Position numbers and translations under genes: made by a program | Notes under the pieces: generated by a model | The model's database searches: none | What the model saw: the letters and a program-made list of their open reading frames with translations, nothing else | What the model was told of the DNA's origin: nothing | Origin: Clostridia bacterium | GTDB lineage: Bacteria; Bacillota; Clostridia; UBA1381; UMGS1253 | Reading direction: 5' to 3' | Assembly: GCA_045636325.1 (NCBI GenBank) | Contig: JAZTXH010000009.1 | Span: 59,479-123,478 of the forward strand | DNA: 64,000 bases | In this document: positions 1 to 64,000 of the stretch, piece by piece | Position numbering within the stretch: position 1 is the first letter of the stretch | Layout of the letters: the number at the start of each line of letters is the position of its first letter

Positions 1-23
1 CTAGCCAACTGAGCTACACCGCC
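1..23 (-). tRNA. 5' part of a tRNA gene (acceptor stem and D-arm); the rest lies off-window
   Basis: The reverse complement of 1-23 reads GGCGGTGTAGCTCAGTTGGCTAG, a canonical tRNA 5' end with a TAGCTCAGTTGG D-loop. The anticodon is not visible, so no isotype is called. A consensus promoter lies just upstream. Confidence 0.75.
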
Positions 24-53
24 ACATTTAATCGCTTATTAGCGACGGATATT

Positions 54-82
54 AGTATACTATAATTTTATCCGTTTGTCAA
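54..82 (-). promoter_or_regulatory. sigma-A promoter for the tRNA gene
   Basis: Minus strand reads TTGACA (77-82), a 17-nt spacer, then TATACT (54-59), about 30 nt upstream of the tRNA 5' end. Confidence 0.6.
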
Positions 83-140
83 GCATTTTTTCAAATTTTT
101 TTAATTTTTTTCTTTTTTCGCCGCTTTACTTTACCAAATC

Positions 141-1319
141 TTATTCTTCATCTTCATGTACCTCCTCAGAATAAGCCTCAATTGACAAATATACACCTAG
201 TACATGACACAAATTCTGATATTCTTCAAGCACCTTTTCATCGCCGTTTGATTTTTTTATCGCTTTAATCATAAGATTTTTCGGTGTTTCAAGGGGGGAA
301 ATATATTCAAGTGGCGTAACCTCATAGCCTTTTGCTTTTAAGTAAAGGGCACGCATGGCATCGGTAAGGGTATCAGCAAGACGTGCTTTAAAAACAGGGA
401 ATTCCGTCAGGGGTTTGAAAGGTTCATAATTATATCTTGCAAGCATCTCCTTATGACAGCATGGCACACAGATAATTGCGCCTACATTACTTCTTATACC
501 AAGTCCAAGGCTCATATCAGTAGCGGTGTCGCAGGCATGAAGTGATATAAGCAAGTCAATCTTAACCGGCGGTGTATATGTGTTCATATCGGCACAAACA
601 AATTTCATATTGTTATAGCCTAAATTCTTTGCCATCTTTTTTGATTCATCAACTACATTCTGCTTTATATCAACACCGATAAAGCTGCAGTCAAGCTTTA
701 AACACTCTCTCATGTAATAATTCATAACAAAAGAAAGGTAAGATTTACCGCAAGCGCAGTCAAGCACATAGATTTTTTTGTTTCTTGAGAGACTTTCAAT
801 AACCGGCTTTGCAAGCTCAATAAAATGGTCTATCTGATTATACTTTCGTATCATATCATTTTTAAGCTTGCCTTCCTTTGTTAAAATTCCGATTTCACGT
901 AAAAGCTCGTCTGCCTCGCCTATTTTTATAAAATAATCTCTTTTACCCTGATTAATCACATTTGCACGGGGCATCTTTTTGTTTTTCGGTTTATTTTTCA
1001 CCTGACGCTGACTTACCCTTCTGTCAGATACATCAAGCTCTATTGTCGCACCACGCTCATAGTATGTAACCAAGAGGGCATCATAATTTTCACCGCCTAA
1101 AAGGATTTTTTCCGCTAAATTCTGCACCTGCACCTTTTCGCTTCTACCGTTAAAACGATATATAAATTCACTTTCTTCATAGCTTACGTCACCTTCAAAG
1201 CTTTTTGTGCCTGACTTATATAAAACATCAATGCCTGAAAAAAATTCTTCGTTTTTTTCAAGCCTTGCAAATATAGCTGAAAGCAACATATCAGCTTTCA
1301 TAAGTGTTTGTTTTTTCAT
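141..1319 (-). CDS. class I SAM-dependent methyltransferase with an extra N-terminal domain
   Basis: 392-aa ORF. VLDCACGKSYLSF resembles SAM-binding motif I. The substrate is unknown. Confidence 0.6.
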   Translation of the reverse strand: MKKQTLMKADMLLSAIFARLEKNEEFFSGIDVLYKSGTKSFEGDVSYEESEFIYRFNGRSEKVQVQNLAEKILLGGENYDALLVTYYERGATIELDVSDRRVSQRQVKNKPKNKKMPRANVINQGKRDYFIKIGEADELLREIGILTKEGKLKNDMIRKYNQIDHFIELAKPVIESLSRNKKIYVLDCACGKSYLSFVMNYYMRECLKLDCSFIGVDIKQNVVDESKKMAKNLGYNNMKFVCADMNTYTPPVKIDLLISLHACDTATDMSLGLGIRSNVGAIICVPCCHKEMLARYNYEPFKPLTEFPVFKARLADTLTDAMRALYLKAKGYEVTPLEYISPLETPKNLMIKAIKKSNGDEKVLEEYQNLCHVLGVYLSIEAYSEEVHEDEE

Positions 1320-1339
1320 AAATATGCTCCTTTAATCTA

Positions 1340-2995
1340 CTAAAGCCTTATTTCCTTTTGGTTAAAATAGTCAAACAAAACGACGCAGTTTTCTTTTTCA
1401 AGCCCACCCAAAACGTTATATTCAAAAGGATATACCCGAACGTTTTTTAATATATCAACTAACTTCTCATTCTGTAAATTTTCGGGTAAAACATTTCGGT
1501 TTTCTGATAAATATTCAGAAACCCTTTTTGTAAAATCTTTACCATAAAACTTTGCCCAGTAAGGCAGAGGCACCCCTTTATTATATTTTAAACAGTCAAA
1601 CAAAAGAATTGATGCAAATTTTTCATCCTTCTTGTTATATTCATAAAAAATATCATAAAGCTCACGGCGGCTTTTTAATAAGTCAGCATAACCCCTCTTT
1701 TTAAAGTAATCTGCCAAATCCGAAAAAAATTCAAAGGCATCACTGCGCACTTTTATCATATATTCAACCGAATTTTTAAATGCCCCTGAGTTATAGTATT
1801 TTTCAAGCACATCCTCAATTTCTTTAAGCTTTAAAATATCTTTATAAGAAATATAGTCGTTTGAAATAATCTCATAGGGCGGATATGGCAAAAATTTATA
1901 GTTATGCATCTCTTTTTCATCTCTTATTTTTGTGCCCTTTAAAAGTTTTAAAAATCCAAGCTGAAGCATATCGGGTCTTAAAGCAAAAACTTCATTGAAT
2001 GAGTTTTTAAAGCTGTTTAAATTCTCATAAGGAAGGCCTGCAATCAAATCAAGATGAATATGCATATTGCCATTTCCTTTAAGACTTATAACATTTTCCT
2101 TAAGAGCTTTCAAATCAGGTGTTCTGTTAATTAATTCAAGTGTTTTTACATTGGTTGACTGCACACCTATTTCAAGCTGAATTTTGCCTTTCGGCGAACT
2201 TTTTAAAAGCTTTATTGTGCTTTCCTTTAAGGTGTGTGCCGAAATTTCAAAATGAAACGATGTTTCTTTTGTATTATTTAAAATAAACTCTATTATTTTA
2301 TTTGTTCGCTCTTCTGATATATTAAATGTTCTGTCAACAAGCTTTACAAGCCTTACGCCGCAATCGGAAAAAAGCTTAAAATCTTCAAATACACGGTCAA
2401 GCGAGAAAAACCTTACTCCCCTTGATACAGATGAAAGGCAAAAGCTGCAATTATACGGACAACCCCTTGATGTTTCGTAGTATATAATTTTTTTGTCCAG
2501 CTCTTTAAGTTCAGATAAAGTGTATAGCCTTGGAAGTAAATCAAGGTTTTCAATTACCTTTATTTTGTTTTCTTTAATTTCCTCTTCCCCGCGCCACACA
2601 AGGCCCGATATATTTTCAAAAGGCTCTCCGTCTGCAAATGCTTTTATGCTTTCTTCACCTTCTCCGCAAAGAATAAAATCAACAAATTCATTGTTTTCAA
2701 GCACACTTTTTGCATCGTAGCTTACCTCAGGGCCGCCAAGCACAATTTTTATATGTGGTATAATACACTTTAAACTTTCTGCAATTTTTAAAATAAACTC
2801 AATATTCCATATGTAGCAAGAAAATCCGTAAACATCTGCTGAAGCACTGTATAACTTTTTTATAATCCGCTCAGGCGAATCATTTAATGTAAACTCATAC
2901 ACATCTGCCACATCACCCGTAGCTTTTTTCAGACACCGACATGAAAGCGACGTATGAGTATAGCTTGCATTAATTCCAACAAGACACAGTTTCAT
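1340..2995 (-). CDS. B12-binding-domain radical SAM protein (DUF4080-like C-terminus)
   Basis: 551-aa ORF with the radical SAM CxxxCxxC motif (SRGCPYNCSFC) following an N-terminal Rossmann-like region. Confidence 0.7.
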   Translation of the reverse strand: MKLCLVGINASYTHTSLSCRCLKKATGDVADVYEFTLNDSPERIIKKLYSASADVYGFSCYIWNIEFILKIAESLKCIIPHIKIVLGGPEVSYDAKSVLENNEFVDFILCGEGEESIKAFADGEPFENISGLVWRGEEEIKENKIKVIENLDLLPRLYTLSELKELDKKIIYYETSRGCPYNCSFCLSSVSRGVRFFSLDRVFEDFKLFSDCGVRLVKLVDRTFNISEERTNKIIEFILNNTKETSFHFEISAHTLKESTIKLLKSSPKGKIQLEIGVQSTNVKTLELINRTPDLKALKENVISLKGNGNMHIHLDLIAGLPYENLNSFKNSFNEVFALRPDMLQLGFLKLLKGTKIRDEKEMHNYKFLPYPPYEIISNDYISYKDILKLKEIEDVLEKYYNSGAFKNSVEYMIKVRSDAFEFFSDLADYFKKRGYADLLKSRRELYDIFYEYNKKDEKFASILLFDCLKYNKGVPLPYWAKFYGKDFTKRVSEYLSENRNVLPENLQNEKLVDILKNVRVYPFEYNVLGGLEKENCVVLFDYFNQKEIRL

Positions 2996-3007
2996 TTCAT
3001 TATCCCC

Positions 3008-4180
3008 TTATTTTAGCGCCTCGTAAGTGCCGCACGCAAGCATCAGCGCACCGACCGCAAGGCTGTCTTCGTCTATGTTAAATCTTGCATTGTGAAGTGA
3101 ATATACGCAGTCCTTTTCTTCATTTCTGCAGCCGACATTTATAAATGCACCATCTGTCAGCTGTGAAAAATATGAAAAATCGTCACCGCCCATAAATGGT
3201 TTTTGAAGCCACACTATATCAAAGCCGTTGTCGTTTGCGGTATTTTCCATAATTTTTATTGCTTTTTCACTGTTTTCAAGAGGCGGGAATAAAAATCTGA
3301 AATCAAGCTCGGATTTTACACCCAACTCGGCTGACATACGACGGGTAATCTCTGTTACCCCATCGCAAAGGCTTTGGCGCATTTTTGAATTTACTGCCCT
3401 TGCAGTGCCCTTGATTTCCACACTGTCAGGAATTATATTATAAAATATTCCGCCCGAAATCTTTCCTATTGATATTACGCAAGGGTCTTCGGGTGTGTTT
3501 TTATTTTGTGCAAACTCTATTAATTCTGAGGCAATCTTTGATGCTGCATAAATAGGGTCTATGCAGCGGTATCTGTATGCCCCGTGGCCTCCTTTACCGG
3601 TAATCTTTAAATCAAATTCATCAGGCGACGCCATCATACCGCCTGATTTAAAGGCTACGCTTCCGGTGTCGAAATCTGCCTCCATATGAACTGCAAAGGC
3701 AAAATCCACCTTTTCACCATCAATGATGCCTTCATCAATCATAGGCTTTGCGCCGCCTGCTCCCTCTTCTGCCGGCTGAAAAATTACTATAACCCTACCG
3801 CAAAGTTCATCTTTCATTTCATTTAACACCTTACATACGCCAAGAGCGATTGCAGTATGCGCATCGTGACCGCAGGCATGCATTTTTCCTTCGTGCGTTG
3901 ATTTATATTCCACATCATTTAATTCTGTTATGGGAAGAGCGTCAATATCAGCACGCAAAAGAACGCATTTACCCCCGCTTTTGCCTTCGATAACCGCCTT
4001 TATTCCCGTTACTGCAATTTTATCTTTATAGGGAATATTCATTTTATCAAGCTCACGCTTTATAATTTCGGCGGTTTTAAATTCTTCAAACTCCGTTTCA
4101 GGATACATATGAAGCTCCCGCCTTATTTTTATCATATAATCTTTATTTTCTTTAACAAGCTGTTTTATTTTACTTAGCAT
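3008..4180 (-). CDS. M20 family amidohydrolase (N-acyl-amino-acid amidohydrolase type)
   Basis: 390-aa ORF with the HACGHDAH metal-ligand block typical of M20D peptidases. Confidence 0.75.
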   Translation of the reverse strand: MLSKIKQLVKENKDYMIKIRRELHMYPETEFEEFKTAEIIKRELDKMNIPYKDKIAVTGIKAVIEGKSGGKCVLLRADIDALPITELNDVEYKSTHEGKMHACGHDAHTAIALGVCKVLNEMKDELCGRVIVIFQPAEEGAGGAKPMIDEGIIDGEKVDFAFAVHMEADFDTGSVAFKSGGMMASPDEFDLKITGKGGHGAYRYRCIDPIYAASKIASELIEFAQNKNTPEDPCVISIGKISGGIFYNIIPDSVEIKGTARAVNSKMRQSLCDGVTEITRRMSAELGVKSELDFRFLFPPLENSEKAIKIMENTANDNGFDIVWLQKPFMGGDDFSYFSQLTDGAFINVGCRNEEKDCVYSLHNARFNIDEDSLAVGALMLACGTYEALK

Positions 4181-4215
4181 AATTATCTTTCCTTTTTTAT
4201 TAAATCAACACAGTC

Positions 4216-6237
<2,022 letters not shown>

Positions 6238-6246
6238 TTACTTAAA

Positions 6247-6275
6247 ATTATATCATTAAAAAGTATTATAGTCAA
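6247..6275 (-). promoter_or_regulatory. sigma-A promoter of ligA
   Basis: Minus strand reads TTGACT (6270-6275), a 17-nt spacer, then TGaTATAAT (-10 at 6247-6252). Confidence 0.6.
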
Positions 6276-6603
6276 ATATTTTAAATCAAGCCATAGTTTA
6301 ATTTTATTTTTTAATTTTTTAAAAAATTTTATAGATTTTTTTACAATTTATAATATAATTTGTCTATCGCGGTAACTATTTATTATTAAATATACAAATG
6401 AGATATATGATGAAAAACGTAAATTTTACGACGTAAAAAATGTAAAACTCATAGCCTGCGAATTTTTAGACGCAGCTGATGTGGAGTCAAATTTAAAGGA
6501 TGTTAAAAGCATTGAACTTGAAGGATGCAGATTTCTTTTAAGATATCCCCTCTGGCATGCAACCAATGTAAAATAAAAGAAAAATAAATCAAATAAAAGA
6601 TAC

Positions 6604-6636
6604 AAAAAATGGCTTGCAGATTGGCAAGCCATTTTT
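6604..6636. terminator. bidirectional rho-independent terminator (ends the ispH-S1 transcript)
   Basis: AAAAAATGGCTTGC-agattg-GCAAGCCATTTTT: a perfect 9-bp stem flanked by an A-run and a T-run, 20 nt past the stop at 6656. Confidence 0.8.
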
Positions 6637-6655
6637 GTTTATTAAATTATGCTAA

Positions 6656-8635
6656 TTATTCCTCAACAGGAGCTGCTGCTTGTTCAACAACTTCAGCGGG
6701 CATTTCCTCTGCAGACGCTTCTTCTACAGGAAGAAGTGCTCTTATGCTAAGGCTGATTCTCTTCTTTTCCCAGTCAAGCTCCGTAATCTTAGCTTCAACT
6801 TCCTGACCAAGTGTAAGCTCATCTGCAGGCTCTTTAATTCTCTTGTTTGCAATCTGAGAAATATGGATAAGGCCGTCAACTCCTGGGATAAGCTCAACAA
6901 ATGCACCAAAGGGCATAAAACGAACTACCTTACAGCTAACAACGTCTTCTAAGTTAAACTTATTCTGAGCAATAACCCATGGATTGTCTTCCGCTTTCTT
7001 AAAACCAAGAGAAATCTTCTTTGTATCCTCAGCGATTTCCTTAATGTAAACTTCAATTGAATCTCCTTCGTTAACAACTTCAGTAGGAGTCTTAATTCTC
7101 TTCCAGCTAAGCTCGCTGATGTGAAGTAAACCTTCAACACCGCCAATATCAACAAATACACCGAAAGGCATTACAGACTTAACAACACCTGTATACTTCT
7201 TGCCAACTTCACAGTCAGCCCAGAATTTTTCTGCCAAAGCTTTCTTCTGCTCAACCAACACATCGCGAATTGAACCTAAGATACGCTTACGTCTCTGATT
7301 AATTTCTGTGATACGAAGTTTGACTTCCTGATTAACAAAAACAGATAAATCCTCTGTGTATCTGTCAGATACTTTTCTTGCAGGAACAAACACGCGGCTA
7401 CCCTCAACCAAAACAATAATACCGCCGTTTACTACACTTATTACTTTACCTGTTAAAATTTCTTTGCTTTCCAAAGCATCCTCAATCTTTTTCCAGCCTG
7501 CAATAGAATCAAGCTTTTTCTTGGAAAGAACAGTTTTGCCTTCGCCGTCATTAACGCCTACAACAAACACAGAAATAACGTCGCCTACTTTTACAATGTC
7601 TTTAGGATTTACATCCGGATCGTCTGTAAGCTCGTCTGCTGCAATTATACCGTCTGACTTAAATCCAAGGTCAACAATAACCTCAGTAGGTCTAACGTCT
7701 ACAACTGTACCTTCAACCACGTCTCCTGTATTTAAAGTCTTTAGAGTTTGCTCCATAGCCTCCTCAAAGCTTAATTCTGCGCCATTTTTAATTTCTTCCA
7801 TTGCTTTCGCTACCTCCTCGATAATACCGGCCGGAGTTGAGGCACCGGCAGTAATACCTATTTTTTTGTTTTTATAATTTATATCCTGAGGAATTTCCTC
7901 AAAATTTTCAATATGAAAAGTGTCTTTGCAGTTCTTTTTGCAAATATCGTATAATTTTACGGTGTTTGAACTGCTTTTTCCGCCTACAACAAACATAACA
8001 TCACACTTTTTTGAAATCTCGCCTGCTTCTGCCTGACGATTCTTTGTTGCATTGCAAATGGTGTCGCAAATAAGAGCATCAGTGCTTTTTTCTTTAAGTA
8101 TGCGGCATATGTTTTCGAAGTTTTCACGGCTTCCGGTGGTTTGTGAAACCACGCATATTTTTTCATTATCAATTTTTTCTGCTTCACGGGGAGTATTGAT
8201 AATTATATGCCTGCCTTCTTTGCACCAACCTGCAATACCAATAACCTCAGGATGATTCCTGTTACCCACTATTACAACAAATCTGCCGTCATCGGTCTGT
8301 TCTCTTACAATATCGTGAATTTTTTTAACATAAGGGCATGTAAGGTCAATCATTTCAAGACCAAGGGATTTAATCTTATCTTCAACCGCTTTGCTGACAC
8401 CGTGAGCTCTTATAACAACACACGCATCCTTCGCGCTTTCATCAACAGACTCGATTTTTCGGACTCCCTTTGAATATAAATCACTGTTAACCTGAGGGTT
8501 ATGAATAAGCTCACCAAGCAAAGCAATTTTTCTTTTCTCATCAAGCAAACTGTAAACCCCGTCAACCGCACGCTTAACGCCAAAGCAAAAGCCTGCGCTT
8601 TTAACAACTGTAATATCTTTTATAATACTTTCCAT
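6656..8635 (-). CDS. ispH: bifunctional IspH (HMBPP reductase) / ribosomal protein S1-like fusion
   Basis: 659 aa. The N-terminal ~280 aa is LytB/IspH. The C-terminal part has four S1 OB-fold repeats (GxVxxVxxFGAFVxL-type blocks). Confidence 0.9.
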   Translation of the reverse strand: MESIIKDITVVKSAGFCFGVKRAVDGVYSLLDEKRKIALLGELIHNPQVNSDLYSKGVRKIESVDESAKDACVVIRAHGVSKAVEDKIKSLGLEMIDLTCPYVKKIHDIVREQTDDGRFVVIVGNRNHPEVIGIAGWCKEGRHIIINTPREAEKIDNEKICVVSQTTGSRENFENICRILKEKSTDALICDTICNATKNRQAEAGEISKKCDVMFVVGGKSSSNTVKLYDICKKNCKDTFHIENFEEIPQDINYKNKKIGITAGASTPAGIIEEVAKAMEEIKNGAELSFEEAMEQTLKTLNTGDVVEGTVVDVRPTEVIVDLGFKSDGIIAADELTDDPDVNPKDIVKVGDVISVFVVGVNDGEGKTVLSKKKLDSIAGWKKIEDALESKEILTGKVISVVNGGIIVLVEGSRVFVPARKVSDRYTEDLSVFVNQEVKLRITEINQRRKRILGSIRDVLVEQKKALAEKFWADCEVGKKYTGVVKSVMPFGVFVDIGGVEGLLHISELSWKRIKTPTEVVNEGDSIEVYIKEIAEDTKKISLGFKKAEDNPWVIAQNKFNLEDVVSCKVVRFMPFGAFVELIPGVDGLIHISQIANKRIKEPADELTLGQEVEAKITELDWEKKRISLSIRALLPVEEASAEEMPAEVVEQAAAPVEE

Positions 8636-8685
8636 TATGCCATCTCCAGTTTTTCAGACCGCCAAACTCTATTTTACAACATTTT

Positions 8686-9303
8686 TTACTTTTTTGCAAG
8701 ACTTTTTTTTGTTTCTTCCCTTATTTTTCGGATTTCACTCAAAACTTCACTGCTGATTTTGTGCATTGTGTCCGAATCCAGTTTACATCCGTAGTACTCG
8801 TCAAGATAAACAGGCTTGCCGAATTTTACATAAATAGTTGAAAAAATTCTGCAATTTCCAACGATTGCTACAGGCACAACCGGCACCTTTGAGCGGTGTG
8901 CAAGCATTATCATACCATCTTTTGCATCATCAGCGGTCTGGTTCTCCTCTTTAAGGCGTGTGCCCTCTGGAAAAATAAGAAGCGGCTTTGCTGATTTCAA
9001 AAGACCTAATGCAGTTTTTATTGCCTTAATATCGCTTCCGCCCCGGTCAATAGGAAATGCATTTAATATTTTTAAAAGCCATGCAAATGGTTTAAATTTA
9101 AAAAGCTCCTTTTTTGCCATAAAATTAAGCTCATCCGGACAGACAAACGCAAGGCTTATGGGGTCCCATGCACTTATATGGTTAGCCGCTAAGACGTACC
9201 CTGAGTCTTCTGGTATATTTTCCACACCTTTAGCCTTTACTCTGAAAAAAGGATATAAAACTACCTTCGCCATCGGCACTATCGCTTTATACAAATTATT
9301 CAT
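8686..9303 (-). CDS. plsC: 1-acyl-sn-glycerol-3-phosphate acyltransferase
   Basis: NHISAWD (HX4D) and FPEGTR acyltransferase motifs. Confidence 0.8.
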   Translation of the reverse strand: MNNLYKAIVPMAKVVLYPFFRVKAKGVENIPEDSGYVLAANHISAWDPISLAFVCPDELNFMAKKELFKFKPFAWLLKILNAFPIDRGGSDIKAIKTALGLLKSAKPLLIFPEGTRLKEENQTADDAKDGMIMLAHRSKVPVVPVAIVGNCRIFSTIYVKFGKPVYLDEYYGCKLDSDTMHKISSEVLSEIRKIREETKKSLAKK

Positions 9304-9325
9304 TCCTTTCGTTTAAAAAACAATT

Positions 9326-10006
9326 TTATCTGATGCTTTTTTTGATAAAATTATAAATATATTCTTCTGTCTGGCTAAGAGTCATATCGCCGTTATCAAT
9401 AACTGTTGCCGTCTGTGCAATTTTAAGCGGGCTTTCTTTTCTTTTAGAATCGTTTTTATCCCTTGCTTTAACATCAGCCAAAACATCTTCAAAATTAACG
9501 CTCTCACCTTTCAAGATAAGCTCGTCATATCTTCTTTTTGCGCGTTTTTCGGAATCTGCTGTAAGAAAAATTTTAACCTGTGCATTTGGAAGCACACTTG
9601 TGCAGATATCTCTGCCGTCCATAATAACATTTGCTTTTTTCGCCATAAGCCTTTGCAAACTCACAAGCTTTTTTCTTACACTTTTAACCGTTGCCACATT
9701 GGATGCCCCCATGCTTATTTCAGGCGTTCTTATAAGACCCGACACATCTTCGCCGTTTAAAAAAACGTGCTGAGATGAATCTATATATTTAATTTCAATA
9801 TCAATATCATCTAAAATGTCATCAAGCCTGCCATCGGAATTTCTTGTGTCAACTCCGTTTCTTATGGCAAAAAGCGCAACTGCACGATACATTGCACCGG
9901 TATCAATATAAACATATCCGAGCCTTTTTGCAACAGACTTTGCCACACTGCTTTTACCTGCGCCGGCAGGACCGTCAATTGCAACACTGATAAATTTATT
10001 TTCCAT
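9326..10006 (-). CDS. cmk: cytidylate kinase
   Basis: P-loop GPAGAGKSS. The start is moved to MENKF (AGGGAGA SD 7 nt upstream), which also removes the overlap with the upstream gene. Confidence 0.9.
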   Translation of the reverse strand: MENKFISVAIDGPAGAGKSSVAKSVAKRLGYVYIDTGAMYRAVALFAIRNGVDTRNSDGRLDDILDDIDIEIKYIDSSQHVFLNGEDVSGLIRTPEISMGASNVATVKSVRKKLVSLQRLMAKKANVIMDGRDICTSVLPNAQVKIFLTADSEKRAKRRYDELILKGESVNFEDVLADVKARDKNDSKRKESPLKIAQTATVIDNGDMTLSQTEEYIYNFIKKSIR

Positions 10007-10025
10007 ATCCGTTTCTCCCTTTTTC

Positions 10026-10445
10026 TTATACTGCGCGGTGGCCAAGACCAATTGCCACCTCGTTCATATTTAAAAGACCAACTGTGAAAAAAACTGCCAC
10101 GCTGATATGGTCATCGAAGCGAGCAATTCCTATTTTACCGCCAACAGAAAGTCCCATTGCCTTTGCAGCCATTTGCGAAATTGCCTCATGTGCTGCACCT
10201 GCAACAGCCCCTTGTTCAATATGCGACTCTTTTATTACGCCTTCACGCTTTGCGCACACTACCGCTCTTTCAATAATTTTTGTAACCGAGCCGGTAAATT
10301 CGCCGCCGTAATCTGCCGCAGCTGTTTTTATACCCATTTTGCCATAAGCGTCCTTAAGCTTTTTTTCATCTTCTCTGTCTTTTGTCATTGTCATACGAAT
10401 TGCCGCAGCGGCAATCTCTTTACTGCCGTAGCACATAATTTTCAC
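10026..10445 (-). CDS. hutP: HutP-family protein (RNA-binding antiterminator fold)
   Basis: 139 aa. Overall resemblance to HutP (…GAVAGAAHEA…, C-terminal GLGHR). Recognised from memory only. Confidence 0.55.
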   Translation of the reverse strand: MKIMCYGSKEIAAAAIRMTMTKDREDEKKLKDAYGKMGIKTAAADYGGEFTGSVTKIIERAVVCAKREGVIKESHIEQGAVAGAAHEAISQMAAKAMGLSVGGKIGIARFDDHISVAVFFTVGLLNMNEVAIGLGHRAV

Positions 10446-10457
10446 AGCCTTTCAAGT

Positions 10458-11681
10458 TTATGCATTGTCACCTGCAAGATATCCGGTTGAAAATGCAATC
10501 TGCAAATTAAATCCGCCGGTGTATGCATCAACATCTATAACTTCGCCGGCAAAGTATAAATTTTTTATAAGTTTCGATTCCATAGTGGAGGAATTAATCT
10601 CTTTTGTGCAAATTCCGCCTGAGGTTACTATAGCCTCTGATACAGGTCTAAAGCCTTTTACGCTCAGTTTGAAATTTTTTAAAATATTCACTAATCTTTT
10701 TCTTTCTTCCTTTGATATCTGATTTACCGTTTTTCTTTCATCAATTTGGGAAAGTGCAACCACAACCGGAATAAACTTTTTAGGCAAAAGCTCGTCTAAT
10801 GAATTTATAAACTGCTTTTTAGAAAACTTTTCAAAATCCCTTAAAATCCTTGTATCAAGAGTTTTTTCATCCAAAGCGGGTTTTAAATCAATATATATAC
10901 TGTATTTTGAAGTTTCGGGATTTTTCATATGTGCGCTTGCAGAAAGGATAATCGGTCCGCTTACGCCGAAATGGGTAAAAATCATTTCTCCGAAATCATC
11001 ATACACTTTTTTGTTTTTTTCGTTTTTAACTGTTATTTTTATGTTTTTTAATGAAAGCCCCATAAGGTCACGGCATACGCTATCATATATTTCAACCGGC
11101 ACAAGGCTTGCCCTAGGCTGAATTATGTTATGCCCTGACTCCCGAGCCATTTTATACCCTGCCCCGTCAGACCCTGTTTGAGGGTAGCTCATGCCACCGG
11201 TTGCAACAATAACCTTATCACACATAAGATTTTCGCCTGTTTTAAATTTAATACCTTTTACACAGCCCTCTTTTATAATAAGTGATTCAGCTTCCTTTTT
11301 CATAAGGTGAACATTTGATTTTAAGGCATATTTTTTAAGTGCCTCCACCACATCTTTTGCATTGTCCGATACTGGAAAAACACGGCCTCCCCGCTCCACC
11401 TTGGTTTTTACACCGTAACTTTCTAAAAGTGATACCATACTGTCATTAGAAAAGGTATAAAGTGCACTGTATAAAAAGTTTGCGTTGGTAGGTATGTTTT
11501 TAAAAAAGTCTTCAATATCGCAGGCATTGGTGATATTACATCTGCCTTTGCCGGTTATCCTTACCTTTTTTCCAAGAATTGGATTTTTTTCAATTAAGCA
11601 GACCTGTTTTCCCCGTTCTGCCAATCTGCCTGCGGCCATAAGCCCTGCCGCACCGCCGCCGATTACAGCAATTTTTTCCAA
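10458..11681 (-). CDS. HI0933/BaiN-like NAD(P)/FAD-dependent flavoprotein
   Basis: 407 aa with an N-terminal GGGAAGLMAA dinucleotide fold. TTG start. Confidence 0.8.
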   Translation of the reverse strand: MEKIAVIGGGAAGLMAAGRLAERGKQVCLIEKNPILGKKVRITGKGRCNITNACDIEDFFKNIPTNANFLYSALYTFSNDSMVSLLESYGVKTKVERGGRVFPVSDNAKDVVEALKKYALKSNVHLMKKEAESLIIKEGCVKGIKFKTGENLMCDKVIVATGGMSYPQTGSDGAGYKMARESGHNIIQPRASLVPVEIYDSVCRDLMGLSLKNIKITVKNEKNKKVYDDFGEMIFTHFGVSGPIILSASAHMKNPETSKYSIYIDLKPALDEKTLDTRILRDFEKFSKKQFINSLDELLPKKFIPVVVALSQIDERKTVNQISKEERKRLVNILKNFKLSVKGFRPVSEAIVTSGGICTKEINSSTMESKLIKNLYFAGEVIDVDAYTGGFNLQIAFSTGYLAGDNA

Positions 11682-11683
11682 AT

Positions 11684-12562
11684 TTATCCCTGCCTTTCAG
11701 GTTCAGAAGTTTCATACACTTCGTTTTCATCCCATATGCCTTCAAGCCTTTTAAAAGCACTTAGCACTTCATCTTCATTATTCATACAAACCGCCGCCAA
11801 AAGTGCATTTATAACACTCATTGGTGCAACAAGACTGTCAACCACGGAAATCATATCACTTTTTGCCACAAGGCTGAAATCCGCCGCTTGCGCTGCCGGT
11901 GCAGTTTTTGAATCGGTAATACATACAACGGTTGCGTTTCTGCTTTTTGCATAGTTTACCGCCTTTAAGGTACGTTTTGAATATCTCGGAAAGCTCATTC
12001 CGATTAAAACATCGCCCTCACCTATTCTGAAAATCTGCTCAAAAAGCTCACTTGCCGTTGAAGACTGAACAAGCCTCACATTACTTCTTATAAAATTTAA
12101 ATGAAAACTAAAAAACGCTGCCAGCGTCGCTGAGCTTCTTACCCCTACAATATAAACATTTTTTGCCACTGTAATTGCATCTGTAATGGCTTTAAATTCG
12201 TCTTTATCAATATCCTGCAAAGTAGCTTTGATGTTTTCCATATCAGACTCAAGCACTGCATTTACAATATCATCTTTTTCATACATACCTGCTGTTACTT
12301 CAATACGCTGAGCAGAGGTAAGCTTTGTTCTTGCAAGAGCCTTGATTTCCTTTTGCATTGCAGGATATCCGTCAAACCCAAGCTCGCTTGCAAATCTTAC
12401 AACCGTAGACTCACTTACCCCTACGATGTTTCCAAGCTTTGCGGCAGTTATATATGCCGCTTTATCATAATTTTCTTTAATAAAGTTTGCAATTTTTTTC
12501 TTTCCCTTGCTAAAGCTTTTATAATCAGTTTCAATTTTTTCAAGCAAGCTCACGTTTTTCAA
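11684..12562 (-). CDS. MurR/RpiR family transcriptional regulator (HTH + SIS)
   Basis: HTH_6-like N-terminus (ITAAKLGNIVGVSESTVVRFA) plus a SIS domain. The start is set to the TTG preceded by GAAGGGTGA. The longer track ORF upstream looks non-coding. Confidence 0.7.
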   Translation of the reverse strand: MKNVSLLEKIETDYKSFSKGKKKIANFIKENYDKAAYITAAKLGNIVGVSESTVVRFASELGFDGYPAMQKEIKALARTKLTSAQRIEVTAGMYEKDDIVNAVLESDMENIKATLQDIDKDEFKAITDAITVAKNVYIVGVRSSATLAAFFSFHLNFIRSNVRLVQSSTASELFEQIFRIGEGDVLIGMSFPRYSKRTLKAVNYAKSRNATVVCITDSKTAPAAQAADFSLVAKSDMISVVDSLVAPMSVINALLAAVCMNNEDEVLSAFKRLEGIWDENEVYETSEPERQG

Positions 12563-12665
12563 ACGAATCACCCTTCTAACCCAAACTAAGTCATATAACA
12601 ATATAATAATACAAAACTTAAAATTTTGCAAGCATTTATTTTTAAACTTAGCTTTAATTATTATC

Positions 12666-12693
12666 ACCTAAACCTGCATACTTTCATATTATA
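12666..12693 (+). promoter_or_regulatory. candidate sigma-K-type sporulation promoter of dpaAB
   Basis: AC (12666-12667), a 17-nt spacer, then CATAttaTA (12685-12693), matching AC-N16/17-CATAnnnTA. About 50 nt upstream of dpaA. Confidence 0.4.
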
Positions 12694-12743
12694 TAATACA
12701 AAAAGTAAAAATCAGTATTTTTAAAGAAAGGAATGGCATTTAA

Positions 12744-13601
12744 TTGGACAGAAAAAGAATTTTAGTTATTGGCGGCGATTTAAGACTTGTATACCTTGCT
12801 GATGCCTTTTTAAAAAACGGATTTGAAACTTCCGTGTACGGAATTGAATATAACACATCCATTCTTGGAATCACTCCTGAAGAAAGCCTTGAAAATGCCA
12901 TGAGCAGAGCAGATGTTATAATTCTTCCACTGCCAGTAAGCCGTGACAGACGAAACATAAATGCCGGATATTTTAAGGCAGATATTCCTTTAAATCTGTT
13001 TTTAGAAAACCTAAAACCACATCACATAGTTTTCGGCGGAATGATAACAGACGATTTAAAGACAACCATTGAAAGCAAATCCGCAAAATGCTTTGACTAT
13101 TTTAAAGATGAACAGCTTACCTTAAAAAATGCACAGCTGACTGCAGAGGGTGCAATAAGCACCGCAATTGAAAACACACACTTTTCCCTGTTTGAAAGCA
13201 AGGTTGTAATTCTAGGCTTCGGCAGGATTGCGAAATTTTTAGCCAAGTACCTTGCAGGATTCGAGTGTCGGGTAAGTATATGTGCAAGAAATAAAATTGC
13301 CCTTTCTGAAGCTCAGCTTTCAGGCTATGATGTGTGTGAGCTAAAGAATATGCATCCCGTTTTAAACCGAGCAGATATTATATTTAACACTGTCCCTGCC
13401 CTTGTACTTTCAAAACAGGAGCTTGAATGCATAAGAAAACCCACGCTTGTAATTGACCTTGCATCAAAGCCCGGCGGTGTGGATTTAAGTGCCGCCGCAA
13501 GCCTTGGCATAAATCATATTCAGGCACTTTCTCTGCCGGGTAAAACCGCTCCTGCGAGTGCAGGCAGAGCCATTTACAAAACAGTGACGGAAAATCTTTA
13601 A
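12744..13601 (+). CDS. dpaA: dipicolinate synthase subunit A
   Basis: 285 aa. SpoVFA-like N-terminus (RILVIGGDLR) and a second Rossmann block (VVILGFGRIA). Followed directly by dpaB. Confidence 0.8.
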   Translation: MDRKRILVIGGDLRLVYLADAFLKNGFETSVYGIEYNTSILGITPEESLENAMSRADVIILPLPVSRDRRNINAGYFKADIPLNLFLENLKPHHIVFGGMITDDLKTTIESKSAKCFDYFKDEQLTLKNAQLTAEGAISTAIENTHFSLFESKVVILGFGRIAKFLAKYLAGFECRVSICARNKIALSEAQLSGYDVCELKNMHPVLNRADIIFNTVPALVLSKQELECIRKPTLVIDLASKPGGVDLSAAASLGINHIQALSLPGKTAPASAGRAIYKTVTENL

Positions 13602-13641
13602 TTTAAATCTAAGCCGTTAAATCGGCAGCAAGGAGAGTATT

Positions 13642-14220
13642 ATGGAGCTTTACGGCAAAACAGTAGGCTTTGCCCTTACAGGTTCATTTTGCAGCTTTTC
13701 TTCTGCTTTTAATGCCCTTGAAGGCTTAAAACAGCAGGGCGCAAAAATAATACCCGTAATGAGCGATATCGCCTATACCACCGATACACGCTTTGGCACT
13801 GCCGCCGAGCACATAAAAAAAGCAGAAGAAATTTGTGAAAACAAAATTATACACACTATTTCAGGTGCCGAACCCATTGGCCCGAAAAAGCTTTTGGATT
13901 TACTTATAATATGCCCCTGCACGGGAAACACCATGGCAAAGCTTGCAAATGCAATAACCGACACACCGGTTACTATGGCAGCAAAAGCACATTTGAGAAA
14001 CGAACGACCGGTTTTAATCTGCCCTGCAACAAACGATGCTTTGGGCGCAAGCGGAAAAAACATTCTCTCACTTATGGCAATGAAAAATATATTTTTCGCC
14101 CCATTTGGCGAAGATGACCCGTATAAAAAGCCAAAGTCTTTGGTGTGCCTTTGGGATTATGTTATACCGGCGGCAAAAAGCGCTCTTGATTATGTGCAGT
14201 ATCAGCCGGTGATAAAGTAA
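13642..14220 (+). CDS. dpaB: dipicolinate synthase subunit B (flavoprotein)
   Basis: 192 aa, SpoVFB-like (GFALTGSFC…PCTGNTMAKLANAITDTPV). Confidence 0.85.
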   Translation: MELYGKTVGFALTGSFCSFSSAFNALEGLKQQGAKIIPVMSDIAYTTDTRFGTAAEHIKKAEEICENKIIHTISGAEPIGPKKLLDLLIICPCTGNTMAKLANAITDTPVTMAAKAHLRNERPVLICPATNDALGASGKNILSLMAMKNIFFAPFGEDDPYKKPKSLVCLWDYVIPAAKSALDYVQYQPVIK

Positions 14221-14299
14221 AAAGACTTGTCCAAAATGTGCAGAGCGCGCAAAAAATTCAGGCAAAAGTATTTATGAATTTTAATATCTGTTATACAAT

Positions 14300-14338
14300 A
14301 AAAAACCAACGGTTTTCAAAAAAAATCGCTGGTTTTTT
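14300..14338. terminator. weak bidirectional terminator between the convergent dpaB and queH
   Basis: AAAAACCAACG…CGCTGGTTTTTT: an 8-bp stem with one mismatch, a large loop, and flanking A and T runs. Confidence 0.4.
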
Positions 14339-14451
14339 AATATATCTTACGCTATACACAAAGCCTCACCGCTCGATGTACCCATGTACACCTTCGGGTT
14401 CGTTTTATGTATTCTGCACTATTTTGGCTCAAGCCTTTTCAAACATTTACT

Positions 14452-15105
14452 TTATTCATTATTTTTTGAAAATACGCATCCGCAATAATCCTGACGATAA
14501 AGGCCGTATTCTTTTGAAAGCTCGATTGAGCGTTTATACCCGTTTTTCTTTTTAAAATCGGAATAAAGATATTTTATGTTATATTTATTAGAAAGTTCTT
14601 TTCCGATTTGGTTTAGCTTTTCTGCATTTTTTAAGGGGCTTATGGAAAGTGTTGTGCAAAAATAATCAAATCCCTTTTGTTTTGCATACCGCGCCGATTC
14701 TTCAAGGCGAAGCCTGTAGCATATAAAACATCTCTCTCCCCCTTCGGGGCAGTTTTCATATCCTTTAACAGCTGAGTAAAACTCACTTTCGTCAAACTCG
14801 GATACCACAACCTTTATGCCGCCCATTTTTTTGGCTAAGCTTTTTTGTTCTTCTGCACGCTTAAAAAATTCCTCTTTAGGATATATATTAGGGTTATAAT
14901 AAAGCAGGGTTATATCAAAAATTTCTTTTAAATATTCTAATACATAAGACGAACATGGCGCACAACAGCTATGAACAAGAAGGCGTTTTCTTAAACCTGC
15001 CATCTCTTTTGTTATTTTTTCAATCTCTGCTTCAAGCTGTTTTTGATAATTAACTTTATTTATCACACGCTCACCTGTTTTGTAATTGTAATTTATATTT
15101 CCCAA
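14452..15105 (-). CDS. queH: epoxyqueuosine reductase QueH (DUF208)
   Basis: HSCCAPCS cluster motif and overall DUF208 pattern. Confidence 0.8.
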   Translation of the reverse strand: MGNINYNYKTGERVINKVNYQKQLEAEIEKITKEMAGLRKRLLVHSCCAPCSSYVLEYLKEIFDITLLYYNPNIYPKEEFFKRAEEQKSLAKKMGGIKVVVSEFDESEFYSAVKGYENCPEGGERCFICYRLRLEESARYAKQKGFDYFCTTLSISPLKNAEKLNQIGKELSNKYNIKYLYSDFKKKNGYKRSIELSKEYGLYRQDYCGCVFSKNNE

Positions 15106-15641
15106 AGTTCTGCCTTACCGGTTGAAACTGCCGCTGCACCGCATTTAAGAGCGGCTTTAACTTCCGCCTCAGTTTCCACAAGACCGCCCGCAATCACCGG
15201 CACATTAAGGCTTTGACTTAAGCTTTCAATAACCTTGTTTGCAATACCCGGCATAACCTCTATCATATCAGGTTTTGCCGATTTAACCGATTCTACGGTG
15301 GTCAAAACAGAATGTGAATCAACAATAAAGAATCGCTGCACCGTAAAAATTTCAAACTTTCGGGCAAGTTTTATAATATTTTGCCTTGTGGATATAATAC
15401 CGTCTATTCCAATGCTTTTTAAAAAGCGTATTCCGCTTTCGTCTTTACCGATACCATCGGCAAAATCCATATGAACAAAAAGTTTTTTATCCTTTTCATG
15501 AGCAAGACGAATCCGTTTTGTGACTTTTAAAAGGTCTGTATTTAAATCAAATATAATTTCTGCTTTTTTGCAGAGTGCAAGACGGAATTCTTCATCTGAC
15601 CGCACTGCAGCAATAACTACGCCTGAATTTGACAAATCCAT
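15093..15641 (-). CDS. glpP: glycerol-3-phosphate-responsive antiterminator
   Basis: 182 aa. GlpP blocks VIAAVR…FVHMD…DGIISTR…PVIAGGL…AVSTG. Confidence 0.8.
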   Translation of the reverse strand: MDLSNSGVVIAAVRSDEEFRLALCKKAEIIFDLNTDLLKVTKRIRLAHEKDKKLFVHMDFADGIGKDESGIRFLKSIGIDGIISTRQNIIKLARKFEIFTVQRFFIVDSHSVLTTVESVKSAKPDMIEVMPGIANKVIESLSQSLNVPVIAGGLVETEAEVKAALKCGAAAVSTGKAELWEI

Positions 15642-15659
15642 ACAAACCCCCTCCTATAC

Positions 15660-16071
15660 TTACTCTAAAATATTTGATGTGATATAATCAACACCCCACG
15701 AAACAAGCTTTTTTTGCTTCTTCCTTATCATCCACTGTCCAGCAGTTTACCTCAATATTATTTTTATGCAGTTGTTTTATATTCTCCTCCGTTATTGCCT
15801 TATAATAAATATCAATATCACAATTGTTTTCTGTAAGTCTTTTTAAAATTTCTTCGTTATATTCGCTTACAAGACACTGTATTTTTGCATCTGACTTTGT
15901 GTCACACACTCTTTCGATGGTTTCATCGTGAATAATAACAAATTTTTTATAAGGAGTGAGATGAATGTCACATTCAACACCAAAATAGCTTCTGTTACCC
16001 GCAGCTACAAATGCCACCGCAGTGTTTTCAGTTTCAAGGCCTGAAAACCCGCGGTGTACCGCCATTTTCAC
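15660..16071 (-). pseudogene. glycerophosphodiester phosphodiesterase remnant (internal deletion plus homopolymer frameshift)
   Basis: The N-terminus HRGFSG..ENT…ECDIHLT…IIHDE is GDPD-like. The ORF stops at …KKACFVGC*. Shifting one base at the T7 run (15709-15715, A7 on the coding strand) restores …EEAKKLVSWGVDYITSNILE*, a typical GDPD C-terminus. The total is only ~136 aa, versus ~230-250 aa for family members. Confidence 0.7.
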
Positions 16072-16106
16072 ATTTCCTTGTTAATTTTTACACTATCCAT
16101 ATTTAA

Positions 16107-16451
16107 TTACTCTTTTGCCTGCGTTGCAACTATATTTGCACCAAATACATCTTTTATTATAACATCTCCAACGGAAACTGGCAAGGGAGTAATTGTATTA
16201 TTTATAATTTTCATACACTCAAACATTTTATCCTTGGGAATTGTGCGGTCTGTTTTAACTGATAACAGTGAACCGTCTTGGCATTTTACTGTACTTGTTA
16301 TGGTGCGCATTGGATTTGTGCATTCCTCACGGGCATATTTTTCGCCTCTTGGACAGGTGTTACCCACAACCTTTATCACTTCTCCGCCCTCAAGCTCAAT
16401 TTCCATACTGCAACCCATAGGGCATACTATACATGTAAGCTGTCTTTTCAT
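16107..16451 (-). CDS. DUF1667 domain protein (third subunit of the GlpA-like oxidoreductase set)
   Basis: 114 aa. CIVCPMGC…GNTCPRG motif typical of DUF1667. Confidence 0.8.
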   Translation of the reverse strand: MKRQLTCIVCPMGCSMEIELEGGEVIKVVGNTCPRGEKYAREECTNPMRTITSTVKCQDGSLLSVKTDRTIPKDKMFECMKIINNTITPLPVSVGDVIIKDVFGANIVATQAKE

Positions 16452-16469
16452 TTTTAAACCCCTCCTTAC

Positions 16470-17711
16470 TTATAAAAGTTCAAGCGAAAACGTAAGCTCG
16501 CTTGCATTTTCAAGGCTTTCCTTTTTAAGCTCTACTGCTTCCATTTCACCCGGTGCAAGGGCAATCTTCTTCTTTGAGTATATAACCTCACCGGTATCCG
16601 TTAAAACATTTATTTTCGCATTTTTATAAACATCAGAAACTCTGAAATACACCTTAACATCCTTAAGCTTTGTGATTTTCTGAGGAACTGTGTAACGGAT
16701 TTTTCCGTCTGTTTTAACGTTTATTTCACATTTTTCATCTTCTGATTTATTTAATATGTATTCTGCCGCCGCGCATCCTGCAATTTCAGCCTCGCCTGAT
16801 ACAAAGTCTACAAGGTCGTGCACGTGAAGCACATTACCACAGGCAAAAACACCTTCTACATTTGTCTGTCTGTCCTGGTCAACTATGCCGCCTGATGTTA
16901 CGGCTGAAATTTCAACGCCCGCTTTTTTAGAAAGCTCATTTTCAGGAATAAGACCTACTGATAACAAAAGTGTATCACACGCAATAAATTCTCTTGTGCC
17001 CTCAATGGGACGGCGCTTTTCGTCAACCTGTGCGATTGTAACCCCCTCAAGCCTTTCCTTACCGTGAATTTCAACTACTGTATGACTTAGCTTTAAAGGA
17101 ATATTAAAGTCATTTAAGCACTGCTCAATATTTCTCTTAAGACCGCCTGAATAAGGCATGAGTTCACACACTGCATGAACCTTTGCACCCTCCAGGGTCA
17201 TTCTTCTTGCCATTATAAGGCCAATATCGCCTGAGCCTAAAATAACAACATTCCTGCCCGGAAGATAACCTTTCATGTTAACGTATTTCTGCGCAGTACC
17301 GGCAGAAAAAATTCCGGCAGGGCGTGTACCTGAAATATTAAGGGCACCCTTTGCTCTTTCGCGGCAACCCATTGCAAGAATAATTGCCTTTGCCTTAATC
17401 TGAAATATACCATCCTCTGTATTTGTTGCTGTTACAACCTTGTCTTCTGTTATATCTAAAACCATTGTATTAAGCTTATAAGCAATCCCAAGCTCTTTAA
17501 CCCTTTTTTCATAGCGGTAAGCATACTCAGGGCCGCAAAGCTCTTCTGAAAACTTGTGAAGTCCAAATCCATTATGGATACACTGCCTTAAAATACCGCC
17601 TAATGCATCGTCCCTTTCAAGGATTAAAATATCTTTAATTCCGCTTTCATACGCCGCAATTGCCGCACTCATGCCCGCAGGGCCACCGCCTATTATAACT
17701 AAATCTGTCAT
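16470..17711 (-). CDS. pyridine nucleotide-disulfide family FAD/NAD(P) oxidoreductase
   Basis: 413 aa. IIGGGPAGMSAA and VILGSGDIGL dinucleotide motifs. Confidence 0.8.
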   Translation of the reverse strand: MTDLVIIGGGPAGMSAAIAAYESGIKDILILERDDALGGILRQCIHNGFGLHKFSEELCGPEYAYRYEKRVKELGIAYKLNTMVLDITEDKVVTATNTEDGIFQIKAKAIILAMGCRERAKGALNISGTRPAGIFSAGTAQKYVNMKGYLPGRNVVILGSGDIGLIMARRMTLEGAKVHAVCELMPYSGGLKRNIEQCLNDFNIPLKLSHTVVEIHGKERLEGVTIAQVDEKRRPIEGTREFIACDTLLLSVGLIPENELSKKAGVEISAVTSGGIVDQDRQTNVEGVFACGNVLHVHDLVDFVSGEAEIAGCAAAEYILNKSEDEKCEINVKTDGKIRYTVPQKITKLKDVKVYFRVSDVYKNAKINVLTDTGEVIYSKKKIALAPGEMEAVELKKESLENASELTFSLELL

Positions 17712-17712
17712 C

Positions 17713-19143
17713 TTAATCCTCCTTTGTTTTTCCTAAATTGATTTTTGAGTTTCCGCCGAATTTTGTTACATCGCCAAATTCAATATTAATTTCGCGGCTT
17801 AAAAGCTCTGCTATATAAGGACCGCAAAATCCACCCTGACATCTGCCCATCTGTGCACGGGTACGTCTTTTAACGCCGTCTAAATCGCGGGCCTTGGGGT
17901 TATTTCTTATAGCGTCTAAAATCTCGCCCTCGGTAACGGTTTCGCATCTGCAAACGATTTTGCCGTAAGCAGGATTCTTTCTTATCATTTCGTTCTTTTC
18001 TTCAATTGAAGCATCTTTAAAATAATGCATAGCGCGCCTTTTTGGATTAAAGCCTTTGTTTTCTTCAAGCTTAAGACCGATTTTTTCTAAAATTTCAATT
18101 ACATACACTGCAATCGCAGGTGCACTTGAAAGGCCGGGAGATTCAATAGCGCCGACATTTACAAAGCTGTCTCCAAAAGCATTTATTACAAAGTCCCCCT
18201 TATCACCAACGGCACGAAGACCGCAGAAGGATGTGATTGACTTATTAAGAGGAAGTGTTTTAACACTTCTTTTTGCTTCATCTATAATCTTTTTAAAGCC
18301 TTTATCTGTTACAGATGTATCTTCTTTATCTTCAATATCTTCTGCTGTGGGACCTAAGATGATATTGCAGTCAACAGTAGGTGAAACCAAAATGCCCTTA
18401 CCCATTTTGCTTGGTGTCTGGAAAATGGTGTGCTTTGCAAGGTATTCACATTCGTTATCTAAAAGTATGTATTCACCGCGTCTTGGTGTGATTTTAAATG
18501 AATTATCGCCAACCATGCCTGCAATTTTATCTGAATAAAGGCCTGCCGCATTTACAATATAGCGACTTTCAATACATTTATCACCTGATAAAATTTTATA
18601 TCCTTTATCGGTTTTGTTTATGTTTTCGACCTCAAAATCCAAAACAAGCTCCGCTCCGTTATCCATAGCATTACCAACTGCGGCAATTGCAAGCTCATAA
18701 GGGCATACTATAGCACTTGTGGGCGCATAAAGAGCACAGGTAACATTATCTGAAATTTCAGACTCAATTTTTCTTATCTGCTCAGTTTTTAAAATTTCAA
18801 GGCCGGCAACTCCGTTTGCCTTACCTCTTTTTAAAAGCATTTGAAGGTGCTCTTCATCTTCAGAATTAAAGCCAACAACTAAGGCGCCGTTCTTTTTATA
18901 TTTTACGCCAAGCTCGCATGTTACTTTTTCCATCATTTCAGAGCCTTTAACATTCATTTTTGCTTTAAGGCTGCCTTCTTTTGCATCAAAGCCTGCGTGA
19001 ACAATGGCAGAATTTGCCTTTGTTGTGCCCATTGCAACGTCGCCGGCTTTTTCAATGATTACAACCTTTAAGTTATAACGCATAAGCTCTCTTGCAATCA
19101 TACCGCCGATTACGCCTGCACCGATTACCGCTACATCATACAT
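17713..19143 (-). CDS. FAD-dependent glycerol-3-phosphate dehydrogenase-like oxidoreductase with a BFD-like [2Fe-2S] domain
   Basis: 476 aa. VIGAGVIGG at the N-terminus and CRCETVTEGEI…C..GFC at the C-terminus. Confidence 0.85.
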   Translation of the reverse strand: MYDVAVIGAGVIGGMIARELMRYNLKVVIIEKAGDVAMGTTKANSAIVHAGFDAKEGSLKAKMNVKGSEMMEKVTCELGVKYKKNGALVVGFNSEDEEHLQMLLKRGKANGVAGLEILKTEQIRKIESEISDNVTCALYAPTSAIVCPYELAIAAVGNAMDNGAELVLDFEVENINKTDKGYKILSGDKCIESRYIVNAAGLYSDKIAGMVGDNSFKITPRRGEYILLDNECEYLAKHTIFQTPSKMGKGILVSPTVDCNIILGPTAEDIEDKEDTSVTDKGFKKIIDEAKRSVKTLPLNKSITSFCGLRAVGDKGDFVINAFGDSFVNVGAIESPGLSSAPAIAVYVIEILEKIGLKLEENKGFNPKRRAMHYFKDASIEEKNEMIRKNPAYGKIVCRCETVTEGEILDAIRNNPKARDLDGVKRRTRAQMGRCQGGFCGPYIAELLSREINIEFGDVTKFGGNSKINLGKTKED

Positions 19144-19174
19144 AACTACAAAACCTCACTTATAAATTTTATTT

Positions 19175-19226
19175 TAAAAAAAGACGCACCAAAACAGAGC
19201 CATAAGACTCTGATTTGACACGTCTC
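19175..19226 (-). terminator. leader terminator (attenuator) between the promoter and the glp-like operon; candidate GlpP target
   Basis: Minus-strand RNA reads AGACGUGUCAAAUCAGAG-ucuuaugg-CUCUGUUUUGGUGCGUCU followed by a U7 run. It lies between the -10 at 19247 and the start codon at 19143. Confidence 0.6.
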
Positions 19227-19246
19227 CAAATCTCTGTATCAAAAAC

Positions 19247-19275
19247 ATTATATTACTTTTTTTAATCTTTGTCAA
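19247..19275 (-). promoter_or_regulatory. sigma-A promoter of the glp-like operon
   Basis: Minus strand reads TTGACA (19270-19275), a 17-nt spacer, then TATAAT (19247-19252). Confidence 0.7.
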
Positions 19276-19333
19276 CAACTTATTGAAAATTATTTCAAAT
19301 ATTTTTCTGTCAATTAAAGTTTTTATTTTTATC

Positions 19334-19366
19334 AAAAAAGCCGCTAATGCAAAAAAGCATAGCGAC
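19334..19366 (-). terminator. terminator downstream of the madM-like gene (copy A of a duplicated terminator)
   Basis: Minus RNA reads GUCGCUAUGC-UUUUUU-GCAUUAGCGGC followed by a U6 run. Confidence 0.6.
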
Positions 19367-19395
19367 TCTTATTATTTTATTTGTTTTATGTATTT

Positions 19396-20169
19396 TTACG
19401 GTAAAAATATTTTTACTAAGAAAAACAATACTGACGGGCAAAGCAGGCACCCAAGCCCCGTGTAGAATGTAGCTGTCATGGCCCCATACGGCACCAACTT
19501 GGGATCAGTTGCCGCAAGACCTGCACTTGTTCCGCTGGTAGTTCCCATAAGTCCACCGAAAATCATTGCCGAACCAGGAGTTGTAAGCCCTATTCTCTTC
19601 GCAACTAAAGGCGTAACAAGCATTACTGCAATAGATTTAAACACACCTGCTGCAATCGAAATTGCAATAACAGCCGACTCAGCTCCAACCGCCGCACCAG
19701 TGACAGGCCCTACCACAAAAGTAACAGTTCCCGCTGCGATTGTCGTAACGCTCGCAGCATCATTGTAACCAAATGCAACTGCAATTAAAGCTCCTACAAT
19801 AAATGTGACAATAACACCAATTAAAAGCGCAATCACACCAGCAATACCACATTTTTTAATTTCAGAAAACTTTGCCCCATAAGATGTTGCCACAATTGTG
19901 AAATCACGAAGTGTGGAGCTACCCAAAATACCAATACCTGTAAAAACAGTAATATCTGCCAAACCCTTGGAGCCACCCGTTAATTTTCCACCAATATACG
20001 CAAGAATAAGACCTAAGAAAATCGCAATTGCAGAGGCATGAATTCTCCTCTTTGCAATCTTGGCAGAAACAAAATTTGAAAACATAGCAATAATTCCAAC
20101 AATCAAAAACGACATAACAAATGCGTTATCAACAAAAATCTCTACAAAAATATTTAATATCTCTTTCAT
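19396..20169 (-). CDS. MadM-like membrane transporter subunit
   Basis: 257-aa polytopic membrane protein overlapping a 127-aa membrane partner by 4 nt. The size and pairing match the MadL/MadM Na+/malonate symporter family. Family recalled from memory. Confidence 0.5.
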   Translation of the reverse strand: MKEILNIFVEIFVDNAFVMSFLIVGIIAMFSNFVSAKIAKRRIHASAIAIFLGLILAYIGGKLTGGSKGLADITVFTGIGILGSSTLRDFTIVATSYGAKFSEIKKCGIAGVIALLIGVIVTFIVGALIAVAFGYNDAASVTTIAAGTVTFVVGPVTGAAVGAESAVIAISIAAGVFKSIAVMLVTPLVAKRIGLTTPGSAMIFGGLMGTTSGTSAGLAATDPKLVPYGAMTATFYTGLGCLLCPSVLFFLVKIFLP

Positions 20170-20549
20170 TTCTCTGCCTCCGTTTTATTTTCTCCTTTTG
20201 CCTTTGTAAACTTATTAAAAAGAGGCAATATAAGAAACATCGCTACCACAACGCCAAGCCCCGCAACCAACGCAAGCACTCCGCCCTCCAAAGCTCTGAT
20301 AACATTCTGTGATGCAGACATTGCAATAATGACAGGAATAAACATTTCCTTCCAAAAATCAAGACCCTTAGTATAATCCTTGGGTAAAAACTTATTTATC
20401 TTTTTGGAATTGGTCGCCATTAAAAGCAAAATCATCGCAAAACCTACTCCGCCGATATCAGAATTAAGTCCTGTTAAAAGCCCCAGTAGATTTCCTACAA
20501 ATGAACCTATCAGCATACATCCGGCTAATAAAGCCACACCATAAATCAT
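20166..20549 (-). CDS. MadL-like membrane transporter subunit
   Basis: 127 aa with four predicted TM helices, translationally coupled to the MadM-like gene. Confidence 0.5.
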   Translation of the reverse strand: MIYGVALLAGCMLIGSFVGNLLGLLTGLNSDIGGVGFAMILLLMATNSKKINKFLPKDYTKGLDFWKEMFIPVIIAMSASQNVIRALEGGVLALVAGLGVVVAMFLILPLFNKFTKAKGENKTEAEK

Positions 20550-20691
20550 AACCTATTACTCCTTTGTTTAATTGATATATACTCCAATAACGGAATATTA
20601 TTCCTTGTGTTGTATTATAACATATTATCTATTCTCCGTCAATACAATATTGCATTGTTTTTTTAATCCACATTATAAAACACTTTTTACC

Positions 20692-20723
20692 AAAAAGCCG
20701 ACAATGCAAAAAAGCATATCGGC
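20692..20723 (-). terminator. rnc terminator (copy B of the duplicated terminator)
   Basis: Minus RNA reads GCCGAUAUGC-UUUUUU-GCAUUGUCGGC followed by UUUUUGG, 44 nt past the rnc stop. Confidence 0.7.
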
Positions 20724-20766
20724 TCTGTGTTATATTTATTTCAGATTTGTGTTAGTGCATGCAAAA

Positions 20767-21459
20767 TCAGCTAATCTGTCCGAATTTTACAAGTGCCTTT
20801 CTGGCAGCATCCTGCTCCGCTTCTTTCTTGCTTTTACCCACACCGCGGCACAGGGGTTCGTCGTTTTTAAACGCTATAACATCAAACACCTTATCATGCT
20901 CAGGACCCGACTCGCCAGCAGTTTCATATCTTACATAATGACCATCTTTTTGAATATATTCCTGAAGTATGGTTTTAAAATCTTTAGTGTATTTTCCCTT
21001 TGATGCCATTTCAATCGATTTCTCAAGCTGATTTAATACCCATTTTTTAACAGCCTCAAAGCCTGAATCAAGATAAATTGATGCAATAACCGCCTCAAAC
21101 GCATCCGATACAACAGATGCTCTGTTTCTGCCGCCCGTCATTTCTTCACCCTTACCAAGCAGAATATAATTTCCAAGGCCTATTCTGTCAGCCGCTTCTT
21201 TTAAAGACTGCTCGCAAACAATTGCCGCACGCATTTTACTAAGCTCACCTTCAGGCTTAGTCGGACATCTCTCAAACAAACTGTGACCTATTATGAAATC
21301 TACAATAGCATCGCCCAAAAACTCAAGTCTCTCATTTGACAATTCTTTTTTAATTCGCTTTTCATTTGCATAAGATGTATGAGTAAGCGCAGTTTTTAAA
21401 AGCTGCTTGTCTTTATAAACATAGCCCATACTTTTTTCCAAAGCTTCAAAATCCTTCAT
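20767..21459 (-). CDS. rnc: ribonuclease III
   Basis: ERLEFLGDA signature and a C-terminal dsRBD. Confidence 0.95.
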   Translation of the reverse strand: MKDFEALEKSMGYVYKDKQLLKTALTHTSYANEKRIKKELSNERLEFLGDAIVDFIIGHSLFERCPTKPEGELSKMRAAIVCEQSLKEAADRIGLGNYILLGKGEEMTGGRNRASVVSDAFEAVIASIYLDSGFEAVKKWVLNQLEKSIEMASKGKYTKDFKTILQEYIQKDGHYVRYETAGESGPEHDKVFDVIAFKNDEPLCRGVGKSKKEAEQDAARKALVKFGQIS

Positions 21460-21556
21460 ATTTCATCAACCTTTCAAAGATTGATTTAAATAATAAAAAC
21501 CACCTTAAAATCAGATTTACTTTATTACTTAAATCAATATATAATTATATTTTTAT

Positions 21557-21589
21557 ATAAAAAAAGACTTTCTTATGCAGAAAAGTCTT
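21557..21589 (-). terminator. acpP terminator
   Basis: Minus RNA reads AAGACUUUUC-ugcauaa-GAAAGUCUU followed by a U-run. Confidence 0.7.
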
Positions 21590-21610
21590 GCATCGTAAGA
21601 ATAATCAAGC

Positions 21611-21636
21611 GGCATGGAGATATATATCTCCATACC
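21611..21636. repeat. perfect 26-nt palindrome immediately after the acpP stop
   Basis: GGCATGGAGATATATATCTCCATACC; core ATGGAGATATATATCTCCAT. No U-run follows. Confidence 0.5.
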
Positions 21637-21652
21637 GATTTATTCCTATGAC

Positions 21653-21883
21653 TTAAATCTGGCTGTTAATGTAATTAACTGCATCAGCAACTGTTACAAT
21701 GCCTTCTGTATCCTCATCAGGGAATTCAACATCAAACTCTTCCTCAACTGCCATAACAAGCTCAACAACATCCAAAGAATCAGCACCAAGATCATCTTTA
21801 AAAGAAGAATCCATTGTGATAATATCTTCATCAACACCAAGCTGTTCAGAAATTATGTTTTTAATTTTTTCAAACACCATCAA
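21653..21883 (-). CDS. acpP: acyl carrier protein
   Basis: 76 aa. [19 protein letters not shown] phosphopantetheine-attachment motif. Confidence 0.95.
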
Positions 21884-21943
21884 AGCACACCTCCAAAATA
21901 AAATCTCCCCTTCAGGGCGATACTTAAATTAAGTATCATAAAT

Positions 21944-21972
21944 ATTATGTATTATTACTTCCACGTTGTCAA
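21944..21972 (-). promoter_or_regulatory. sigma-A promoter of acpP
   Basis: Minus strand reads TTGACA (21967-21972), a 17-nt spacer, then CATAAT (21944-21949). Confidence 0.55.
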
Positions 21973-22053
21973 GCAATTTTTATATCTAAATAAAATTTTT
22001 GGTGTTTTACACAATTATGTAACAAAAACATATACAATTTATATATTTTTCTT

Positions 22054-23043
22054 CTACATTTCTTTTATGTTTTCTTCAATTTTTGCAAGCATTCCGCTTT
22101 CTATACATTTCTTAGCCTGAAGAATAGCATAATACACAGCCTTTTCCTTTGATGCCCCGTGACACTTTATAACGGGTGCCTTACATCCCAACAAAAGAGC
22201 GCCGCCATGCTCCTCATAATCCATACGCTTTTTTAAATTCTTTATCTCACCTTTAATCAAAAGGGCAGCAAGCTTTGTTTTAATATTTGATAAAAGCATA
22301 TCTCGCACGAGATTCATTGTCTGCATAGAAACGCCCTCTGTAAGCTTTAAAATCATATTTCCCGTAAACCCGTCAGCAACCACAACATCTGTGTTACCGT
22401 CAAACATTTCTCTGCCTTCCACATTTCCGGTAAAATTAATATCAAGCTCTTTTATTTCTTCATATGCCTTTTTTACAAGCTCATTTCCTTTATGAGCTTC
22501 TGCACCTATATTTGCAAGTGCAACCTTAGGATTTTTTCTGCCTAAAACATTTTCCATATAAATGCTTCCCATCATTGCAAACTGTGCAAGATTTTGAGGT
22601 TTACAGTCTGCATTTGCACCGCAGTCTAAAAGTAATGCAGGCTTTTTCATAGTAGGAACAACGGGTGCCAGCGCAGGCCTTATAATGCCTTTCATTCTTC
22701 CAATCAATAAAATTCCCGATGCCAAAACCGCTCCTGTGCTTCCGCAGGCAACAAGTGCATCACCATTTCCCCCGCTTACTTCTTTTGCCGCAACCACGAT
22801 TGATGCATCTTTTTTTCTTCTTATAGCAATTGCGGGCTCTTCATCATTTGTGATAACCTCTGAAGCATTAATAATCTTTATATTACCTTTCTTAACTTCA
22901 AGTAATTTTAACTGCTCATTTATCAGCTTTTCATCACCAACAAGAGTTATGCTGCATTCAAGCTCATTTGCAGCCCTGACCGCCCCTTTAACTTGCTCTG
23001 CCGGTGAAAAATCACCGCCCATTACATCAAGTACAATATTCAT
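22054..23043 (-). CDS. plsX: phosphate acyltransferase
   Basis: The PlsX N-terminus MNIVLDVMGGD is taken as the start. The track ORF extends 7 codons further upstream. Confidence 0.9.
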   Translation of the reverse strand: MNIVLDVMGGDFSPAEQVKGAVRAANELECSITLVGDEKLINEQLKLLEVKKGNIKIINASEVITNDEEPAIAIRRKKDASIVVAAKEVSGGNGDALVACGSTGAVLASGILLIGRMKGIIRPALAPVVPTMKKPALLLDCGANADCKPQNLAQFAMMGSIYMENVLGRKNPKVALANIGAEAHKGNELVKKAYEEIKELDINFTGNVEGREMFDGNTDVVVADGFTGNMILKLTEGVSMQTMNLVRDMLLSNIKTKLAALLIKGEIKNLKKRMDYEEHGGALLLGCKAPVIKCHGASKEKAVYYAILQAKKCIESGMLAKIEENIKEM

Positions 23044-23105
23044 AATATCCTCCCCGCTGCGCAATACTTTTTCATCACACAGTACATATTACTTTTAATA
23101 GATTA

Positions 23106-23134
23106 ATTTTATAACAATTTTTTATATTTGTCAA
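23106..23134 (-). promoter_or_regulatory. sigma-A promoter of plsX
   Basis: Minus strand reads TTGACA (23129-23134), a 17-nt spacer, then TAAAAT (23106-23111). Confidence 0.6.
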
Positions 23135-23164
23135 ATGAAAAGTGTGTTTTTATACTATAATCCA

Positions 23165-23857
23165 TTAAATTCCATCCTGATTCTGATTTTTTTCTCTTTT
23201 CCGCCAGGATATAAATCCGTATGTATCATTTACAAAAAACATAACAAAACATGCAATCATTGGAAAATAAGAAAAATCTTTTATAGTTGCCAAAATCCAG
23301 AGCACTATTATAACTATATCGTTTGCCATATATCCCAAAGCATAGTATGAGCTTCTATAAAACACAAGAAGCGATGCAAAAAGGCTTGTAGCAACCGACA
23401 GCGTTGAAAACAAAAGATTTTCCGTTCCCAGAAATTTAAGTATATAATAAAATGCCCATGTTACAATAACGCTTAAACCACCTACGATGGCTTTTTGTTT
23501 TCGCCTAAGCTTGCTTATTTTAACCTCGTTTCTTTCTTTACTGTATGGATTTTTAAGCCAGCTGACGGTCGCGGCAATCGCCGCCGGCATACTCATGCCA
23601 AGATATGTAATCATTTCGCCGTAATATTTCATTTTAAAAGAAACCACGGCATATAAAAAACAAAACACAATTAGCATAAACTGCCCCAAAACATCGCCTT
23701 TTGCCACAAAAACCAACGCTGATGCACCAAGAACAGTACCAAAGGTTGTTATTATATTTCCGTCTGCCATAACATTTGATACTAAAACAACAACAATTGA
23801 TATCACCAGCAGTATCCATTCCCCTTTTGTCAGATTTTTAAATGATTTTTTTATCAT
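23165..23857 (-). CDS. pnuC: PnuC-like nicotinamide riboside transporter
   Basis: 230-aa membrane protein with ANDIVIIVLW and NDTYGFISW blocks resembling PnuC. Confidence 0.6.
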   Translation of the reverse strand: MIKKSFKNLTKGEWILLVISIVVVLVSNVMADGNIITTFGTVLGASALVFVAKGDVLGQFMLIVFCFLYAVVSFKMKYYGEMITYLGMSMPAAIAATVSWLKNPYSKERNEVKISKLRRKQKAIVGGLSVIVTWAFYYILKFLGTENLLFSTLSVATSLFASLLVFYRSSYYALGYMANDIVIIVLWILATIKDFSYFPMIACFVMFFVNDTYGFISWRKREKNQNQDGI

Positions 23858-23885
23858 ATATACTCTCCCTTTTAAGTTCTATATA

Positions 23886-23931
23886 AAATTAAAAACACCT
23901 CCGACATATAAAAAGATATATGCAGAAGGTG
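23886..23931 (-). terminator. terminator of the amino-acid ABC operon
   Basis: Minus RNA has a ~15-bp imperfect hairpin CACCUUCUGCAUAUAU…AUAUGUCGGAGGUG followed by UUUUUAAUUUU. Confidence 0.75.
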
Positions 23932-23944
23932 ATTTTTGTACTTG

Positions 23945-24685
23945 TTAAAGTATACTTTGCAAGAATTGTTTTGTTCTCGGGCTTTGTGGATTTGTAAATA
24001 TTTCTTCGGGAAGTCCCTGTTCTTCAATTGCGCCGTCACACATAAATATAACTCTGTCACCAACTTCTTTTGCAAAACCCATTTCGTGAGTTACCACAAC
24101 CATTGTCATACCTTCTCTTGCAAGGCTTTTCATAACATCCAAAACCTCGCCAACCATTTCAGGGTCTAAAGCTGATGTAGGCTCATCAAACAGCATAACC
24201 TCAGGATTCATACAAAGAGCTCTTACTATTGCAACTCTCTGTTTCTGACCGCCTGAAAGCTGTGCAGGATAAGCATTAGCTCTGTCTTTTAAGCCAACTC
24301 TTTCCAAAAGCTTAAGCGCTTTTTCCTCAGCTTCTTCTTTTGAAAGCTTTAAAAGCTTCATTGGCGCAACCGTCATATTTTTTAAAATGGTCATATGCGG
24401 AAACAGATTAAACTGCTGAAACACCATTCCCATTTTCTGACGCATTTTGTTTATATCAGTTTTCGGGCTCATTATATCTATATCTTCAAAATAAATATGC
24501 CCGCCTGTAGGTTCCTCCAAGAGATTGAGTGACCTTAAAAATGTTGATTTTCCTGAACCTGACGGTCCGATAATAACAACAACCTCGCCTTTTTTTATTT
24601 CACAATTAACATTGTTAAGAGCATGAATTGTTCCTTTAAAACATTTGGAAAGATTTTCTGTTCTGATTATAACATTATCGCTCAC
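23945..24685 (-). CDS. amino-acid ABC transporter ATP-binding protein
   Basis: Walker [10 protein letters not shown], signature LSGGQKQR and Walker [12 protein letters not shown]. Confidence 0.9.
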
Positions 24686-26063
24686 TGTTTCTCAATCTCC
24701 TTTCCAAAAGACTTACAAGCTTAGAAAGCACCAATACCATTACAAGATAAATTATTGCTGATGCAACAAGAGGCATAAACGGACTATAAGTAGCCGCGCG
24801 TATAGCATTTACAGAATACATCAAATCCCCAAGTCCGATGTAAAAAGCAATTGATGTTTCTTTAAGCAAGACAACAAACTCGTTTGCCAAGGCCGGTAAA
24901 ACCGCTTTAAATGCCTGAGGGAACACAACAAGATACATTGTCTGAATATAATTAAAACCAAGACTTCTGCCTGCCTCTGTCTGACCTTCATCGACACTCA
25001 TAATACCACCACGCACAATTTCTGCTACATATGCACCTGAGTTTAAACCAAAGCACACCACCGCAGAAAGAAATTTATCAACCCCTGCCGGCATAAATAT
25101 TACAAAATATATAATCATTATCTGTACTACAACCGGTGTACCTCTTATTACAGTAAGATAAAGCTCCATTATCCAATTTAAAATATTTAAGATAATTCCT
25201 GGTTTTGATGTTTTTATATGTGTGCAACGAATAAATGCAACAATAAAACCAAGCACAATACCTATAATAAGCGAAAAAAATGTAAGCTTAATTGTGGTCC
25301 ACAAGCCAGTAAGTACAGTTTTCCATCTGTCATACTCGATAAAGTTTCTTATAAAATCACTTTTGATTTTGTTTATAAATCTTCCAAACCAGCCAGAAGT
25401 ATCAGGTTTTTCAGCCTCAAACTTAGCATCTATACACTGAATAAAGCCTTTTTTAATATTGCCTGATTCAAGATGTTTTTCGGTTTGTGCTCCGCTCTCA
25501 TCAGTTACAGTTACGCTTTTAATTTCACTTACCTCATTTTTAACATCTATAATACCGCCATATACCGCATTAACCGCTTCTTCAGATGAATAAACAACAA
25601 GCCCCTGCTTTGTGTCATATAGCACAATCGAAATATTCTCTTTTATTTCTTTTGCACCTCTTAAAAGCTCAACTATCGGCTGTTCAAACTCCATTTTAAA
25701 ATCCAAAGCAGACTTAAACATTGTGCTATTTTTCTTTTTAGCATCGCTTGCCATGAACTTATTGTAATCAGATGACAACGCTTCATGAACATCAATGGTA
25801 GAAACGCTGCAGTCTAAAATAATATCCTTTTCTGTGCCATATTTGACAGAATTAACTGTTATATTATTTTTTTCAGCAATAAGCTTAAGAGCCTTTTTTG
25901 CGCCCGCCATACTGTCAAATGCATTATTTACAAAAATTTCGACATCCTGTTTTGAAATTTCTCCGGCTCGTGTCTGACTTAAAACCGCAAAAATGCATCC
26001 GCCTATAATTGTCAGCACCAAAACAACAGCAACCACAATCGCAGTTATTTTCTTCTTTGTCAT
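24675..26063 (-). CDS. amino-acid ABC transporter permease with a ~240-aa N-terminal extracytoplasmic extension
   Basis: The C-terminal ~220 aa is a His/Glu/Gln/Arg-type permease (…[10 protein letters not shown]…, EAGRSLG). The N-terminus has one TM helix followed by an unrecognised soluble domain. Confidence 0.8.
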
Positions 26064-26168
26064 TTTTATATAAACCTACCTCTCTTTTTTATACCTAAAA
26101 AGTATCAAGCAGTTATTTTAACCGCAAATTTTTTTACATCTAAAATAACAGCTTGATAAATACAGTGT

Positions 26169-26197
26169 AAAAGCAGGCGAATGCTCGCCTGCTTTTA
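26169..26197 (-). terminator. intra-operon terminator/attenuator after the binding-protein gene
   Basis: AGCAGGCGA-atgc-TCGCCTGCT: a 9-bp GC-rich stem with a short U-run on the minus strand. Confidence 0.6.
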
Positions 26198-26216
26198 CGG
26201 CCGTATATATCCGTTA

Positions 26217-27020
26217 TTATTCAGCTTTAATGTATTTTGCGATAATTTCGTCAATTATGCCTTCAGCCGTAAGCTTTTCAAGCGCTTTGTTAACGTCAGC
26301 CAAAAGATCAGCGTTATCCTTTGAAATTGCGATAGCGTAGTCTTCTACTGCATATTCTGTTTCAAGAATCTTTAGACCTTCATTTTCAGCAACAAATGCT
26401 TTTGCAGGCTCATTATCAATGATAACTGCGTCAACGTCGCCGCCCTTAAGCGCTATAACAGCATCTGCACCCTTGCCATAACTTGTAACGTTTTCTTCGC
26501 CAAAATCATCCTTTGAGTACATATCGCCTGTTGTGCCAAGCTGTGTACCAATCTTTTTACCTGCTAAATCGTCAATAGATGCGATTTCGGAATCTTCAGG
26601 CACGATAACAACCTGTACACCTGTAGCATAGCTTGAAGAGAAATCAACTTCCTTCAAACGCTCTTCATTAACAGTCATACCTGCGATACCCATATTAACT
26701 TCGCCCTGAACAACGGAAGTGATGATTGAATCAAATTCCATATCAACAATTTCCAATGTAGCGCCAAGCTCAGAAGCAATAGCGTTAGCAATCTCAACAT
26801 CAATACCTACAAACTTTTCGCCCTCTTTGTATTCATAGGGAGGGAAAGCAGCATTTGTACCCATCTTCAACACATCGTAAGTACCAATGTAACCATTAGC
26901 GTCTGCTTCAGGAGCAGGAGTCTCTATAACAGGAGCCTCAGTCTCACCGCAAGCAGTAAAGCAGCAAACTGACATTACAACTGCCAATACCAATGCACAT
27001 ACCTTTAAAAACTTTTTCAT
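26217..27020 (-). CDS. amino-acid ABC transporter substrate-binding lipoprotein
   Basis: Signal peptide with a lipobox (CCFTAC-G) and a type 2 periplasmic binding fold. Confidence 0.85.
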   Translation of the reverse strand: MKKFLKVCALVLAVVMSVCCFTACGETEAPVIETPAPEADANGYIGTYDVLKMGTNAAFPPYEYKEGEKFVGIDVEIANAIASELGATLEIVDMEFDSIITSVVQGEVNMGIAGMTVNEERLKEVDFSSSYATGVQVVIVPEDSEIASIDDLAGKKIGTQLGTTGDMYSKDDFGEENVTSYGKGADAVIALKGGDVDAVIIDNEPAKAFVAENEGLKILETEYAVEDYAIAISKDNADLLADVNKALEKLTAEGIIDEIIAKYIKAE

Positions 27021-27077
27021 TTTAAAAACGCCTCCGTTTTAATAAAATTTTTAGGATAAATATTTTATCCGACTGCG

Positions 27078-27101
27078 ATTAGTTTATCATAATAAACTAA
27101 T
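27078..27101. promoter_or_regulatory. 24-bp palindromic operator candidate overlapping the -10 and spacer
   Basis: ATTAGTTTAT-cata-ATAAACTAAT: perfect 10-bp arms. Confidence 0.45.
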
Positions 27102-27109
27102 TATGTCAA
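27081..27109 (-). promoter_or_regulatory. sigma-A promoter of the ABC transporter operon
   Basis: Minus strand reads TTGACA (27104-27109), a 17-nt spacer, then TAAACT (27081-27086). Confidence 0.5.
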
Positions 27110-27196
27110 TATCTTATCTGAAATAATTATTCATAAATTTTGTATAACTATTCATTTTTTATTTCTATCGAACAGGCTGTTACATTTTGCATTATA

Positions 27197-28000
27197 TTAA
27201 TCTTTTATATTAAGAAACCTGTAAGCATTTTTATAAAAAACATTTTCCGTTTCTTCTTTTGTAAGGTTTAATCGGTCAAAATAAGAAAATTCAAGCTCAT
27301 AATCAGACAACGGGTAATCAGTGCCGAAAAGCACCTTATCTGACCCATGGGCACGAAGCAACCTTAAAAACCTTTCATCTCCTATCTCAAAGAGGGCGCT
27401 TGAGGTGTCAAAATAAACATCCCTGCCAACTAAATATTCTTCTGCCAAGTCCCACATAAACACTCCGCCCATATGAGCCGCAACAGCTCGCATCTCAGGC
27501 ATTTTATCAAGCACCCTTGCAAGTCTTTTCGGACTTGAAGAATCAACATTTCTGTCACCCATATGGAAAAGTATTGGAAGGTCGTTTTTCACAATTTCTT
27601 CATACACAAACATCATTTTATCATCATCAATATTAAAGCCCTGAAAATCGTTGTGCAGTTTTATTCCACGAAGACCAAGCTCTTTTATTCTTTTTATTTC
27701 TTCTTTATAATTATCAAAATCCCTGTGCATTGCACCAAATCCGATTAATCTTTCAGGTGCGGTGTCTACTGTTTTTTTTACATAAGTGTTAATATCTTCA
27801 ACCTGAGTCGGCTTTGTTGCCACTGCGTGAATTACCATTTTATCAATATCTGCCAAAATCGCCTTTTTATAAATCACATCAAATGTGCCGTTTGAAATTG
27901 CCGGCATTGAATAATACCTTACCAGATTTTCAGTTGCTTTAACTGCAATTTTATCTGCAAATGCATGCACATGAAAATCCACAACCTTACTGCCTCTCAT
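27197..28000 (-). CDS. amidohydrolase-2 family (TIM-barrel metal-dependent hydrolase)
   Basis: N-terminal DFHVH metal motif. The start is set to the ATG with a GAAGGAAA SD; the track start is an upstream TTG. Confidence 0.6.
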   Translation of the reverse strand: MRGSKVVDFHVHAFADKIAVKATENLVRYYSMPAISNGTFDVIYKKAILADIDKMVIHAVATKPTQVEDINTYVKKTVDTAPERLIGFGAMHRDFDNYKEEIKRIKELGLRGIKLHNDFQGFNIDDDKMMFVYEEIVKNDLPILFHMGDRNVDSSSPKRLARVLDKMPEMRAVAAHMGGVFMWDLAEEYLVGRDVYFDTSSALFEIGDERFLRLLRAHGSDKVLFGTDYPLSDYELEFSYFDRLNLTKEETENVFYKNAYRFLNIKD

Positions 28001-28034
28001 TTTCTTATTTCCTTCTTTCAATTACATAAACCTT

Positions 28035-29129
28035 TTATATAAACATACACAAAATCTGATTTGAAACTCTTATACCCTCTTCGGTAAAAAAAACCCGACC
28101 GTCTTCCTCTTTCATAAAGCCGCCGTCTGTATATTTTTGTATATCATAAAGATTTAAAAAATCATTGCTGAATTTTTCTTTAAATTCGCTTAAAACAATT
28201 CCTTTTGTTCTGCGAAGGGAGGTTATGATATATTCCTTAATAAGCTCTTTTTGGCTAAGTACATATTTTTCAGCCCCTTTTCCTTGAAGATACTCCCCCA
28301 TATCATTTGTGTTTTCATATCTTACATTTGATAAAAAGCCAACCGCTCCAAGGCCAAAGCCGTAATACTCCCCTCCGCTCCAGTATTTTAAATTATGTCT
28401 TGACTCAAAACCCGACTTTGCAAAATTTGAAATTTCATAGCGGTCATATCCGTTATCTTCTAAAAAATTACCTGCAATAGAAAACATATCTACATACAAA
28501 TCTTCATCAGCCTGAGATATAAGCCCTTCTTCTTCCATTTTACAAAAAGGTGTTCCTTCCTCAATAATAAGGCTGTATGCACTTATATGCTCCGGTGAAA
28601 GTGTTGCCGTTTCCTTAAGGCTTTGAAAAAAGCTTTCCTTTGTCTGAAGCGGTATTGCAAACATCAAATCAAGATTAATATTTTCAAAACCCGCTTGTCT
28701 TAAAAGATAAAAGCTTTCCTTTGCCTGCTTTGCATTATGCATCCTACCTAAAATTTTAAGCTCAGAATCACAAAAGCTTTGCACGCCCATGCTTATTCTG
28801 TTAATTCCTGCCTTCCTGTAAAGGTAAAGCTTTTCTTTGGTAACTGTTGCGGGGTTTATTTCAATTGTTGTTTCGCAGTCCCACTCAATTTCAAAAGTTT
28901 TTCTGACAGACTCCATTAGAGAAACAACATCACTGCCATCAAGTACACTTGGCGTACCGCCGCCTATAAAAACACTGTCAATTTTACTTTTTGGTGAATT
29001 TTCAATTTGACTTTTCAATGCCGATATATACTGTTTTTTTGCATCGTCATCTACAGGAAAGCTCAAAAAATCACAGTATGCACATTTTTTTATGCAAAAT
29101 GGAATGTGAATATATATACCTAAACTCAT
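28035..29129 (-). CDS. hemW: radical SAM heme chaperone HemW
   Basis: HIPFCIKKCAYCDF cluster motif and HemN-like length. Confidence 0.85.
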   Translation of the reverse strand: MSLGIYIHIPFCIKKCAYCDFLSFPVDDDAKKQYISALKSQIENSPKSKIDSVFIGGGTPSVLDGSDVVSLMESVRKTFEIEWDCETTIEINPATVTKEKLYLYRKAGINRISMGVQSFCDSELKILGRMHNAKQAKESFYLLRQAGFENINLDLMFAIPLQTKESFFQSLKETATLSPEHISAYSLIIEEGTPFCKMEEEGLISQADEDLYVDMFSIAGNFLEDNGYDRYEISNFAKSGFESRHNLKYWSGGEYYGFGLGAVGFLSNVRYENTNDMGEYLQGKGAEKYVLSQKELIKEYIITSLRRTKGIVLSEFKEKFSNDFLNLYDIQKYTDGGFMKEEDGRVFFTEEGIRVSNQILCMFI

Positions 29130-29135
29130 TTTTTT

Positions 29136-30935
29136 CTACTCATCAAGCTTTAAAACAGACATAAACGCCTCCTGTGGCACTTCTACACTGCCTACCTGAC
29201 GCATACGTTTTTTACCTTCCTTCTGTTTTTCCAAAAGCTTTTTCTTTCTTGTAATATCGCCGCCGTAACACTTTGCCAATACGTCTTTACGCATTGCTTT
29301 AACTGTTTCTCTTGCAATAATTTTTCCGCCAATTGCCGCCTGAATGGGAACTTCAAACAGCTGTCTCGGGATTGCTTCTTTAAGCTTTTCTGCAATTCGT
29401 CTTCCCCGCGCATAGCTTTTTTCACGATGAACAATAAATGAAAGCGCATCTACCACTTCGCCGTTTAACATCATATCAAGTTTAACCAAATCAGATTTCT
29501 GATACCCCACAAGCTCATAATCGAAAGAAGCGTATCCCCTTGTTCTTGACTTTAATGCATCAAAAAAGTCATATATAATTTCATTAAGCGGCATCATATA
29601 ATGAAGCGAAACTCTGTTTTCGTCGATATACTGCATATCCTTGTATGTTCCTCGTCTATCTTGACAAAGCTCCATAATTGCGCCTACATATTCTTTGGGA
29701 ACCATAATGTTTGAAGAAACAACAGGCTCCTCCATATAATCAATTTCCGATACAGGCGGCAGATTTGTAGGGTTATCAATGTTTAAAATATCTTTGTTTG
29801 TTTTTATAACCTTATATACAACGCTCGGCGCAGTGGTAACCAAATCTAAATTAAACTCACGCTCCAAACGTTCCTGAATGATTTCCATGTGCAAAAGCCC
29901 TAAAAATCCGCATCTGAAGCCAAAACCCAATGCAATTGAGGTTTCAGGCTCAAAAATAAGTGCCGCATCGTTTAACTGCAGCTTCAAAAGTGCATCATTT
30001 AAATCGTTATATTTTGCACCATCTGCCGGATATATACCACAAAACACCATGGGCTGAACATCACGATACCCCTGAAGAGGCTCTTTTGCAGGATTATCCA
30101 CAGTTGTAACCGTATCTCCCACCTTTGCATCACGCATACTTTTAATGCTTGCGGCAATATAGCCAACCTCACCTGCAGACAAGCTTTTTGCAGGTTGCAT
30201 ATCAGACGGCTTTAAATATCCCACTTCAACAACGTCATAACGTGCTTTTGTTGCCATCATTTCAATGGTGTCGCCGGCTTTTACGGACCCTTCCTTAACT
30301 CTTACATATATAATAACACCTCTGTAGCTGTCATAATATGAGTCAAAAATAAGTGCCTGAAGAGGTGCTGATTTATCACCCTTTGGTGCAGGTATTTTTT
30401 CAACTATAGCTTCTAAAACAGATTCAATATTAATATTGTTTTTTGCAGAAACAAGCGGTGCATCCTGAGCTTCGATACCAATAACATCTTCGATTTCGTC
30501 TTTAATCACATCAGGTCTTGCTGACGGTAGGTCAATCTTATTTACAACCGGAACGATTTCCAAATCGTGCTCAATAGCAAGATATGTGTTTGCAAGGGTC
30601 TGGGCTTCAATTCCCTGAGATGCATCCACAACTAAAATTGCACCCTCACATGCCGCAAGGCTTCTTGAAACCTCATAATTAAAGTCAACATGACCAGGGG
30701 TGTCAATCAAATTAAGAACGTAATCCTTGCCGTCTTTTGCTTTATAATTAAGCCTTACCGCTCTTGCCTTAATAGTTATACCACGCTCTTTTTCAAGCTC
30801 CATATTGTCAAGCAACTGACTTTCCATATCACGGCTTTCAACCTCACCTGTGTTTTCCAAAAGCCTGTCAGCAAGGGTTGATTTACCATGGTCTATATGT
30901 GCAATAATCGAAAAATTTCTTATATTATCCTGCAT
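29136..30935 (-). CDS. lepA: translation elongation factor 4
   Basis: [17 protein letters not shown]1 motif, DTPGH, NKID, and a LepA-specific C-terminus. Confidence 0.95.
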
Positions 30936-30976
30936 ATTATCCTCCTGTTAAATACAAAAATTCCATAATAACATAT

Positions 30977-31005
30977 ATTATATCACATTTTTTAAAGTTT
31001 GTCAG
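30977..31005 (-). promoter_or_regulatory. sigma-A promoter of lepA
   Basis: Minus strand reads CTGACA (31000-31005), a 17-nt spacer, then TGaTATAAT (-10 at 30977-30982). Confidence 0.55.
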
Positions 31006-31108
31006 CACTTTTTTTATTTTTGTAAAAAATATTTGAAATTAAATAGGCTGTAGTAAAACCGATTTTAAAAATCGTTTTGCTACAACCCATCATCTTAATT
31101 AATGATTT

Positions 31109-31867
31109 TTATATTTCTTTTTTCATTTCGGTAATATTGTGCCAGTATTTTTTCGGCATATGCTGTCGGCGCAGCTTCTCATTTTTTCTGCCCTTAATGC
31201 CGACTGTATTGTAAAACTTAAGCCACAGCTTCTCATAATATTCTTCGTCCTCGCTTTTTTCAAAGTTTGCCGCCATATCGCTGTCCACCTGATAAATCGC
31301 CCATTTTTTAGTGTCATACACTGCGGCAAGATGGCGGTTTTCATCATATATCATCCAGGCTGTGTTTGAAAGTCTGTCAGAAAAATAGCTTGCAAGGCGG
31401 GCAAGAACATTATTTTCCGGATTAATTTTAGCATACATAATGCCGTTTTTCGTTTTTACAAATCTTAAAAATCCGCTAAGGCGGTTTATTTCGTAAGTAA
31501 CATATTTATTAATTCTTACTGCTTTTATAATCCATGGGTCAGCTAAGTGATTTCCGACTGTTGCCCCCACCTCATACCCTATTTTTAAATAATTATATAT
31601 AACGGTTTCTTTTTCCTTGTCACTAGACAGATAAACATTGTAAACCACATTTTGTGCCCTCCGTGAAATTTTTACACCTATAGAGCGGTAAACTGCGTTA
31701 AACTTATCCATATCGGTTTTAATATTTATCATTTCGCTGAAAAGCCGCATCTGAGCATCCTTTTGCTCAATAATTTCCTCCGGATTTTCTTTTTTGTAAT
31801 ACGCTCGGTGCACGGCACACAAAAGCCCTTCAAAGCTTCCGTCATATACATATATAATACTGTTCAT
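31109..31867 (-). CDS. TIGR03915-type putative DNA metabolism protein (DUF4130)
   Basis: N-terminus IYVYDGSFEGLLCAV, paired with the radical SAM gene upstream. Start at the ATG with a GGAGTGA SD. Confidence 0.65.
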   Translation of the reverse strand: MNSIIYVYDGSFEGLLCAVHRAYYKKENPEEIIEQKDAQMRLFSEMINIKTDMDKFNAVYRSIGVKISRRAQNVVYNVYLSSDKEKETVIYNYLKIGYEVGATVGNHLADPWIIKAVRINKYVTYEINRLSGFLRFVKTKNGIMYAKINPENNVLARLASYFSDRLSNTAWMIYDENRHLAAVYDTKKWAIYQVDSDMAANFEKSEDEEYYEKLWLKFYNTVGIKGRKNEKLRRQHMPKKYWHNITEMKKEI

Positions 31868-31887
31868 TTTTATCACTCCATTATTTT

Positions 31888-33174
31888 TTATATAGCCATA
31901 ACTTCACACTTTTGTTCTGATTCAAACAAGGGCAACTGCGTAAATTTTTCCTCCATGAGCCTTGGCAGAAAACTTTTATCACATATAATGTTTGCTAAAA
32001 TAAATTCCTTTGAAAAAATCATTCCCTTTTCATATTTTCCGTTACATGTTATAAAATATTTTGCACGCTTTAACACGATTCCCATTCTCTTTAAATCTTC
32101 ATACTGTATGCTTCTTACCTTTCTTGCCCTGCAAATTCGAAATGCACTTTGAGTACCAATGCCCGGCACGCGAAGAAGCATACTGTAATCTGCGGTGTTA
32201 ATTTCAACAGGGAAACGATTGAGATTTCTTATAGCCCAATTACATTTCGGGTCAAGAGCAGGCGAAAAATTAGGCTCCCTGGGTGTAAGAATTTCATCAG
32301 CTTCAAAGCCGTAAAATCTCATCAGCCAGTCTGCCTGATACAATCTGTGTTCACGAAGAAGCGGCGGAGTTGTCAGCTGCGGCAGATTATTCCCCTGACG
32401 CGCAGGAATATAAGCAGAAAAAAACACACGCTTTAGTGAATATTTATTATACATCCCTTGCGTAAGCTTTAAAATCTGATAATCGCTTTCACCACTCGCA
32501 CCAATAATCATTTGCGTGCTTTGACCTGCCTGAGCAAACTTTTTTGCACTCCTGTGTTTTACAATTTCGCCCCTTGCTTCGATAATGGAATTTTTTATCT
32601 GACCCATAGGCGCTAAAATTGCGTTTTTGCTTTTCTGCGGTGCAAGCTTTTTTAAGCTTTGCTCACTTGGAAGCTCAATATTAACGCTTAATCGGTCAAC
32701 AAGAAAACCAAGCCTTTGCACAAGTGCCGGGTCTGACCCAGGAATCACCTTGGCGTGAATATAGCCGTTAAACCAGTAATGATAGCGAAGTTTTTCTATG
32801 GCACTGCACATAAGCTCCATTGTGTAATCAGGATTTTTATAAACAGCTGAGCTTAAAAACAAACCTTCAATATAATTTCTAATATAAAAATTAATTGTTA
32901 AATCAGCAACCTCATCTGGCGTAAAGCTTGCCCTTGGTGTATCACAGGATATGGCATTCACACAATATTTACAATCATAAACACATTCATTTGATAAAAG
33001 AATTTTTAATAAAGAAATACATCTTCCGTCAGATGCAAAACTATGACAAATACCCGCACAGCTTGTATTACCCATTCCTTTATCATTTGATTTTCTGTTA
33101 ATTCCGCTTGATGTGCACGCAGCATCATATTTTGCCGCATCCGTTAAAATCTTTAATTTTTCTTCCACATTCAT
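31888..33174 (-). CDS. putative DNA modification/repair radical SAM protein (TIGR03916 type)
   Basis: N-terminal KLKILTDAAKYDAAC, cluster motif CVYDCKYC, and a C-terminal HhH-like LLRVPGIG. Confidence 0.7.
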   Translation of the reverse strand: MNVEEKLKILTDAAKYDAACTSSGINRKSNDKGMGNTSCAGICHSFASDGRCISLLKILLSNECVYDCKYCVNAISCDTPRASFTPDEVADLTINFYIRNYIEGLFLSSAVYKNPDYTMELMCSAIEKLRYHYWFNGYIHAKVIPGSDPALVQRLGFLVDRLSVNIELPSEQSLKKLAPQKSKNAILAPMGQIKNSIIEARGEIVKHRSAKKFAQAGQSTQMIIGASGESDYQILKLTQGMYNKYSLKRVFFSAYIPARQGNNLPQLTTPPLLREHRLYQADWLMRFYGFEADEILTPREPNFSPALDPKCNWAIRNLNRFPVEINTADYSMLLRVPGIGTQSAFRICRARKVRSIQYEDLKRMGIVLKRAKYFITCNGKYEKGMIFSKEFILANIICDKSFLPRLMEEKFTQLPLFESEQKCEVMAI

Positions 33175-33356
33175 CCTTTTATCACCTCAAACATATGTTC
33201 TATTATTTATTATAGCATATCCTATTAAAAATTGCAAACAAAAGTTCGGTTTTTAATAAAATTTTTTTGTATTAAACTTTTTTATAATGTAAATAATAGT
33301 ATTGAAGAAATTTTAAAGCAAGAAAAATTTTTTAAACAAGAAAGGAATAATGACAA

Positions 33357-34163
33357 ATGAAAAAAAACTTTTTCATTGATAAAACAAAAAAGAAAATAAA
33401 GGAAAAAAGATTCTATATTGTGCTTGCATTTTGTCTTTTAACAATAAGCACAATAGCCTTTACAAACTCAATTTTAGAAAAGCCTAATGCCCCTGCAGAA
33501 AACAAAAATTCCGATGTAAAATACGCATTACCCGAGCCTATAGGCGAGCCCGAGAGCGAAAATGAAATTATTACTCAAACATTTCCTCCTCAAAACGAAA
33601 CCCCTGTTGAAGATTACGAGCCTGAAGAAAATCAGGAAAAAGAAAGTGAAATTTCAGTTGAAAACGATACCGATTACAATCAAACCACAGCCGAAAAAGA
33701 AAATGATTCACTTCAACAAAATGAATCCTTCCCCGCTGCCACAGAAGTTCAAAAAACCTTAAGAAAAATTACACCACCTGTCCCCGGTGAAATTCTTCTG
33801 CCCTTCAGCAATACACCGGCTTATCAGAAGACAACCGAAGACTGGCGCACTCATGAAGCCATTGACTATTCAGTGGATACGGGATATGAAATTGCCGCCG
33901 CAGGCTCAGGTAAAATTTTAAAAATATCAGATTCAGGACTTTATGGTGCAAGCATAATAATCGACCACGGAAATACAATGAAAACACTTTATGCAAATGT
34001 ATCCGCTGCAGAGGGCCTTAAAGAAGGAGACTTTGTAACCACAGGCGATATAATTGGTTTTGCCGATAACACTTCCCTATGCGAAAAGTATGATAAACCT
34101 CATATCCATTTTGAAGTTATGATAAATGATAAAAATGTAAACCCCAACGAGTGGCTCGAATAG
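33357..34163 (+). CDS. membrane-anchored M23 family metallopeptidase
   Basis: N-terminal TM helix, an acidic linker, and HEAIDY…HIHFEV LytM-type motifs. Confidence 0.8.
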   Translation: MKKNFFIDKTKKKIKEKRFYIVLAFCLLTISTIAFTNSILEKPNAPAENKNSDVKYALPEPIGEPESENEIITQTFPPQNETPVEDYEPEENQEKESEISVENDTDYNQTTAEKENDSLQQNESFPAATEVQKTLRKITPPVPGEILLPFSNTPAYQKTTEDWRTHEAIDYSVDTGYEIAAAGSGKILKISDSGLYGASIIIDHGNTMKTLYANVSAAEGLKEGDFVTTGDIIGFADNTSLCEKYDKPHIHFEVMINDKNVNPNEWLE

Positions 34164-34208
34164 AAAAGAAAAAATCAGCAGAAGTTTATAAAAAATTTCT
34201 GCTGATTT
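34161..34208. terminator. terminator between the convergent M23 and carD genes (better on the minus strand)
   Basis: AAATCAGCAGAA-13 nt-TTCTGCTGATTT. An A-rich run on the plus side gives a U-run for carD. Confidence 0.7.
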
Positions 34209-34220
34209 CTTATGTAAATT

Positions 34221-34718
34221 TTATTTATTTGCTTCTTTACTGCAAGCACAATCCAAAAGCATTTCAAGTTCATCAAAACTTTTACCTGAAGCTAAAATAA
34301 GCTCGCTGAAAAGAATCTGCTTTGAATTATTAAGCATTTTTCGCTCACCAGTGGAAAGCCCTTTCTGCTTGTCCCTTATAACAAGACTTTTAACTACTGC
34401 TAAAACCTCAAAAATATCACCGGTTTTTATACGCGACATATTATCTCTGTAACGCTTATTCCAGTTATTCTCTCTTACATTATCAAAAACAGTATTAAAT
34501 TCAGAAATGACCTTTTTTGCATATTCATCGTCTATAATATCACGCACACCAATTTCTTCAAGCTTCGAAGTTGAAAGCATAACCTTCATGTCGCCTGCAG
34601 GCAATTTTAAAACGTAATAGCTTTGCATTTCGCCTAAAATTTCTCTTTCTTCAATTCCGATAATTTCTCCCGCGCCGTGCATAGGATATAAAATTTTGTC
34701 ACCTATTTGATACTCCAT
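34221..34718 (-). CDS. carD: CarD family transcriptional regulator
   Basis: 165 aa with the CarD_CdnL_TRCF N-terminal Tudor-like block (GDKILYPMHGAGEI). Confidence 0.85.
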   Translation of the reverse strand: MEYQIGDKILYPMHGAGEIIGIEEREILGEMQSYYVLKLPAGDMKVMLSTSKLEEIGVRDIIDDEYAKKVISEFNTVFDNVRENNWNKRYRDNMSRIKTGDIFEVLAVVKSLVIRDKQKGLSTGERKMLNNSKQILFSELILASGKSFDELEMLLDCACSKEANK

Positions 34719-35081
34719 AGCTTTAAATCCCCCTGAATGCTATATCCAATACCCATACTTATAATATAATTACAGAATCAGTGAACAATTTAGATGCCGC
34801 AAAATCATTTTACCAGGAGTAAAAATACTTGCTTGCAAGGGCATTTTTGCGACGCCGTCAATTGACACAGCGCTCGAAAGAGCGCAAAAAGCCAAAAGGC
34901 TTTAAGAATTTTATGAAATAAAATTCTGTATGTGTCAATTATACCATATCCTTTATCAAAAGTCAAACCACTATGCAGATTTTTCGTCAAATTGCTTTAA
35001 ATCATTTGCTGCTTTTTGTGCACTTTTTTATTTGTATACTGAGTATATTTATATAATTTTATCAATTATGACACCGTCATG

Positions 35082-35963
35082 TCAAGCAATAGACTTTTCA
35101 CCATCAAATAAAAGTATTCCGTAAGCTATGCCAAAGCTTCCGCCCTGCAAAATCCATTTTTTAAACTTTCTTTGAAGTGATATATTTTCAAGCAAATCAT
35201 TTGCATCTTTTCCCCACTGATTACCAAAAACTCTCCAGCCGTCACAAAATTCATCCTGCTCAATTACTTTAATAATATCAAACATCTCAGCAAACTGCGT
35301 TGTATTTGAATTCTTTCCAAACACCTTTTTATACTCGGGGTACAAAATCCATGAATAGCACATTACAGGCAAAACACCGTTCTTTTTAACAAAAGGCTTA
35401 TGTTTATTAAATTCGTATGCACGCTTTAAACAATCCAATACGCTTTTCCTTGTAAGTTGTCCTGATGAAGGTATATGGCACTCTAGAACCATATCCCCCT
35501 TTTTTATGGTTATATCACATTTTTTATAATCATCAAATTCAAATTCTTTATAATCATACTGAAGTCTTCCGTGGGCAAAACGAGTCATGTCAAACCATCC
35601 GCCAAACCATTGTGCTGCAAATGTGCCGCACACATTATGAACTTTCCTGCATTCTGTAAGCTTATATTTTAAATCATACATAGACTCGATATATTTTTCT
35701 TCACTAAGGTCGGATTTTTTGTATCTGTCCCATGTCTTTTGTGCACATATAAGTGAAAACAGCATCCACACTGTATATTCATGAATACCTTTTAAATCAA
35801 GTGCTCTCACTTTTTCAAATGCAGCATTATATTCAATCTCACCTGCAAAATATTTTCTTGCTATTTTTTCAACTTCAATGCCTAAAACAACCTCAGCATT
35901 AAGGATGCACGCAATATCATCCTCCGGGAAAGATATTTTTTTCATTAATTCTGTGATTTCCAT
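35082..35963 (-). CDS. conserved hypothetical protein (possibly acyltransferase-like; family not recognised with confidence)
   Basis: ~293-aa ORF. ATG start with a GGGTGA SD. No diagnostic motif identified. Confidence 0.5.
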   Translation of the reverse strand: MEITELMKKISFPEDDIACILNAEVVLGIEVEKIARKYFAGEIEYNAAFEKVRALDLKGIHEYTVWMLFSLICAQKTWDRYKKSDLSEEKYIESMYDLKYKLTECRKVHNVCGTFAAQWFGGWFDMTRFAHGRLQYDYKEFEFDDYKKCDITIKKGDMVLECHIPSSGQLTRKSVLDCLKRAYEFNKHKPFVKKNGVLPVMCYSWILYPEYKKVFGKNSNTTQFAEMFDIIKVIEQDEFCDGWRVFGNQWGKDANDLLENISLQRKFKKWILQGGSFGIAYGILLFDGEKSIA

Positions 35964-35982
35964 AATCTTCACCCGCCTATAT

Positions 35983-36020
35983 AAAAAGGATTAAAAGGGA
36001 CCGCAAATGCAGTCCCTTTT
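35983..36020 (-). terminator. terminator after carB::dapF
   Basis: AAAAGGGAC-10 nt-GTCCCTTTT, followed on the minus strand by AAUCCUUUUU. Confidence 0.65.
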
Positions 36021-36027
36021 CGTTTAA

Positions 36028-39000
36028 TTAAAGCTCAACATATCCGTCAAACACTTTGACTGCCTCACCGGTCATAAATACATCCTCATCAGTATATTTT
36101 ATGTGAAGCTCACCGCCGCGAAGTTTAACCTTAATATCTTCGTTTTTGGGGCAATATCCATTTTCAACTGCCGCCACAACCGCCGCACATGCACCGGTTC
36201 CGCATGCCCATGTTTCGCCGTTGCCGCGCTCCCACACACGCATTCTTATGGATTTGTCATCCATAACACAAACAAACTCAACATTTACTCTTTCTGGAAA
36301 CAACTCGCAATTTTCAATTTCAGGACCAATTTTTTCAATGTCCATTTTTTCAATGTCATTACTGAATATAACGCAATGGGGATTTCCCATTGAAACGCAT
36401 GTAATATCGTAGTGTTTTCCTGCGATTTCTACACTGTGGCAAACAACTTTTTCTCCATCAATATTTACCGGAACATCTTCCGGCTTAACAGAAGCTTGAC
36501 CCATATCCACAGCTGCCATAAACACACTGTCATTCTTTAAAAACACCTTAAGTGTTTTTATGCCGCTCATTGTTTCTATCTTCATAACATCCTTTTTAAC
36601 AATGCCTTTATCATAAAGGAATTTTGCCACACAACGTATAGCATTGCCACCCATCTTGCCTTCGCTGCCGTCAACATTGAATATGCGCATTTTTGCATCT
36701 GCCGCATCGGAAGAATAAATAAGCACCACGCCGTCTGCACCCACAGAAAATCTTCTGTCACACAAACGAATAGCAAGTCCTTCAGGATTATCTATCTTTT
36801 GCTCCATACAGTTAATATAAATATAGTCATTACCACAGGTATGCATCTTTGTAAACTGAATCTTAAGCTTATCTTCACGCATACTGTTTATATCAACAAT
36901 CTCAGTTGTATGCTCCGAATAACGGCTCATCAGACTGTCTGCTATTGCATTGGCAGTATCAATAGAAGTAAGACACGGAATATTTCTTTCTACTGCCTTT
37001 CTTCTTATCTTAACACTGTCACGTGTGGGAATTCTTCCCTTTGTAGATGTTGAAATAACATAGCTTAGCTTACCACTTTCAATAAGCTCGAGAGTGTTAT
37101 TATCACCCTCATGAATTTTATTTACAACGCTTACTTCAAGACCTGCATCTCTTAAAACCTTTGCTGTTCCCCTTGTAGAGTAAAGCTCAAATCCCATATC
37201 AGAGAATTTCTTTGCTAGGTCAAATACTTCGCTTTTATCAGAATCACGAACAGTTATAAATACTCCGCCTGTTTTATTGAGTTTATATCCGCTTGCTGCA
37301 AGACCTTTATAAAGCGCCTCCTGAAGATTCTGAGCAACACCCAAAACCTCACCGGTAGATTTCATTTCAGGGCCTAACTGGTTATCCACATTAATAAGCT
37401 TTTCAAAACTGAATACAGGCACCTTAACCGCCACATAAGACGAAAGCTTATAAAGACCTGTTCCATAACCCATATCCTTAAGCTTTTCGCCAAGCATAGC
37501 ACGGGTAGCAAGGTCAACCATGGGAATTCCCGTTACCTTACTGATATAAGGAATTGTTCTTGATGCTCTGGGGTTAACCTCAATAACATAAAGCTCGTCA
37601 TCATATATAACATACTGAATGTTAACAAGCCCATAGGTTTTCATTTCGACCGCAAGGTTTTTAGTACATTCAATAATTCTGTCACGCATTTTGTCATCAA
37701 GATTAAATGCAGGATATACCGCAATTGAGTCTCCCGAGTGAACACCCGCGCGCTCAATATGCTCCATAATGCCGGGAATTAATATTTCTTCACCATCACA
37801 TATAGCGTCAACCTCAATTTCCGTACCCATAAGATATTTATCAATAAGCACCGGATTTTTAATGTTCTGTGCAAGAATAATTGACATATATTCTCTTACA
37901 TCTTCATCGGAAAATGCGATAATCATATTCTGTCCGCCAAGAACGTATGAAGGACGCAAAAGCACCGGATAACCAAGCTTATGAGCAACATCCAGCGCTT
38001 CACATGCCGCCATTACAGTGTAACCGCTGGGACGTTCAATATGAAGCTTTTCCAAAAGCGCATCAAAACGTTCTCTGTCTTCTGCCATATCAATACTGTC
38101 AGCAGATGTACCAAGAATGTTCATTCCTATTTCATCAAGATAATTTGTAAGTTTGATTGCAGTCTGACCGCCAAATGCTACAACAACTCCAAAAGGATTT
38201 TCTGTTTTTATAATATCTGTTACATCTTCTTTTGTAAGCGGCTCAAAATAGAGTCTATCTGATGTATCAAAGTCTGTTGAAACAGTCTCAGGGTTATTAT
38301 TTACTATAACAACATCATATCCAAGCTCTTTAAGTGCCCATACACAATGAACAGATGCATAGTCAAATTCTATACCCTGACCAATTCTTATAGGACCTGA
38401 ACCAAATACTATAATTGTCTTCTTTTTATCTTTTTTATTTTTCAAAAATTCTTCTGCTTCGTTTTCATCATCAAATGTTGAGTAGAAATACGGTGTCTGT
38501 GCTTCAAACTCAGCCGCACAAGTGTCAACCATTTTAAACACTGCGCTTCTCTTGTTTATAATCTTCTGACCTGAAAGTCTTTCAATAACACTATCCATAT
38601 ATCCAAGCTTCTTTGCTTCAATATAAAGCTCGTCTGTAAGCGTTTCACTTTCAAGACGCTTCTGCATATTAGAAAGATTCAAAAGCTTGTATAAGAACCA
38701 GTTATCAATTTTTGTTATATCATTTATTTCTTCACAGCTTACCCCACGATACAGCGCTTCATATACCATGAACAAACGAAGGTCATTACAATCATAAAGT
38801 GCTTCATGAAGTTCTTCATCTGTCTTTGATTTTGCACCCTTATAGCTTAAAGTATCAAGTGAAATTTCAGCGCCGCGAACAGCCTTCATCATTGCAGCTT
38901 CAAAATTATCAGCAATACTCATAACCTCACCGGTAGCTTTCATCTGTGTTCCAAGAGCACGCTTTGCATATACAAACTTATCAAATGGCCATTTGGGGAA

Positions 39001-40068
39001 TTTAACAACAACATAATCGATAGAAGGCTCAAAACAAGCATATGTTGTTCCCGTAACGGCATTTTTAATTTCGCTTAATTCATAACCGATAGCAATTTTT
39101 GCTGCAACCTTCGCAATCGGGTAACCTGTCGCCTTTGAAGCCAACGCTGATGAACGTGAAACTCTGGGGTTAACCTCAATAACTGCATATTCAAAGCTGT
39201 CAGGCTTTAGTGCAAACTGACAGTTACATCCGCCTTCAATTCCAAGCTCGTTAACAATTGCCAAAGCTGCACTTCTTAACATCTGATATTCTTTATCAGA
39301 AAGTGTAACTGCCGGTGCAACAACTATTGAGTCCCCTGTGTGCACACCAACAGGGTCAAAGTTTTCCATGCTGCAGACAGTAATTGCATTTCCCTTACTG
39401 TCACGGATAACTTCAAACTCTATTTCTTTCCAGCCAGAAATACATTTTTCAACCAATACCTGATGTATGGGCGAAAGGTCAAGCCCATTCTGGCAGATTT
39501 CTTTCATTTCTTCATCGTTATTTACAATACCGCCGCCAGTACCTCCAAGGGTAAATGCAGGTCTTATAATAACGGGATATTCAATCTCATGAGCAAAAGC
39601 CATACCGCTTTCCAAATCATTTACAACAGTTGACGGGATACACGGCTGATTAATTTTATCCATCATATCCTTAAACATCTGTCGGTCTTCAGCGCGGTCA
39701 ATTGTTTCAACTCGTGCACCCAAAAGTTTTACACCATGTTCTTCTAAAAAGCCTTCTTTTGCGAGTTTCATAGACATTGTAAGACCTGTCTGACCGCCAA
39801 GAGTTGACAAAAGGCTGTCAGGCTTCTCTTTTTCAATAATTCTTTTAAGTGTTGTAATATCAAGGGATTCAATATATATTTTATCCGCCATTTTATTATC
39901 TGTCATAATTGTTGCAGGATTTGAGTTTACCAAAACAACCTCAAGCCCATCTTCTTTTAAAGCACGACATGCCTGAGTTCCCGCATAGTCAAATTCAGCT
40001 GCCTGACCAATGACAATAGGTCCAGAGCCAATAACCATTACTTTCTTTATATCCTTATTAAGTGGCAT
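36028..40068 (-). CDS. carB: carbamoyl-phosphate synthase large subunit fused in frame to a DapF-like (diaminopimelate epimerase fold) domain
   Basis: 1346 aa. Residues 1 to ~1062 are canonical CarB (two ATP-grasp halves plus an MGS-like domain). The last ~284 aa carry DapF blocks FTKMHTCGNDYI, NVDGSEGKMGGNAIRC, SMGNPH and ERGNGETWACGTGACA. Confidence 0.9.
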   Translation of the reverse strand: MPLNKDIKKVMVIGSGPIVIGQAAEFDYAGTQACRALKEDGLEVVLVNSNPATIMTDNKMADKIYIESLDITTLKRIIEKEKPDSLLSTLGGQTGLTMSMKLAKEGFLEEHGVKLLGARVETIDRAEDRQMFKDMMDKINQPCIPSTVVNDLESGMAFAHEIEYPVIIRPAFTLGGTGGGIVNNDEEMKEICQNGLDLSPIHQVLVEKCISGWKEIEFEVIRDSKGNAITVCSMENFDPVGVHTGDSIVVAPAVTLSDKEYQMLRSAALAIVNELGIEGGCNCQFALKPDSFEYAVIEVNPRVSRSSALASKATGYPIAKVAAKIAIGYELSEIKNAVTGTTYACFEPSIDYVVVKFPKWPFDKFVYAKRALGTQMKATGEVMSIADNFEAAMMKAVRGAEISLDTLSYKGAKSKTDEELHEALYDCNDLRLFMVYEALYRGVSCEEINDITKIDNWFLYKLLNLSNMQKRLESETLTDELYIEAKKLGYMDSVIERLSGQKIINKRSAVFKMVDTCAAEFEAQTPYFYSTFDDENEAEEFLKNKKDKKKTIIVFGSGPIRIGQGIEFDYASVHCVWALKELGYDVVIVNNNPETVSTDFDTSDRLYFEPLTKEDVTDIIKTENPFGVVVAFGGQTAIKLTNYLDEIGMNILGTSADSIDMAEDRERFDALLEKLHIERPSGYTVMAACEALDVAHKLGYPVLLRPSYVLGGQNMIIAFSDEDVREYMSIILAQNIKNPVLIDKYLMGTEIEVDAICDGEEILIPGIMEHIERAGVHSGDSIAVYPAFNLDDKMRDRIIECTKNLAVEMKTYGLVNIQYVIYDDELYVIEVNPRASRTIPYISKVTGIPMVDLATRAMLGEKLKDMGYGTGLYKLSSYVAVKVPVFSFEKLINVDNQLGPEMKSTGEVLGVAQNLQEALYKGLAASGYKLNKTGGVFITVRDSDKSEVFDLAKKFSDMGFELYSTRGTAKVLRDAGLEVSVVNKIHEGDNNTLELIESGKLSYVISTSTKGRIPTRDSVKIRRKAVERNIPCLTSIDTANAIADSLMSRYSEHTTEIVDINSMREDKLKIQFTKMHTCGNDYIYINCMEQKIDNPEGLAIRLCDRRFSVGADGVVLIYSSDAADAKMRIFNVDGSEGKMGGNAIRCVAKFLYDKGIVKKDVMKIETMSGIKTLKVFLKNDSVFMAAVDMGQASVKPEDVPVNIDGEKVVCHSVEIAGKHYDITCVSMGNPHCVIFSNDIEKMDIEKIGPEIENCELFPERVNVEFVCVMDDKSIRMRVWERGNGETWACGTGACAAVVAAVENGYCPKNEDIKVKLRGGELHIKYTDEDVFMTGEAVKVFDGYVEL

Positions 40069-41153
40069 TATTCTGCTCCTCCTTCTACTATCATTTTAAC
40101 AAATTTATCAAATAAAAATTCTGTATCCAACGGACCTGCCGCACCTTCCGGATGGAATTCAACAGAAAATGCAGGTGCGTTAGTTAAGCTTATACCCTCA
40201 CAAGCGCCATCGTTTGCATTTTCAAAGCTTACTTTCACATTTTCAGGAAAACTTTCCGGAACAAGAGCATATCCGTGGCTCTGACATGTTATATATATTC
40301 TGCCTGTTTTAACATCCTTTGCAGGCTGATTTTCACCTCTGTGACCATACTTTAATTTCTCACTTTTTGCCCCCTGAGAAAGGCCTAAAAGCTGATGGCC
40401 CATACTTATACCGAACATAGGAATCTTTTCATCGCAAAGTTTTTTAACCTCTGCTATAATACTTTTGTTTTCGCCCGGGTCTCCGGGTCCTCCTGATAAA
40501 ACAACGCCGTCAGCCTTATATGACATAATAGCTTTCGCTGTTGTATCCGCCGGCACTCTTATAACAGTTACATCGCGTTTTAAAAGTTGACGGATAACTG
40601 CCTCTTTTGTGCCAAGGTCTAATAAAACTATCTTGCGTTTTTCCTTTTCAGCTCTGTAAATCTTTACTTCTTTACAAGTAACTTCGCTGACAGGATTTAC
40701 TATCTTATGGCTTTTTATTTCTTCAATCTCTTTTTCATTTATCTTGTCGGAATATGCAATTCTCCCGTTCATAACACCATATTCACGAACGATTTTAGTA
40801 AGTCGCCTCGTGTCTATATCGTAAAGTCCCGGAATTTTATTTTCCTTCAAGTATGAATCAATGTCACCTTCACATCTGAAATTAGATGGATGCTCGCACC
40901 AACTTTTAACAATATATGCACCAATATACGGTTTATCGCTTTCAAAATCCGAACTTATAACCCCGTAATTTCCAAGGCTTGGAAATGTCTGAGTGACAAT
41001 CTGACCGTAAAGGCTTGGGTCCGTAATTGTTTCAAGATATCCCGACATGGAAGTAGTAAAAACAACTTCACCAGTTACCTCTTTTTCATAACCAAAGCTT
41101 TTACCTTTGAAAACAGTTCCATTTTCAAGAATAAGATAAGCTTCTTTTGCCAT
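40068..41153 (-). CDS. carA: carbamoyl-phosphate synthase small subunit with Ser at the glutaminase nucleophile position
   Basis: 361 aa. The class I GATase block reads FGISMGHQLL where the family has GICLGHQ. The His/Glu of the triad is retained (EFHPE). TAATG overlap with carB. Confidence 0.9.
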   Translation of the reverse strand: MAKEAYLILENGTVFKGKSFGYEKEVTGEVVFTTSMSGYLETITDPSLYGQIVTQTFPSLGNYGVISSDFESDKPYIGAYIVKSWCEHPSNFRCEGDIDSYLKENKIPGLYDIDTRRLTKIVREYGVMNGRIAYSDKINEKEIEEIKSHKIVNPVSEVTCKEVKIYRAEKEKRKIVLLDLGTKEAVIRQLLKRDVTVIRVPADTTAKAIMSYKADGVVLSGGPGDPGENKSIIAEVKKLCDEKIPMFGISMGHQLLGLSQGAKSEKLKYGHRGENQPAKDVKTGRIYITCQSHGYALVPESFPENVKVSFENANDGACEGISLTNAPAFSVEFHPEGAAGPLDTEFLFDKFVKMIVEGGAE

Positions 41154-41293
41154 AATATATTTCCTCCTGTACGTAATTTATATATTTCACTTATATTTTT
41201 CCGCATTATTCGCCGTATTAATATTTTAGCCATACGGTATATGTATTTTTATAAACTTGATATATTTTTGTTTTTTATTGGCTTTATATACAC

Positions 41294-41326
41294 AAAGAGC
41301 AGAGTGAATACCATCCTCTGCTCTTT
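41294..41326 (-). other. stem-loop at the predicted 5' end of the carA transcript
   Basis: AAAGAGCAGAG-11 nt-CTCTGCTCTTT: perfect 11-bp arms starting a few nt downstream of the -10. Confidence 0.5.
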
Positions 41327-41327
41327 T

Positions 41328-41356
41328 ATTATACACTATTTCTAAAAAAATGTAAA
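41328..41356 (-). promoter_or_regulatory. sigma-A promoter of carA-carB::dapF
   Basis: Minus strand reads TTTACA (41351-41356), a 17-nt spacer, then TATAAT (41328-41333). Confidence 0.6.
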
Positions 41357-41367
41357 GCAATTTAACA
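41351..41367. promoter_or_regulatory. TnrA/GlnR-type box overlapping the carA -35
   Basis: TGTAA-AGCAATT-TAACA matches TGTNA-N7-TNACA at all fixed positions. Confidence 0.55.
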
Positions 41368-41464
41368 GGTCTTTTTTAATGTATAATAAAAGTTTTTTAA
41401 GTTGTTGTCATTTTGCACTTTTTTCAAAAGCATCAAATAAAAATACAATTGCACAATGACTAAA

Positions 41465-41728
41465 CTAAATACATATCCTGTAATAGATAATCGGATTTTT
41501 AAAAAATGCATCCGCTCTCTTTTGCTTTATTTCCATTTTTAAATCAAAAACACTGTCTTTCAAACCATTTCTAATCATATCTTTGCTTTTTATTTTTAAA
41601 ATAAAAGGTGAAAAATATTTAAAATCCGCACACACATAATAACATCCGTCAAATAATGCTGACATCTTATACTTCACAGCTGTTATTCCATTTTTAATTT
41701 TGCTGTTATAAAATTTTTCAGCAAGCAT
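41465..41728 (-). CDS. small hypothetical protein (87 aa)
   Basis: ATG preceded by GAAAGGAGA 8 nt upstream, plus a consensus promoter ~100 nt further upstream. No recognisable domain. Confidence 0.5.
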   Translation of the reverse strand: MLAEKFYNSKIKNGITAVKYKMSALFDGCYYVCADFKYFSPFILKIKSKDMIRNGLKDSVFDLKMEIKQKRADAFFKNPIIYYRICI

Positions 41729-41843
41729 AAAAAATCTCCTTTCAAAAAAAAACGCGAAATCCATACTTTTACATAAAAAAAGACATCCGGATACAATAAC
41801 CTAATGTCTGTGTATGCAAATTTTCATCACACATATTTATTAT

Positions 41844-41872
41844 AGTATATATTACACTAACATATTTGTCAA
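41844..41872 (-). promoter_or_regulatory. sigma-A promoter of the 87-aa ORF
   Basis: Minus strand reads TTGACA (41867-41872), a 17-nt spacer, then TATACT (41844-41849). Confidence 0.6.
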
Positions 41873-42139
41873 TAGCTTTATCCTAATTTTGGCGAAAAAA
41901 AGCAATTTTTAATAAGTTTTTTAAAATTTTTTATAGATTTTTTTATTCCTTGGAATTTGAATTCTTTTTAATTTTGTTTCTTAAATTATAAAATTATAAT
42001 TTATAACACACCTTAACATATTTTTTAATCAAGCTTGTCCCTCAAGCTTAATATAGCCAAGCTTTTACTTAATAAAATTAAGTTTACTGTGCTTTTTATT
42101 TGTTTTAAAAAGACATTTACTCACCTTTTTAAAAATCCG

Positions 42140-42168
42140 TTGACTTTTTATATGAATCCGTGTATACT
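42140..42168 (+). promoter_or_regulatory. sigma-A promoter of the type III glutamine synthetase gene
   Basis: TTGACT (42140-42145), a 17-nt spacer, then TATACT (42163-42168). Confidence 0.7.
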
Positions 42169-42192
42169 GTAAAATGTAAAATTGTTAAACGC

Positions 42193-42209
42193 TGTGATTG
42201 GTGTTCACA
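42193..42209. promoter_or_regulatory. TnrA/GlnR-type box in the glnN leader (also the stem of a terminator-like hairpin)
   Basis: TGTGA-TTGGTGT-TCACA is a perfect match to TGTNA-N7-TNACA. The extended 9-bp stem at 42189-42213 is followed by a T7 run ending at 42219, 25 nt before the ATG. Confidence 0.6.
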
Positions 42210-42244
42210 GTGTTTTTTTAATCATTTGAAAGGGGCATTGATAA

Positions 42245-44341
42245 ATGAAAAATATTCCCGATTTATTTGGCTCAATGGTTTTTAACACTCACGTTATGCG
42301 TGAGCGTCTGCCTAAATCAACATATGATGAGCTTCTCAAAGCGATAGATGAAGGTCTTCCTTTAGAGCCGGAAGTTGCAAACGTTGTTGCAAATGCAATG
42401 AAAGACTGGGCTATAGAAAAAGGTGTAACTCATTATACTCACTGGTTTCAGCCTATGACTGGTATTACTGCAGAAAAGCACGACAGCTTTATATCACCCT
42501 ATGGTGAAGATTCCGTTATAATGGAATTTTCCGGAAAAGAATTAATTAAAGGCGAGCCTGATGCATCAAGCTTTCCTTCCGGTGGTCTTCGTGCAACATT
42601 TGAAGCAAGAGGCTACACTGCATGGGACCCCACATCCTTTGCTTTTATAAAAGATAACACCCTTTGTATTCCCACTGCTTTTTGCTCATACACCGGCGAA
42701 GCACTTGACAAAAAGACTCCTCTTCTGCGTTCAATAGAGGTTATTGATAAGCAGGCAATGAGAATTCTGCGTCTTTTTGGAAATACAACCGCAAAAAAAG
42801 TTATTACAACCGTTGGTCCTGAGCAGGAATATTTCCTTATAGATAAAAAGCTTTATGATGAAAGAAAAGACCTTATTTATACCGGCAGAACTCTTTTCGG
42901 TGCTCCTGCACCAAAAGGTCAGCAGCTTGATGACCATTATTTCGGAACAATAAAACCTAGAGTTGCCGCGTATATGAAAGAGCTTGATGAGGAGCTCTGG
43001 AAGCTTGGTGTTCTGGCAAAAACAAAGCATAACGAGGCAGCTCCTGCACAGCATGAGCTTGCACCCATATTTGCTACAACAAATATTGCAACCGATCACA
43101 ATCAGCTTACAATGGAAATAATGAAAAGAGTTGCCACAAAACATGGTCTTGTATGTCTTCTTCATGAAAAACCGTTTCAGAGCGTAACCGGCAGTGGCAA
43201 GCACAATAACTGGTCACTTTCCACCGATACTGGCGAAAACCTTTTAAAACCCACAAGTAAGCCCCATGAAAACAAGCAATTTTTACTTTTCCTTTGCGCT
43301 GTTATCAAAGCAGTTTATGAACATCAAGATTTACTCAGAATTTCAATTGCCAGCGCAGGGAATGATCATCGTCTTGGTGCTGACGAGGCTCCGCCCGCTA
43401 TAGTTTCTATGTTTATAGGCGATGATTTGGAAGAAGTTTTGAATGCAATTGCAAACGATAAAGAATACATAAAGAACGCAACAAAATATATTGACAGCGG
43501 CACACATGCATTGCCAGATTTGAAAAAGGACACAACAGATCGTAACCGCACATCTCCATTTGCATTCACCGGAAACAAATTTGAGTTTCGTATGCTTGGC
43601 TCTTCTTTCTCTGTTGCCGCTCCCAATACAATTTTAAACACCATAGTTGCAAGTGTATTGGACGAATTTGCAACAGAGCTTGAATCAGCAAATGATTTTT
43701 CATCTGCGGTCGACGCCCTCATCAAGAAAACTGCAAAAAAATACAAAGATATTATTATTTTCAACGGCAACAACTATTCTGATGAATGGGTAAAAGAAGC
43801 TGAAAGACGCGGCCTTTACAACTTAAAAACTACTCCTGATGCAATTCCTCTTCTTACAAGCAAAAAGAATGTTGATTTGTTCACAAAATACGGTGTTTAT
43901 TCTGAAATTGAACTTCATTCAAGATGTGACATACTTTTGGAAAACTACTCAAAAATACTAAACATCGAAGCAAACACGATGCTTGAAATGGCCAAGAAAG
44001 ATATTCTGCCTGCAGTTATCAGCTTTACAAAAGAGCTTGCTGAAACATTAAATGCAAAAAAGACTCTTTCTTTAGATGTTTCATGCTTTGCAGAAGAAGA
44101 ACTTTTAAAGAGAGTTTCTCTTCTTTCTGAAAATCTCTACCGCAGAATCCAGACTCTTGAAAAAGCGGTTTCGGGCGCAAAAAATGTATCCGATACAGAA
44201 AAACTTGCCGTATATTATAAAGACAAAGTTCTTTCGGCAATGAATTACCTTCGCGAAAGCGCAGATACTTTAGAAACCATCGTTGGTGAAAAATACTGGC
44301 CATTCCCCTCTTACGGAAAGCTTTTGTTCTCAGTCAACTGA
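42245..44341 (+). CDS. glnN: glutamine synthetase type III
   Basis: 698 aa. GSIII-type N-terminus (FGSMVFN…[12 protein letters not shown]) and length. Confidence 0.9.
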
Positions 44342-44354
44342 TTTAAAGATAAAA

Positions 44355-44393
44355 CAAAAAATCAACTTCAAATTAATGAAGTTGATTTTTTTT
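44355..44393. terminator. bidirectional terminator between glnN and pgsA
   Basis: AAAAAATCAACTTC-aaattaat-GAAGTTGATTTTTTTT. Confidence 0.85.
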
Positions 44394-44395
44394 AA

Positions 44396-44965
44396 TTATT
44401 TCTTAAAATCAATAATGCTCCAATTATGTATTATGTATTCAGCTCCTGAATAAACAGTTATAAATACCATTACCCATATTCCGATTTCAATTGCGATGCT
44501 TACAAGGGTTATATCGTAAACATTAAAACATTTTGCCGCCATAATCGCAACAATAACAACAATCTGAATAACTGTTTTAAGCTTGCCTGAAAAACCTGCA
44601 GCAATAACCTTACCTGAGCCCATTGCAACAGTTCTTAATCCCGTAACCATAAATTCTCTTGCAATAATTATTATTACCGCCACAGAGTAAATCCAACCGA
44701 ATTCTATCATGCATAAAAGGGCGGAAATAACTAAAATCTTATCTGCCAAAGGGTCAATAAATTTACCAAAGTCCGTTACCTGATTATAATGCCTTGCAAT
44801 ATAGCCATCAACTCCGTCAGTTGCTGCCGCTACAATAAAGATTATCATTGCAATAAAGTCTGCACAACCTATCACCTTGGGCATATAATACCCCAACATA
44901 AAAAACACAATAAAAACCGGAATCATAAAAATTCTTACCATTGTTACCTTACTTGCTGTTGTCAT
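44396..44965 (-). CDS. pgsA: CDP-diacylglycerol--glycerol-3-phosphate 3-phosphatidyltransferase
   Basis: CDP-alcohol phosphatidyltransferase motif DGYIAR…G…DPLADK. Confidence 0.9.
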   Translation of the reverse strand: MTTASKVTMVRIFMIPVFIVFFMLGYYMPKVIGCADFIAMIIFIVAAATDGVDGYIARHYNQVTDFGKFIDPLADKILVISALLCMIEFGWIYSVAVIIIIAREFMVTGLRTVAMGSGKVIAAGFSGKLKTVIQIVVIVAIMAAKCFNVYDITLVSIAIEIGIWVMVFITVYSGAEYIIHNWSIIDFKK

Positions 44966-46320
44966 TTAACATCTTCCTTTCCGTACAAATCATATTCATC
45001 GCAATCAAGAATTGTAACCTTTAAAATCTCACCGGGCTCAACTTCTCTTTCAGCTCCGAAATATACAACCGAATCAATATCCGGACTGTCTGCCATGGTA
45101 CGACCCAGATAAAGCATATTTTCTTCATCAAATCCATCGCATATAACACTAAAAGTTTTTCCAATTTTTTCTTTGTTTAACTGCTCTGAAATTTGCATGC
45201 TGATGCGCATTGCCGCATCCCGTCTGTTTTCTTTTATTTCTTCATCAATCTGATTGTCTAAAAGATACGCCGGTGTGTCTTCTTCTTTTGAATATGCAAA
45301 AATTCCTACACGCTCCAGCTTATATTCTTTTAAAAACTCTAAAAGCTCTTGGAATTCTTCTTCGGTTTCACCGGGAAAACCTGCAATAAGGGAAGTTCTT
45401 ATGGTTGCATCAGGCATATACTTTCTTATTTTGCCAATAAGCGTTTTTATCTGCTCTGTATTGCTTTTTCTTCCCATTCTTTTTAAAACATTATTGTTTA
45501 TATGCTGAATGGGTATATCAAGATAATGACATATTTTTTTGCTTTCTGCCATTACTTTTAAAAGCCCGTCAGTTATAGATTCAGGATAACAATAATGAAT
45601 TCGTATCCATTTAATGCCCACAATTTTTTCAAGCTCACACAAAAGCTTATCTAAAGAAAACTCTCCAAAAATATCTATTCCGTATCTTGATGTGTCCTGA
45701 GCTATAACAATAATTTCCCGAACACCGCTTTCTGCCATCTGCTTTGCTTCAGCTATAATATCCTCCATAGCTCTTGAACGGTATTTACCCCGAAGTTTCG
45801 GTATAATACAGTAAGTACAATGGTTATCACAACCTTCAGAAATTTTAAGATACCCTATATGTGGACTTCCGCTTAAAATTCTTGGTAAATTTTCGGGAAT
45901 CTGCTCGTTTGCATTTCCATAAAGGCAAACTTCCTTTCCTTTCTCCAGCTCTTCTATAACTTCACAGATTTTATAAAAATCGCCCGTTCCAACAACTGCA
46001 TCAACCTCAGGAAGCTCTTTTTTAATATCACTGTGATATCTTTCTGCAAGACAACCTGCCATTATTAAAAACTTACATCCACCCTCATTTTTATATTCAG
46101 CCATATCTAAAACAGTTTGTATACTTTCTTCCTTCGCATCACCTATAAAACCGCAGGTGTTTACTATTATAATCTCCGCTTCCGAAGCATCAGACGCAAT
46201 CTCATATCCCTCTCCAGCCAAAATGCCAAGCATATTTTCACTGTCCACCAGATTTTTAGGACACCCCAAAGATGCAATGGCAACACTGAGTTTTTTATTA
46301 CTCAAATTCATCATCTCCAA
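44962..46320 (-). CDS. rimO: ribosomal protein S12 methylthiotransferase
   Basis: MTTase N-terminal cysteines (GCPKN…NTCGF), radical SAM CDNHCTYC, and a C-terminal TRAM domain. Confidence 0.85.
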   Translation of the reverse strand: MEMMNLSNKKLSVAIASLGCPKNLVDSENMLGILAGEGYEIASDASEAEIIIVNTCGFIGDAKEESIQTVLDMAEYKNEGGCKFLIMAGCLAERYHSDIKKELPEVDAVVGTGDFYKICEVIEELEKGKEVCLYGNANEQIPENLPRILSGSPHIGYLKISEGCDNHCTYCIIPKLRGKYRSRAMEDIIAEAKQMAESGVREIIVIAQDTSRYGIDIFGEFSLDKLLCELEKIVGIKWIRIHYCYPESITDGLLKVMAESKKICHYLDIPIQHINNNVLKRMGRKSNTEQIKTLIGKIRKYMPDATIRTSLIAGFPGETEEEFQELLEFLKEYKLERVGIFAYSKEEDTPAYLLDNQIDEEIKENRRDAAMRISMQISEQLNKEKIGKTFSVICDGFDEENMLYLGRTMADSPDIDSVVYFGAEREVEPGEILKVTILDCDEYDLYGKEDVK

Positions 46321-46774
46321 ACTCTATGTCACTTACGTATTCGTTAAGGCGCTTTTTTATATCAGAAAATCTATACCCGCGCGAAACTAAAAACCTTATA
46401 ACCTTGTCAGTCTTCTTTCTGTCGGATACATCATCAAGTCTTTTTGCTATTATATCCTTTATGGCTTTTGTTTCATCAATTTCGTCCATTTCAAAAAGCA
46501 CATCGTCAATGATAAAATCGTCTATTCCCTTATTTTTAAGGTCAAACCTTATTTTTCTCATCCCGTGCTTTTTAATATGTACAGCATCTGAAATATAGCT
46601 TTTTGCATATTCAAAATCATTTAAAAATCCATATTCTTCTGCCCACAAAATAACTTTTCCGACCGTTTCATCACTAAAGCTTGCTTTTGTAAGCTTATCT
46701 GAAAGCTCTTTTTTTGAAAGTCTGCGCCTTGAAATAAAACCTATGGCCTTTTCCTTTGCTTTTTCAAAATCCAT
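46298..46774 (-). CDS. recX: RecX family regulatory protein
   Basis: 158 aa. Repeated three-helix RecX pattern (…ISRRRLSKKELSDKL…). Confidence 0.75.
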   Translation of the reverse strand: MDFEKAKEKAIGFISRRRLSKKELSDKLTKASFSDETVGKVILWAEEYGFLNDFEYAKSYISDAVHIKKHGMRKIRFDLKNKGIDDFIIDDVLFEMDEIDETKAIKDIIAKRLDDVSDRKKTDKVIRFLVSRGYRFSDIKKRLNEYVSDIEFGDDEFE

Positions 46775-46790
46775 TTTTATATCTCCAAAA

Positions 46791-47633
46791 TCATAAAGAC
46801 TCTGTCTGCCCTTTTATGTAATCAATAAGGAGCTCATGAACATTTACGTCTGTCAGCTCATAAAGCATTCTTGCTCCCACAACATCCTCAATTTCATTAA
46901 GCTTCATTTCATCACCATCAAATATAAAATCTATACCTGCATATGTAAAATCAAAGTAGCCTATAACCTTTTCAATAAGTTTTCTTTCATTTGGTGATAT
47001 ATTGTAAAGCTCTGCTTTGCCACCAAGTGAAAAATTACTTCGAAAGTCAATATCCGAGCTTCTTAGTATCCCTGCAAGGATTTTGTTTCCTAATACATAA
47101 ACCCTTAAATCTCTGCCTGTTGTGCCTGCAATTTTCTGCACAAGAAAACAATCTGTCCCGTAACTTTTTACTGCCGCTTCAAGCTCATATTTATTGTTTG
47201 CAATGAATACGCCCTCTCCGCCGTGGCCGTCAGCCGGCTTTACAACACAAGGATATCTTATATCTTCTGCATCATATGAAAAAAAACGTCTGTCAAAAAA
47301 AAGCGTGTCCATCATAGGAATACCTTTATCAGCAAGATAAAAATGAGTTTTCCTTTTATCGTTGCATACATTAGAAATAAACGAATTATTAAAAACTCTT
47401 ACTCCCGCTTTTTCAAAAAATTCACTTAAAAACGGGAAGATACTTCTGTTAATAACAAACTGCGGAAATCCCCCGTTTACTTTTAATCCATCTTTATTTA
47501 TTCCAAACACAATATCCTGTGCATATTTAAGTTTTAAATCAATTCCACACGTGTGCGCATATTCAATAAGAGTGTGAATAAACCAGCGGTTTTTCTCCGC
47601 TTCAACTTTTCCGTATATAATCCATCCGGTCAT
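46791..47633 (-). CDS. divergent RimK-type ATP-grasp ligase (paralogue 2)
   Basis: 280 aa. YPCVVKPADGHGGEGV ATP-grasp block. The C-terminal metal-ligand block reads DFIF…NEIED instead of D…E-x-N. Confidence 0.7.
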   Translation of the reverse strand: MTGWIIYGKVEAEKNRWFIHTLIEYAHTCGIDLKLKYAQDIVFGINKDGLKVNGGFPQFVINRSIFPFLSEFFEKAGVRVFNNSFISNVCNDKRKTHFYLADKGIPMMDTLFFDRRFFSYDAEDIRYPCVVKPADGHGGEGVFIANNKYELEAAVKSYGTDCFLVQKIAGTTGRDLRVYVLGNKILAGILRSSDIDFRSNFSLGGKAELYNISPNERKLIEKVIGYFDFTYAGIDFIFDGDEMKLNEIEDVVGARMLYELTDVNVHELLIDYIKGQTESL

Positions 47634-47637
47634 ATTA

Positions 47638-48498
47638 TCATAGCCTGTCTTTAATATATTTTATAATCTCTTCACTTAAATCAATACCAGTGCAATGAAG
47701 AGTGCTTTTAAAATGAGGATTTGAATTCACTTCGCATATAATGCTTTCACCGTTTTTACCAAAAAGCACATCCACTCCTGCAAATTCAAGGCCAACAGCC
47801 TCGCATGCCGCAATCGCAATCTGTTTTTGCTCAACCGTTGCTTCTTCAGCTTTCATTTTGCCACCGTTTGAAATATTAGAGCGAAAATCGCCGCTTGTAT
47901 TATAGCGCAGCATTGATGCCACTGCCCTGCCGCCAACAACATTAACTCTTATATCTCTCCCTTTGCTTTCTTCTATAAATTCCTGCATTATAAACTCTTT
48001 TGCGCCAATTTTTTCTGCAATTTCTTTTGCTTCTTCAAAATTATTTGCAAGATAAACCTGCTGACCGAAAGAGCCGTAGCTTTCTTTAATTACCATAGGA
48101 TATCCCAAATCATCCCCGGCTTTTTTTAAAAAACCAAGATTATTATATCCAAAGGTCTCAAAGGTTTTAGGTGCAATATATGTTTTTGGCACTTTTATAC
48201 CCTTTTTCGCAAGGTATATTGCGCTAAGACTTTTACTGTCAGATATTTCAATCGCCCTTGCACTGTTAAACACCCGCACTCCCATATCCTCAAGAAGCAT
48301 GGCAAGCTTTACATCCTTGTCCCAGAAAAGCACAAAATCAGGTAAATCAACTTTTTCGCCGACCGCAAAAAACACATCACATGTTTTTTTAAGTTCAAGA
48401 GTAATTCCATACCTTTTTGATGCATCTAAGAGATATGCATATATCTCATTAAACTTTTTAATTTCTATAAAACTGTTAACAATAAGCCATCCGGTCAT
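47638..48498 (-). CDS. RimK-type ATP-grasp alpha-L-glutamate-ligase-like protein (paralogue 1)
   Basis: 286 aa. YPMVIKESYGSFGQQV, RSNISNGG and GVDVLF…ICEVNSNP motifs. Confidence 0.75.
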   Translation of the reverse strand: MTGWLIVNSFIEIKKFNEIYAYLLDASKRYGITLELKKTCDVFFAVGEKVDLPDFVLFWDKDVKLAMLLEDMGVRVFNSARAIEISDSKSLSAIYLAKKGIKVPKTYIAPKTFETFGYNNLGFLKKAGDDLGYPMVIKESYGSFGQQVYLANNFEEAKEIAEKIGAKEFIMQEFIEESKGRDIRVNVVGGRAVASMLRYNTSGDFRSNISNGGKMKAEEATVEQKQIAIAACEAVGLEFAGVDVLFGKNGESIICEVNSNPHFKSTLHCTGIDLSEEIIKYIKDRL

Positions 48499-48540
48499 AA
48501 GTCATTCCCCTGTTTTTTATACGATTAAAATTCTCAAATA

Positions 48541-48569
48541 ATTTTATCACATTACACAATTTAAGTCAA
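48541..48569 (-). promoter_or_regulatory. sigma-A promoter of the ATP-grasp pair
   Basis: Minus strand reads TTGACT (48564-48569), a 17-nt spacer, then TGaTAAAAT (-10 at 48541-48546). Confidence 0.65.
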
Positions 48570-48581
48570 TAAAAAGCATTG

Positions 48582-50039
48582 TCAAATTTCATCAAAACAA
48601 ACACTTATTTCCTTTTTCATTCCATGTGAGCCAAACACCTGCCATCTACCCTCACCAAACCTTTGAAATATAGCTTTTCTTTCATCGCGGCAAAGCGCAG
48701 AATCAGTATCAACCGAATTCATAAGCTTCGGTGCATACTGATTGTATTTCTTCTGTTCAGGCGTCATATCCTTTAAATTAATATAAATATCTCCTGTAAA
48801 AGATATTCGGTTTTTATAATCTATCAAAACGGTTTCACCTTGCAGATGACCACCGCTGCACTCATATACTTCAAAGCAAAATTCTCCGAAATTAAAAAAG
48901 CCGATTTGCCACATTAATGCGTTTTCTTGTTTATCTTCCCATAAAAATTGCAACTTTTCAGGATTCGGTGGCTTATATTCCGTAAGTGCCTTGCATATTT
49001 TCACATAAGGCTTATGATATCTGTTTCGCTCTCTAAATCCGTTTTTCCCTTCGTATTCATTTTTTAAACATTCACCGGTTTTATAGCTCACAAAAATTTC
49101 ATCAAACATATAAGCAAGCCCACAATGGTCCACATCAGCATGGGTTAAAACAATTTGCTTTTTTATCTGCTCAAATCCCTGCACAAGCTCATTATAAATC
49201 TTCGTCATTTCCTCTTTATAATACGTATATCCGCAATCTATAAAAAGGTATTTATCTTCGCTTTTTATAATAGCAGTATTACTGCCGCAAGGCGGCTCAA
49301 TTAAAATTATTTCGCTTTTTTCGCCTGCTGCGTGATGTGTTATACGGGGCTTGAAAGCATCTTTTCTGCTATTTGCAAGCATGCTTGCAAACTTACTTAT
49401 ATTATCAAATGTTTTATAAGGCAGTCGCCCCTGCTCATCTAAAATCTGCATAGCAAGATTTGAATTTATCAAAATTTCTTGCTTTGCCTCAGGATTAATT
49501 TGCCCCGCTTTAATAAGACTGTCCGTAAATGAATTATAAAAAATACTGTTATCAAAAATCTTTTCGGCATGGTTATAGTCTATAATATTTACGGGGCAAA
49601 TCTGCTTGGCTTTCTTAATAAAATTCAAAAATACAGACTTATCTTCCGTTAAAACTCCTACTTTAAATGCCTGTGTTTTTTTATCTGCTGCCTGATAACT
49701 TATATATGAGATATTAAAGTTATAATTATAAATAAGCCTTGCAATCTCTTTAGCGCTGCCGGGCCTGTTTTCAAGTAAAAATTCTATTAAAAAAACCTCT
49801 GCTGTTTTATTATTTTTTTGAAAATATCCGTTTTTTGAAAGTATTTCATCCGCTTTTTCAAGCTTATCTTGCTTTCCCTCTACATCTATAAACAAGGTAT
49901 TGGTATCTACTGCTTTATTATAGCTTACCCTTGTTATATTCACTCCAAGTTTTGCAAAACATTCACTCGCCTTAAAAAAGGCACTTGCATCATCAGACAT
50001 ATTTGCAATGTACGTTTTTTTCAAGCCAACCGCTCCCAA
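48582..50039 (-). CDS. tandem ACT-like domains fused to an MBL-fold metallo-hydrolase
   Basis: 485 aa. Two ~70-aa beta-alpha-beta-beta-alpha-beta-like N-terminal modules, then the MBL motif LTHADVDHCG. Confidence 0.6.
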   Translation of the reverse strand: MGAVGLKKTYIANMSDDASAFFKASECFAKLGVNITRVSYNKAVDTNTLFIDVEGKQDKLEKADEILSKNGYFQKNNKTAEVFLIEFLLENRPGSAKEIARLIYNYNFNISYISYQAADKKTQAFKVGVLTEDKSVFLNFIKKAKQICPVNIIDYNHAEKIFDNSIFYNSFTDSLIKAGQINPEAKQEILINSNLAMQILDEQGRLPYKTFDNISKFASMLANSRKDAFKPRITHHAAGEKSEIILIEPPCGSNTAIIKSEDKYLFIDCGYTYYKEEMTKIYNELVQGFEQIKKQIVLTHADVDHCGLAYMFDEIFVSYKTGECLKNEYEGKNGFRERNRYHKPYVKICKALTEYKPPNPEKLQFLWEDKQENALMWQIGFFNFGEFCFEVYECSGGHLQGETVLIDYKNRISFTGDIYINLKDMTPEQKKYNQYAPKLMNSVDTDSALCRDERKAIFQRFGEGRWQVFGSHGMKKEISVCFDEI

Positions 50040-50684
50040 TTACACATTTAAAAACAGGTAAATACCTATAAGGTTTATGCCTAGATTCGCCCCTGCATGA
50101 AGAAAATATCCACCCCAGATATTACCGCATTTTTCATCGACATAGCAAAAACAAATTCCTCCCGCAAAAAGCCCTATCATACAAAGAATAAATATAAACG
50201 GATTAAACCAGCCCGAAAGCATTGTAACATGATAAAGGGCAAAAATTGCAGAAGATATTATATATGCCGCCTTTTTATTTTTCTCCTTTAACGAAAAGAA
50301 TATGTAACCGCGGAAAAACAATTCTTCTATAAACGCATTTATAAAAATTATATTTGTAAACACAAAAATAAAATTTGATTTTGTGATGCTTTGATTTTCA
50401 AGTGAGCCTAAAATCATATCCGGGTCAAACTGTGCTTTTAAAACATTATATCCGATTATAATAATCGCCGCAATTAAAAACGCACCAACTCCGCACATAA
50501 GCATTGATTTTTTACTTTTTGTTTTTACAAACACATTCTTAAAATTATGTCTTATCAATAAAGGTCCACCCACAAAAAGCAAAATTTTTACGATTGATGT
50601 AAAAAGATAGGTGTTATAAGGCGAAAGATGCAAGAGAGAATAAAGTGCAGGTATTAGTGCTCCGATTAAAAAAGTTTTTATCAT
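50040..50684 (-). CDS. CPBP family intramembrane glutamic endopeptidase
   Basis: Polytopic protein with EELFFRG and FALYH motifs. Confidence 0.75.
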   Translation of the reverse strand: MIKTFLIGALIPALYSLLHLSPYNTYLFTSIVKILLFVGGPLLIRHNFKNVFVKTKSKKSMLMCGVGAFLIAAIIIIGYNVLKAQFDPDMILGSLENQSITKSNFIFVFTNIIFINAFIEELFFRGYIFFSLKEKNKKAAYIISSAIFALYHVTMLSGWFNPFIFILCMIGLFAGGICFCYVDEKCGNIWGGYFLHAGANLGINLIGIYLFLNV

Positions 50685-51226
50685 AGGCTAGCACCCTTTT
50701 CTTCTTTTGCATAGTTAATTAGCGAAACAATTGCATTTTTATCCGTAAAATCACCGTCAGCATCACAAAGGTCAATTAACATTTTTTCCATTTCGCTGGG
50801 ATTTTTTTTATTCCGCATTATCAGCTTTAATGCCTTTATTGCATTCCTGTGCGGTATGGAAAGTTCAGAAAGAATCATTTTTCCAAGAAAATTAAATGTT
50901 TTTATATTTTCAGGCAAGCCGTTTTTAAAGTTTTTTTGGATAACCATTTTATTATAATATTCACTGCACTCAACAGGCGTAAGCCCCGTTGTAAAAATAA
51001 TAATTTTTTTATTTTTTAAAAGCTCAATATTTTTTGTAATAAGACTTATTCCTGCAATAACCTCAGCATAAAGCCCTCCGCCGTAAATAATGGTGTCGTA
51101 TTCTTCAAGGTCGTTTATCTTTACATTTTTTGCATCCTTTGCTTCACACTCAAGAGCCCCCGCAATCCATTCTGCATAAGCTTTTGTTGAGCCGTATTTT
51201 GATTTATATACCACAATTGCATTCAT
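50681..51226 (-). CDS. flavodoxin-domain protein (HemG-like fold)
   Basis: 181 aa. N-terminal IVVYKSKYGSTK flavodoxin-like motif. 4-nt overlap with the CPBP gene. Confidence 0.6.
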   Translation of the reverse strand: MNAIVVYKSKYGSTKAYAEWIAGALECEAKDAKNVKINDLEEYDTIIYGGGLYAEVIAGISLITKNIELLKNKKIIIFTTGLTPVECSEYYNKMVIQKNFKNGLPENIKTFNFLGKMILSELSIPHRNAIKALKLIMRNKKNPSEMEKMLIDLCDADGDFTDKNAIVSLINYAKEEKGASL

Positions 51227-51297
51227 TTTTTTATTTTCTCCTTTTTGCTACAGTATACTATATGACAACTCTTTTTTCCTGTTTCTGTAAAAACTAT

Positions 51298-52686
51298 TTA
51301 TAAATTTTTGTTTCTATTTTCTTCTCGACATAGCAGTGCAACCGCCTCGACGTGTGTCGTATGTGGAAACATATCAACGGGCTGAACCTTTAAAAGTTTA
51401 TATCCGCCGTTTTCATAAAGATATTTTAAATCCCTTGCCAAAGTGGCAGGATTACACGAAACATAAACAATTTTTTCCGGTGCCATTTTTAAAATAGTGT
51501 TTAATGCAAGCTCGTCTGCACCCTTTCGTGGCGGGTCAAACACAACCACATCCGCCCTTTCCCCGTTTGAATATAAATAATCTGTGATTTTTCCTGCATC
51601 GCCTGCATAAAATGACAGATTTTCAAGACCGTTGTTTTTTGCATTCAGCTTTGCATTTTCTATAGCCTTTTCAACAATTTCAATTCCGATAACCCTTTTT
51701 GCCTGCTTTGCCATAAATATTGATATTGTGCCCGCTCCACAATAAAGGTCAAAAACTGTTTCATTTCCTTTAAGACCGGCAAAATCCACCGCTGTTTTAT
51801 ATAAAACTTCGGTCTGGTCATGATTTATCTGATAAAAGCTTTCAGCTGATATTTCAAACACATAATCTTCCAAAGTGTCTTTTATGGTTTTTGAACCGTA
51901 AAGGCTTATATATCTGTCACCTAAAATAAGATTTGTTTTTTTGTTGTTTATATTAACAAGAATTGATGTAACAGACGGTGCATTTTCCAAAATAAGCTTA
52001 ACAAGTAAATCGGAATCCTTAAGCTCTTTTGTTGCCACCACAACGACCATCAAATCATTTGATGTTTTTCTTACAAAAATATGCCTCACCTCACCGATGT
52101 GCATTTTTTCATCATAAGCACGGCTTTGGGTAAATCGCATATATTCTTTAACTGCAAAAATAATATTTTTGCATTCTAAAGGACCCGTGATACAGTCATC
52201 AATTGCAACAACATCGTGGCTTCTTTGTTTAAAAAATCCGCACACAACCGCACCGTTTTCACCTGTCGACACCGGAAACTGCATCTTGTTTCTGTAATTA
52301 TAAGGATTTTTCATTCCTGCTACATTGTAAACTTCGACATCTGAAAAGCCGCCTATTCTTTCAAGTGCATCAACTACAACCCTTTTTTTCATCTCAAGCT
52401 GATATGAATAATCAATGTGCATCAGCTGGCAACCACCGCATTTTTTAAATGCATCGCAAGCAGGCCTGGCTCTGTAGGGTGACTTTGTTTTAAAACTTAA
52501 GATTTTTCCGTATGCAAAACTTTTATTTACCTTAACAATTTTTATTTCGCACACATCACCAACTACGCCGCCATGCACAAACACAGTAAATCCGTCTATT
52601 TTACATATGCCTTCGCCACTGCTTCCAAATGCAGTAATTTCGGCTGTGTATATCAGATTTTTCTTTACAGAAAGTATCTGTGTCAC
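51298..52686 (-). CDS. rlmD: 23S rRNA (uracil-5)-methyltransferase RlmD/RumA family
   Basis: N-terminal TRAM, cysteine cluster C..C..GGC, SAM motif DLYCGAGT and the nucleophile block YVSCNP. GTG start with a GGAGGAA SD. Confidence 0.85.
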   Translation of the reverse strand: MTQILSVKKNLIYTAEITAFGSSGEGICKIDGFTVFVHGGVVGDVCEIKIVKVNKSFAYGKILSFKTKSPYRARPACDAFKKCGGCQLMHIDYSYQLEMKKRVVVDALERIGGFSDVEVYNVAGMKNPYNYRNKMQFPVSTGENGAVVCGFFKQRSHDVVAIDDCITGPLECKNIIFAVKEYMRFTQSRAYDEKMHIGEVRHIFVRKTSNDLMVVVVATKELKDSDLLVKLILENAPSVTSILVNINNKKTNLILGDRYISLYGSKTIKDTLEDYVFEISAESFYQINHDQTEVLYKTAVDFAGLKGNETVFDLYCGAGTISIFMAKQAKRVIGIEIVEKAIENAKLNAKNNGLENLSFYAGDAGKITDYLYSNGERADVVVFDPPRKGADELALNTILKMAPEKIVYVSCNPATLARDLKYLYENGGYKLLKVQPVDMFPHTTHVEAVALLCREENRNKNL

Positions 52687-52722
52687 CGTTTATTCCTCCA
52701 ATCTACATAACAATTCATTTTA

Positions 52723-52751
52723 AGTATATCACAAACACCTTAAATAGTCAA
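52723..52751 (-). promoter_or_regulatory. sigma-A promoter of rlmD
   Basis: Minus strand reads TTGACT (52746-52751), a 17-nt spacer, then TGaTATACT (-10 at 52723-52728). Confidence 0.6.
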
Positions 52752-52850
52752 TTTGTATTAAATGTCTTTCAAATTATACATCTATTTTTTTCTTGTATTT
52801 TGTCAAATTATATGATAAAATTAAGTATATAACAAAAAGGGGGTGTGTTT

Positions 52851-53705
52851 ATGGGTTTTAAGGAGGGGAGACGCATAAAAAGCGGTGCACCAATGGATTC
52901 TGTAGCACCGTTTATTATGCCTACAAGAGGAGGTGCCTCCAATTATTTTTCCGCTTCTGTTGATATTGAAAGATGCGAACAACTTATTCGTGAAAAGCGC
53001 AAAGAAGGCTTAAAAGGTCTTGGTATGATTCATATATTTATGGCAGCTTATGTAAGACTCATTTCTCAGGTTCCGGGTGTAAACCGCTTTCTTCGCGGTC
53101 AACGGGTTTATGCAAGAAATAATATTGAAATATGCATGGCAATTAAAAAGGAAATGAAACTTAATGCGCCGGAAACAGTTATAAAGCTGCTGCCAAAACA
53201 CGATGATACTTTAATAGATATTTATAATCAGTTAAGCAAAGAATTAATCGAAAACAAGCAGATGGGTGACCATAATAATATGGATGGAGTTGCAAGGCTT
53301 TTAACAAAAATTCCAGGTGTATTTTTAAAATTTACCGTATGGTTTTTAAAGCTTTTGGATTATTTCGGGCTACTTCCCCGTTTTCTTACGAAGCTTAGCC
53401 CATTCCATGGTTCAATGTTTATAACTGATATGGGCTCGTTAGGTCTGCCGCCGATTTACCACCATTTATATGAATTTGGCAATCTTCCGGTATTTATTGC
53501 AATGGGCTCAAAAAGAACAGAATATGTAACAACTGCCGAAGGCGAGGTTAAAAAGCGTCGTTTAATTGACTTTACAATAGTTTGCGATGAAAGAATATGT
53601 GACGGACATTATTATGCAACTGCATTTAAAACACTTAAACGTCTTTTGGAAAAACCAGAGCAGCTTTTATCACCACCTGAAAAAGTAGTTGAAGATATAA
53701 AATAA
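52851..53705 (+). CDS. stand-alone 2-oxoacid dehydrogenase E2-type acyltransferase catalytic-domain protein (atypical active site)
   Basis: ~284 aa with no lipoyl or PSBD domains. The C-terminal block reads CDERICDGHYYA where E2/CAT enzymes have DHRxxDG. ATG with an AAGGGGGTG SD. Confidence 0.6.
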   Translation: MGFKEGRRIKSGAPMDSVAPFIMPTRGGASNYFSASVDIERCEQLIREKRKEGLKGLGMIHIFMAAYVRLISQVPGVNRFLRGQRVYARNNIEICMAIKKEMKLNAPETVIKLLPKHDDTLIDIYNQLSKELIENKQMGDHNNMDGVARLLTKIPGVFLKFTVWFLKLLDYFGLLPRFLTKLSPFHGSMFITDMGSLGLPPIYHHLYEFGNLPVFIAMGSKRTEYVTTAEGEVKKRRLIDFTIVCDERICDGHYYATAFKTLKRLLEKPEQLLSPPEKVVEDIK

Positions 53706-53714
53706 ATTGCATAT

Positions 53715-53760
53715 TAAAAAACGAAGAAATCATAATAAAAAATGATTCCTTCGTTTTTTG
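53715..53760. terminator. bidirectional terminator between the convergent E2-like and nagB genes
   Basis: AAAAAACGAAGAAATCAT-8 nt-ATGATTCCTTCGTTTTTT. Confidence 0.85.
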
Positions 53761-53766
53761 TTTATA

Positions 53767-54477
53767 TTAATTTTCAGAATATATAACTATAAGATCCGGA
53801 TGAAGCTGAAGAATTGAAGCCGGCACTTCGGGAGTTATAGGACCGAAAAATGCCTTGTTTACGATTTCTTCTTTACTTTTGCCGTTTGCAATCAATAACA
53901 CTTTTTTAGCCTGCATTATAGCACCCATACCCATTGTTATTGCTTCCTTTGGCACATCATCTATCGAATCAAAGAAGCGTGCATTTGCCTCAATTGTTGA
54001 CGGATCAAGCTTTACAACGTGAGTTTCCTTTGTAAAAAATTCCTCTGGCTCATTAAAACCTATATGACCATCAAAACCGATGCCCAAAAGCTGAAGGTCT
54101 ATTCCGCCAAGCGCCTTAATACGCTCATCATATTTTTCGCCTTCTTTTTTCAAATCTTCTGCACAACCATCAGGTACAAATGTAAAATCGCGGCGAATAT
54201 TAATTTTCGAAAACAGATTTGTATCCATAAAATAACGATAGCTCTGGTCATTATCGCCTGTAAGACCAACATACTCATCCAAATTTACGGAAGTAACCTC
54301 TGAAAAGTCAACATCACCAGCCTCATATTTTTCAATAAGCTTTTCGTATGTTCCAAGAGGACTTGAGCCTGTTGCAAGACCGAGCACACTCTCAGGCTTT
54401 GAAATAACCTGTGCTGCTATAATTTCAGCTGCCTTACGGCTTAACTTTTCATAACTGTCTACTTTAATAAATCTCAC
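53767..54477 (-). CDS. nagB: glucosamine-6-phosphate deaminase
   Basis: 236 aa. NagB blocks LGLATGSSP and GIGFDGHIGFNEP. Confidence 0.85.
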   Translation of the reverse strand: MRFIKVDSYEKLSRKAAEIIAAQVISKPESVLGLATGSSPLGTYEKLIEKYEAGDVDFSEVTSVNLDEYVGLTGDNDQSYRYFMDTNLFSKINIRRDFTFVPDGCAEDLKKEGEKYDERIKALGGIDLQLLGIGFDGHIGFNEPEEFFTKETHVVKLDPSTIEANARFFDSIDDVPKEAITMGMGAIMQAKKVLLIANGKSKEEIVNKAFFGPITPEVPASILQLHPDLIVIYSEN

Positions 54478-54504
54478 TTAAATCGACACTCCTTGTATAT
54501 ATTT

Positions 54505-55173
54505 TTATTTTCTTTTTACTATATTGTCCATACTTTTAACAATACAGCCTGCTGCAAAAACGCCCCTGAGTGAATTAAGAGGGTAAACAGTTGTGTTCTT
54601 TCCTATCACTGTTCCGGGATTAAGCACACATGAGCATCCAACATCTGCCCCGTCTGCCAATACACCGCCAATTTTTCTTATTCCGGTTTTATAATCAATA
54701 TCCCCATGAATAACAACCGGCTTGCCGTCAGCCTTAAGATTAGAACAAATAGACCCTGCACCCATATGAGCGTGATTGCCCAATATAGAATCTCCTATAT
54801 AATTATAATGCGGAACTTGCACTTTGTCAAGTAAAATACAATTTTTTAACTCCGATGAATTTCCGATAACACAATTTTCACCGGTTATGACACTGCCTCT
54901 TATGAATGCGCCCGGCCTCACTTCACAGTAATGACCTATAATCGTGGGTCCTTCAATTACTGCATTTGGATATATTTTTACATTTTTTCCGACCCATACG
55001 CCTTTTTCTATTTCGAAAAAACCGTCCAAACCATTTTCAATAAGATTTTCAATATACCCTTTTATCTTTTCTAACATCTGCCAGGGATATTCGCTTTTTT
55101 CAAAAAGCTCTTTTAAATAGGGTGTTCTACATTCAAAAAGCTCGTTTGTTTTAACCTGCTTATTCAACACCAT
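54505..55173 (-). CDS. left-handed beta-helix (hexapeptide) acyltransferase resembling the GlmU C-terminal domain
   Basis: ~222 aa. Hexapeptide repeats with HYNYIGDSILGNHAHMGAGSICSN, similar to GlmU LbH. No nucleotidyltransferase domain. Confidence 0.6.
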   Translation of the reverse strand: MVLNKQVKTNELFECRTPYLKELFEKSEYPWQMLEKIKGYIENLIENGLDGFFEIEKGVWVGKNVKIYPNAVIEGPTIIGHYCEVRPGAFIRGSVITGENCVIGNSSELKNCILLDKVQVPHYNYIGDSILGNHAHMGAGSICSNLKADGKPVVIHGDIDYKTGIRKIGGVLADGADVGCSCVLNPGTVIGKNTTVYPLNSLRGVFAAGCIVKSMDNIVKRK

Positions 55174-56782
55174 GTCCCCTTTCAATAATTTTGTCTGAAA
55201 CAATCTGTGCATATTCTATGCATTTATCTTTACTTTCACACTCAATCATAACTCTTATAACTGGCTCTGTTCCGCTTTGACGCAAAAGCACTCTTCCCTT
55301 TCCTCCAATAAGTTTTTCCACATAAGAAAGCTCTTCAATCACTGCATCATCCGTCATAACTGATTTCTTATCCTTAACGCGAATATTTTTCATATACTGC
55401 GGATACAATTTAACTGGCTCAGCAAGCTCTGACAAAGAACGTTTTCTATCACAAACTTCTTCAGTAAGCATTATAGCTGTAAGTATACCATCACCGGTGG
55501 TCGCATATTTTTTCAAAATTATATGCCCCGATTGTTCACCGCCAAGACAATAATCATTTTGTTGCATGCTCTCATACACAAATCTATCGCCAACATTTGT
55601 TTGTACACATTTTATGCCCTCTTCTTCAAGGCTGGAAAGCAGTCCGCTGTTTGTCATAACTGTTGCAACTATAGTATTGTGGTTAAGCACACCTCTGTTT
55701 TTTAAACGCTTACCTAAAATATAGAGCATTAAATCACCATCTACTACATTTCCGTTTTCATCAACTGCTATACATCTGTCAGCATCTCCATCGAAGGCAA
55801 AACCCATATCAAGGTGCTGTTCACGAACAAGCTTACAAAGATTTTCAATATGAGTTGAGCCACACCCTTCATTTACATTAAGTCCGTTAGGTTCGGCTCC
55901 AATTACAACAGTTTGTGCACCAAGCGCTCCAAATACCGCTTTTGCAATCATCCACGAAGCGCCGTTAGCACAGTCCAATCCAATTTTAAGCGATTTATAT
56001 GAATGTGACGCAATAGAAATCAAATAACCAAGATATCGGTTTCTGCCTGATGCATAGTCTACAATGCAACCAATTTTCTCTCTGCCTGCCAAAGGTAGGT
56101 CATCAGATACAACACCAAATGCCTTTAAATCACCATCAATATAGCTTTCTATAAGTGAAGTTGTAGAATCTTCAAGTTTTTCACCATAGCGGTTTATAAC
56201 CTTTATACCATTATCATAATATGGATTATGAGATGCAGTAATCATTATACCGCAATCAAACTCATCCTGACGGGTAACATAAGAAACACTTGGTGTTGTG
56301 GTAACATGCAGCATATATGCATCCGCACCTGATGCTGTAATTCCTGCAACAATGGAATATTCAAGCATATAACTTGACCTTCTTGTGTCTTTTCCTATAA
56401 CAATTCTTGGTCTGTATCCAGCCTTTGTGTTACCTGAAAGCGCAGAAGAATAATACCACCCCAGAAAACGACCAACCTTATATGCCTGCATAGATGTAAG
56501 CGTAAGGTTTGCCTCACCGCGAAAACCGTCAGTTCCAAAATACTTATTTGAGCCTAATTTCTTCTCAATCTTATGATTTATAGTAATTTTATCCTGTAAT
56601 AATTCGTCTGTTGAAATATCAAACAACTCACAAAGCTGTAAAACCTTATCAATCTGCGGAATTGCCTGATCCATTTCCCATTTTGAAACAGACTGTCTGG
56701 AAACTGAAATCCTTTCTGCCAATTGCTCCTGAGAAATATTAGCGGCGGTTCTAAGTTTTAAAATTTTTTCACCTATAGTCAT
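55160..56782 (-). CDS. glmM: XRE-type HTH domain fused to phosphoglucosamine mutase
   Basis: 540 aa. Residues 1 to ~65 are HTH_3 (LRTAANISQEQLAERISVSRQSVSKWE). The remainder is intact GlmM (TASHNP, FDGDADR, GGEQSGH, RQSGTEP). Confidence 0.85.
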   Translation of the reverse strand: MTIGEKILKLRTAANISQEQLAERISVSRQSVSKWEMDQAIPQIDKVLQLCELFDISTDELLQDKITINHKIEKKLGSNKYFGTDGFRGEANLTLTSMQAYKVGRFLGWYYSSALSGNTKAGYRPRIVIGKDTRRSSYMLEYSIVAGITASGADAYMLHVTTTPSVSYVTRQDEFDCGIMITASHNPYYDNGIKVINRYGEKLEDSTTSLIESYIDGDLKAFGVVSDDLPLAGREKIGCIVDYASGRNRYLGYLISIASHSYKSLKIGLDCANGASWMIAKAVFGALGAQTVVIGAEPNGLNVNEGCGSTHIENLCKLVREQHLDMGFAFDGDADRCIAVDENGNVVDGDLMLYILGKRLKNRGVLNHNTIVATVMTNSGLLSSLEEEGIKCVQTNVGDRFVYESMQQNDYCLGGEQSGHIILKKYATTGDGILTAIMLTEEVCDRKRSLSELAEPVKLYPQYMKNIRVKDKKSVMTDDAVIEELSYVEKLIGGKGRVLLRQSGTEPVIRVMIECESKDKCIEYAQIVSDKIIERGHGVE

Positions 56783-56931
56783 AATAAGTTCACTCCTTAT
56801 TGATTTGCGTGTACAATACCACTATATTCAATAATACCAAAACAAATACTACCATTCAAGCAACTTTACCTTAAATTTCCTGCAACCTTAAGTTGCTAAA
56901 AACTTTTATTTTTCATTTCTTTTTCTTGTTT

Positions 56932-56960
56932 ATTATATAACAATTGGTCATTTCTGTAAA
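56932..56960 (-). promoter_or_regulatory. sigma-A promoter of the HTH-glmM operon
   Basis: Minus strand reads TTTACA (56955-56960), a 17-nt spacer, then TATAAT (56932-56937). Confidence 0.55.
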
Positions 56961-56977
56961 TATTTATTTACAGAAAT
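56950..56977. promoter_or_regulatory. 28-bp perfect palindrome overlapping the -35 (operator candidate)
   Basis: ATTTCTGTAAAT-attt-ATTTACAGAAAT. The core TGTAA-N8-TTACA resembles a TnrA/GlnR box but with one extra spacer base. Confidence 0.5.
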
Positions 56978-57095
56978 TATTAAAATTGCATTATGCAAAT
57001 CATTTAATTTTGTTTCCATATTTTATGTTCCCGCACACTTTTGTTAAATATGCATAATTTCAATAATTATTATAATTTGACCTGTATCCGCTCTC

Positions 57096-57131
57096 AAAAA
57101 CAAATAAAAAGCCCGCCTTATAGCGAGCTTT
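57096..57131 (-). terminator. terminator ending the BMC operon after the DeoR gene
   Basis: Minus RNA reads AAAGCUCGC-uauaa-GGCGGGCUUU followed by UUAUUUGUUUUU. Confidence 0.75.
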
Positions 57132-57135
57132 AATA

Positions 57136-57897
57136 TCATACTTTTACAAGTTCTACCTTGCTTTCTTTTAAAACATTTTCCCAACTTTCGGAAATCGTCG
57201 CATCAGTTATAAGACATTCTATATCTTCAAACCTTGCAAGTTTAGCAAATCCAACTCTGCCAATCTTACTTTTGTCACATAAATAATACGCACTTTTGGA
57301 ATTTTTAAGCATACATTTTTTTATGCCGCACTCCTGCTCATTACTTTCAAGGATTCCCGTTTCTTCCATAATGCCTTTACTGGAAAAAAACATTTTATCA
57401 GCAAAATAATTTTTAGAAATATTATCTTCAGCCAATGTTCCTACAAGGCTCATATTGTGACTAGCAATTCCGCCAACAGCAATAAGCTTAATGTTTTCAC
57501 TACCGGCAAGCTCATTCACAACACGAATGGAATTTGTAATGACAGTAATATTTTTTATATTATTTATTTCCTTTGCCATATAAAAAGTAGTAGTAGACGC
57601 ATCAAGAAAAACTGTGTCACCAGGCAGTATGTATCCTGCTGCCACTGCAGCAAGCTTTTCCTTTGCATCAACATTCGTACGCTTTCTTTTTTCAAGCGAA
57701 AGCTCATATGCAGTTGCATCAATTGGAACAGCTCCGCCATGTGTTCGCATTAAACACTCTTGTTTTTCAAGTTTTTCAAGATCACGTCTTATTGTCTCTT
57801 CTGTAACTCCAAGCTCACTGCTTAATCGGCTTACCCATACTGCACCGTTATCAGCAAGCTTTTGAAGTATAATCTTCTGACGTTCAAGTGCAAACAT
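57136..57897 (-). CDS. DeoR/GlpR family transcriptional regulator
   Basis: N-terminal HTH_DeoR (ERQKIILQKL…VTEETIRRDLEKLE) plus a DeoR C-terminal sensor domain. Starts 11 nt after the pduL stop. Confidence 0.85.
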   Translation of the reverse strand: MFALERQKIILQKLADNGAVWVSRLSSELGVTEETIRRDLEKLEKQECLMRTHGGAVPIDATAYELSLEKRKRTNVDAKEKLAAVAAGYILPGDTVFLDASTTTFYMAKEINNIKNITVITNSIRVVNELAGSENIKLIAVGGIASHNMSLVGTLAEDNISKNYFADKMFFSSKGIMEETGILESNEQECGIKKCMLKNSKSAYYLCDKSKIGRVGFAKLARFEDIECLITDATISESWENVLKESKVELVKV

Positions 57898-57908
57898 ATA
57901 TCTGTCTC

Positions 57909-58583
57909 CTACTTCTGAATTATTCTTACCTTGTTTCCATTCTTGAGGCCGGCTGAGTTTGCATCATCAGTATCAATATGCATCTCAACATTAAAATCAT
58001 CACGAACTCGAACCTGAACACCATAAAATTTTGTAGTTTTTAAGTTTTCGCCTTCTATCATAACGTCAACATAATCATTATCCTTAATGGCGTGCTTTTC
58101 GGCATATTCAGGAGTTAAGTGTATATGGCGGTTGGCAATGATAACGCCTTCCTTTAAATATACGCTACCCTTAGGTCCTACAATAACCAGTTTTTCCGAA
58201 CCCTTAATTTCACCTGAAGGTCTCACCGGAGGGCTAACCTTTAAAACAAACGTATCTGTTCTTGAAATTTCTACTTGAGTATTTTTTCTTACCGGACCCA
58301 AAACCCTTACCTTTTCTATACTTTTCAGTGATGGACCAACCAAAGTAACAAACTCATTTGAAGCATACTCTCTGCCCATAAGAGTTTTAAACTTTGTAAG
58401 CTCATATCCTTTACCGAAAAGAGTGTCTAAATCTTCACGGCTAAGGTGAATGTGTCTTTGTGACACACCTACCTTAATCTCTCCATCATCAGATTCCTTA
58501 TCACTTGCCTGCGGTGCACCGCTTTTATTTATATCAGCAATAACTTCTGCTACTATCTTTTCAATCTGTGCTGCATCGTACAT
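57909..58583 (-). CDS. pduL: phosphate propanoyltransferase (PduL-type phosphotransacylase) with an N-terminal encapsulation peptide
   Basis: Duplicated PduL motifs (GVSQRHIHLS, IIANRHIHLT). An amphipathic N-terminal helix AAQIEKIVAEVIADI. Confidence 0.85.
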   Translation of the reverse strand: MYDAAQIEKIVAEVIADINKSGAPQASDKESDDGEIKVGVSQRHIHLSREDLDTLFGKGYELTKFKTLMGREYASNEFVTLVGPSLKSIEKVRVLGPVRKNTQVEISRTDTFVLKVSPPVRPSGEIKGSEKLVIVGPKGSVYLKEGVIIANRHIHLTPEYAEKHAIKDNDYVDVMIEGENLKTTKFYGVQVRVRDDFNVEMHIDTDDANSAGLKNGNKVRIIQK

Positions 58584-58600
58584 TTATTTCACCTCACAAA

Positions 58601-59248
58601 TTACTCATTCATATCAAAAAACTTAACAATTTCGCCTGATACATTTGCAATAACTTCACAACCGTATACCTTACCAAGCCTTGATGCCGCATTACTGCCG
58701 TTTTCCAAAGCTGATTTAACATCAGAAACTCTGCCCGCAATGATAAATGTACAAAGTCTGCCTCCAAGGCGCTTTTCTGTATGCACAAGGCGTATGTTTG
58801 CCGCCTTAAGCATATTGTCAAGACCTTCTATAGATGCAACAAGCCCCTGAACCTCCAAAAGACCAATGGCACCTGTATAGCTCGGCACAAATTCCCCTTT
58901 TCTTGATTTTTCAAGGTTTTCTTTAAAATGCTTGTTGTATTTATCTTTATTTATATCTGCAAGATACGCCATCTTGTCCACAGTATCCTCAGGTCTTGGA
59001 ATAACATGAGAAACAATAAACTTTCCGCAATCCTTTGCATAAGCGCTTCCTGCTTCAACAGCCGCGTTAACTGCATCGACATTGCCCTCTATCTTTACCA
59101 CCATAACAAGCGGTGCAGGCACATCTGTTCTTATTGGTCTGTTTCTGTCAAAAGCGACAATCTGAACGTCAGCCGCTTTTGCTGCTGTGTCTGCCACACA
59201 AACCGCAGTTGTAAAGCTGTAAACCTCAATCAAACCTAATGCTTTCAT
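58601..59248 (-). CDS. tandem-BMC-domain shell protein (BMC-T)
   Basis: 215 aa. Two non-permuted BMC domains (ALGLIEVYS… and AIGLLEVQG…). Confidence 0.75.
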   Translation of the reverse strand: MKALGLIEVYSFTTAVCVADTAAKAADVQIVAFDRNRPIRTDVPAPLVMVVKIEGNVDAVNAAVEAGSAYAKDCGKFIVSHVIPRPEDTVDKMAYLADINKDKYNKHFKENLEKSRKGEFVPSYTGAIGLLEVQGLVASIEGLDNMLKAANIRLVHTEKRLGGRLCTFIIAGRVSDVKSALENGSNAASRLGKVYGCEVIANVSGEIVKFFDMNE

Positions 59249-59265
59249 TTATAACACTCTCCGTA

Positions 59266-60693
59266 TCAAACAATATGTAGTCCGTCAGCCATTACGCATC
59301 TTCTCTGACGAGTAAAGCTTCTTGCTGATGTAATACCCTCACCGGTAGGTCCTGCAATAGTAAATGTTGTATGACCTTCACCCCCTGCACCGATACCTGC
59401 ATAAGAAGGAGCATTCTTAACAAATATTGTTGTTTCAACTGCACGCGCAAATGCGGTAAGTCTGTCAACATTCTTTGAATGAATATGTGCACTGTGGCGG
59501 TTGCCATGTTCTGCCTTAACTGCCATATTTATAGCTTCTTCAATATCATTAACTCTAACAATAGCAAGAATTGGCATCATCATTTCAACCTGAACAAAAG
59601 GATGATTTTCTTCTGTTTCACAAATAATCAGTTTAGCATCAGCCTCAATTCCAAGCTCTTTTAAGAACTTCTTTGCATCTTTTCCTACCCATTTTTTATT
59701 TATAGAATATTTACCGTCTTTTTCAACAAGACAAAGCTTAACCAAATCATCAATCTGCTTACCCTTAAGAAGATATGCACCTGCATCCTGCATGTAAGCA
59801 ACCAGCTGGTCTGTAATACTTGCAAATGCAAAACATTCTTTTTCTGCAATACAGGGAAGGTTATTGTCAAAGCTTGCACCTGCAACAATATCAGATGCCG
59901 CCTTTTTAATATCAGCAGTATCATCTACTATAACAGGAGGATTGCCTGCACCAGCACCTATTGCCTTCTTGCCTGAAGACAAAAGTGCACGCACAACGCC
60001 TGGGCCACCTGTTGCAACAAGCATCTTTACAAGAGGAGATGCCATCATTTCATCTGAGCTTTCCTTTGTAGGCTGCTCTACTGAAACAACTAAATTTTCA
60101 GGACCGCCTGCTTCAAGAATTGCGCGGTTTACCAAATCAACTGCGTAATTTGCTGTTTTGCACGCATTAGGGTGGGGATTGAAAACAACTGCGTTACCGC
60201 CTGCAATCATACCCATTGAGTTACATAAAACTGTTTCACTGGGATTTGTAGAAGGTGTTATACTTCCAATAACGCCGTAAGGTGCCATCTCTATAAGTGT
60301 AAGACCTGCATCGCCTGTAAATACCTTCGGCTCCAAATCCTCTGTACCAGGAGTCTTTTTTGCCACAAGCTGATGCTTGATAATCTTATCAGGCACATTA
60401 CCCATACCTGTTTCTTCAACACCAAGCTTTGCCATTTCTTCTGCTTCCTGTAATGTAAGCTTTCTAATATTTGAAATCATCTGTTCTCTCTGCTCAACTG
60501 TATATGAGCGGAACTGAGCATATGCCTTACCTACTGCATCCAAAGCTTCGCCCATTGTTTTAAATACACCCTTCTGCGCATGACACTTGCAGTCACCACC
60601 GCAACTGCCGCCACAAGAACATTTGCTCTCGCCATCCATAACGCTCATAACTGCTTCAACAATTTTTGATAACTGTGTTTCATCAATCTTCAT
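59266..60693 (-). CDS. CoA-acylating aldehyde dehydrogenase (PduP/EutE type) with an encapsulation peptide and a Cys-rich linker
   Basis: Catalytic block NNLPCIAEKE. N-terminal helix ETQLSKIVEAVMSVM. Linker CSCGGSCGGDCKCH at residues 25-38. Confidence 0.85.
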   Translation of the reverse strand: MKIDETQLSKIVEAVMSVMDGESKCSCGGSCGGDCKCHAQKGVFKTMGEALDAVGKAYAQFRSYTVEQREQMISNIRKLTLQEAEEMAKLGVEETGMGNVPDKIIKHQLVAKKTPGTEDLEPKVFTGDAGLTLIEMAPYGVIGSITPSTNPSETVLCNSMGMIAGGNAVVFNPHPNACKTANYAVDLVNRAILEAGGPENLVVSVEQPTKESSDEMMASPLVKMLVATGGPGVVRALLSSGKKAIGAGAGNPPVIVDDTADIKKAASDIVAGASFDNNLPCIAEKECFAFASITDQLVAYMQDAGAYLLKGKQIDDLVKLCLVEKDGKYSINKKWVGKDAKKFLKELGIEADAKLIICETEENHPFVQVEMMMPILAIVRVNDIEEAINMAVKAEHGNRHSAHIHSKNVDRLTAFARAVETTIFVKNAPSYAGIGAGGEGHTTFTIAGPTGEGITSARSFTRQRRCVMADGLHIV

Positions 60694-60748
60694 ATCACAT
60701 TGCTCCTGTCTTTAAAAATATCTATCACAAAAAACTTAATTTTCTACT

Positions 60749-61297
60749 TTATAAAATTGCCTGCCATAGCTTTTTATCGGGATTTGCAATAACAGAACTA
60801 TCAAGAAACATTCCTGCTCCGCCTGCTTTTTCTTTTGCACGTTCAATTGCCGCACTTACAGCTGCAATTTCACCTGTTATAAGCATATAGCTCTTACCGC
60901 ACATTCCCCTTGCAAGCCTTAACTCTATAAGCTCAACCATGCTGGTCTTTGCCGCTTCATCTGCTGCAACAATCATACTTGCCGCACTGTATGTTTCCAA
61001 AACACCCAGCGCCTTTGCATTCTCAATCTCACCGGTACCATATATTGCAGGAATAACCGACTCGTGAGGATTACCAAGAACAAAGCTGTCAATCATTTTA
61101 TCACCACATAAGCTTTTAGCCGCATCCACACAAGCACGCACCGCACTTATCTCCCCCGAAAAAAGCATAATATACTTACCCGGACACACCGTCTGAGCTT
61201 CAATAATTTCCACTTCAGCAGTTTTAACAACCATATCAGCAGCATACATACCTGCCGAAACAGTCTGATATTCTATCATTCCAATTGCACTTCTCAT
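60749..61297 (-). CDS. PduT-like tandem BMC shell protein
   Basis: Two BMC domains with QTVCPGKY (the Cys position that ligates a 4Fe-4S cluster in PduT). Start set to the ATG with a GGAGGAGAG SD. Confidence 0.75.
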   Translation of the reverse strand: MRSAIGMIEYQTVSAGMYAADMVVKTAEVEIIEAQTVCPGKYIMLFSGEISAVRACVDAAKSLCGDKMIDSFVLGNPHESVIPAIYGTGEIENAKALGVLETYSAASMIVAADEAAKTSMVELIELRLARGMCGKSYMLITGEIAAVSAAIERAKEKAGGAGMFLDSSVIANPDKKLWQAIL

Positions 61298-61314
61298 ATT
61301 ATTCTCTCCTCCGC

Positions 61315-62646
61315 TCACGCATCAATCACAACAAACCTGTCGCATACTTCTTTTACTTTTCCGCTGACAGATGCATGAATGTCTGTTCCTAAAGCATCTA
61401 AGGGTGCTTTGGCAATAACATCGCCCAAATTCACCTTGTCGCCTTTTTTAACAACCGGCACGCAACCCGCACCGATATTTTGCGCCATTGAAATCTTTAC
61501 TCGTTTGATTTTCAATTCTTCTTCCGTTAATTTTGCTTCTCTATCATATTTTTTAAGATTTAATCTTGCCGTTAATCTTGACATAGACACTCTACGGTAA
61601 GAAAAATCCTTCTTTTCGTCTTTAAGTTCACGTTTTGGTGGCTTTATGCCATTTTTTCTAAGCCCGCTTCTGTACTCATCAATAAGAGTCTTTGGCGAAA
61701 GCATTTGATTACAAGCAAACATCTCACACAAGCCGCACTGCGAACAAAAGAATGTGTCAAGCATTGCGTCTGTATCAAGCACTGTTCCCGAAGACGCTGC
61801 ATGCATAAAAACAGCTGGGTCAATTGGGTATCCCAATGCATTTCTTGGGCATAAATCCGTGCACATTCTGCACTGACAACACGCACTCATTGCCCTTTTC
61901 ATACCGATAGACGGATTAATCAGCCTTTTTGTAACTATATTATGTTCTTTTGGCATAACAAGAATTGCATTGCTTGTTTTAGTTACCGTATCAGTTTCGT
62001 TTACTATTCTGCCCGTCATAGGACCACCGCCTATCAACACACAGTTTTCTATAGTTTTTCCACCACAAAGCTCTATAAGCTCACCATATGTTGTACCAAT
62101 CGGCACTTTTAAGGTTTTTGCCGTTTCTACCTCACCTGTAACAGTTACATATTTATGGGTAACCGGCAATTTTTCCTCTACTGCATTATAAATGTTTAAT
62201 ACTGTTTCAACATTAAATACTATACATCCTATCTGAATAGGAATTCCCCCCGGCGGAACACGTTTCTTTGTTGCCTCATGAATTAAAACAACCTCGTCTC
62301 CGGCAGGATATATTTCAGGCAAAGTGCACACGCTTACACCTTCGAAAGCGTCAATATAACTCATAACTGAATCATAAGCTTCTTTGTATGAGCCTTTAAG
62401 ACAAATTATTACTTCCTTTGCCGAAACCGCTTTTTTTATAAGGTCAAGACCTTTTAAAATTTCCAGGGCATAATTTGCCAGAAGCTGACGGTGAAGTTTT
62501 AAAAGCGGCTCACATTCAGCACAATTCAAAAGGATAGTTTGCGCTCTTTCGTCAAGCTTAGCATAGCTTGGAAAGCCCGCACCACCGGCACCTGCTATTC
62601 CGTTGTCTTTTAAAATTCCTTTTAGCTCTTCAAGCTTCATTTGCAT
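61315..62646 (-). CDS. PduS/RnfC-like flavin- and 4Fe-4S-binding oxidoreductase
   Basis: 443 aa. GAGGAGFPSYAKL, an SLBB-like middle region, and two CxxCxxCxxxCP ferredoxin motifs. Confidence 0.75.
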   Translation of the reverse strand: MQMKLEELKGILKDNGIAGAGGAGFPSYAKLDERAQTILLNCAECEPLLKLHRQLLANYALEILKGLDLIKKAVSAKEVIICLKGSYKEAYDSVMSYIDAFEGVSVCTLPEIYPAGDEVVLIHEATKKRVPPGGIPIQIGCIVFNVETVLNIYNAVEEKLPVTHKYVTVTGEVETAKTLKVPIGTTYGELIELCGGKTIENCVLIGGGPMTGRIVNETDTVTKTSNAILVMPKEHNIVTKRLINPSIGMKRAMSACCQCRMCTDLCPRNALGYPIDPAVFMHAASSGTVLDTDAMLDTFFCSQCGLCEMFACNQMLSPKTLIDEYRSGLRKNGIKPPKRELKDEKKDFSYRRVSMSRLTARLNLKKYDREAKLTEEELKIKRVKISMAQNIGAGCVPVVKKGDKVNLGDVIAKAPLDALGTDIHASVSGKVKEVCDRFVVIDA

Positions 62647-62671
62647 TTACCCCATTTGTCTGATTCTATTA

Positions 62672-62938
62672 TTATAAGTTCACCCAGTCATCAACGATAC
62701 CTACGATAGCGGCATCAACCGGTGAAGTGTCCATACTGCAACCTATTCTTGCTGCGCTTCCAGTTGCAATCAAAACAATTTCACCTATTCCGGCACCAAC
62801 GTTATCAACAGCAACTATTCTGCCTTCGCCCATGCCTTCCATGGGTGAAACTATTAAAAACTTACTTCCAACAAGATTTTCATTTTTTCGTGTCGCAACA
62901 ACACTTCCTACAACCTTACCAACAATCATGAATTTCAC
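62672..62938 (-). CDS. EutN/CcmL-family pentameric vertex protein (BMC-P)
   Basis: 88 aa. (M)IVGKVVGSVVATRK N-terminus. The start could be the GTG at 62938 or the ATG at 62929. Confidence 0.85.
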   Translation of the reverse strand: MKFMIVGKVVGSVVATRKNENLVGSKFLIVSPMEGMGEGRIVAVDNVGAGIGEIVLIATGSAARIGCSMDTSPVDAAIVGIVDDWVNL

Positions 62939-62966
62939 CCGTTTCCTTATAAAGTAAGCCTATATT

Positions 62967-62998
62967 ATGGCAGACGGATTTAAAAGTCCGCCTGCCAT
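62967..62998 (-). other. intercistronic GC-rich hairpin between the BMC-H and BMC-P genes
   Basis: ATGGCAGACGGA-8 nt-TCCGCCTGCCAT: 12-bp arms with one mismatch and no U-run on the coding (minus) strand. Confidence 0.5.
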
Positions 62999-63029
62999 TT
63001 TTAACAGGCACATAAATTTACCTTGCTAA

Positions 63030-63434
63030 TCAAATAGCGGGTAAAATCTTTTCAACGTCACCGTGAGGTCTGGGAATTACGTGTACAGCTACTAATTCAC
63101 CAAGCTTTGATGCAGAGCTGGAACCTGCCTCTACAGCAGCTTTAACCGCACCTACGTCACCTCTTATCATAACGCTTAGAAGACCGCTACCGATTTTCTC
63201 TGTACCAACCAAAGTAACGTTTGCAGCCTTTAACATTGCGTCAGCAGCCTCTACTGCTGCAACTAAACCTCTTGTTTCTACCATACCTAATGCTTCCATT
63301 GCCATTTTTACTTCCTCCTTTATTTTTTCCTTTACTTCATCTTTTATTTCATTAACCGCTGCAGTTGCAGTCGGCTTATCAGCTCTTACGCTTTTTGCAC
63401 GGCTTCTTTTTGCCGGCGTCTTTTTTTCTTCCAT
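63030..63434 (-). CDS. BMC-H shell protein with a 43-aa charged N-terminal extension (alternative internal start at 63305)
   Basis: The C-terminal 91 aa is nearly identical to the neighbouring PduA/EutM-like BMC-H. Both M1 (AGGGGTGA SD) and M44 (AAGGAGG SD 8 nt upstream) have ribosome-binding sites. Confidence 0.8.
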
Positions 63435-63450
63435 TTTAAATCACCCCTGA

Positions 63451-63726
63451 TTAAAATTTGGGTAAAATCTTTTCAACATCAGCGTGGGGTCTGGGGATTA
63501 CATGTACAGCTACTAATTCTCCAAGCTTTGATGCAGCATTTGCACCAACTTCTGTAGCAGCTTTAACTGCGCCAACGTCACCTCTTACCATAACACTTAC
63601 AAGACCGCTACCAATCTTTTCTGTGCCGATTAAAACAACCTCTGCTGCTTTAACCATTGCATCTGCAGCCTCTACTGCTGCTGTTAAACCTCTTGTTTCT
63701 ACCATACCTAATGCTTCCTGTGCCAT
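63451..63726 (-). CDS. BMC-H shell protein (PduA/EutM-like)
   Basis: 91 aa. ALGMVETRG…[20 protein letters not shown]…VHVIPRP. Confidence 0.9.
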
Positions 63727-63765
63727 TTTTAAATTCCTCCTCTAAATATATACTTAATTTTAAAA

Positions 63766-64000
63766 TTATTCATTTATTATAGCAACCTTCAAGCCTTCCA
63801 TCTTGAGGTTAGTCTGAAGTGCTTCATTTATTTTGTCTAAAGGATACTTATGAGTAATAAGATCCTTCATGGGAAGACCTATCCCCTTTGCTCTCTTTAA
63901 GAAATCAAATGTTGTTGCATAGTCTCTTAAAGTGTAAACCCATGAACCTACAACGGTAATCTCTTTTGAACAAATGTCAAAGTGAGGGTTAATTGTTGCG
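63766..64000 (-). CDS. 3' end of a zinc-type medium-chain alcohol/polyol dehydrogenase (5' part off-window)
   Basis: Hand translation of the minus strand gives …ATINPHFDICSKEITVVGSWVYTLRDYATTFDFLKRAKGIGLPMKDLITHKYPLDKINEALQTNLKMEGLKVAIINE*, an MDR-family C-terminus. Stop at 63766-63768. Confidence 0.6.
   Translation of the reverse strand, partial: ATINPHFDICSKEITVVGSWVYTLRDYATTFDFLKRAKGIGLPMKDLITHKYPLDKINEALQTNLKMEGLKVAIINE

Follow-up and report, generated by a model that had tools for sequence, protein, structure and literature searches.

Gene content and organisation of the locus

The window (the whole stretch of DNA analysed, 64,000 nt from a Clostridia bacterium) carries a 4.4 kb block of five ORFs, all of them on the minus strand and all five carrying the domains previously assigned to them, as judged by Pfam and NCBIfam profiles (Table 1). 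They are followed by three housekeeping genes.

Table 1. Features of the five-gene block and the adjoining genes (window coordinates).
Feature	Position	Strand	Description
flavodoxin	50681-51226	-	Flavodoxin_5-family protein, 181 aa; PF12724 81.7 bits
CPBP	50040-50684	-	CPBP/Rce1-like intramembrane glutamic protease, 214 aa; PF02517 66.6 bits
ACT-MBL	48582-50039 as listed; 48582-50024 with likely start	-	ACT-ACT-MBL-fold protein
sigma-70-like promoter pattern	48541-48569	-	TTGACT-17-TAAAAT with TG, upstream of lig1; pattern match only
lig1	47638-48498	-	RimK/LysX-class ATP-grasp ligase, 286 aa; RimK Pfam (PF08443) 143 bits
lig2	46791-47633	-	Diverged lig1 paralogue, 280 aa; RimK Pfam (PF08443) 81.3 bits
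recX	46298-46774	-	RecX confirmed by Pfam/NCBIfam
rimO	44962-46320	-	RimO, 516.8 bits
pgsA	44396-44965	-	PgsA confirmed by Pfam/NCBIfam
recX-rimO-pgsA	44396-46774	-	Housekeeping genes; tight or overlapping junctions
terminator-like hairpin	44356-44391	both directions	Bidirectional, 15-bp stem; ends operon 3′ of pgsA

The junctions are tight. The flavodoxin and CPBP genes overlap by 4 nt and the two ligase genes are separated by 4 nt, both as originally predicted, and the ligases do run on into recX-rimO-pgsA: the lig2/recX spacing is 16 nt, recX and rimO overlap by 23 nt, and rimO and pgsA by 4 nt. The CPBP gene was also said to abut the MBL gene, which holds for the first TTG codon (50039). 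However, the consensus sequence of the ACT-MBL family begins MKKTYI, matching the second TTG (50024), 8 nt upstream of which lies GGGAG; this is the likely start, giving a product of 480 aa and a spacing of 15 nt, which remains tight. In the database this protein is entered as P0121 (source NCBI) with 472 aa (97% of the query), implying an ATG start at 50000.

The only sizeable gap in the block (83 nt) lies upstream of lig1 and contains the sigma-70-like promoter pattern listed in Table 1. An earlier reading took this to be a strong internal promoter; it stands as a pattern, but promoter-like matches across the region are no more common than in shuffled sequences (34 found, 35.2 expected). Several other genomes have similar -35/-10 patterns ahead of lig1 (e.g., loci L001, L006, L016, L035, L050 and L067), and the ligase pair probably often has a promoter of its own. 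No terminator was found between the ACT-MBL gene and lig1, so read-through would be possible in this organism. In this lineage, lig1-lig2 are apparently co-transcribed with recX-rimO-pgsA.

Conservation of the five-gene block

It had been suggested that the five genes represent a new ligation system, in which the ligases build a product, the ACT domains sense an amino acid, and the MBL and CPBP proteins trim or reverse the modification. The close spacing in the window, the lack of a terminator between ACT-MBL and lig1, and the retention of the flavodoxin-CPBP-ACT/MBL trio in one relative are consistent with such a system, but gene neighbourhoods elsewhere argue strongly against it. Within 10 kb of the ligases, ACT-MBL and CPBP genes are both absent from all of 80 ligase-anchored loci from other species, and a flavodoxin homologue was found in just one (L026), as a distant homologue on the opposite strand. 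With ACT-MBL as the anchor, 83 loci were compared, of which 43 were informative downstream (more than 1.5 kb of sequence) and 53 upstream. A ligase gene follows ACT-MBL in 0/43, and a CPBP gene precedes it in one of the 53, a locus from the same species (L081). Homologues of ACT-MBL and CPBP are found in unrelated contexts. The nearest relatives carry the trio and lig1-lig2-recX-rimO-pgsA on separate contigs of one sample, with different flanks. The pair adjoins recX-rimO-pgsA only in the window and in loci L001, L167 and L169, and its adjacency to rimO is lineage-specific.

Taken together, the two anchored comparisons and the nearest relatives indicate that three units lie side by side in the window. 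At the level of gene neighbourhood, the five genes are neighbours in this lineage only and not one system, so that a joint ligation pathway is extremely improbable. The caution first expressed over a functional link between the two halves was justified.

The flavodoxin-CPBP-ACT/MBL trio

Apart from the window, only a close relative (L164) has the flavodoxin gene next to CPBP and ACT-MBL, and the trio persists in one relative at 62–71% identity. The flavodoxin is a member of this lineage-restricted trio and lies outside the ligase module; the trio may constitute a small operon that has a role of its own. The CPBP protein passes the cut-off of its family model (PF02517, 66.6 versus 22.4 bits), and the EExxxR, FxxxH and HxxxN motifs can be read in its translation as EELFFR, FALYH and HAGAN. 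It has only 29 homologues at E ≤ 1e-5, and the more distant of these sit among unrelated neighbours.

The ACT-MBL protein has 3772 homologues with a mean column identity of 75%, and its neighbours vary across the 83 loci; it belongs to a highly conserved, widespread family that normally stands alone outside the close relatives. The ACT-ACT-MBL architecture proposed for it is borne out in part. The second ACT domain (29.2 bits) and the Lactamase_B domain (PF00753, 28.6 bits against a cut-off of 22.7) pass Pfam thresholds, and the MBL fold was confirmed by structural matches, but the first ACT domain falls below threshold, its sole support being a beta-alpha-beta-beta-alpha-beta pattern where confidence in the model is low. 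Motif 2 reads H-A-D-V-D-H and is invariant in the family alignment; this departs from the canonical HxHxDH, so neither hydrolase chemistry nor the identity of the metal should be assumed. The carboxylate-rich H-x-D-x-D-H recalls the H-x-E-x-D-H motif of diiron MBL-fold proteins. Generic MBL, ODP and flavodiiron folds are all among the structural matches; those to flavodiiron and ODP proteins do not improve on the B1 beta-lactamase matches (TMq ~0.33, 13–15% identity), and the two N-terminal ACT-like domains are an addition of the ACT-MBL protein. Comparison of the five proteins with PADLOC defence-system models gave no match beyond a weak, partial one between ACT-MBL and LmuA (20.9 bits over 50 residues).

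Family placement and active sites of the ligases

Both ligases belong to the PF08443/TIGR00768 family, with the three-domain ATP-grasp fold of RimK (S6--L-glutamate ligase; PDB 4IWX, 5ZCT, 7QYR). Both pass PF08443 (cut-off 21 bits), while for TIGR00768 (cut-off 143.4) lig1 scores 197.2 bits and lig2 barely passes with 144.9. They are 30% identical to each other. Neither reaches the cut-off of any equivalog model: RimK (NF007764, cut-off 331; lig1 106.9, lig2 54.9 bits), LysX/ArgX (TIGR02144, 275.6; 149.2 and 105.3), MptN (NF040720, 350; 125.1 and 82.4) or CofF (TIGR04443, 300; 77.9 and 37.7). LysX is the top-scoring of these for both. The original description of two paralogous RimK-family ligases is therefore upheld, and with every equivalog score far below its cut-off neither belongs to a characterised subfamily; by these profile scores the pair would form an uncharacterised subfamily of a known kind of enzyme, the RimK/LysX-type amino-acid ligases.

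The LysW-dependent ligases LysX and ArgX (PDB 1UC8, 3VPD, 3VPB, 5K2M) are the closest in structure. An AlphaFold2 model of lig1 (pLDDT 92.6) gave TM-scores of 0.86 to ArgX (rmsd 2.4 Å), 0.84 to LysX and 0.82–0.83 to RimK, and ArgX is also the best Protein Data Bank sequence match of lig2. Lig1 has the same Lys, Gly-loop and D...E-x-N catalytic residues as RimK, and the full metal triad predicted for it is seen as D243...E256-V-N258, these residues and K138 being invariant in 65/65 sequences. RimK differs in being a single gene, whereas here there are two diverged tandem paralogues without rimA/rimB-type partners, one of which has E-x-E-D at the metal site.

That site in lig2 (D235...E247-I-E249-D250) contains the NEIED motif noticed earlier, and the motif is fixed in 68/68 orthologues. 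It had led to the proposal that lig2 may have no catalytic role, serving instead as the scaffold or specificity subunit of an enzyme centred on lig1. The invariant replacement of the canonical Asn of E-x-N by Glu (E249) is consistent with this, as are the borderline family score and the retention, in one clade, of lig1 with no adjacent lig2, from which lig1 may work alone. Lig2 also evolves faster, with a median identity to the window copy of 39% compared with 53% for lig1. However, the ATP-binding K132, the Gly-rich loop (GHGG), Q166, D175, R177, D235, E247, E249 and D250 are invariant in all 68 orthologues, and residues of this kind should not persist in a pseudoenzyme; moreover, a Glu can still bind Mg2+. 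Lig2 thus appears to be a variant that is still active and not a scaffold that has decayed; both ligases are likely to be active enzymes, and a non-catalytic lig2 is unlikely. Its faster evolution, together with an Arg to Lys change in the F-R-S-N motif of 28/68 sequences, keeps a regulatory or specificity role in play.

Distribution and neighbours of the ligase pair

Relatives of lig1 were found in at least 577 species, and in 72 of the 80 loci from other species lig2 lies immediately downstream of lig1. These 72 loci come from Lachnospiraceae, Oscillospiraceae, Christensenellales and other groups, and their flanks are very varied. The pair is a widely conserved two-gene unit of hundreds of gut and rumen Clostridia; we found no report of it in the literature. 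No riboswitch or T-box was found near it.

In eight other Clostridia loci the pair is part of a tight operon, in the order FGase-family (N-formylglutamate-amidohydrolase) gene, a gene for a membrane-anchored protein with a CDC48_N/DPBB-like domain, lig1 and lig2. Intact neighbouring genes in these operons overlap by up to 17 nt or lie up to about 65 nt apart, and what flanks the operon on the outside varies from locus to locus. These loci may link the pair to glutamyl-amide chemistry.

The pair could add amino acids to a specific protein, perhaps a ribosomal or membrane protein, at its C-terminal carboxylate or at that of a side chain, with the FGase-family enzyme as the eraser. ArgX, LysX and RimK all act on a protein C-terminal glutamate, and the membrane-anchored protein encoded directly upstream in the eight loci is conserved. 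That protein, however, ends in ...SSKRNMR rather than an acidic tail, and neither ligase passes the RimK or LysX equivalog model. Unlike LysX/ArgX, the pair has no LysW-like carrier and no lysine-pathway or arginine-pathway genes nearby: a search to 2.5 kb from the pair, in the 79/80 loci where it was located, gave no carrier-protein gene, no conserved small ORF and no acidic-tailed LysW-like zinc-ribbon ORF (CxxC...CxxC), nor was a carrier ORF present in the short intergenic gaps of the window. Members of the same family also act on cofactors. MptN and CofF are the alpha-L-glutamate ligases for tetrahydromethanopterin and coenzyme F420 in methanogens, and give a precedent for paralogous RimK-type ligases working on small-molecule carboxylates; Clostridia are not known to make either compound. 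A protein acceptor is unlikely.

A cell-envelope precursor or small peptide might be modified instead, for example by attachment of an amino acid to a free carboxylate on a peptidoglycan stem peptide, with peptidases recycling the product. In one clade an S66 LD-carboxypeptidase gene lies 3′ of lig2 on the same strand, the FGase-family amidohydrolase and membrane protein lie upstream in another group, and in the window the pair has a sigma-70-like pattern upstream and is predicted to be co-transcribed with pgsA. Yet all the loci with the S66 gene belong to that clade, whose members are closely related, and amount to one event; among the loci compared, wall-synthesis genes (mur, fem and others) are not recurrent neighbours of the pair, and the idea derives from general knowledge of stem-peptide variation. 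An envelope substrate is quite improbable.

Proposed function

The reading we favour, with a probability of about 0.6, is that the 4.4 kb block consists of independent units that adjoin one another in this lineage only; among them, the ligase pair is a conserved module proposed to carry out sequential or heteromeric ligation. One unit comprises the flavodoxin-like, CPBP and ACT-ACT-MBL proteins, together only in close relatives; the other is lig1-lig2, here probably transcribed from its own promoter with recX-rimO-pgsA. Each ligase would use ATP and Mg2+ to form an acyl-phosphate on a carboxylate, to which the alpha-amino group of an amino acid would then be joined; the likeliest amino acid is L-glutamate or another acidic one. 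The two probably act on one acceptor, in sequence or as a hetero-oligomer, lig1 performing the canonical step and lig2, with its fixed E-x-E-D metal site, a second and chemically distinct one. Where the FGase-family enzyme is encoded in the same operon, as in some lineages, it probably turns the product over.

Gene organisation and junctions

The ORF listing of the window shows an uninterrupted series of minus-strand genes from rlmD through pgsA, and every gene assignment in this run is backed by Pfam and NCBIfam. Inspection of the junctions bore out the predicted 4 nt overlap of the flavodoxin and CPBP (CPBP/Rce1-like intramembrane protease) genes, the 4 nt spacing of the two ligase genes (lig1 and lig2), and the continuation of lig2 into recX-rimO-pgsA, with a lig2/recX gap of 16 nt and overlaps at recX/rimO and rimO/pgsA. 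A strong, bidirectional hairpin lies 3′ of pgsA, and this terminator is shared with a convergent 698-aa ORF that, judged by eye, resembles type III glutamine synthetases. The first 12 nt of lig1 and lig2 are identical (ATGACCGGATGG, encoding MTGW) despite an overall protein identity of 30%.

Two junction claims held only in part. The start of the ACT-MBL gene (encoding an ACT-domain and metallo-beta-lactamase-fold protein) is ambiguous within 50000-50042, the candidates being TTG 50039, TTG 50024 and ATG 50000. The last agrees with a 472-aa database entry (P0121), while TTG 50024 fits the family consensus MKKTYI, is preceded by a GGGAG box and yields 480 aa, similar to the 478–481 aa of its homologues. 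CPBP therefore abuts ACT-MBL if the listed TTG 50039 is used, but is separated from it by 15 nt with the likelier TTG 50024. The proposed strong internal promoter matches the consensus well and lies in the sole 83-nt gap of the run, but promoter-like matches are no commoner in this region (34) than in shuffled sequence (35.2), so by itself the match is weak evidence.

Elsewhere in the window, several minus-strand ORFs have microcompartment-shell-type N-termini (e.g., MKALGLIEVYS) and adjoin an aldehyde-dehydrogenase-sized ORF; from these N-termini, this is probably a bacterial microcompartment locus.

Features of the window and of homologous loci from other genomes (L numbers)
Feature	Location	Strand	Basis or remark
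rlmD	51298-52686	-	ORF listing
Flavodoxin-like gene	50681-51226	-	ORF listing, Pfam/NCBIfam
CPBP gene	50040-50684	-	ORF listing, Pfam/NCBIfam
ACT-MBL gene	48582-50039 as listed; likely start 50024	-	ORF listing, Pfam/NCBIfam
Candidate promoter	48569-48541		TTGACT-17-TAAAAT with TG
lig1, ATP-grasp	47638-48498	-	ORF listing, Pfam/NCBIfam
lig2, ATP-grasp	46791-47633	-	ORF listing, Pfam/NCBIfam
recX, rimO, pgsA	after lig2	-	ORF listing, Pfam/NCBIfam
Identical 12-nt starts	47622-47633; 48487-48498		lig2; lig1
Terminator hairpin	44356-44391		bidirectional
698-aa ORF	42245-44341	+	converges on pgsA
Shell-like ORFs	~57900-63450	-	N-termini
Four-gene operon	L005:8110-11819; L020:2774-6408; L026:2510-6158; L032:8018-11682
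Four-gene operon	L010; also L015		L015 with second gene split into two ORFs
Four-gene operon	L027		ORF call covers just part of ligase pair
Four-gene operon	L039		contig begins inside FGase-like region
TwoAYGGAY RNA	L005:1201-1366	+	81 bits
TwoAYGGAY RNA	L005:20296-20460	-	74 bits

The two halves of the block occur separately

The flavodoxin, CPBP, ACT-MBL and ligase genes had been proposed to form one ligation system, and each half of the block was used as a separate anchor for locus comparison. A lig1 alignment, run against a single genome for each species, detected a relative in at least 577 species and gave 80 loci with up to 10 kb of flank, which were compared by tblastn with all nine window proteins. 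None of the 80 carried an ACT-MBL or CPBP homologue within these flanks; a flavodoxin homologue was found only in L026, distant and on the opposite strand, and recX-rimO-pgsA only in L001. The ACT-MBL anchor gave 83 loci by a metagenome scan and three look-ups. CPBP lies upstream of ACT-MBL in one of the 53 loci with more than 1.5 kb of upstream sequence, and this locus (L081) comes from the same species as the window, being 100% identical. A flavodoxin gene (32% identical) occurs about 1.7 kb from ACT-MBL in two loci, and no ligase follows ACT-MBL in any of the 43 loci with more than 1.5 kb downstream.

Two loci from a single sample are closer to the window. L164 carries the flavodoxin-CPBP-ACT/MBL trio (CPBP 71% identical) followed by unrelated, opposite-strand genes, and in L167 a lig1 of 72% identity, preceded by a solute-binding-protein gene, heads the operon lig1-lig2-recX-rimO-pgsA, an operon also seen with an 80%-identical lig1. 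Even the closest relatives to hand therefore keep the two halves apart. With the halves joined in 0 of 80 ligase loci and 0 of 43 ACT-MBL loci, the five genes do not recur as neighbours, and gene neighbourhood does not support the single-system proposal. In the block, three units lie side by side in an arrangement specific to this lineage: a local flavodoxin/CPBP/ACT-MBL trio, a widely conserved lig1-lig2 pair and the housekeeping genes recX-rimO-pgsA. A five-gene system would have meant a new pathway; as the evidence is against it, further effort in that direction is not warranted.

The window CPBP protein has the catalytic motifs of its family and only 29 detectable homologues, of which those at 53% and 37% identity adjoin mutS/ssb or sugar-metabolism genes. 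Its coupling to the flavodoxin, a member of the HemG-like Flavodoxin_5 family, was seen only in this narrow lineage.

ACT-MBL normally stands alone, and nothing found in this analysis ties it to the ligases. Its family is large (3772 homologues at E ≤ 1e-5) and highly conserved, with a mean column identity of 75% across Clostridia; some entries are labelled Treponema or Spirochaetales. Motif 2 of the MBL domain reads H-A-D-V-D-H, and an invariant H-x-D-x-D-H replaces the usual HxHxDH; a non-zinc (Fe or Mn) site is conceivable. The predicted structure comprises a probable, low-confidence first ACT domain, a second ACT domain, a helical linker and the MBL domain, and structural comparison gave generic matches to B1 lactamases, ODP and flavodiiron proteins (TMq ~0.33). 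Given its conservation and unusual motif, the family may merit separate study.

Lig1 and lig2 form a new subfamily of RimK-like ligases

Enzymes of the RimK family add glutamate to ribosomal protein S6, to carrier proteins and to cofactors. Both ligases belong to this family, as first proposed, scoring 197.2 (lig1) and 144.9 bits (lig2) against a model cut-off of 143.4. Placement relative to the characterised subfamilies rests on curated equivalog cut-offs, and both proteins failed all four models by wide margins: LysX (lig1 149 and lig2 105 bits, cut-off 275.6), MptN (125 and 82, cut-off 350), RimK (107 and 55, cut-off 331) and CofF (78 and 38, cut-off 300). AlphaFold2 predicts lig1 with high confidence (pLDDT 92.6), and the model superposes best on ArgX (TM-score 0.86), followed by LysX (0.84) and RimK (0.82–0.83). 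Lig1 and lig2 resemble one another (30% identity, 110 bits) slightly more than either resembles any RimK, LysX or ArgX of solved structure, which suggests an old tandem duplication. An exact-sequence look-up of lig1 found no match, and a full-text literature search found nothing on the pair. The pair is a new subfamily, outside the named ones, of a well-known kind of enzyme.

Relatives of lig1 are present in at least 577 species in the one-genome-per-species scan, mostly gut and rumen Clostridia, and lig2 is directly downstream in 72 of the 80 loci; among the other eight, one is truncated by a contig end. The flanks vary widely. In one large Lachnospiraceae-type clade the pair has tepA-ylzJ-ftsK on its upstream side and a HAD phosphatase gene and fhs on its downstream side; other loci have, among others, aspS plus a DHFR-like gene, proC, or spoIIGA together with a sporulation-type sigma-factor gene. 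Such variety is consistent with the pair being a self-contained two-gene module. In several genomes a clear -35/-10 pattern stands immediately 5′ of lig1, which supports a promoter of the pair's own, like the candidate in the window. One lig1 clade has no adjacent lig2 (L011, L022, L025, L054, L061, L070 and L073), although the L022 contig ends 153 nt after lig1 and so is uninformative; in four of these seven loci lig1 is divergent from aspS and the DHFR-like gene. Within this clade lig1 may work alone, or lig2 may have relocated.

Lig2 as a putative second enzyme

The NEIED motif of lig2 had raised the possibility of a scaffold subunit, a reading that its orthologues do not favour. Across 68 lig2 orthologues from the loci, the ATP-binding K132, the GHGG loop, Q166, D175 and R177 are invariant or nearly so, as are D235 and E247 at the first two metal-ligand positions. 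The canonical Asn position is Glu in 68/68, followed by an invariant Asp, and thus NEIED is a fixed signature under selection rather than decay. An accessory role would fit the faster evolution of lig2 (median identity to the window copy 39% vs 53% for lig1), the replacement of the F-R-S-N motif Arg by Lys in 28/68 sequences and the clade with lig1 lacking an adjacent lig2, but it sits poorly with ATP- and metal-site residues conserved across all these orthologues, and we consider it unlikely. Because those residues are conserved and NEIED is fixed, the favoured reading from these alignments is that lig2 is itself active, a second enzyme whose metal or substrate chemistry is altered. Its invariant E-x-E-D metal site poses a small, clean enzymology question.

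Clues to the function of the pair

A recurrent functional neighbour of the pair was found in a single case: in eight loci the ligase genes belong to a tightly packed four-gene operon, all on one strand. Its order is a gene of the N-formylglutamate amidohydrolase (FGase) family, a double-psi beta-barrel (DPBB)-like gene of ~430 aa, lig1 and lig2. The first gene matches PF05013 in 5/7 members (best E-value 9e-11); the second has a weak CDC48_N/double-psi-barrel match in 7/7 and carries a hydrophobic tail at its C-terminus. In the lig1 tree the eight loci are spread over several sub-branches of a single part, and their outer flanks differ. Neither gene is present in the 64-kb window, and searches of both proteins against solved structures (by sequence) and NCBIfam gave marginal matches only. 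FGase-family enzymes hydrolyse the amide bond of N-acyl-glutamate, and we infer that this neighbour is consistent with a glutamyl-amide chemistry that has its own hydrolase.

Other neighbours were less informative. In L024, L036, L062, L064, L065 and L069 the gene just after lig2, on its strand, encodes an S66 LD-carboxypeptidase; this arrangement is limited to one clade of related genomes. A sporulation link, prompted by the recurrence nearby of spoIIGA, a sporulation-type sigma-factor gene, tepA/ylzJ/ftsK and a SleB-like gene, was rejected because strands and distances vary and the promoter patterns 5′ of lig1 resemble those of sigma-70. A folate link, prompted by fhs and the DHFR-like gene near the pair in some clades, was rejected because these genes lie on other strands or transcription units and in single clades. 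The only LysW-like carrier candidates near the pair in the located loci were shadow ORFs inside ftsK and other genes, and a PADLOC scan for defence systems was negative. Rfam searches of the whole window and seven ligase loci gave no riboswitch or T-box near the ligases; all matches, one tRNA and two TwoAYGGAY RNAs, lie elsewhere. The TwoAYGGAY RNAs, both in the Acetatifactor contig (L005), are unrelated to the ligases.

The substrate may be a protein, a peptide of the envelope or a small molecule. One scheme, to which we assign a probability of roughly 15%, is that in Clostridia a RimK/LysX-class hetero-oligomer of lig1 and lig2 would place a reversible, glutamyl-type amino-acid tag on a protein or envelope component, the E-x-E-D site of lig2 performing a second step of distinct chemistry. 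Some lineages would add a dedicated eraser of the FGase family and a DPBB adaptor anchored in the membrane, making the system complete. If true, this would be a writer/eraser system as yet undescribed in Gram-positive anaerobes. The product of the pair, once identified, would bring a further modification or metabolite to what is known of abundant gut anaerobes.

Follow-up and report, generated by a model that had tools for sequence, protein, structure and literature searches.

A predicted DNA-binding domain fused to phosphoglucosamine mutase, and conserved palindromes at its promoter, in gut Clostridia

The fusion gene and its operon

The window, i.e., the whole 64-kb stretch of Clostridia DNA analysed here, carries on its minus strand a continuous open reading frame (55160..56782) that encodes 540 amino acids followed by a stop codon, with the N-terminus MTIGEKILKLRTAANISQEQ, and that is preceded by a ribosome-binding site, AAGGAG (56793-56798, minus strand), apparent from direct reading of the sequence. 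Residues 1-62 of the protein form an XRE/HTH_3 helix-turn-helix (HTH) domain, residues 63-78 a linker that varies among homologues, and residues 79-540 a complete phosphoglucosamine mutase, GlmM, which is an essential enzyme of cell-wall synthesis. Pfam searches delineate HTH_3 at residues 8-61 (53.6 bits; cutoff 23) and the enzyme domains PGM_PMM_I at 80-216, II at 257-344, III at 348-457 and IV at 464-529, all of them above their cutoffs. The first-pass annotation of this DNA had described an HTH_3 domain over the first ~65 residues joined by a ~20-aa linker to an intact GlmM. Pfam, the glmM profile TIGR01455 and the single uninterrupted frame bear out this fusion, and the HTH domain lies essentially where it had been placed; a linker is indeed present, but in the window protein its length is about 16 residues.

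The trivial explanation of such an architecture is that an error in sequencing or assembly merged two neighbouring genes. At the junction, the HTH-GlmM frame shows neither a frameshift nor a missed stop, the flaws that the first-pass annotation had singled out as fatal to a fusion, and no in-frame stop was found near the junction in the 20 loci examined. Moreover, the same uninterrupted fused frame is found in hundreds of independent assemblies (NCBI, ENA, JGI, Logan). The continuous frame and its recurrence rule out an artefact, the probability of which we regard as negligible.

The fused gene is the first of three genes in an operon. The second (54505..55173, minus strand), with matches to Hexapep, LbH_EIF2B and Hexapep_GlmU, encodes an acetyltransferase that is a stand-alone left-handed beta-helix, resembling the C-terminal half of archaeal-type GlmU (it aligns to profile positions 215-389 of 393 in TIGR03992, Arch_glmU); its likely start is the ATG at 55173, giving a 14-nt overlap with the glmM stop. 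Among 21 fused genome loci, 18 have this gene directly 3' of HTH-glmM, and it adjoins glmM in many unfused relatives as well. The third gene, nagB (53767..54477, minus strand), which starts 27 nt past the acetyltransferase gene, encodes glucosamine-6-phosphate deaminase (TIGR00502; 275.9 bits against a cutoff of 236.9). It is found downstream of the fused gene in eight other fused loci: in L004, L006, L008, L009, L020 and L022 it follows the acetyltransferase gene, and in L005 and L007 no such gene was detected. In L002, L016 and L081-83, glmS occupies the place of nagB, and clusters of glmM, the acetyltransferase gene and glmS occur among both fused and unfused relatives. A neighbourhood of the form glmM/acetyltransferase/nagB or glmS differs from that of Bacilli, where glmM belongs to a cdaA-cdaR-glmM cluster.

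Upstream, a terminator-like hairpin (57108..57131, minus strand), with a 10-pair stem followed by a T-run, comes after a DeoR-family gene and separates a microcompartment locus from the glmM operon. No DeoR homologue was found beside other fused loci; because of this and of the intervening terminator, we rejected the DeoR-family gene as a member of the system.

Conservation and distribution of the fusion

The N-terminal domain (residues 1-62; 56597..56782, minus strand) belongs to the XRE/Cro-C1 group by both score and fold. In addition to HTH_3, the window protein matches HTH_19 (48.9 bits; cutoff 30.2), and the AF2 model, which is a model of the monomer, contains five helices (residues 3-13, 18-24, 29-36, 44-54 and 58-62), with block-mean pLDDT values of 78-90 across residues 1-60. 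The nearest relatives of solved structure are ImmR of ICEBs1 (7t8i) and the P22 C2 repressor, both of which are phage or ICE repressors. Among 73 diverse fused homologues, K6, L10, R11, S17, S28, R29, Q30, S33, W35, E36, P42 and D59 are invariant, including, in the recognition helix, S28, R29, Q30, S33, W35 and E36, and within the domain conservation peaks at residues 17-36 (mean majority-residue fraction, 0.92). The linker (residues 63-78; 56549..56596, minus strand) is poorly conserved and has a pLDDT of about 51, such that it is predicted to be flexible and disordered; across fused homologues, the gap from D59 to Y81 ranges from 18 to 34 residues.

The C-terminal moiety (residues 79-540; 55163..56548, minus strand) is a member of the GlmM family according to its equivalog score, its four domains and fold, and its catalytic motifs. 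The score against the equivalog profile TIGR01455 is 499.6 bits (cutoff 447.55), with residues 82-532 covering profile positions 1-440 of 442. The moiety aligns end to end with Bacillus subtilis GlmM (7ojr, residues 2-439; E 1e-122), and the PDB matches start at query residue 72-80. Foldseek comparison of the AF2 model of the GlmM body with 7ojr, with chains A and B of 6gyz and with chain A of 3pdk yields target-normalised TM-scores of 0.89-0.93. These canonical enzymes, from B. subtilis, S. aureus (6gyz) and B. anthracis (3pdk), share with the fused protein the four domains, all motifs and 44-46% identity over the Foldseek alignment. The four catalytic and ligand-binding blocks noted at first pass are present, and their key residues are invariant across the 73 fused homologues: A183-S184-H185-N186 in the phosphoserine loop (T-A-S-H-N-P), D331-G332-D333-x-D335-R336 in the Mg loop (D-G-D-x-D-R), G415-E416-x-x-G419-H420 in the sugar loop (G-E-Q-S-G-H) and R501-x-S503-x-T505-E506 in the phosphate loop (R-x-S-G-T-E-P).

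Relative to the window protein, fused homologues have a median identity of 74% in the HTH domain, 73% in GlmM and 19% in the linker. Because the two domains are equally conserved on either side of a divergent linker, and because recognition-helix and catalytic residues are invariant, both halves are, judging by these patterns of conservation, under purifying selection.

A search for the HTH_3 plus PGM_PMM_I-IV architecture in other genomes, the check proposed at first pass, recovered the same fusion of ~540 aa in at least 240 protein clusters at 90% identity, some of which number hundreds of sequences or dozens of contigs, and in at least 21 species-representative genomes of gut Clostridia; a look-up of contigs encoding the window protein itself gave no record. 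The lineage is uncultured and abundant in gut metagenomes, those of ruminants among them. On the GlmM tree the fused genes form a single clade. One locus nested within this clade (L018) has lost the HTH domain and kept the gene; conceivably, a single deletion could have removed the 5' end of the gene together with the promoter. A search for independent HTH-GlmM fusions with residues 1-130 against 50%-identity representatives, among which fused and unfused GlmMs appear to be clustered together, returned just multi-HTH proteins and fragments that belong to this family. Two further loci, L032 and L040, were rejected as full-length fusions, since in both an unfused glmM precedes a distinct gene that encodes an HTH domain and a transmembrane segment. 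A full-text literature search found no published description of an HTH-GlmM fusion.

The conservation of the enzyme also bears on whether the fused protein is a specialised paralogue, i.e., a protein that uses the GlmM scaffold chiefly for regulation or sensing, en route to a BzdR-like state (see below), with a conventional glmM at another genomic location performing the housekeeping function. Regulators derived from enzymes do exist (PMC3602430), and the survey of glmM genes spanned 64 kb here and flanks of about 14 kb at other loci. No second glmM is present inside the 64-kb window, and in a scan that relied on exact peptide patterns the 80 best loci all came from different genomes. The invariance of the catalytic residues in 73 divergent members, the passing of the glmM equivalog cutoff, the 55-63% identity of the GlmM part to ordinary Clostridia GlmMs, a glmM/acetyltransferase/glmS context identical to that of unfused GlmMs and the retention of the gene in the HTH-less L018 all speak against such specialisation, which we consider quite improbable.

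Palindromes at the glmM promoter

Upstream of the fused gene, we assign a predicted promoter, P1 (56831..56859, minus strand), with the -35 element TTGAAT (56854-56859), a 17-nt spacer and the TGn-extended -10 element TATTAT (56831-56836). The assignment was made by consensus matching in AT-rich DNA, where 27 promoter-like matches were counted versus 14.8 expected; the position of P1, however, is conserved, and P1 is the sole TG-extended candidate in the region in a consensus scan.

A perfect palindrome, GCAACTTAAGGTTGC (O1; 56882..56896), is the candidate main operator, with the family consensus GCAACY-N3-RGTTGC. Of the 23 fused loci, which range from 33 to 60% GC, 22 carry it with at most one mismatch and 15 carry it exactly; the intergenic sequence flanking it is not conserved. 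Among 59 unfused loci there are no exact copies and two with one mismatch; the difference is pronounced (Fisher p about 1e-16), with the proviso that the fused clade is monophyletic, so that the co-occurrence of HTH and operator amounts phylogenetically to one event. The exact O1 sequence occurs once in the 64-kb window, and no further exact copy that might point to a wider regulon was found elsewhere in the window or in ~300 kb of flanks; a one-mismatch copy at 62738 was dismissed as a regulon site, being inside an apparent EutN/PduN-like coding sequence and at chance level.

Seven nucleotides past O1 and touching the -35 box lies a weaker proximal candidate operator, TTAAGGTAAAGTTGC (O2; 56860..56874, minus strand), with the consensus TCAAn-N5-GTTGS; the column counts over 23 loci are T16 C13 A15 A15 for the left arm and G16 T20 T20 G17 for the right arm. 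The centres of O1 and O2 are 22 bp apart, which places the two sites on the same helix face, and in L017, where an insertion of ~12 nt increases the distance by about one helical turn, the helical phase is kept. The fused loci thus share a fixed layout: O1, 7 nt, O2, -35, 17 nt, -10. The -35 element starts 37-39 nt after the start of O1 in 18 of 23 fused loci in an automated scan, and a weaker -35 was discerned by eye at the expected position in L002, L005 and L081.

A distal auxiliary palindrome, GTAAATAAATATTTAC (O3; 56956..56971), a perfect inverted repeat, forms the core of a 28-bp palindrome (56950-56977) with perfect 13-nt arms (56950-56962 and 56965-56977). The O3 consensus GYAAAY-N4-RTTTRC is matched with at most two mismatches in 9 of 23 fused loci, and two more carry O1-like 15-mers; in all 11 of these 23 loci the distance between the O3 and O1 centres is 72.5-74.5 bp, i.e., seven helical turns upstream. 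The palindrome flagged at first pass, within the region 56950-56998 considered there as a DNA target, is thus real and part of the system as an auxiliary site of a subclade; the role of main operator across the family falls to 56882-56896 instead, and the 56950-56977 palindrome was rejected for it because it lacks family-wide conservation.

A conserved palindromic operator at the gene's own promoter is the pattern expected if HTH-GlmM binds DNA and regulates its own operon, and on this basis the data suggest a self-controlled amino-sugar operon, a mode of control that would be new for the GlmM enzyme family. We infer that this HTH domain binds DNA, that a dimer of it matches the palindrome and that the outcome is repression rather than activation. 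Our preferred interpretation, to which we assign a probability of roughly 0.6, is that of a bifunctional mutase whose HTH domain binds the operator at its own promoter, most likely repressing the hexosamine operon.

Alternatively, a different transcription factor could occupy the operator, with the HTH domain of the fused protein serving in protein-protein contacts or nucleoid tethering. The phylogenetic non-independence of the HTH/operator co-occurrence is compatible with this, and the recognition helix and the operator are both invariant, which leaves no usable covariation. Nevertheless, the size of the palindrome and the spacing of its half-sites suit an HTH dimer, an operator at the own promoter is the usual site of autoregulation in the XRE family, the helix predicted to contact DNA is in the best-conserved part of the HTH domain, and no other regulator gene is conserved beside the fused locus. 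We therefore hold an unrelated factor to be very improbable.

With respect to the direction of control, O1 and O2 lie at about -65 and -43, respectively, relative to the predicted start site, both upstream of the core promoter, and this geometry could fit an activator as well. In that case dimers at O1 and O2, clear of the -10 element and the start site and aligned on one helix face, would recruit RNA polymerase, in an arrangement that can be likened to lambda cI, which activates PRM from OR1 and OR2. However, P1 looks activator-independent because of its good -35 and extended -10 elements: a near-consensus TTGAnn hexamer, a 17-nt spacer and a frequently TG-extended -10 would make an activator unnecessary. 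Moreover, a candidate upstream promoter (TTTACA-17-TATAAT; 56960..56932) has its -35 element overlapped by O3, and O1 would lie 3' of its start site, placements that are typical of a repressor. Autoactivation thus appears unlikely, and repression by the bifunctional mutase is the reading developed below.

A possible enzyme-regulator and its relatives

Under the proposed repression mechanism, the C-terminal 462 residues would act as a working mutase that converts GlcN-6-P to GlcN-1-P, whereas the HTH domain, on a flexible tether of 16-30 residues, would recognise the palindromic operator at its own promoter. GlmM has been described as a dimer (PMC6368335), and a dimer would present two HTH domains, one for each half of the O1 palindrome (GCAACY-N3-RGTTGC). 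The weaker O2, two helical turns away and in contact with the -35 box, might be occupied by a further dimer, and in the subclade of the window O3, seven turns upstream, would add a site over the candidate second promoter. Occupancy of these sites would repress the operon that consists of HTH-glmM, the GlcN-1-P-type acetyltransferase gene and nagB (glmS in relatives), so that an enzyme that consumes GlcN-6-P would set the expression of enzymes that make or process it.

Whether the catalytic state enters into this control is a matter of speculation: GlcN-6-P, GlcN-1-P, GlcN-1,6-bisP or the phosphoserine state might alter the affinity for DNA. The stronger version, suggested already at first pass, in which HTH-GlmM is a trigger enzyme that reads the GlcN-6-P/GlcN-1-P pool or its own phosphoserine state through the active site and represses the hexosamine operon in response, we put forward only tentatively. 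Comparable weight, still well short of even odds, goes to plain autogenous control, whereby the concentration of the protein alone determines repression and buffers the enzyme level, with no influence of the catalytic state. All the support for DNA binding fits this simpler scheme equally well, and the long, variable, predicted-disordered linker may argue against tight allosteric coupling; taken by itself, it is compatible with coupled and uncoupled domains alike. On the other hand, flexibly tethered repressors can be ligand-controlled through the geometry of the oligomer, the linker of BzdR mediates interdomain communication (PMC3602430), and the enzymes of the operon make or consume the substrate of GlmM, a situation in which metabolites usually exert feedback.

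Among characterized regulators, the closest in architecture to HTH-GlmM as proposed here is BzdR of Azoarcus sp. CIB, which combines an XRE HTH domain, a linker and a shikimate-kinase-like domain and acts as a dimeric repressor at operators in its target promoters; an engineered chimera with an active kinase, Q1, has been proposed as the evolutionary 'missing link' for BzdR (PMC3602430). The resemblance, an N-terminal XRE HTH domain, a linker and a C-terminal enzyme-type domain, is only architectural. The C-terminal part of the fused protein is GlmM, not shikimate-kinase-like, which places it outside the BzdR type. Furthermore, the sensor domain of BzdR lacks catalysis and binds benzoyl-CoA, whereas the enzyme domain of HTH-GlmM is an alpha-D-phosphohexomutase, four times larger, with every catalytic residue kept, and its predicted target is its own biosynthetic operon rather than a catabolic one. 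By analogy, HTH-GlmM looks like a natural protein at the Q1 'missing link' stage; if so, it would be a natural case of an enzyme that has newly recruited a DNA-binding domain, a stage that for BzdR was only reconstructed artificially.

BirA, NadR and PutA each unite an active enzyme and a DNA-binding domain in one polypeptide that regulates genes of the same pathway. RbkR is reported to be an archaeal riboflavin kinase and regulator that replaces the FMN riboswitch (PMC5397151). HTH-GlmM shares with these four proteins the union of a metabolic enzyme with a DNA-binding domain, predicted in its case; they belong to other enzyme families and mostly to other DNA-binding folds, and ligand control of DNA binding has been demonstrated for them experimentally, whereas for HTH-GlmM it is hypothetical. 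A literature search found no report of a phosphohexomutase as an enzyme-regulator, and HTH-GlmM, if it is a trigger enzyme, would be the first phosphohexomutase shown to act as a transcription factor. From repressors of the ImmR, P22 C2 and lambda cI type, which it resembles in the HTH domain and in the multiple phased palindromic operators beside a promoter, it would differ in its dimerisation module: the phage and ICE repressors have their own C-terminal or peptidase-type dimerisation domains and control lysogeny, whereas in HTH-GlmM a metabolic enzyme would be the dimeriser.

Peptidoglycan and other polymers of the cell envelope draw on UDP-GlcNAc synthesis, the entry steps of which are controlled by devices such as the glmS ribozyme, GlmY/GlmZ, NagC/NagR and GlmR. 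The glmS ribozyme, NagR and NagC are sensors of hexosamine phosphates (GlcN-6-P or GlcNAc-6-P) that control amino-sugar genes; HTH-GlmM could be their functional analogue in feedback on hexosamine genes, with the sensing hypothetical, although the first is an RNA and the other two belong to the GntR and ROK families, respectively. Rfam searches of the window and of eight related, fused loci turned up no riboswitch or ribozyme in the 350-nt leader; the glmS ribozyme in particular went undetected there, also in L081 and L016, which have glmS in the operon. If the proposed metabolite sensing is real, the fusion would represent a protein-based replacement of the glmS ribozyme in abundant, uncultured gut Clostridia. 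A pathway enzyme carrying its own DNA-binding domain would be a new and very direct design of control.

For experimental work the system comes ready-made, with a candidate operator defined to the base, L018 as a natural control devoid of the HTH domain and commercially available ligands. In the databases all fused members are named just 'phosphoglucosamine mutase', so that the putative regulatory half of the protein is invisible to current annotation.

A predicted DNA-binding domain on a complete GlmM

The gene at 55160..56782 on the minus strand, preceded by an AAGGAG motif read in the window sequence, is a single unbroken frame of 540 codons, and Pfam assigns to its product both an HTH_3 domain (residues 8-61) and the four PGM_PMM domains (I, 80-216; II, 257-344; III, 348-457; IV, 464-529), which bears out the proposal of the first-pass annotation that an HTH and GlmM are joined in one protein. 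The product scores 499.6 bits against TIGR01455, the NCBIfam GlmM equivalog (curated cutoff 447.55), and its enzyme part aligns end-to-end with Bacillus subtilis GlmM (7ojr; E 1e-122); in the PDB comparison, query residues 1-71 have no counterpart in any solved GlmM, and the isolated N-terminus most resembles the XRE-type repressors ImmR (ICEBs1) and P22 C2. In an AlphaFold2 model built with 73 homologues as input (mean pLDDT 84.3), residues 3-62 form a five-helix bundle, the linker (~63-80) is modelled at low confidence (pLDDT ~51), and the GlmM body matches 7ojr, 6gyz (S. aureus) and 3pdk chain A (B. anthracis) with TM-scores of 0.89-0.93 normalised to the target. The enzyme half belongs fully to the GlmM family and the N-terminal part fully to HTH_3.

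Among 73 aligned fused proteins, with 63-87% identity to the window protein, median identity to the latter is 74% in the HTH and 73% in the enzyme, compared with 19% in the linker, and the gap from D59 to Y81 ranges from 18 to 34 residues. Within the HTH, the helix 2-3 core (residues 17-36) is best kept and S28, R29, Q30, S33, W35 and E36 are invariant; likewise invariant are the catalytic serine, Mg, sugar and phosphate loops, so that the catalytic blocks previously described as intact in the window protein are preserved in all of these proteins. Given the equal conservation of the two halves, the variable linker and the invariant key residues, this pattern is, at the level of sequence, what marks a pair of functional domains joined by a flexible tether.

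In a search space of 5.8 billion proteins, the window protein retrieved at least 120 clusters at 79-100% identity, all of ~540 aa with the same domain set, and the L017 protein, the most divergent genomic member, brought in another 120 or more clusters (64-99% identity), all fused, some of which comprise hundreds of member sequences or occur on 41-59 contigs; source names, where given, are solely 'phosphoglucosamine mutase'. The search for this architecture across genomes that the first-pass annotation had suggested thus recovers it in at least 240 clusters and in 21 loci among GTDB species representatives, which rules out an artefact or a one-off fusion. The fused loci come from MAGs of goat, sheep, buffalo, water deer and other sources, labelled variously as Ruminococcus sp., Acutalibacteraceae, Christensenellaceae or Clostridia.

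GlmMs of the ordinary, unfused type from Clostridia align only from residue ~70-80 of the fused protein, at 55-63% identity. A neighbour-joining tree restricted to the GlmM part places all fused genes in one clade, which indicates that the fusion arose once; residues 1-130 retrieved no independent fusions from a 50%-identity representative library, which seems to merge the family with unfused GlmMs. Nested within the fused clade is an HTH-less GlmM (L018, 2433-3815, beginning MSFERKVNKYFGTDG) that is 78% identical to its fused sister L011 and has lost its HTH secondarily. The acetyltransferase gene discussed below is still downstream of it and the operator O1 is missing; a single deletion could have taken the 5' end of the gene together with the promoter, and this locus provides a natural HTH-less control. 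No second glmM is present in the 64-kb window, and no two of the 80 best loci come from the same genome; another copy could nevertheless lie elsewhere in the genome. At two unfused loci (L032 and L040), a separate gene ~130 nt 3' of glmM (7509-7694 and downstream) carries an HTH_3 domain, and these were rejected as fusions; in the encoded protein, the HTH is followed by hydrophobic segments resembling transmembrane helices.

The hexosamine operon

The second gene (54505-55173, minus strand), whose start overlaps the glmM stop by 14 nt and which appears to be translationally coupled to it, encodes a stand-alone left-handed beta-helix acetyltransferase of ~222 aa. This protein matches archaeal-type GlmU solely in the C-terminal, acetyltransferase half and may be part of a split GlmU, in which case another locus would encode the uridylyltransferase. 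The gene is located 3' of the fused gene in 18 of the 21 fused genome loci and adjoins glmM in many unfused relatives; over fused and unfused loci together, the adjacency was noted among L001-L022 and L029-L080. The third gene is nagB (53767-54477, minus strand), which eight other fused loci (L004-L009, L020 and L022) also have 3' of the fused gene; two of these (L005 and L007) have no detectable acetyltransferase gene. In relatives up to 78% identical in HTH-GlmM, the place of nagB is taken by a bona fide glmS (TIGR01135, 706 bits), as in L002 (3747-5561), L016 (8273-10081) and L081-83 (10522-12354 in L081). This replacement suggests that NagB may act as an ammonium-dependent GlcN-6-P synthase in some of the gut lineages concerned. 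No glmS ribozyme was found in the window, nor in any of 8 fused loci, two of which have glmS in the operon.

Judging from these neighbours, the fused gene heads an operon whose products would form or use up GlcN-6-P and carry it on toward GlcNAc-1-P. This context is the same as that of ordinary housekeeping GlmMs, and in unfused relatives, too, glmM, the acetyltransferase gene and glmS are clustered. The operon ends after nagB since the next gene (52845-53705, plus strand) is convergent; in its 286-aa product, the match to the 2-oxoacid dehydrogenase acyltransferase catalytic domain is confined to the C-terminal ~60 residues. Upstream lies a microcompartment locus (57136-62646, minus strand) encoding a DeoR/AgaR-like regulator, PduL phosphotransacylase, two tandem-BMC shell proteins, an aldehyde dehydrogenase and an RnfC/Nuo51-like (PduS-type) protein; these genes were rejected as operon partners because a terminator intervenes and they are not linked in other genomes. 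Elsewhere, an HTH_3 + Peptidase_S24 protein (LexA or phage-repressor type) is encoded just upstream of HTH-glmM in L084 (6626-7555) and L085 (996-1925), and in L004 (4482-5141) the fused gene is preceded, at a distance of ~1 kb, by a cluster comprising five tRNA genes and two oppositely oriented Gut-1 RNA (RF01706) matches.

A conserved putative operator

When the sequences 5' of the fused genes were stacked, a perfect palindrome emerged, O1 (56882-56896, GCAACTTAAGGTTGC; family consensus GCAACY-N3-RGTTGC); no other exact match occurs in the 64 kb of the window. Of 23 independent fused loci, 22 have O1 with at most one mismatch, 15 of them exactly, and the remaining one, L007, has two mismatches. 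O1 is kept across genomes of 33-60% GC; the neighbouring intergenic sequence is not conserved. Within 400 nt upstream of glmM at 59 unfused loci there is no exact copy and there are two with one mismatch, which is the background level (9 matches in 650 kb). The co-occurrence of O1 with the fusion yields a Fisher p of ~1e-16; since the fused clade is monophyletic, this figure exaggerates how independent the loci are. The arrangement that follows O1 is likewise constant: seven nt after O1 comes a weaker site, O2 (56860-56874; consensus TCAAn-N5-GTTGS), directly followed by the -35 box (TTGAAT, 56854-56859) of the predicted promoter P1, a 17-nt spacer and a predicted TG-extended -10 box (TATTAT, 56831-56836). 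An automated promoter scan places the -35 start 37-39 nt past the O1 start in 18 of the 23 loci; by eye, L002, L005 and L081 have a weaker -35 at the expected position, and in L017 the gap is ~12 nt longer with helical phase preserved. Numbered conventionally, O1 has its centre at about -65 and O2 at about -43. We infer that O1 is an operator at the fused gene's own promoter.

As for the palindromes at 56950-56998 that the first-pass annotation had singled out, the one at 56950-56977 is real, with perfect 13-nt arms, but is not conserved across the family. Its core, O3 (56956-56971, GTAAATAAATATTTAC), recurs in the form GYAAAY-N4-RTTTRC in 9 of the 23 fused loci and is represented by an O1-like 15-mer in two more; in all 11, it lies 72.5-74.5 bp from O1 centre-to-centre, or about seven helical turns. 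Given that its half-site resembles that of O1 (GYAAAY versus GCAACY), we read O3 as a putative auxiliary operator of the window's subclade. O3 overlaps the -35 of a possible upstream promoter (TTTACA-17-TATAAT, 56960..56932), downstream of whose start site O1 would sit; a comparable -35/-10 pair was seen by eye in only about half of the O3-bearing loci, and hence this promoter stays a mere candidate. Just upstream of O3 (56982-57011) are more AT-rich imperfect palindromes, including TTGCAT-A-ATGCAA, with arm orientation unlike O1 and none seen in other loci. In the GC-rich branch (L084 and L085), another O1-like sequence, TCAACTGCCGGTTGC, precedes O1 by 127 bp. In the window, a sequence with one mismatch to O1, GCAACCTATTCTTGC, at 62738-62752 inside an apparent EutN/PduN-type vertex-protein coding sequence, is at chance expectation (2.2 expected, 3 found).

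Predicted autoregulation and related enzymes

GlmM is a dimer (PMC6368335). Such a dimer with two tethered XRE HTH domains would be well suited to reading a 15-bp palindrome whose half-sites are separated by one helical turn. HTH-GlmM, for which both DNA binding and enzyme activity are inferred, could thus bind O1 and, cooperatively, O2 (and O3 where present), resulting in autoregulation of the hexosamine operon. We favour repression as the sign of this regulation since P1 looks strong and activator-independent, O2 abuts its -35 box, the candidate second promoter has a -35 that O3 overlaps, and the bound protein would be bulky (two ~60 kDa subunits). Activation is a live rival: the -65/-43 geometry is also that of lambda cI at PRM. 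The actual trigger-enzyme claim, namely that DNA binding responds to hexosamine phosphates or to the phosphoserine state, is speculative, with ligand-independent autogenous control as the simplest alternative.

The main new result is the conserved putative operator at the fused gene's promoter; the class of bifunctional DNA-binding enzymes is already known. BirA, NadR and PutA belong to this functional class, as does RbkR (PMC5397151), and we would place HTH-GlmM there by analogy. Full-text literature searches found no report of GlmM, or any phosphohexomutase, with a DNA-binding domain. The fusion is widespread and invisible in present annotation, and the base-resolved putative operator makes it testable at once. 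The closest architecture is that of BzdR, a dimeric repressor in which an XRE HTH is connected by a linker to an inactive, shikimate-kinase-derived sensor (PMC3602430); HTH-GlmM also resembles Q1, an engineered, still-active chimera proposed as the evolutionary precursor of BzdR (PMC3602430).

Follow-up and report, generated by a model that had tools for sequence, protein, structure and literature searches.

A Clostridia microcompartment locus that is probably the promoter-distal half of a GRM5-type operon

In the window, meaning the whole 64 000 nt stretch of DNA analysed, positions 57136 to 64000 carry a bacterial microcompartment (BMC) locus that is cut by the window edge. The question it raises is which type of microcompartment is encoded and what the substrate is. 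A preliminary description left the type undetermined and allowed that the substrate may be unusual. However, the visible genes include the hallmarks of GRM5, the glycyl radical enzyme (GRE) microcompartment for L-fucose and L-rhamnose, and the genes found upstream in related loci encode a GRE, an activase and a class II aldolase. GRM5 is common in gut Clostridia, where the fucose and rhamnose of host glycans and plant cell walls are converted to propionate and propanol. On comparison with these relatives, the locus is most likely the promoter-distal half of a GRM5-type operon, and the relatives suggest that its signature enzymes lie beyond base 64000. The locus would then be an ordinary one, because these enzymes merely lie past the window edge. 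The DNA, with a G+C content of approximately 37 %, comes from an uncultured spore-forming Firmicute.

Gene content of the locus

Ten genes and a terminator, all on the minus strand, were found, and the gene order in the preliminary description agrees with ours. Each gene is backed by Pfam, with E-values from 1e-28 to 1e-68. In the direction of transcription, the first is a zinc-type MDR alcohol dehydrogenase gene reduced by the window edge to its C-terminal 77 codons and stop codon (63766–64000; open frame from 63999, stop at 63766–63768). The 77 residues are 84 % identical to residues 322–398 of a full-length ADH_N/ADH_zinc_N protein in the related locus L043, and their counterpart is Cphy_1179, a proposed propanol dehydrogenase (Axen 2014, PMC4207490; Petit 2013). 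Three shell protein genes follow. The first encodes a canonical BMC-H hexamer protein of 91 aa (63451–63726; Pfam), which is 92 % identical to its L043 counterpart, and the second a BMC-H of 134 aa (63030–63434) in which the BMC domain, at residues 48–123, follows an N-terminal extension of about 45 residues rich in Lys and Glu. The third encodes a BMC-P pentamer (vertex) protein of 88 aa (62672–62938; EutN_CcmL, 2.3e-28).

The next two genes encode a PduS-like and a PduT-like protein. The PduS-like flavo-iron-sulfur oxidoreductase (443 aa, 61315–62646; Complex1_51K, SLBB, Fer4_17 and RnfC_N) includes a Gly-rich nucleotide motif, GAGGAG, a cysteine motif, CCQCRMCTDLC, and a second Cys-rich stretch, CSQCGLCEMFAC, identified by visual inspection of the translation. 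It is 100 % identical to P0093, and a scan of contigs for PduS found only two distant Rnf/PduS-like relatives (31–33 % identity). The PduT-like protein is a two-domain BMC-T of 182–189 aa (60749–61318; Pfam 4.3e-43), for which the best NCBIfam match is eut_PduT, with a score below the cut-off of that model. As its relatives are 182 aa, translation probably begins at the Met near 61297. At residue 45 the protein has the pore cysteine motif CPGKY, a putative [4Fe-4S] site; in PduT this motif has been defined as C-[PSA]-G-[KRS]-[YF] (Ferlez 2019, PMC6325248).

The CoA-acylating aldehyde dehydrogenase (AldDH; 475 aa, 59266–60693; Aldedh Pfam 2.2e-35) is PduP/Cphy1178-like, scoring 677 bits with NCBIfam PRK15398. 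Its N-terminus consists of an encapsulation-peptide-like helix followed by a Cys/Gly-rich linker, and the enzyme has the catalytic residues Cys281 and His400. Among PDB entries it matches best 4c3s (537 bits), which is Cphy1178, the propionaldehyde dehydrogenase of the Clostridium phytofermentans fucose/rhamnose microcompartment, an enzyme that prefers propionaldehyde. Judged by best match and profile score, the AldDH is a member of the Cphy1178/PduP clade, and its tunnel residues are hydrophobic, as in Cphy1178. Two of these, I421 and I433, were considered as a marker to separate propionaldehyde from lactaldehyde enzymes, and were discarded as both GRE-positive and GRE-negative loci have hydrophobic residues there.

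Downstream of the AldDH gene is a second BMC-T gene (215 aa, 58601–59248; Pfam 1.3e-41), the product of which contains two BMC stretches. Residues 1–112 are 59 % identical to the product of a gene at 21209–21565 in the related locus L089, and residues 128–214 are 67 % identical to that of a gene at 21577–21849 in the same locus. On these matches, the protein is read as two fused BMC-H-type domains, each of which has its own gene in L089. The PduL-type phosphotransacylase (224 aa, 57909–58583; PTAC 3.8e-68; PRK15070 237 bits, above the cut-off) begins with an amphipathic helix, AAQIEKIVAEVIADI, resembling an encapsulation peptide. The last gene encodes a DeoR-family regulator (253 aa, 57136–57897; HTH_DeoR 1.7e-16, DeoRC 2.1e-46), 85 % identical to that of L008 and 67 % identical to that of L043. 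It is probably a sugar-phosphate sensor and the counterpart of Cphy_1187 (Petit 2013, Table 1). Directly 3′ of its stop codon, a hairpin at 57131–57108 on the minus strand marks the end of the locus. It resembles an intrinsic terminator (57098–57131 with the T-rich tail), namely AAAGCTCGC-TATA-AGGCGGGCTTT, with 10 pairs, 5 of them G-C, and a loop of 4.

All three shell classes are thus clustered here (two BMC-H, two tandem-domain BMC and one EutN_CcmL by Pfam), and together with AldDH and PduL make up the metabolosome core that had been recognized previously. The absence of a signature enzyme from the window was also confirmed. Queries with GRE, activase, aldolase and DUF336 sequences (tblastn, bases 1–64000) gave no match except the MDR fragment, and no PduCDE, PduGH or PduO is visible in the window. 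An Rfam scan of the window revealed no cobalamin riboswitch and no other RNA family. Housekeeping genes account for the remaining large ORFs.

Comparison with described microcompartment types

The combination of a DeoR regulator with a zinc-type alcohol dehydrogenase had been considered atypical. However, both are published hallmarks of GRM5, the traits of which include a DeoR regulator, PduS and a zinc-type alcohol dehydrogenase (Axen 2014, PMC4207490), and PduS and PduT were both present in 57 of 57 GRM5 loci (Ferlez 2019, PMC6325248). The window contains all shell classes, adjacent PduS and PduT with the CPGKY motif, the MDR alcohol dehydrogenase, DeoR, and the AldDH and PduL core. Even where the signature genes are missing from the available sequence, a DeoR regulator, a zinc-type MDR dehydrogenase and the PduS/PduT pair together identify a locus as belonging to the GRM5/PVM-like group. 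The reference GRM5 loci (Cphy_1174–1187 and that of Roseburia inulinivorans) share with the window a zinc-type alcohol dehydrogenase, BMC-H, PduL, EutN/BMC-P, PduS, PduT, AldDH and a DeoR-type regulator, and the Cphy_1174–1187 genes are induced 15–87 fold on fucose or rhamnose (Petit 2013). Their requirement on these sugars and the formation of polyhedral bodies are likewise known for C. phytofermentans. The arrangement differs. In the window, the AldDH, BMC and PduL block follows PduT, whereas in the reference AldDH precedes the alcohol dehydrogenase and PduL precedes EutN. The window also differs in the 215 aa tandem made from two fused BMC-H, in an Ala in place of the AldDH gate residue F423, and in that no GRE, activase or aldolase is visible in it.

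The view that this is not a classic PDU or EUT locus was upheld. The Salmonella pdu locus resembles the window in its propionaldehyde chemistry, carried out by a PduP-like AldDH, PduL and an alcohol dehydrogenase, and its PduS, PduT and PduA/PduN-type shell proteins are homologous. However, PDU includes the Fe-type PduQ and PocR, whereas the window has a zinc-type MDR dehydrogenase and DeoR.

Related loci and their upstream genes

Approximately 85 related loci with the same MDR gene were collected, 80 of them metagenome loci recovered using the MDR C-terminus and several from protein look-ups. The recurrent clusters upstream of the MDR gene are GRE, activase, BMC, PduV, class II aldolase and DUF336. 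With the exception of L085, all loci long enough to cover this region have a class II aldolase upstream of MDR, and a GRE of the 1,2-propanediol dehydratase type or an activase is present in approximately 25 of the 31 informative loci.

The closest complete relatives are L043 and L089 (77–79 % identity for AldDH and 77–78 % for PduL). Both have the exact order of the window, namely MDR, BMC-H, extended BMC-H, BMC-P, PduS, PduT, AldDH, the BMC pair and PduL; L043 also shows the final DeoR, and L089 ends inside PduL. Directly upstream of MDR, both encode GRE, activase, a PduU-like BMC, PduV, aldolase and an HbpS-like/DUF336 protein. For the GRE of L043, the best match is the R. inulinivorans diol dehydratase 5i2a (full length, 1273 bits), followed by a glycerol dehydratase (1025 bits). 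Three further GRE-positive loci (L010, L026 and L033) share the proximal HbpS-MDR-H-H-P-PduS-T order of the window. The partial loci L040 and L091 are also GRE-positive, L091 having both GRE and activase directly upstream. Genes for sugar metabolism were found alongside, a rhamnose isomerase gene being adjacent in L091 and an FGGY sugar kinase gene following DeoR in L043.

The identity of each gene in the window and its synteny with complete GRM5-like loci are direct observations, and by analogy we infer that this genome probably continues, immediately past base 64000, with genes for aldolase, DUF336, PduV, a PduU-like BMC, activase and GRE. The preliminary description had named a GRM signature enzyme upstream as a finding that would make the locus routine, and such an enzyme was seen in the closest complete relatives. 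A search with the L043 GRE gave, among the best 120 hits, none on a contig of 163,849 bp, the length of the contig that encodes P0093. The loci closest to the window (L008, L001, L003, L092 and L093) all end before the upstream genes, and exact matches to window proteins, where there were any, fell on contigs of 0.5–2 kb (L001–L003).

Six related loci lack a GRE within reach. L006 and L007 have none over 10 kb on both sides, and L062, L074 and L081 have MDR and aldolase but no GRE on the upstream side; aldolase is also present in L006 and L007. L006 and L007 lie on frameshift-rich long-read contigs and have a gene order unlike that of the window, and were found using the 77 aa MDR fragment, which matched fragments only. 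In L085, a diol dehydratase medium subunit and a reactivase are found upstream of a PduO-like protein, an AldDH and an MDR of the same family. The survey shows that propanediol loci of three kinds, GRE-based, aldolase-only and B12-dependent, use the same family of MDR dehydrogenases.

Predicted pathway and alternative readings

The biochemical roles of the locus proteins set out here are inferred by analogy. From characterized homologues, a class II aldolase would cleave L-fuculose-1-phosphate or L-rhamnulose-1-phosphate to DHAP and L-lactaldehyde, which would be reduced to (S)-1,2-propanediol. Inside the shell, a B12-independent glycyl radical diol dehydratase would convert propanediol to propionaldehyde, and the AldDH in the window would then oxidize this to propionyl-CoA, with reduction of NAD+ to NADH. 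PduL would convert propionyl-CoA to propionyl-phosphate, recycling CoA, and a cytosolic kinase would yield propionate and ATP. The zinc-type MDR dehydrogenase is predicted to reduce either a second aldehyde to 1-propanol or lactaldehyde to propanediol, regenerating NAD+ inside the shell. PduS and PduT, with its Fe-S pore, may conduct electrons through the shell, perhaps to the GRE activase. The shell would be built from BMC-H, extended BMC-H, the fused BMC-H pair, PduT and BMC-P, and DeoR would control expression in response to a sugar phosphate.

An aldolase-only (PVM-like) metabolosome, in which lactaldehyde would be encapsulated and either oxidized to lactyl-CoA or reduced to propanediol for export or for use elsewhere, is unlikely though it has precedents. 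The MDR and aldolase loci with no GRE within reach (L006, L007, L062, L074 and L081) are consistent with it, as are the PVM-like loci of Firmicutes that are syntenic to GRM5 (Axen 2014, PMC4207490) and the lack of a hit on a contig of 163,849 bp among the best 120 in the L043 GRE search. However, PVM-like loci have no GRE and, for the most part, no core alcohol dehydrogenase (Axen 2014, PMC4207490), whereas the window has a zinc-type one, and the loci with the arrangement of the window, L043 and L089, are GRE-positive, as are L010, L026, L033, L040 and L091. The hydrophobic AldDH tunnel, as in Cphy1178, also argues against it, though the tunnel is equally hydrophobic in GRE-negative loci. It is very unlikely that the upstream DNA holds neither a GRE block nor PduCDE and carries instead an aldolase only, or enzymes of a family with no microcompartment link so far; in that event another aldehyde-generating reaction would have taken over the GRM5 chassis, with its zinc-type alcohol dehydrogenase, PduS/PduT, AldDH with an opened F423A gate and fused BMC-H pair.

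The resemblance to sugar-phosphate or unknown-function loci that had been suggested holds in part. The link to sugar phosphates stands, and the SPU locus type, for which a sugar phosphate is the substrate, shares a DeoR-type regulator, PduS, AldDH and PduL with the window (Axen 2014, PMC4207490). However, SPU loci encode a DeoC-type aldolase and RpiB and have no alcohol dehydrogenase (Axen 2014, PMC4207490), whereas the window does have one. DeoC/LacD-type aldolase or RpiB genes formed no recurrent cluster adjoining MDR in the approximately 85 loci, and none was found in the window. The absence of DeoC-type aldolase and RpiB near MDR in the related loci led to the rejection of the SPU and unknown-type readings. 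The DeoR regulator would fit an SPU-type or so far unclassified metabolosome with an unusual substrate, as would the fact that the window shows no signature enzyme, but DeoR and the zinc-type alcohol dehydrogenase are documented GRM5 traits, and we regard such a metabolosome as highly improbable. A B12-dependent PDU variant, with a PduCDE diol dehydratase and reactivase upstream, is also highly improbable. PduS and PduT are classic PDU components and L085 is a precedent, but it is only one of approximately 31 informative loci, its MDR is the most divergent of the set (65 % identity to L043), its gene order is unlike that of the window, and the Rfam scan found no cobalamin riboswitch in the window.

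Variation within GRM5

Assignment to GRM5 gives the locus little weight as a discovery, as these microcompartments are already catalogued and partly characterized. What is new here is the rearranged gene order and the fused BMC-H pair within a known kind. The survey also records this variant operon, with its displaced AldDH, BMC and PduL block and its fusion of two BMC-H genes. An Fe-type alcohol dehydrogenase gene, present after DeoR in many relatives, does not follow DeoR in the window. The replacement of the AldDH gate residue F423 by Ala is common only to the window, L043, L089 and L008. The window, L008, L092, L093, L035, L043 and L089 might conceivably represent a distinct GRM5 sub-lineage, and its rearranged operon, fused shell protein and widened AldDH tunnel entrance might alter the substrate range. 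The window PduS is only 51–52 % identical to its counterpart in L043 and L089, which counts against the GRM5 assignment, and L092 and L093, which share the order of the window, have intermediate PduS relatives (68–69 % identity).

Gene content of the locus

The locus lies on the minus strand at 57136-64000, and all of the genes listed in the preliminary description are present in the order given there, each with Pfam support. At the edge is the C-terminal end of a Zn-type alcohol dehydrogenase (ADH; here MDR), translated as 77 residues from a frame open from 63999 down to the stop at 63766-63768, and 84% identical to residues 322-398 of a full-length ADH_N/ADH_zinc_N dehydrogenase from a related locus. 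It is followed by genes for a plain BMC-H shell protein (63451-63726), a BMC-H with an N-terminal extension of ~45 residues (63030-63434), EutN/BMC-P (62672-62938), a PduS-like protein with Complex1_51K, SLBB, Fer4_17 and RnfC_N domains (61315-62646), the two-domain BMC protein PduT (60749-61318), an aldehyde dehydrogenase (AldDH; 59266-60693), a second two-domain BMC protein (BMC-T) of 215 aa (58601-59248, minus strand), PduL/PTAC (57909-58583) and a DeoR regulator (57136-57897). The DeoR stop is followed by a hairpin that resembles a terminator and has a T-rich tail (57131-57108, minus strand).

The reported absence of a signature enzyme from the window was also borne out, as queries for a glycyl radical enzyme (GRE), its activase, an aldolase and a DUF336 protein matched only the MDR fragment across the whole window. 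Other large window ORFs encode housekeeping proteins, including LigA, IspH-S1, DpaA, PlsX, LepA, CarA, type III GlnA and NagB.

Related loci and gene order

The strongly conserved MDR C-terminus was used as a probe, and 80 metagenome loci were recovered, in which ORFs were called and their products clustered and then labelled, with upstream clusters identified using Pfam and NCBIfam. When the 77-aa MDR fragment was used as a protein query, only short fragments were matched, many on frameshift-rich long-read contigs, and this is probably an effect of candidate choice for short queries rather than biology. Identical copies of the small shell proteins were found on contigs of 0.5-2 kb. A sister species (L008, 82-93% identity) matches the window in gene order between BMC-P and DeoR and ends on the same side.

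Genes recurring upstream of MDR encode a GRE (~843 aa, PFL-like and Gly_radical domains), a glycyl-radical activating enzyme (~265 aa), a BMC protein (~120 aa), PduV/EutP, a class II aldolase (~270 aa) and an HbpS-like/DUF336 protein (~170 aa). The aldolase is found in every locus that reaches the genes upstream of MDR except L085, and a GRE or activase in 25 of the 31 informative loci. In two of these 25, L031 and L034, the GRE is located downstream of DeoR, an arrangement excluded for the window because 57 kb of housekeeping genes occupy that side. In most relatives AldDH follows the upstream set, immediately before MDR, and the majority order is GRE, activase, PduU-like BMC, (PduV), aldolase, (DUF336), AldDH, Zn-ADH, three to four BMC genes, PduL, EutN, PduS, PduT, DeoR.

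The window order after MDR (H, extended H, P, PduS, PduT, AldDH, tandem BMC, PduL, DeoR) differs from that of the majority and defines a clade made up of the window, L001, L003, L008, L035, L092, L093, L043 and L089. Within it, only L043 and L089 reach the upstream genes, and both have GRE, activase, BMC, PduV, aldolase and DUF336 immediately before MDR. These are the closest complete relatives (AldDH 77-79% and PduL 77-78% identical to the window; DeoR 67% for L043), and their GREs share 83% identity. Identities of the majority type to the window are about 55% for AldDH, 50% for PduL and 36% for DeoR. In the second BMC-T of the window, as in L008 and L043, two BMC-H genes are fused; L089 has them as separate genes (21209-21849; 118 aa and 90 aa, 11-bp gap).

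Several features were seen at the margins of related loci. In L089, a phage-integrase-family gene (8721-9560, minus strand) immediately precedes the GRE at the locus boundary and may mark a mobile island. An L-rhamnose isomerase (RhaA) gene adjoins the GRE divergently in L091 (8531-9787, minus strand), and an FGGY sugar kinase gene lies 3' of DeoR in L043 (13574-15040); the downstream flank of the window locus has no RhaA- or FGGY-type sugar genes. In L007 and L054, a PduO-type adenosyltransferase fused to DUF336 follows an Fe-ADH gene, a hint that the two genomes may encode a B12-dependent partner at another site.

Probable assignment to GRM5 and competing readings

The majority arrangement is gene-for-gene that of the Clostridium phytofermentans fucose/rhamnose locus Cphy_1174-1187, where growth on fucose or rhamnose brings 15-87 fold induction (Petit 2013, PMC3557285). 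This locus type was defined as the GRE microcompartment GRM5, in which the alcohol dehydrogenase has zinc-binding pfams and is not of the usual iron type (Axen et al. 2014, PMC4207490). The DeoR regulator and Zn-type ADH, previously regarded as atypical, are thus diagnostic of a known type. PduS and PduT occur in 57/57 GRM5 loci (Ferlez et al. 2019, PMC6325248), and the PduT pore motif given there is carried by the window PduT as CPGKY.

From gene identities and synteny, with the upstream genes in this genome read from those of its relatives, the locus is probably GRM5 with a GRE. The L043 GRE best matches, over its full length, the B12-independent diol dehydratase of Roseburia inulinivorans (5i2a, 1273 bits), with glycerol dehydratase (1025 bits) and choline lyases ranking lower; used as a search query, it found no match from the window's source contig among the best 120. 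An aldolase-only (PVM-like) locus would resemble L006 and L007, with no GRE over 10 kb on both sides, and L062, L074 and L081, with none within reach on the upstream side; aldolase, AldDH, MDR, shell genes, PduS and PduT are present in all of these. This reading is unlikely. L010, L026 and L033, which are GRE- or activase-positive, share with the window's clade the order DUF336, MDR, H, H, P, PduS, T around MDR, and so, as far as their shorter sequences extend, do the GRE-positive L040 and L091, leaving L074 as the sole exception.

A B12-dependent PDU variant has a precedent in L085, which has no GRE within reach and in which genes for a B12-dependent diol dehydratase medium subunit and reactivase (943-4117) precede the same MDR family; a single ADH family is thus used in propanediol loci of three kinds, GRE-based, aldolase-only and B12-dependent. 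For the window, the B12-dependent reading is extremely improbable. A sugar phosphate utilisation (SPU) or novel type, to which DeoR and the Zn-type ADH had seemed to point, is only slightly less so given their presence in GRM5. The view that the locus type was undetermined and possibly unusual is not supported; the locus is ordinary, truncated at the window edge, and adds to the known GRM5/PVM-like group a new, uncultured member with a rearranged operon and a fused shell gene.

By homology, the compartment would work as described for GRM5. The aldolase would split fuculose-1-phosphate or rhamnulose-1-phosphate into DHAP and lactaldehyde, and the latter would be reduced to 1,2-propanediol, dehydrated by the GRE to propionaldehyde and converted via AldDH and PduL to propionyl-phosphate. 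The Zn-ADH would recycle NAD+ by reducing aldehyde to alcohol, PduS and PduT would presumably carry electrons across the shell, perhaps for use by the activase, and DeoR would sense a sugar phosphate.

The best solved relative of the AldDH is Cphy1178 of the C. phytofermentans locus (4c3s/5dbv/5dru, 537 bits), which prefers propionaldehyde and forms propionyl-CoA, with the GRM3 PduP of Rhodopseudomonas palustris (5jfl) in second place. The window enzyme retains the catalytic Cys and His as well as I421 and I433, two hydrophobic residues of the tunnel. Enzymes from GRE-negative loci are just as hydrophobic at these two positions, which therefore do not settle the GRE question. Residue 436 (F423 in Cphy1178, the proposed gate of the substrate tunnel) is Ala only in the window, L008, L043 and L089, and every other AldDH of the set has Phe or Tyr there; the change could widen substrate access. 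AldDH and PduL have N-terminal amphipathic helices of the encapsulation-peptide kind. Similar helices are N-terminal in the MDR and DUF336 proteins of relatives and C-terminal in the aldolase. Between the AldDH helix and catalytic domain, residues 22-40 form a Cys/Gly-rich linker, SKCSCGGSCGGDCKCH, restricted to the window and L008 (shorter in the latter) and absent from L092, L043 and L089; it might bind metal or merely be a flexible linker.

Other features of the window

The minus strand carries almost all genes in 1-64000, and GC skew stays negative over the whole interval; an Rfam scan of the same interval found no family at gathering score. The dipicolinate synthase gene dpaA (12744-13601) indicates that the host is a spore-forming Firmicute, and an IspH-S1 fusion is located at 6656-8635. 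Adjoining a NagB-like glucosamine-6-phosphate deaminase gene (53767-54477) is a gene (55160-56782, minus strand) for a 540-aa protein in which an XRE-type HTH_3 domain (residues 8-61) is fused to a complete four-domain phosphoglucomutase/phosphomannomutase (GlmM-like). It is unusual for a sugar-phosphate mutase to carry a DNA-binding domain.

Follow-up and report, generated by a model that had tools for sequence, protein, structure and literature searches.

A Cys-rich insert beside the encapsulation peptide of a microcompartment aldehyde dehydrogenase, a candidate accessory metal-thiolate site

The microcompartment locus and its aldehyde dehydrogenase

The window, the whole 64,000-nucleotide stretch of DNA that was analysed, carries a microcompartment (BMC) locus in which Pfam identified PduL, a BMC-T protein, an aldehyde dehydrogenase (AldDH), another BMC-T protein, a PduS-like protein, EutN and two BMC-H proteins, all on the minus strand. 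The PduL phosphotransacylase (57909..58583; Pfam PTAC) has a Cys-free linker at its encapsulation peptide (EP). One tandem-BMC shell protein (58601..59248; Pfam BMC) lies between PduL and the AldDH. The other, upstream of the AldDH (60749..61318), matches the Pfam BMC domain twice and is PduT-like, with the pore motif TVCPGKY, which fits the PduT pore motif C-P/S/A-G-K/R/S-Y/F (Ferlez 2019). This agrees with an earlier sequence-only reading of the DNA, which had noted a PduT-like shell protein with its own cluster Cys at this locus. The next gene encodes a PduS-like flavoprotein (61315..62646; Pfam Complex1_51K, SLBB, Fer4_17 and RnfC_N) with two ferredoxin-type Cys motifs, followed by the EutN pentamer protein (62672..62938; Pfam) and two BMC-H shell proteins (63030..63434 and 63451..63726; Pfam), neither of which contains Cys in its sequence. 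The window stops at 64000, short of the genes for ADH, aldolase and glycyl-radical proteins that relatives have. In those relatives the locus also encodes a glycyl radical enzyme with its activase, an ADH and a class II aldolase, and is of the GRM5 type (fucose/rhamnose); the activases are short (261-264 aa).

The minus-strand ORF at 59266..60693 encodes 475 aa plus a stop codon, begins with MKIDETQLSKIVEAVMSVMDGESKCSCGGSCGGDCKCHAQKGVFKTMGEAL, and is an acylating microcompartment AldDH of the PduP/EutE/Cphy1178 type (Pfam PF00171, E 2e-35, Aldedh domain at aa 36-433). Its best relative in the PDB is 4c3s (E 3e-160, aa 40-473). Alignment to the crystallised Cphy1178-type enzyme places the catalytic core at aa 42-475 (59269..60570), beginning GVFKTMGEAL. 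The core has the Aldedh fold, and its catalytic Cys stands in the P-C-I-A-E-K-E context of BMC acylating AldDHs. The motif around this Cys, NLPCIAEKEC, forms invariant columns in 48 orthologues, and NLPCIAEKE is also conserved in the alignment to 4c3s. Among the best 120 of ~8000 matches, the orthologues with 77-93% identity were all found in syntenic BMC loci. Our species-level survey covered 185,579 species representatives, a set that does not include the window's own genome, and no close relatives of that genome were found in the JGI metagenome set.

We found an AGGAG sequence resembling a Shine-Dalgarno box (60703..60707, minus strand, read from the sequence) 9 nt 5' of the ATG. Because of this box and the conservation of the N-terminus in orthologues the annotated start is credible, and the box therefore supports translation of the EP and the linker that follows it. 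The EP is a predicted amphipathic helix at aa 5-20 (ETQLSKIVEAVMSVMD; 60634..60681), and its pattern of hydrophobic and hydrophilic residues is kept in all AldDH orthologues compared. A profile of the N-terminus aligned weakly, and non-significantly (E 0.38), with the N-terminal EP of the diol dehydratase subunit PduD (1dio_B). The whole linker from EP to core spans aa 21-41 (GESKCSCGGSCGGDCKCHAQK; 60571..60633); among orthologues this linker ranges from 5 to 25 aa and its sequence is variable too. AlphaFold2 modelled a helix at aa 5-20, a low-confidence coil at aa 19-38 (pLDDT <50) and an ordered core from about aa 43. The enzyme thus appears, as a prediction, to have the terminal amphipathic helix and linker of a BMC AldDH, and it is encoded inside a shell-protein gene cluster. 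In family, locus type and helix-linker-core order it resembles PduP and Cphy1178 of the Clostridium phytofermentans fucose/rhamnose BMC. Full-length Cphy1178-type AldDHs aggregate, and crystal structures came after removal of the N-terminus.

Anatomy and distribution of the Cys-rich insert

Between the predicted EP helix and the core, at aa 25-38 (60580..60621, minus strand), we read the sequence CSCGGSCGGDCKCH, that is C25-S-C27-G-G-S-C31-G-G-D-C35-K-C37-H38. This insert has five Cys and one His in 14 residues with the spacing C-x-C-x3-C-x3-C-x-C-H, and CGGS and CGGD within it are likely tandem copies of a four-residue unit. The sequence-only reading had reported this composition at this position and an order of EP helix, linker and AldDH core; the exact mapping to aa 25-38 was confirmed, and Pfam and the AlphaFold2 helix support the order. 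It had further described linkers of this kind as usually poor in Cys and without conservation, and the family survey agrees. Known BMC AldDH linkers are poorly conserved and hydrophilic with a Cys content of 1 +/- 2.5% (Aussignargues 2015, Table 2), whereas the window AldDH has 5 Cys in 14 residues that are conserved within its lineage. The linker had 0-2 Cys in 79 of 80 species-level relatives and at least three in only one, and 38 of 40 distant AldDH N-termini had 0-1 Cys. At a background of ~1% Cys the chance of five Cys in a given 14-residue stretch is about 2e-7 (binomial estimate). Elsewhere in the real coding frames of the 64-kb window, only the PduS-like protein, in its ferredoxin motifs, and a radical-SAM-like ORF (31888..33174) reach four or more Cys per 14 aa. 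Since family linkers are normally Cys-poor, the Cys cluster of the AldDH is more than chance.

We compared the insert to known motifs and families. The two other Cys-rich proteins of the window carry canonical Fe-S motifs, CxxxCxxC in the case of the radical-SAM-like ORF. The insert had been proposed to be an Fe-S site as well, but its spacing matches neither ferredoxin CxxCxxCxxxCP nor radical SAM CxxxCxxC. It had also been called metallothionein-like. This is apt for its local composition, 5 Cys in 14 residues with two CxC pairs, but only as a descriptive term and not as family membership: a 14-residue insert in a 475-aa enzyme is not a metallothionein, and it had no match to a Pfam family of any kind, metallothioneins included, even at E = 10. 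Pfam scans and PDB profile searches with the insert and with the aldolase module described below gave nothing beyond chance. Matches to transferrin through the word 'GKxSCH' (E ~0.03) were set aside as a fortuitous short word.

A redox or disulfide function is one explanation for thiols at this density: a switch or tether within the linker, between cargo molecules or to the shell that locks or releases the enzyme once the lumen turns oxidising, or a sacrificial thiol buffer for the oxygen-sensitive glycyl radical enzyme. The thiols do adjoin the shell-binding helix, and an oxygen-labile radical enzyme is part of the cargo. However, CxC spacing is ill-suited to intramolecular disulfides, and the rarity of the insert speaks against a general protective role. 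In addition the hosts are uncultured gut Clostridia, presumed from general knowledge of their physiology to be strict anaerobes whose cytoplasm is reducing. The sequence-only reading had suggested a disulfide tether to the shell. Since both BMC-H proteins of the window are Cys-free and offer no Cys partner, we consider such a tether unlikely and rejected it for the major shell protein. Taken as a whole, we consider the redox explanation very improbable.

The closest orthologues have versions of the same insert. The 93% identical P0002 has one unit fewer, CSCGGDCKCH, with the spacing C-x-C-x3-C-x-C-H. A profile of the N-terminal regions, searched against a set of 5.8 billion proteins, returned mostly short fragments and one new variant, the fragment P0122, which has two units (CSCGGNCGDDCK). 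The variation in the number of CGGS/CGGD units resembles slippage.

Four Cys are common to the window, P0002 and P0003 (88% identity); their codons show synonymous TGT/TGC flips and no replacements, while the residues between and around them differ. In P0004, a sister of the 88% orthologue, the insert has decayed from CSC to SSS with a deletion, and the codons AGT TCT TCT stand against TGT TCT TGT GGC GGA GAT TGT TCG TGC in the sister. The insert is absent from AldDH orthologues of 84-87% identity. Hence the proposed comparison of orthologous linkers has a divided outcome, with Cys kept in the 93% and 88% orthologues but missing from the 84-87% relatives and decayed in P0004. Because of this absence and decay the insert is, on the sequences compared, dispensable, and any function it has would be non-essential. 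The conservation argument rests on little divergence since the insert-bearing lineages are few and closely related.

Two other AldDH clades have their own versions, CTCGGGECKGTCGKNCTCH and LCDCCN. KCTCGGGECKGTCGKNCTCHKK is unchanged in three members of the P0010 cluster and the adjacent residues vary; in the LCDCCN clade three Cys are kept, and D/Q and N/D vary. Among the orthologues listed, Cys clusters thus occur in three separate clades of the core-domain tree, each time directly after the EP. We also found Cys clusters directly after the EP in distant AldDHs of other BMC types, namely P0218 (CSACQCSH, from an SPU-like locus) and P0156 (CDTTKCDSDCEAC). Judged from these sequences, similar Cys clusters arose independently in other AldDH lineages.

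This distribution bears on whether the insert is neutral, a low-complexity insertion in a Gly/Ser spacer that tolerates any sequence and in which functionless Cys drift in and out. A single mutation turns a Gly (GGY) or Ser (AGY, TCY) codon into a Cys codon (TGY), and slippage would duplicate a CGGx unit, the number of which differs among the window, P0002 and P0122. The patchy occurrence in close relatives, one of which (P0004) shows outright decay, the range of linker lengths, the predicted disorder and the finding of three or more linker Cys in a single species-level genome are likewise what drift would produce. However, starting from a background of ~1% Cys, drift would have to build up 4-6 Cys within 9-19 residues, each time immediately behind the EP, and to do so in no fewer than three clades as well as in two other BMC types. 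It would also have to leave the shared Cys without replacement despite synonymous change, and selection usually acts against exposed free thiols. We regard neutral drift as possible but somewhat doubtful.

A Cys/His module on the co-packaged aldolase

The class II aldolase of GRM5-type loci has a Cys/His module in the stretch that joins its core to the C-terminal targeting helix. Among 189 distinct aldolase tails, 185 have at least three Cys and 179 have the pattern H-P-x2-4-C-x6-12-C-H-x-C, typically with the spacing H-P-x3-C-x8-10-C-H-x-C and usually extended by CGGxC repeats. In an alignment of 82 sequences H219, C224, C234, H235 and C237 are invariant, and the invariant proximal part of the module reads H-P-x3-C-P-N-x-G-x-S-C-H-x-C. 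This pattern of conservation indicates that the aldolase module is clearly under selection. AlphaFold2 modelled the aldolase poorly (mean pLDDT 60), as its alignment was limited to sequences of more than 77% identity, and the model is uninformative on the module. Aldolase linkers have been tabulated with 5.5% Cys, yet were described as without conservation of composition or sequence (Aussignargues 2015). We found no published description of the AldDH insert or of the aldolase module in the literature searched; the module, although nearly universal on the aldolase, is apparently undescribed.

The tail of the GRM5 class II (fuculose/rhamnulose-phosphate) aldolase is like the AldDH insert in that a stretch rich in Cys, Gly, Ser and His adjoins the EP. 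The distal C-G-G-x-C repeats of the aldolase, ending in His (SCHSCGGSCSGNCGGH), closely match the AldDH motif KC-SCGGSCGGDCKCH, in a stretch that is short and compositionally biased. When the aldolase extensions SCHSCGGSCSGNCGGH or SCHGCGGNCKGDCGNH are compared with the AldDH insert KCSCGGSCGGDCKCH, 10 of 16 aligned positions match. In contrast, the aldolase module is C-terminal, nearly universal and has an invariant proximal part, and this HP...C-P-N part is not found in the AldDH insert. Codon comparison and blastn-short across all fetched loci gave no significant DNA similarity between the insert and aldolase tails (E >0.2), and we therefore do not claim that the two are homologous. The composition of the insert nonetheless mirrors that of a module under selection, which argues against functionless drift.

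The aldolase also bears on the possibility of an Fe-S cluster. Such a cluster, possibly bridging subunits, could belong to an electron path in the lumen of this 'redox-replete' organelle and carry electrons among the PduS-like protein, the glycyl-radical activase and the cluster in the PduT pore; alternatively, the insert could supply the fourth ligand of the PduT cluster. The PduS-like and PduT-like genes adjoin the AldDH, and roughly half the aldolase modules have the form CxxCxxC plus a remote Cys-Pro. According to Ferlez 2019, the fourth Fe ligand of PduT is not known, and GRM5 activases are unique in lacking the ferredoxin-like insertion of other GRM activases; the activases of the related loci are short. 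Against an Fe-S cluster, the AldDH spacing CxCx3Cx3CxC fits no canonical motif and the aldolase spacing varies (CxxCxxC or CxxCxxxC). AldDH chemistry needs NAD+ alone as electron carrier. The link between insert and PduT that had been drawn from the sequence also finds no support, as essentially every relative has both PduT and PduS, with the insert or without it. Two loci whose aldolase has lost its Cys still keep the EP and all other components, PduT and PduS among them. In these two loci we found neither a co-loss of PduS, PduT, glycyl radical enzyme or activase nor a compensating Cys cluster on other cargo. We consider an Fe-S cluster improbable.

A candidate metal-thiolate site in the tether

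Cys-rich extensions and tails are known from other proteins. PduK has a Cys-rich C-terminal extension, and Cys/His metal-binding tails include the C-terminal tail of SlyD, which ends CGCH, and the N-terminal CxxCGC of HypB. The AldDH insert is similar to metallothioneins and to the SlyD and HypB tails in its CxC pairs, its Gly/Ser/Lys spacers, its lack of aromatic residues and its terminal Cys-His. Cys-based metal sites of glycyl-radical and PDU organelles have been described in the PduT pore, which holds a [4Fe-4S] cluster, and in the Fe-S pore of GrpU (Ferlez 2019). Those sites are in shell proteins, at symmetry-axis pores and with one conserved Cys per protomer, whereas the insert lies in a cargo tether with 4-6 Cys per chain.

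The reading we prefer, at a probability of roughly 0.45, takes the AldDH insert as a parallel to the aldolase module and as an accessory site of metal-thiolate binding, most likely of a Zn-type Cys4-5/His kind. A functional and probably metal-binding role appears more likely now than it did from the window sequence alone because a conserved Cys/His module adjoins the EP of a second cargo enzyme. We infer metal binding, the kind of metal and a role in organising cargo; the insert would probably be an optional metal-binding add-on. A metal-thiolate site would have arisen in the flexible linker beside the EP of the AldDH of this lineage, as an occasional counterpart of the near-universal Cys/His module by the EP of the co-packaged class II aldolase. 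By chelating metal, the thiolates could draw the flexible tether together, so that it forms a knot, compact or bridged, near the targeting helix, and since the AldDH is a tetramer 16-20 thiols would be brought together. Such a knot may help to position or cross-link cargo during core assembly.

More broadly, Cys/His clusters beside EPs could be an unrecognised metal-dependent element of GRM5-type organelles that serves the assembly of the core or the redox wiring of the lumen. They would be fixed on the signature aldolase, in nearly all of the 189 distinct tails, and recruited independently onto the AldDH (in the window, in at least two other clades and in AldDHs of two other BMC types) as well as onto some HbpS-like cargo. 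This generalisation is speculative, and we regard it as unlikely.

EPs are the handle by which enzymes are loaded into protein organelles, in nature and in synthetic biology, and the linker has been treated as an inert spacer without conservation. If the insert is in fact inert, it shows how easily Gly/Ser linkers drift to Cys-rich sequence in anaerobes. If the broader proposal is true, some systems would have a functional part in what is called the 'unconserved linker' of their encapsulation peptides. Should the aldolase module and the recurrent AldDH clusters prove functional, some microcompartments would pack cargo or handle electrons through contacts that depend on metal or redox state, and engineers would gain a new controllable handle, for example for metal- or chelator-switchable loading.

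The dehydrogenase and its gene neighbourhood

The aldehyde dehydrogenase (AldDH) is encoded by a 475-aa ORF on the minus strand (59266..60693), with an AGGAG box 9 nt upstream of its ATG and the N-terminus MKIDETQLSKIVEAVMSVMDGESKCSCGGSCGGDCKCHAQKGVFKTMGEAL. Exact mapping of residues to the window confirmed that the Cys cluster picked out in the sequence-only reading is CSCGGSCGGDCKCH, residues 25-38 (60621..60580, minus strand). Pfam gave a single Aldedh domain (aa 36-433), and the closest solved structure, a Cphy1178-type acylating aldehyde dehydrogenase (E 3e-160), aligned from residue 40. In the AlphaFold2 model we observed a helix (aa 5-20), low-confidence coil (aa 19-38) and an ordered core from about aa 43. 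Together these results show that the order proposed earlier, targeting helix, Cys linker and then core, is correct. A profile of the N-terminus aligned weakly with the N-terminal encapsulation peptide (EP) of the diol dehydratase PduD, without significance (E = 0.38). The window AldDH shares the known EP-linker-core design of microcompartment (BMC) AldDHs, and the Cys insert is a new variation on it.

All annotated neighbours lie on the same, minus strand. Downstream of AldDH is a tandem-BMC shell protein (58601..59248, 215-aa ORF), followed by PduL (57909..58583) and a DeoR regulator (57136..57897). On the other side are a PduT-like tandem-BMC protein with the pore motif TVCPGKY (60749..61318), a PduS-like flavoprotein with two ferredoxin motifs (61315..62646), EutN (62672..62938) and two BMC-H proteins (63030..63434 and 63451..63726). 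The first BMC-H protein has a 45-residue Lys/Glu/Ala-rich N-terminal extension ahead of its BMC domain, and a comparable one is found in relatives. The downstream shell gene is a single ORF in the window and most relatives; in the lineage of the homologue P0010 it is split into two BMC genes of 117 and 89 aa (loci compared with the window: L001:3028-3658 and L088:11475-12105). The upstream half of the locus, known from syntenic relatives, includes genes for a class II aldolase, an HbpS-like protein, a Zn-type ADH, and a glycyl radical enzyme with its activase. The window stops at 64000, and its aldolase gene is expected beyond that point. The ADH has 545 aa in the closest relative sampled in full (L004:5299-6936) and about 400 aa elsewhere (L002:5766-6968); the former has about 145 extra N-terminal residues, for which the start-codon call may be wrong. 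Judged with the gene content of these relatives, the locus is a GRM5-type fucose/rhamnose to 1,2-propanediol BMC, a type described for Clostridium phytofermentans and Roseburia inulinivorans. The nearest genomes were MAGs of uncultured Clostridia from the guts of ruminants and humans, and no close relatives of the lineage were found in the species-level and JGI collections.

Linker cysteines among aldehyde dehydrogenases

A published survey of 362 sequences gave 1 +/- 2.5% Cys for AldDH EP linkers (Aussignargues et al. 2015; PMC4594438, Table 2). Our samples agreed, bearing out the earlier statement that such linkers are normally Cys-poor: one of 80 species-level orthologues had at least three linker Cys and one had two, nearly all of 85 diverse representatives (pairwise at most 50% identical) had 0-1, and so did 38 of 40 distinct N-termini of distant AldDHs from metagenomes. 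Against this background the AldDH cluster exceeds chance. Elsewhere in the window's real coding frames, at least four Cys per 14 residues were found only in the PduS-like Fe-S motifs and in the CxxxCxxC of a radical-SAM-like ORF. The latter (31888..33174, minus strand, 428 aa) contains CVYDCKYC and a helix-hairpin-helix motif, matches radical SAM below threshold, and is the only other gene, outside the BMC locus, with a dense Cys cluster. An unrelated ORF (36028..40068, minus strand, 1346 aa) is an unusual in-frame CarB-DapF fusion, in which the entire large subunit of carbamoyl-phosphate synthase, up to and including the MGS domain (aa 1-1034), is followed by an entire diaminopimelate epimerase (two PF01678 repeats, ending at aa 1339).

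We compared the 120 best AldDH homologues (77-100% identity), and the orthologous linkers divided. Cys were kept in P0002 (93%; CSCGGDCKCH) and P0003 (88%; GCSCGGDCSC), and a short fragment, P0122, has CSCGGNCGDDCK. They were absent from P0004 (87%; KSASSSNRLK), the sister of P0003 with an identical EP, and from P0005-P0009 (84-86%). In the tree, clusters were also present in P0010 (81%; CTCGGGECKGTCGKNCTCH), whose clade is a different one and sits among Cys-free sequences, and in a third clade (79%; LCDCCN). In the coding DNA, the Cys common to the window, P0002 and P0003, four in number, showed TGT/TGC flips and zero replacements, while neighbouring residues vary. In three members of the P0010 cluster the whole Cys segment was unchanged and adjacent residues differ. 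P0004 has AGT TCT TCT where P0003 has TGT TCT TGT, and the next six codons are missing, which is decay of the insert. From the clade distribution, the synonymous Cys codon changes and this decay we conclude that the insert, wherever it occurs, is conserved, that several lineages, all told few, gained or kept it, and that it can be lost without replacement. It is dispensable.

Two distant AldDHs, from other BMC types, also had a Cys cluster directly after an EP-like helix: P0218 (L171:8001-9536; AQERCSACQCSH), in an SPU-like locus with DeoC aldolase, BMC and EutN, and P0156 (L172:337-2160; LCDTTKCDSDCEACK), in another BMC locus with BMC, flavoprotein, EutN and acetyl-CoA hydrolase genes. In P0156 the pre-core N-terminal extension is about 169 aa, and two EP-like helices flank the cluster. 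Neutral low-complexity drift would fit the patchy distribution of the insert, its decay, the variation in unit number and the predicted disorder of the linker. The recurrence of Cys clusters, the conservation of the Cys and the parallel in the aldolase weaken this rival, which we rate as plausible but less probable than a metal site.

A Cys/His module in the co-packaged aldolase

These loci encode a class II aldolase whose C-terminal EP-like helix (e.g. DLVAEITKKVMEQLGK) follows a Cys/His-rich stretch (genes examined include L004:3992-4795, L002:4483-5277 and L088:4353-5150; proteins P0297-P0416). Among the 120 best homologues all 98 distinct tails had 3-6 Cys, and H219, P220, C224, G230, S233, C234, H235 and C237 were invariant in an 82-sequence alignment. 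When the pool was extended with much more distant loci to 189 distinct tails, at least three Cys were present in 185 and an EP-like helix at the end in 184. H-P-x2-4-C-x6-12-C-H-x-C was found in 179, in contrast to the EP survey (PMC4594438), which gave 5.5 +/- 3.6% Cys for aldolase linkers and described them as conserved in neither composition nor sequence. The module has the form H-P-x3-C-(P-N)-x-G-x-S-C-H-x-C and lies between the core and the encapsulation helix; distal to the invariant part are variable CGGxC-type repeats, often His-terminated (SCHSCGGSCSGNCGGH, SCHGCGGNCKGDCGNH, SCHSCGGNCSCG). We found no description of either Cys module in the BMC catalogue, the C. phytofermentans papers or full-text searches of the literature.

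The AldDH insert KC-SCGGSCGGDCKCH and the aldolase extension SCHSCGGSCSGNCGGH were identical at 10 of 16 positions; homology of the two was not demonstrable by sequence comparison. In the 80 species-level loci, all aldolases that were recovered had the module, with AldDH linker Cys present or absent, and loci with a Cys-rich AldDH (L002, L022, L088) kept it as well. We therefore reject a relocation from aldolase to AldDH; the insert is an addition. Some HbpS-like (PF03928) cargo (L118, L142) had Cys pairs just after an N-terminal EP-like helix (HQCRCKKH, KKCCKDH; EEVLRRMNSERKIPAHQCRCKKH) and is a third cargo protein with Cys beside an EP. PduL and ADH linkers had no such Cys.

Two loci, L142 and L152, have aldolase tails without any Cys (GKHPATNNMPTAAANTAK...) and with the C-terminal EP kept. 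Both keep PduS-like and PduT-like genes. L142 also has the glycyl radical enzyme and its activase; the L152 stretch is shorter and yielded neither. An Fe-S relay tying the AldDH insert to PduS, PduT or the activase is attractive given the peculiarities of GRM5. The GRM review (Ferlez 2019) names PduS, PduT, GrpU and activases as the organelle's Fe-S sites and leaves cargo linkers unmentioned; it states that PduT's cluster has an unknown fourth ligand and that GRM5 activases alone are without a ferredoxin-like insertion. However, PduS and PduT are present irrespective of the insert and persist in the two loci with a Cys-less aldolase, and no compensating Cys cluster was found on other cargo there. 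We consider such a relay improbable, and the suggested link to PduT is unsupported.

A putative metal-thiolate site

We tentatively favour an accessory metal-thiolate site as the role of the AldDH insert, at a probability of about 0.45. This putative role is suggested by Cys conservation against synonymous change, independent recurrence of clusters at one specific position, a Cys density typical of metal sites and the close mirroring of a module under evident selection in the co-packaged aldolase. The aldolase combines an invariant His/Cys3 set with a fourth Cys that varies, a pattern that resembles a structural Zn-type site more than it does any canonical Fe-S motif, and no canonical Fe-S motif fits the AldDH spacing CxCx3Cx3CxC-H. 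Among Pfam and PDB profiles none resembled the insert or the module, no solved structure covers either region, and the AlphaFold models were uninformative for both. The earlier interpretation is borne out in part: of the functions first proposed, probable metal binding is the best reading of this dispensable segment. A disulfide or redox tether is very improbable: it would be unlikely in gut anaerobes, and the window's BMC-H proteins are Cys-free, hence no partner.

Cphy1178-type AldDHs are tetramers, and with four inserts per enzyme 16-20 thiols would meet close to the helices responsible for cargo aggregation and shell binding. These thiols may compact or bridge the tether in core assembly. 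The aldolase module, conserved and apparently undescribed, is the broader and more interesting result, and it makes the whole question experimentally tractable.
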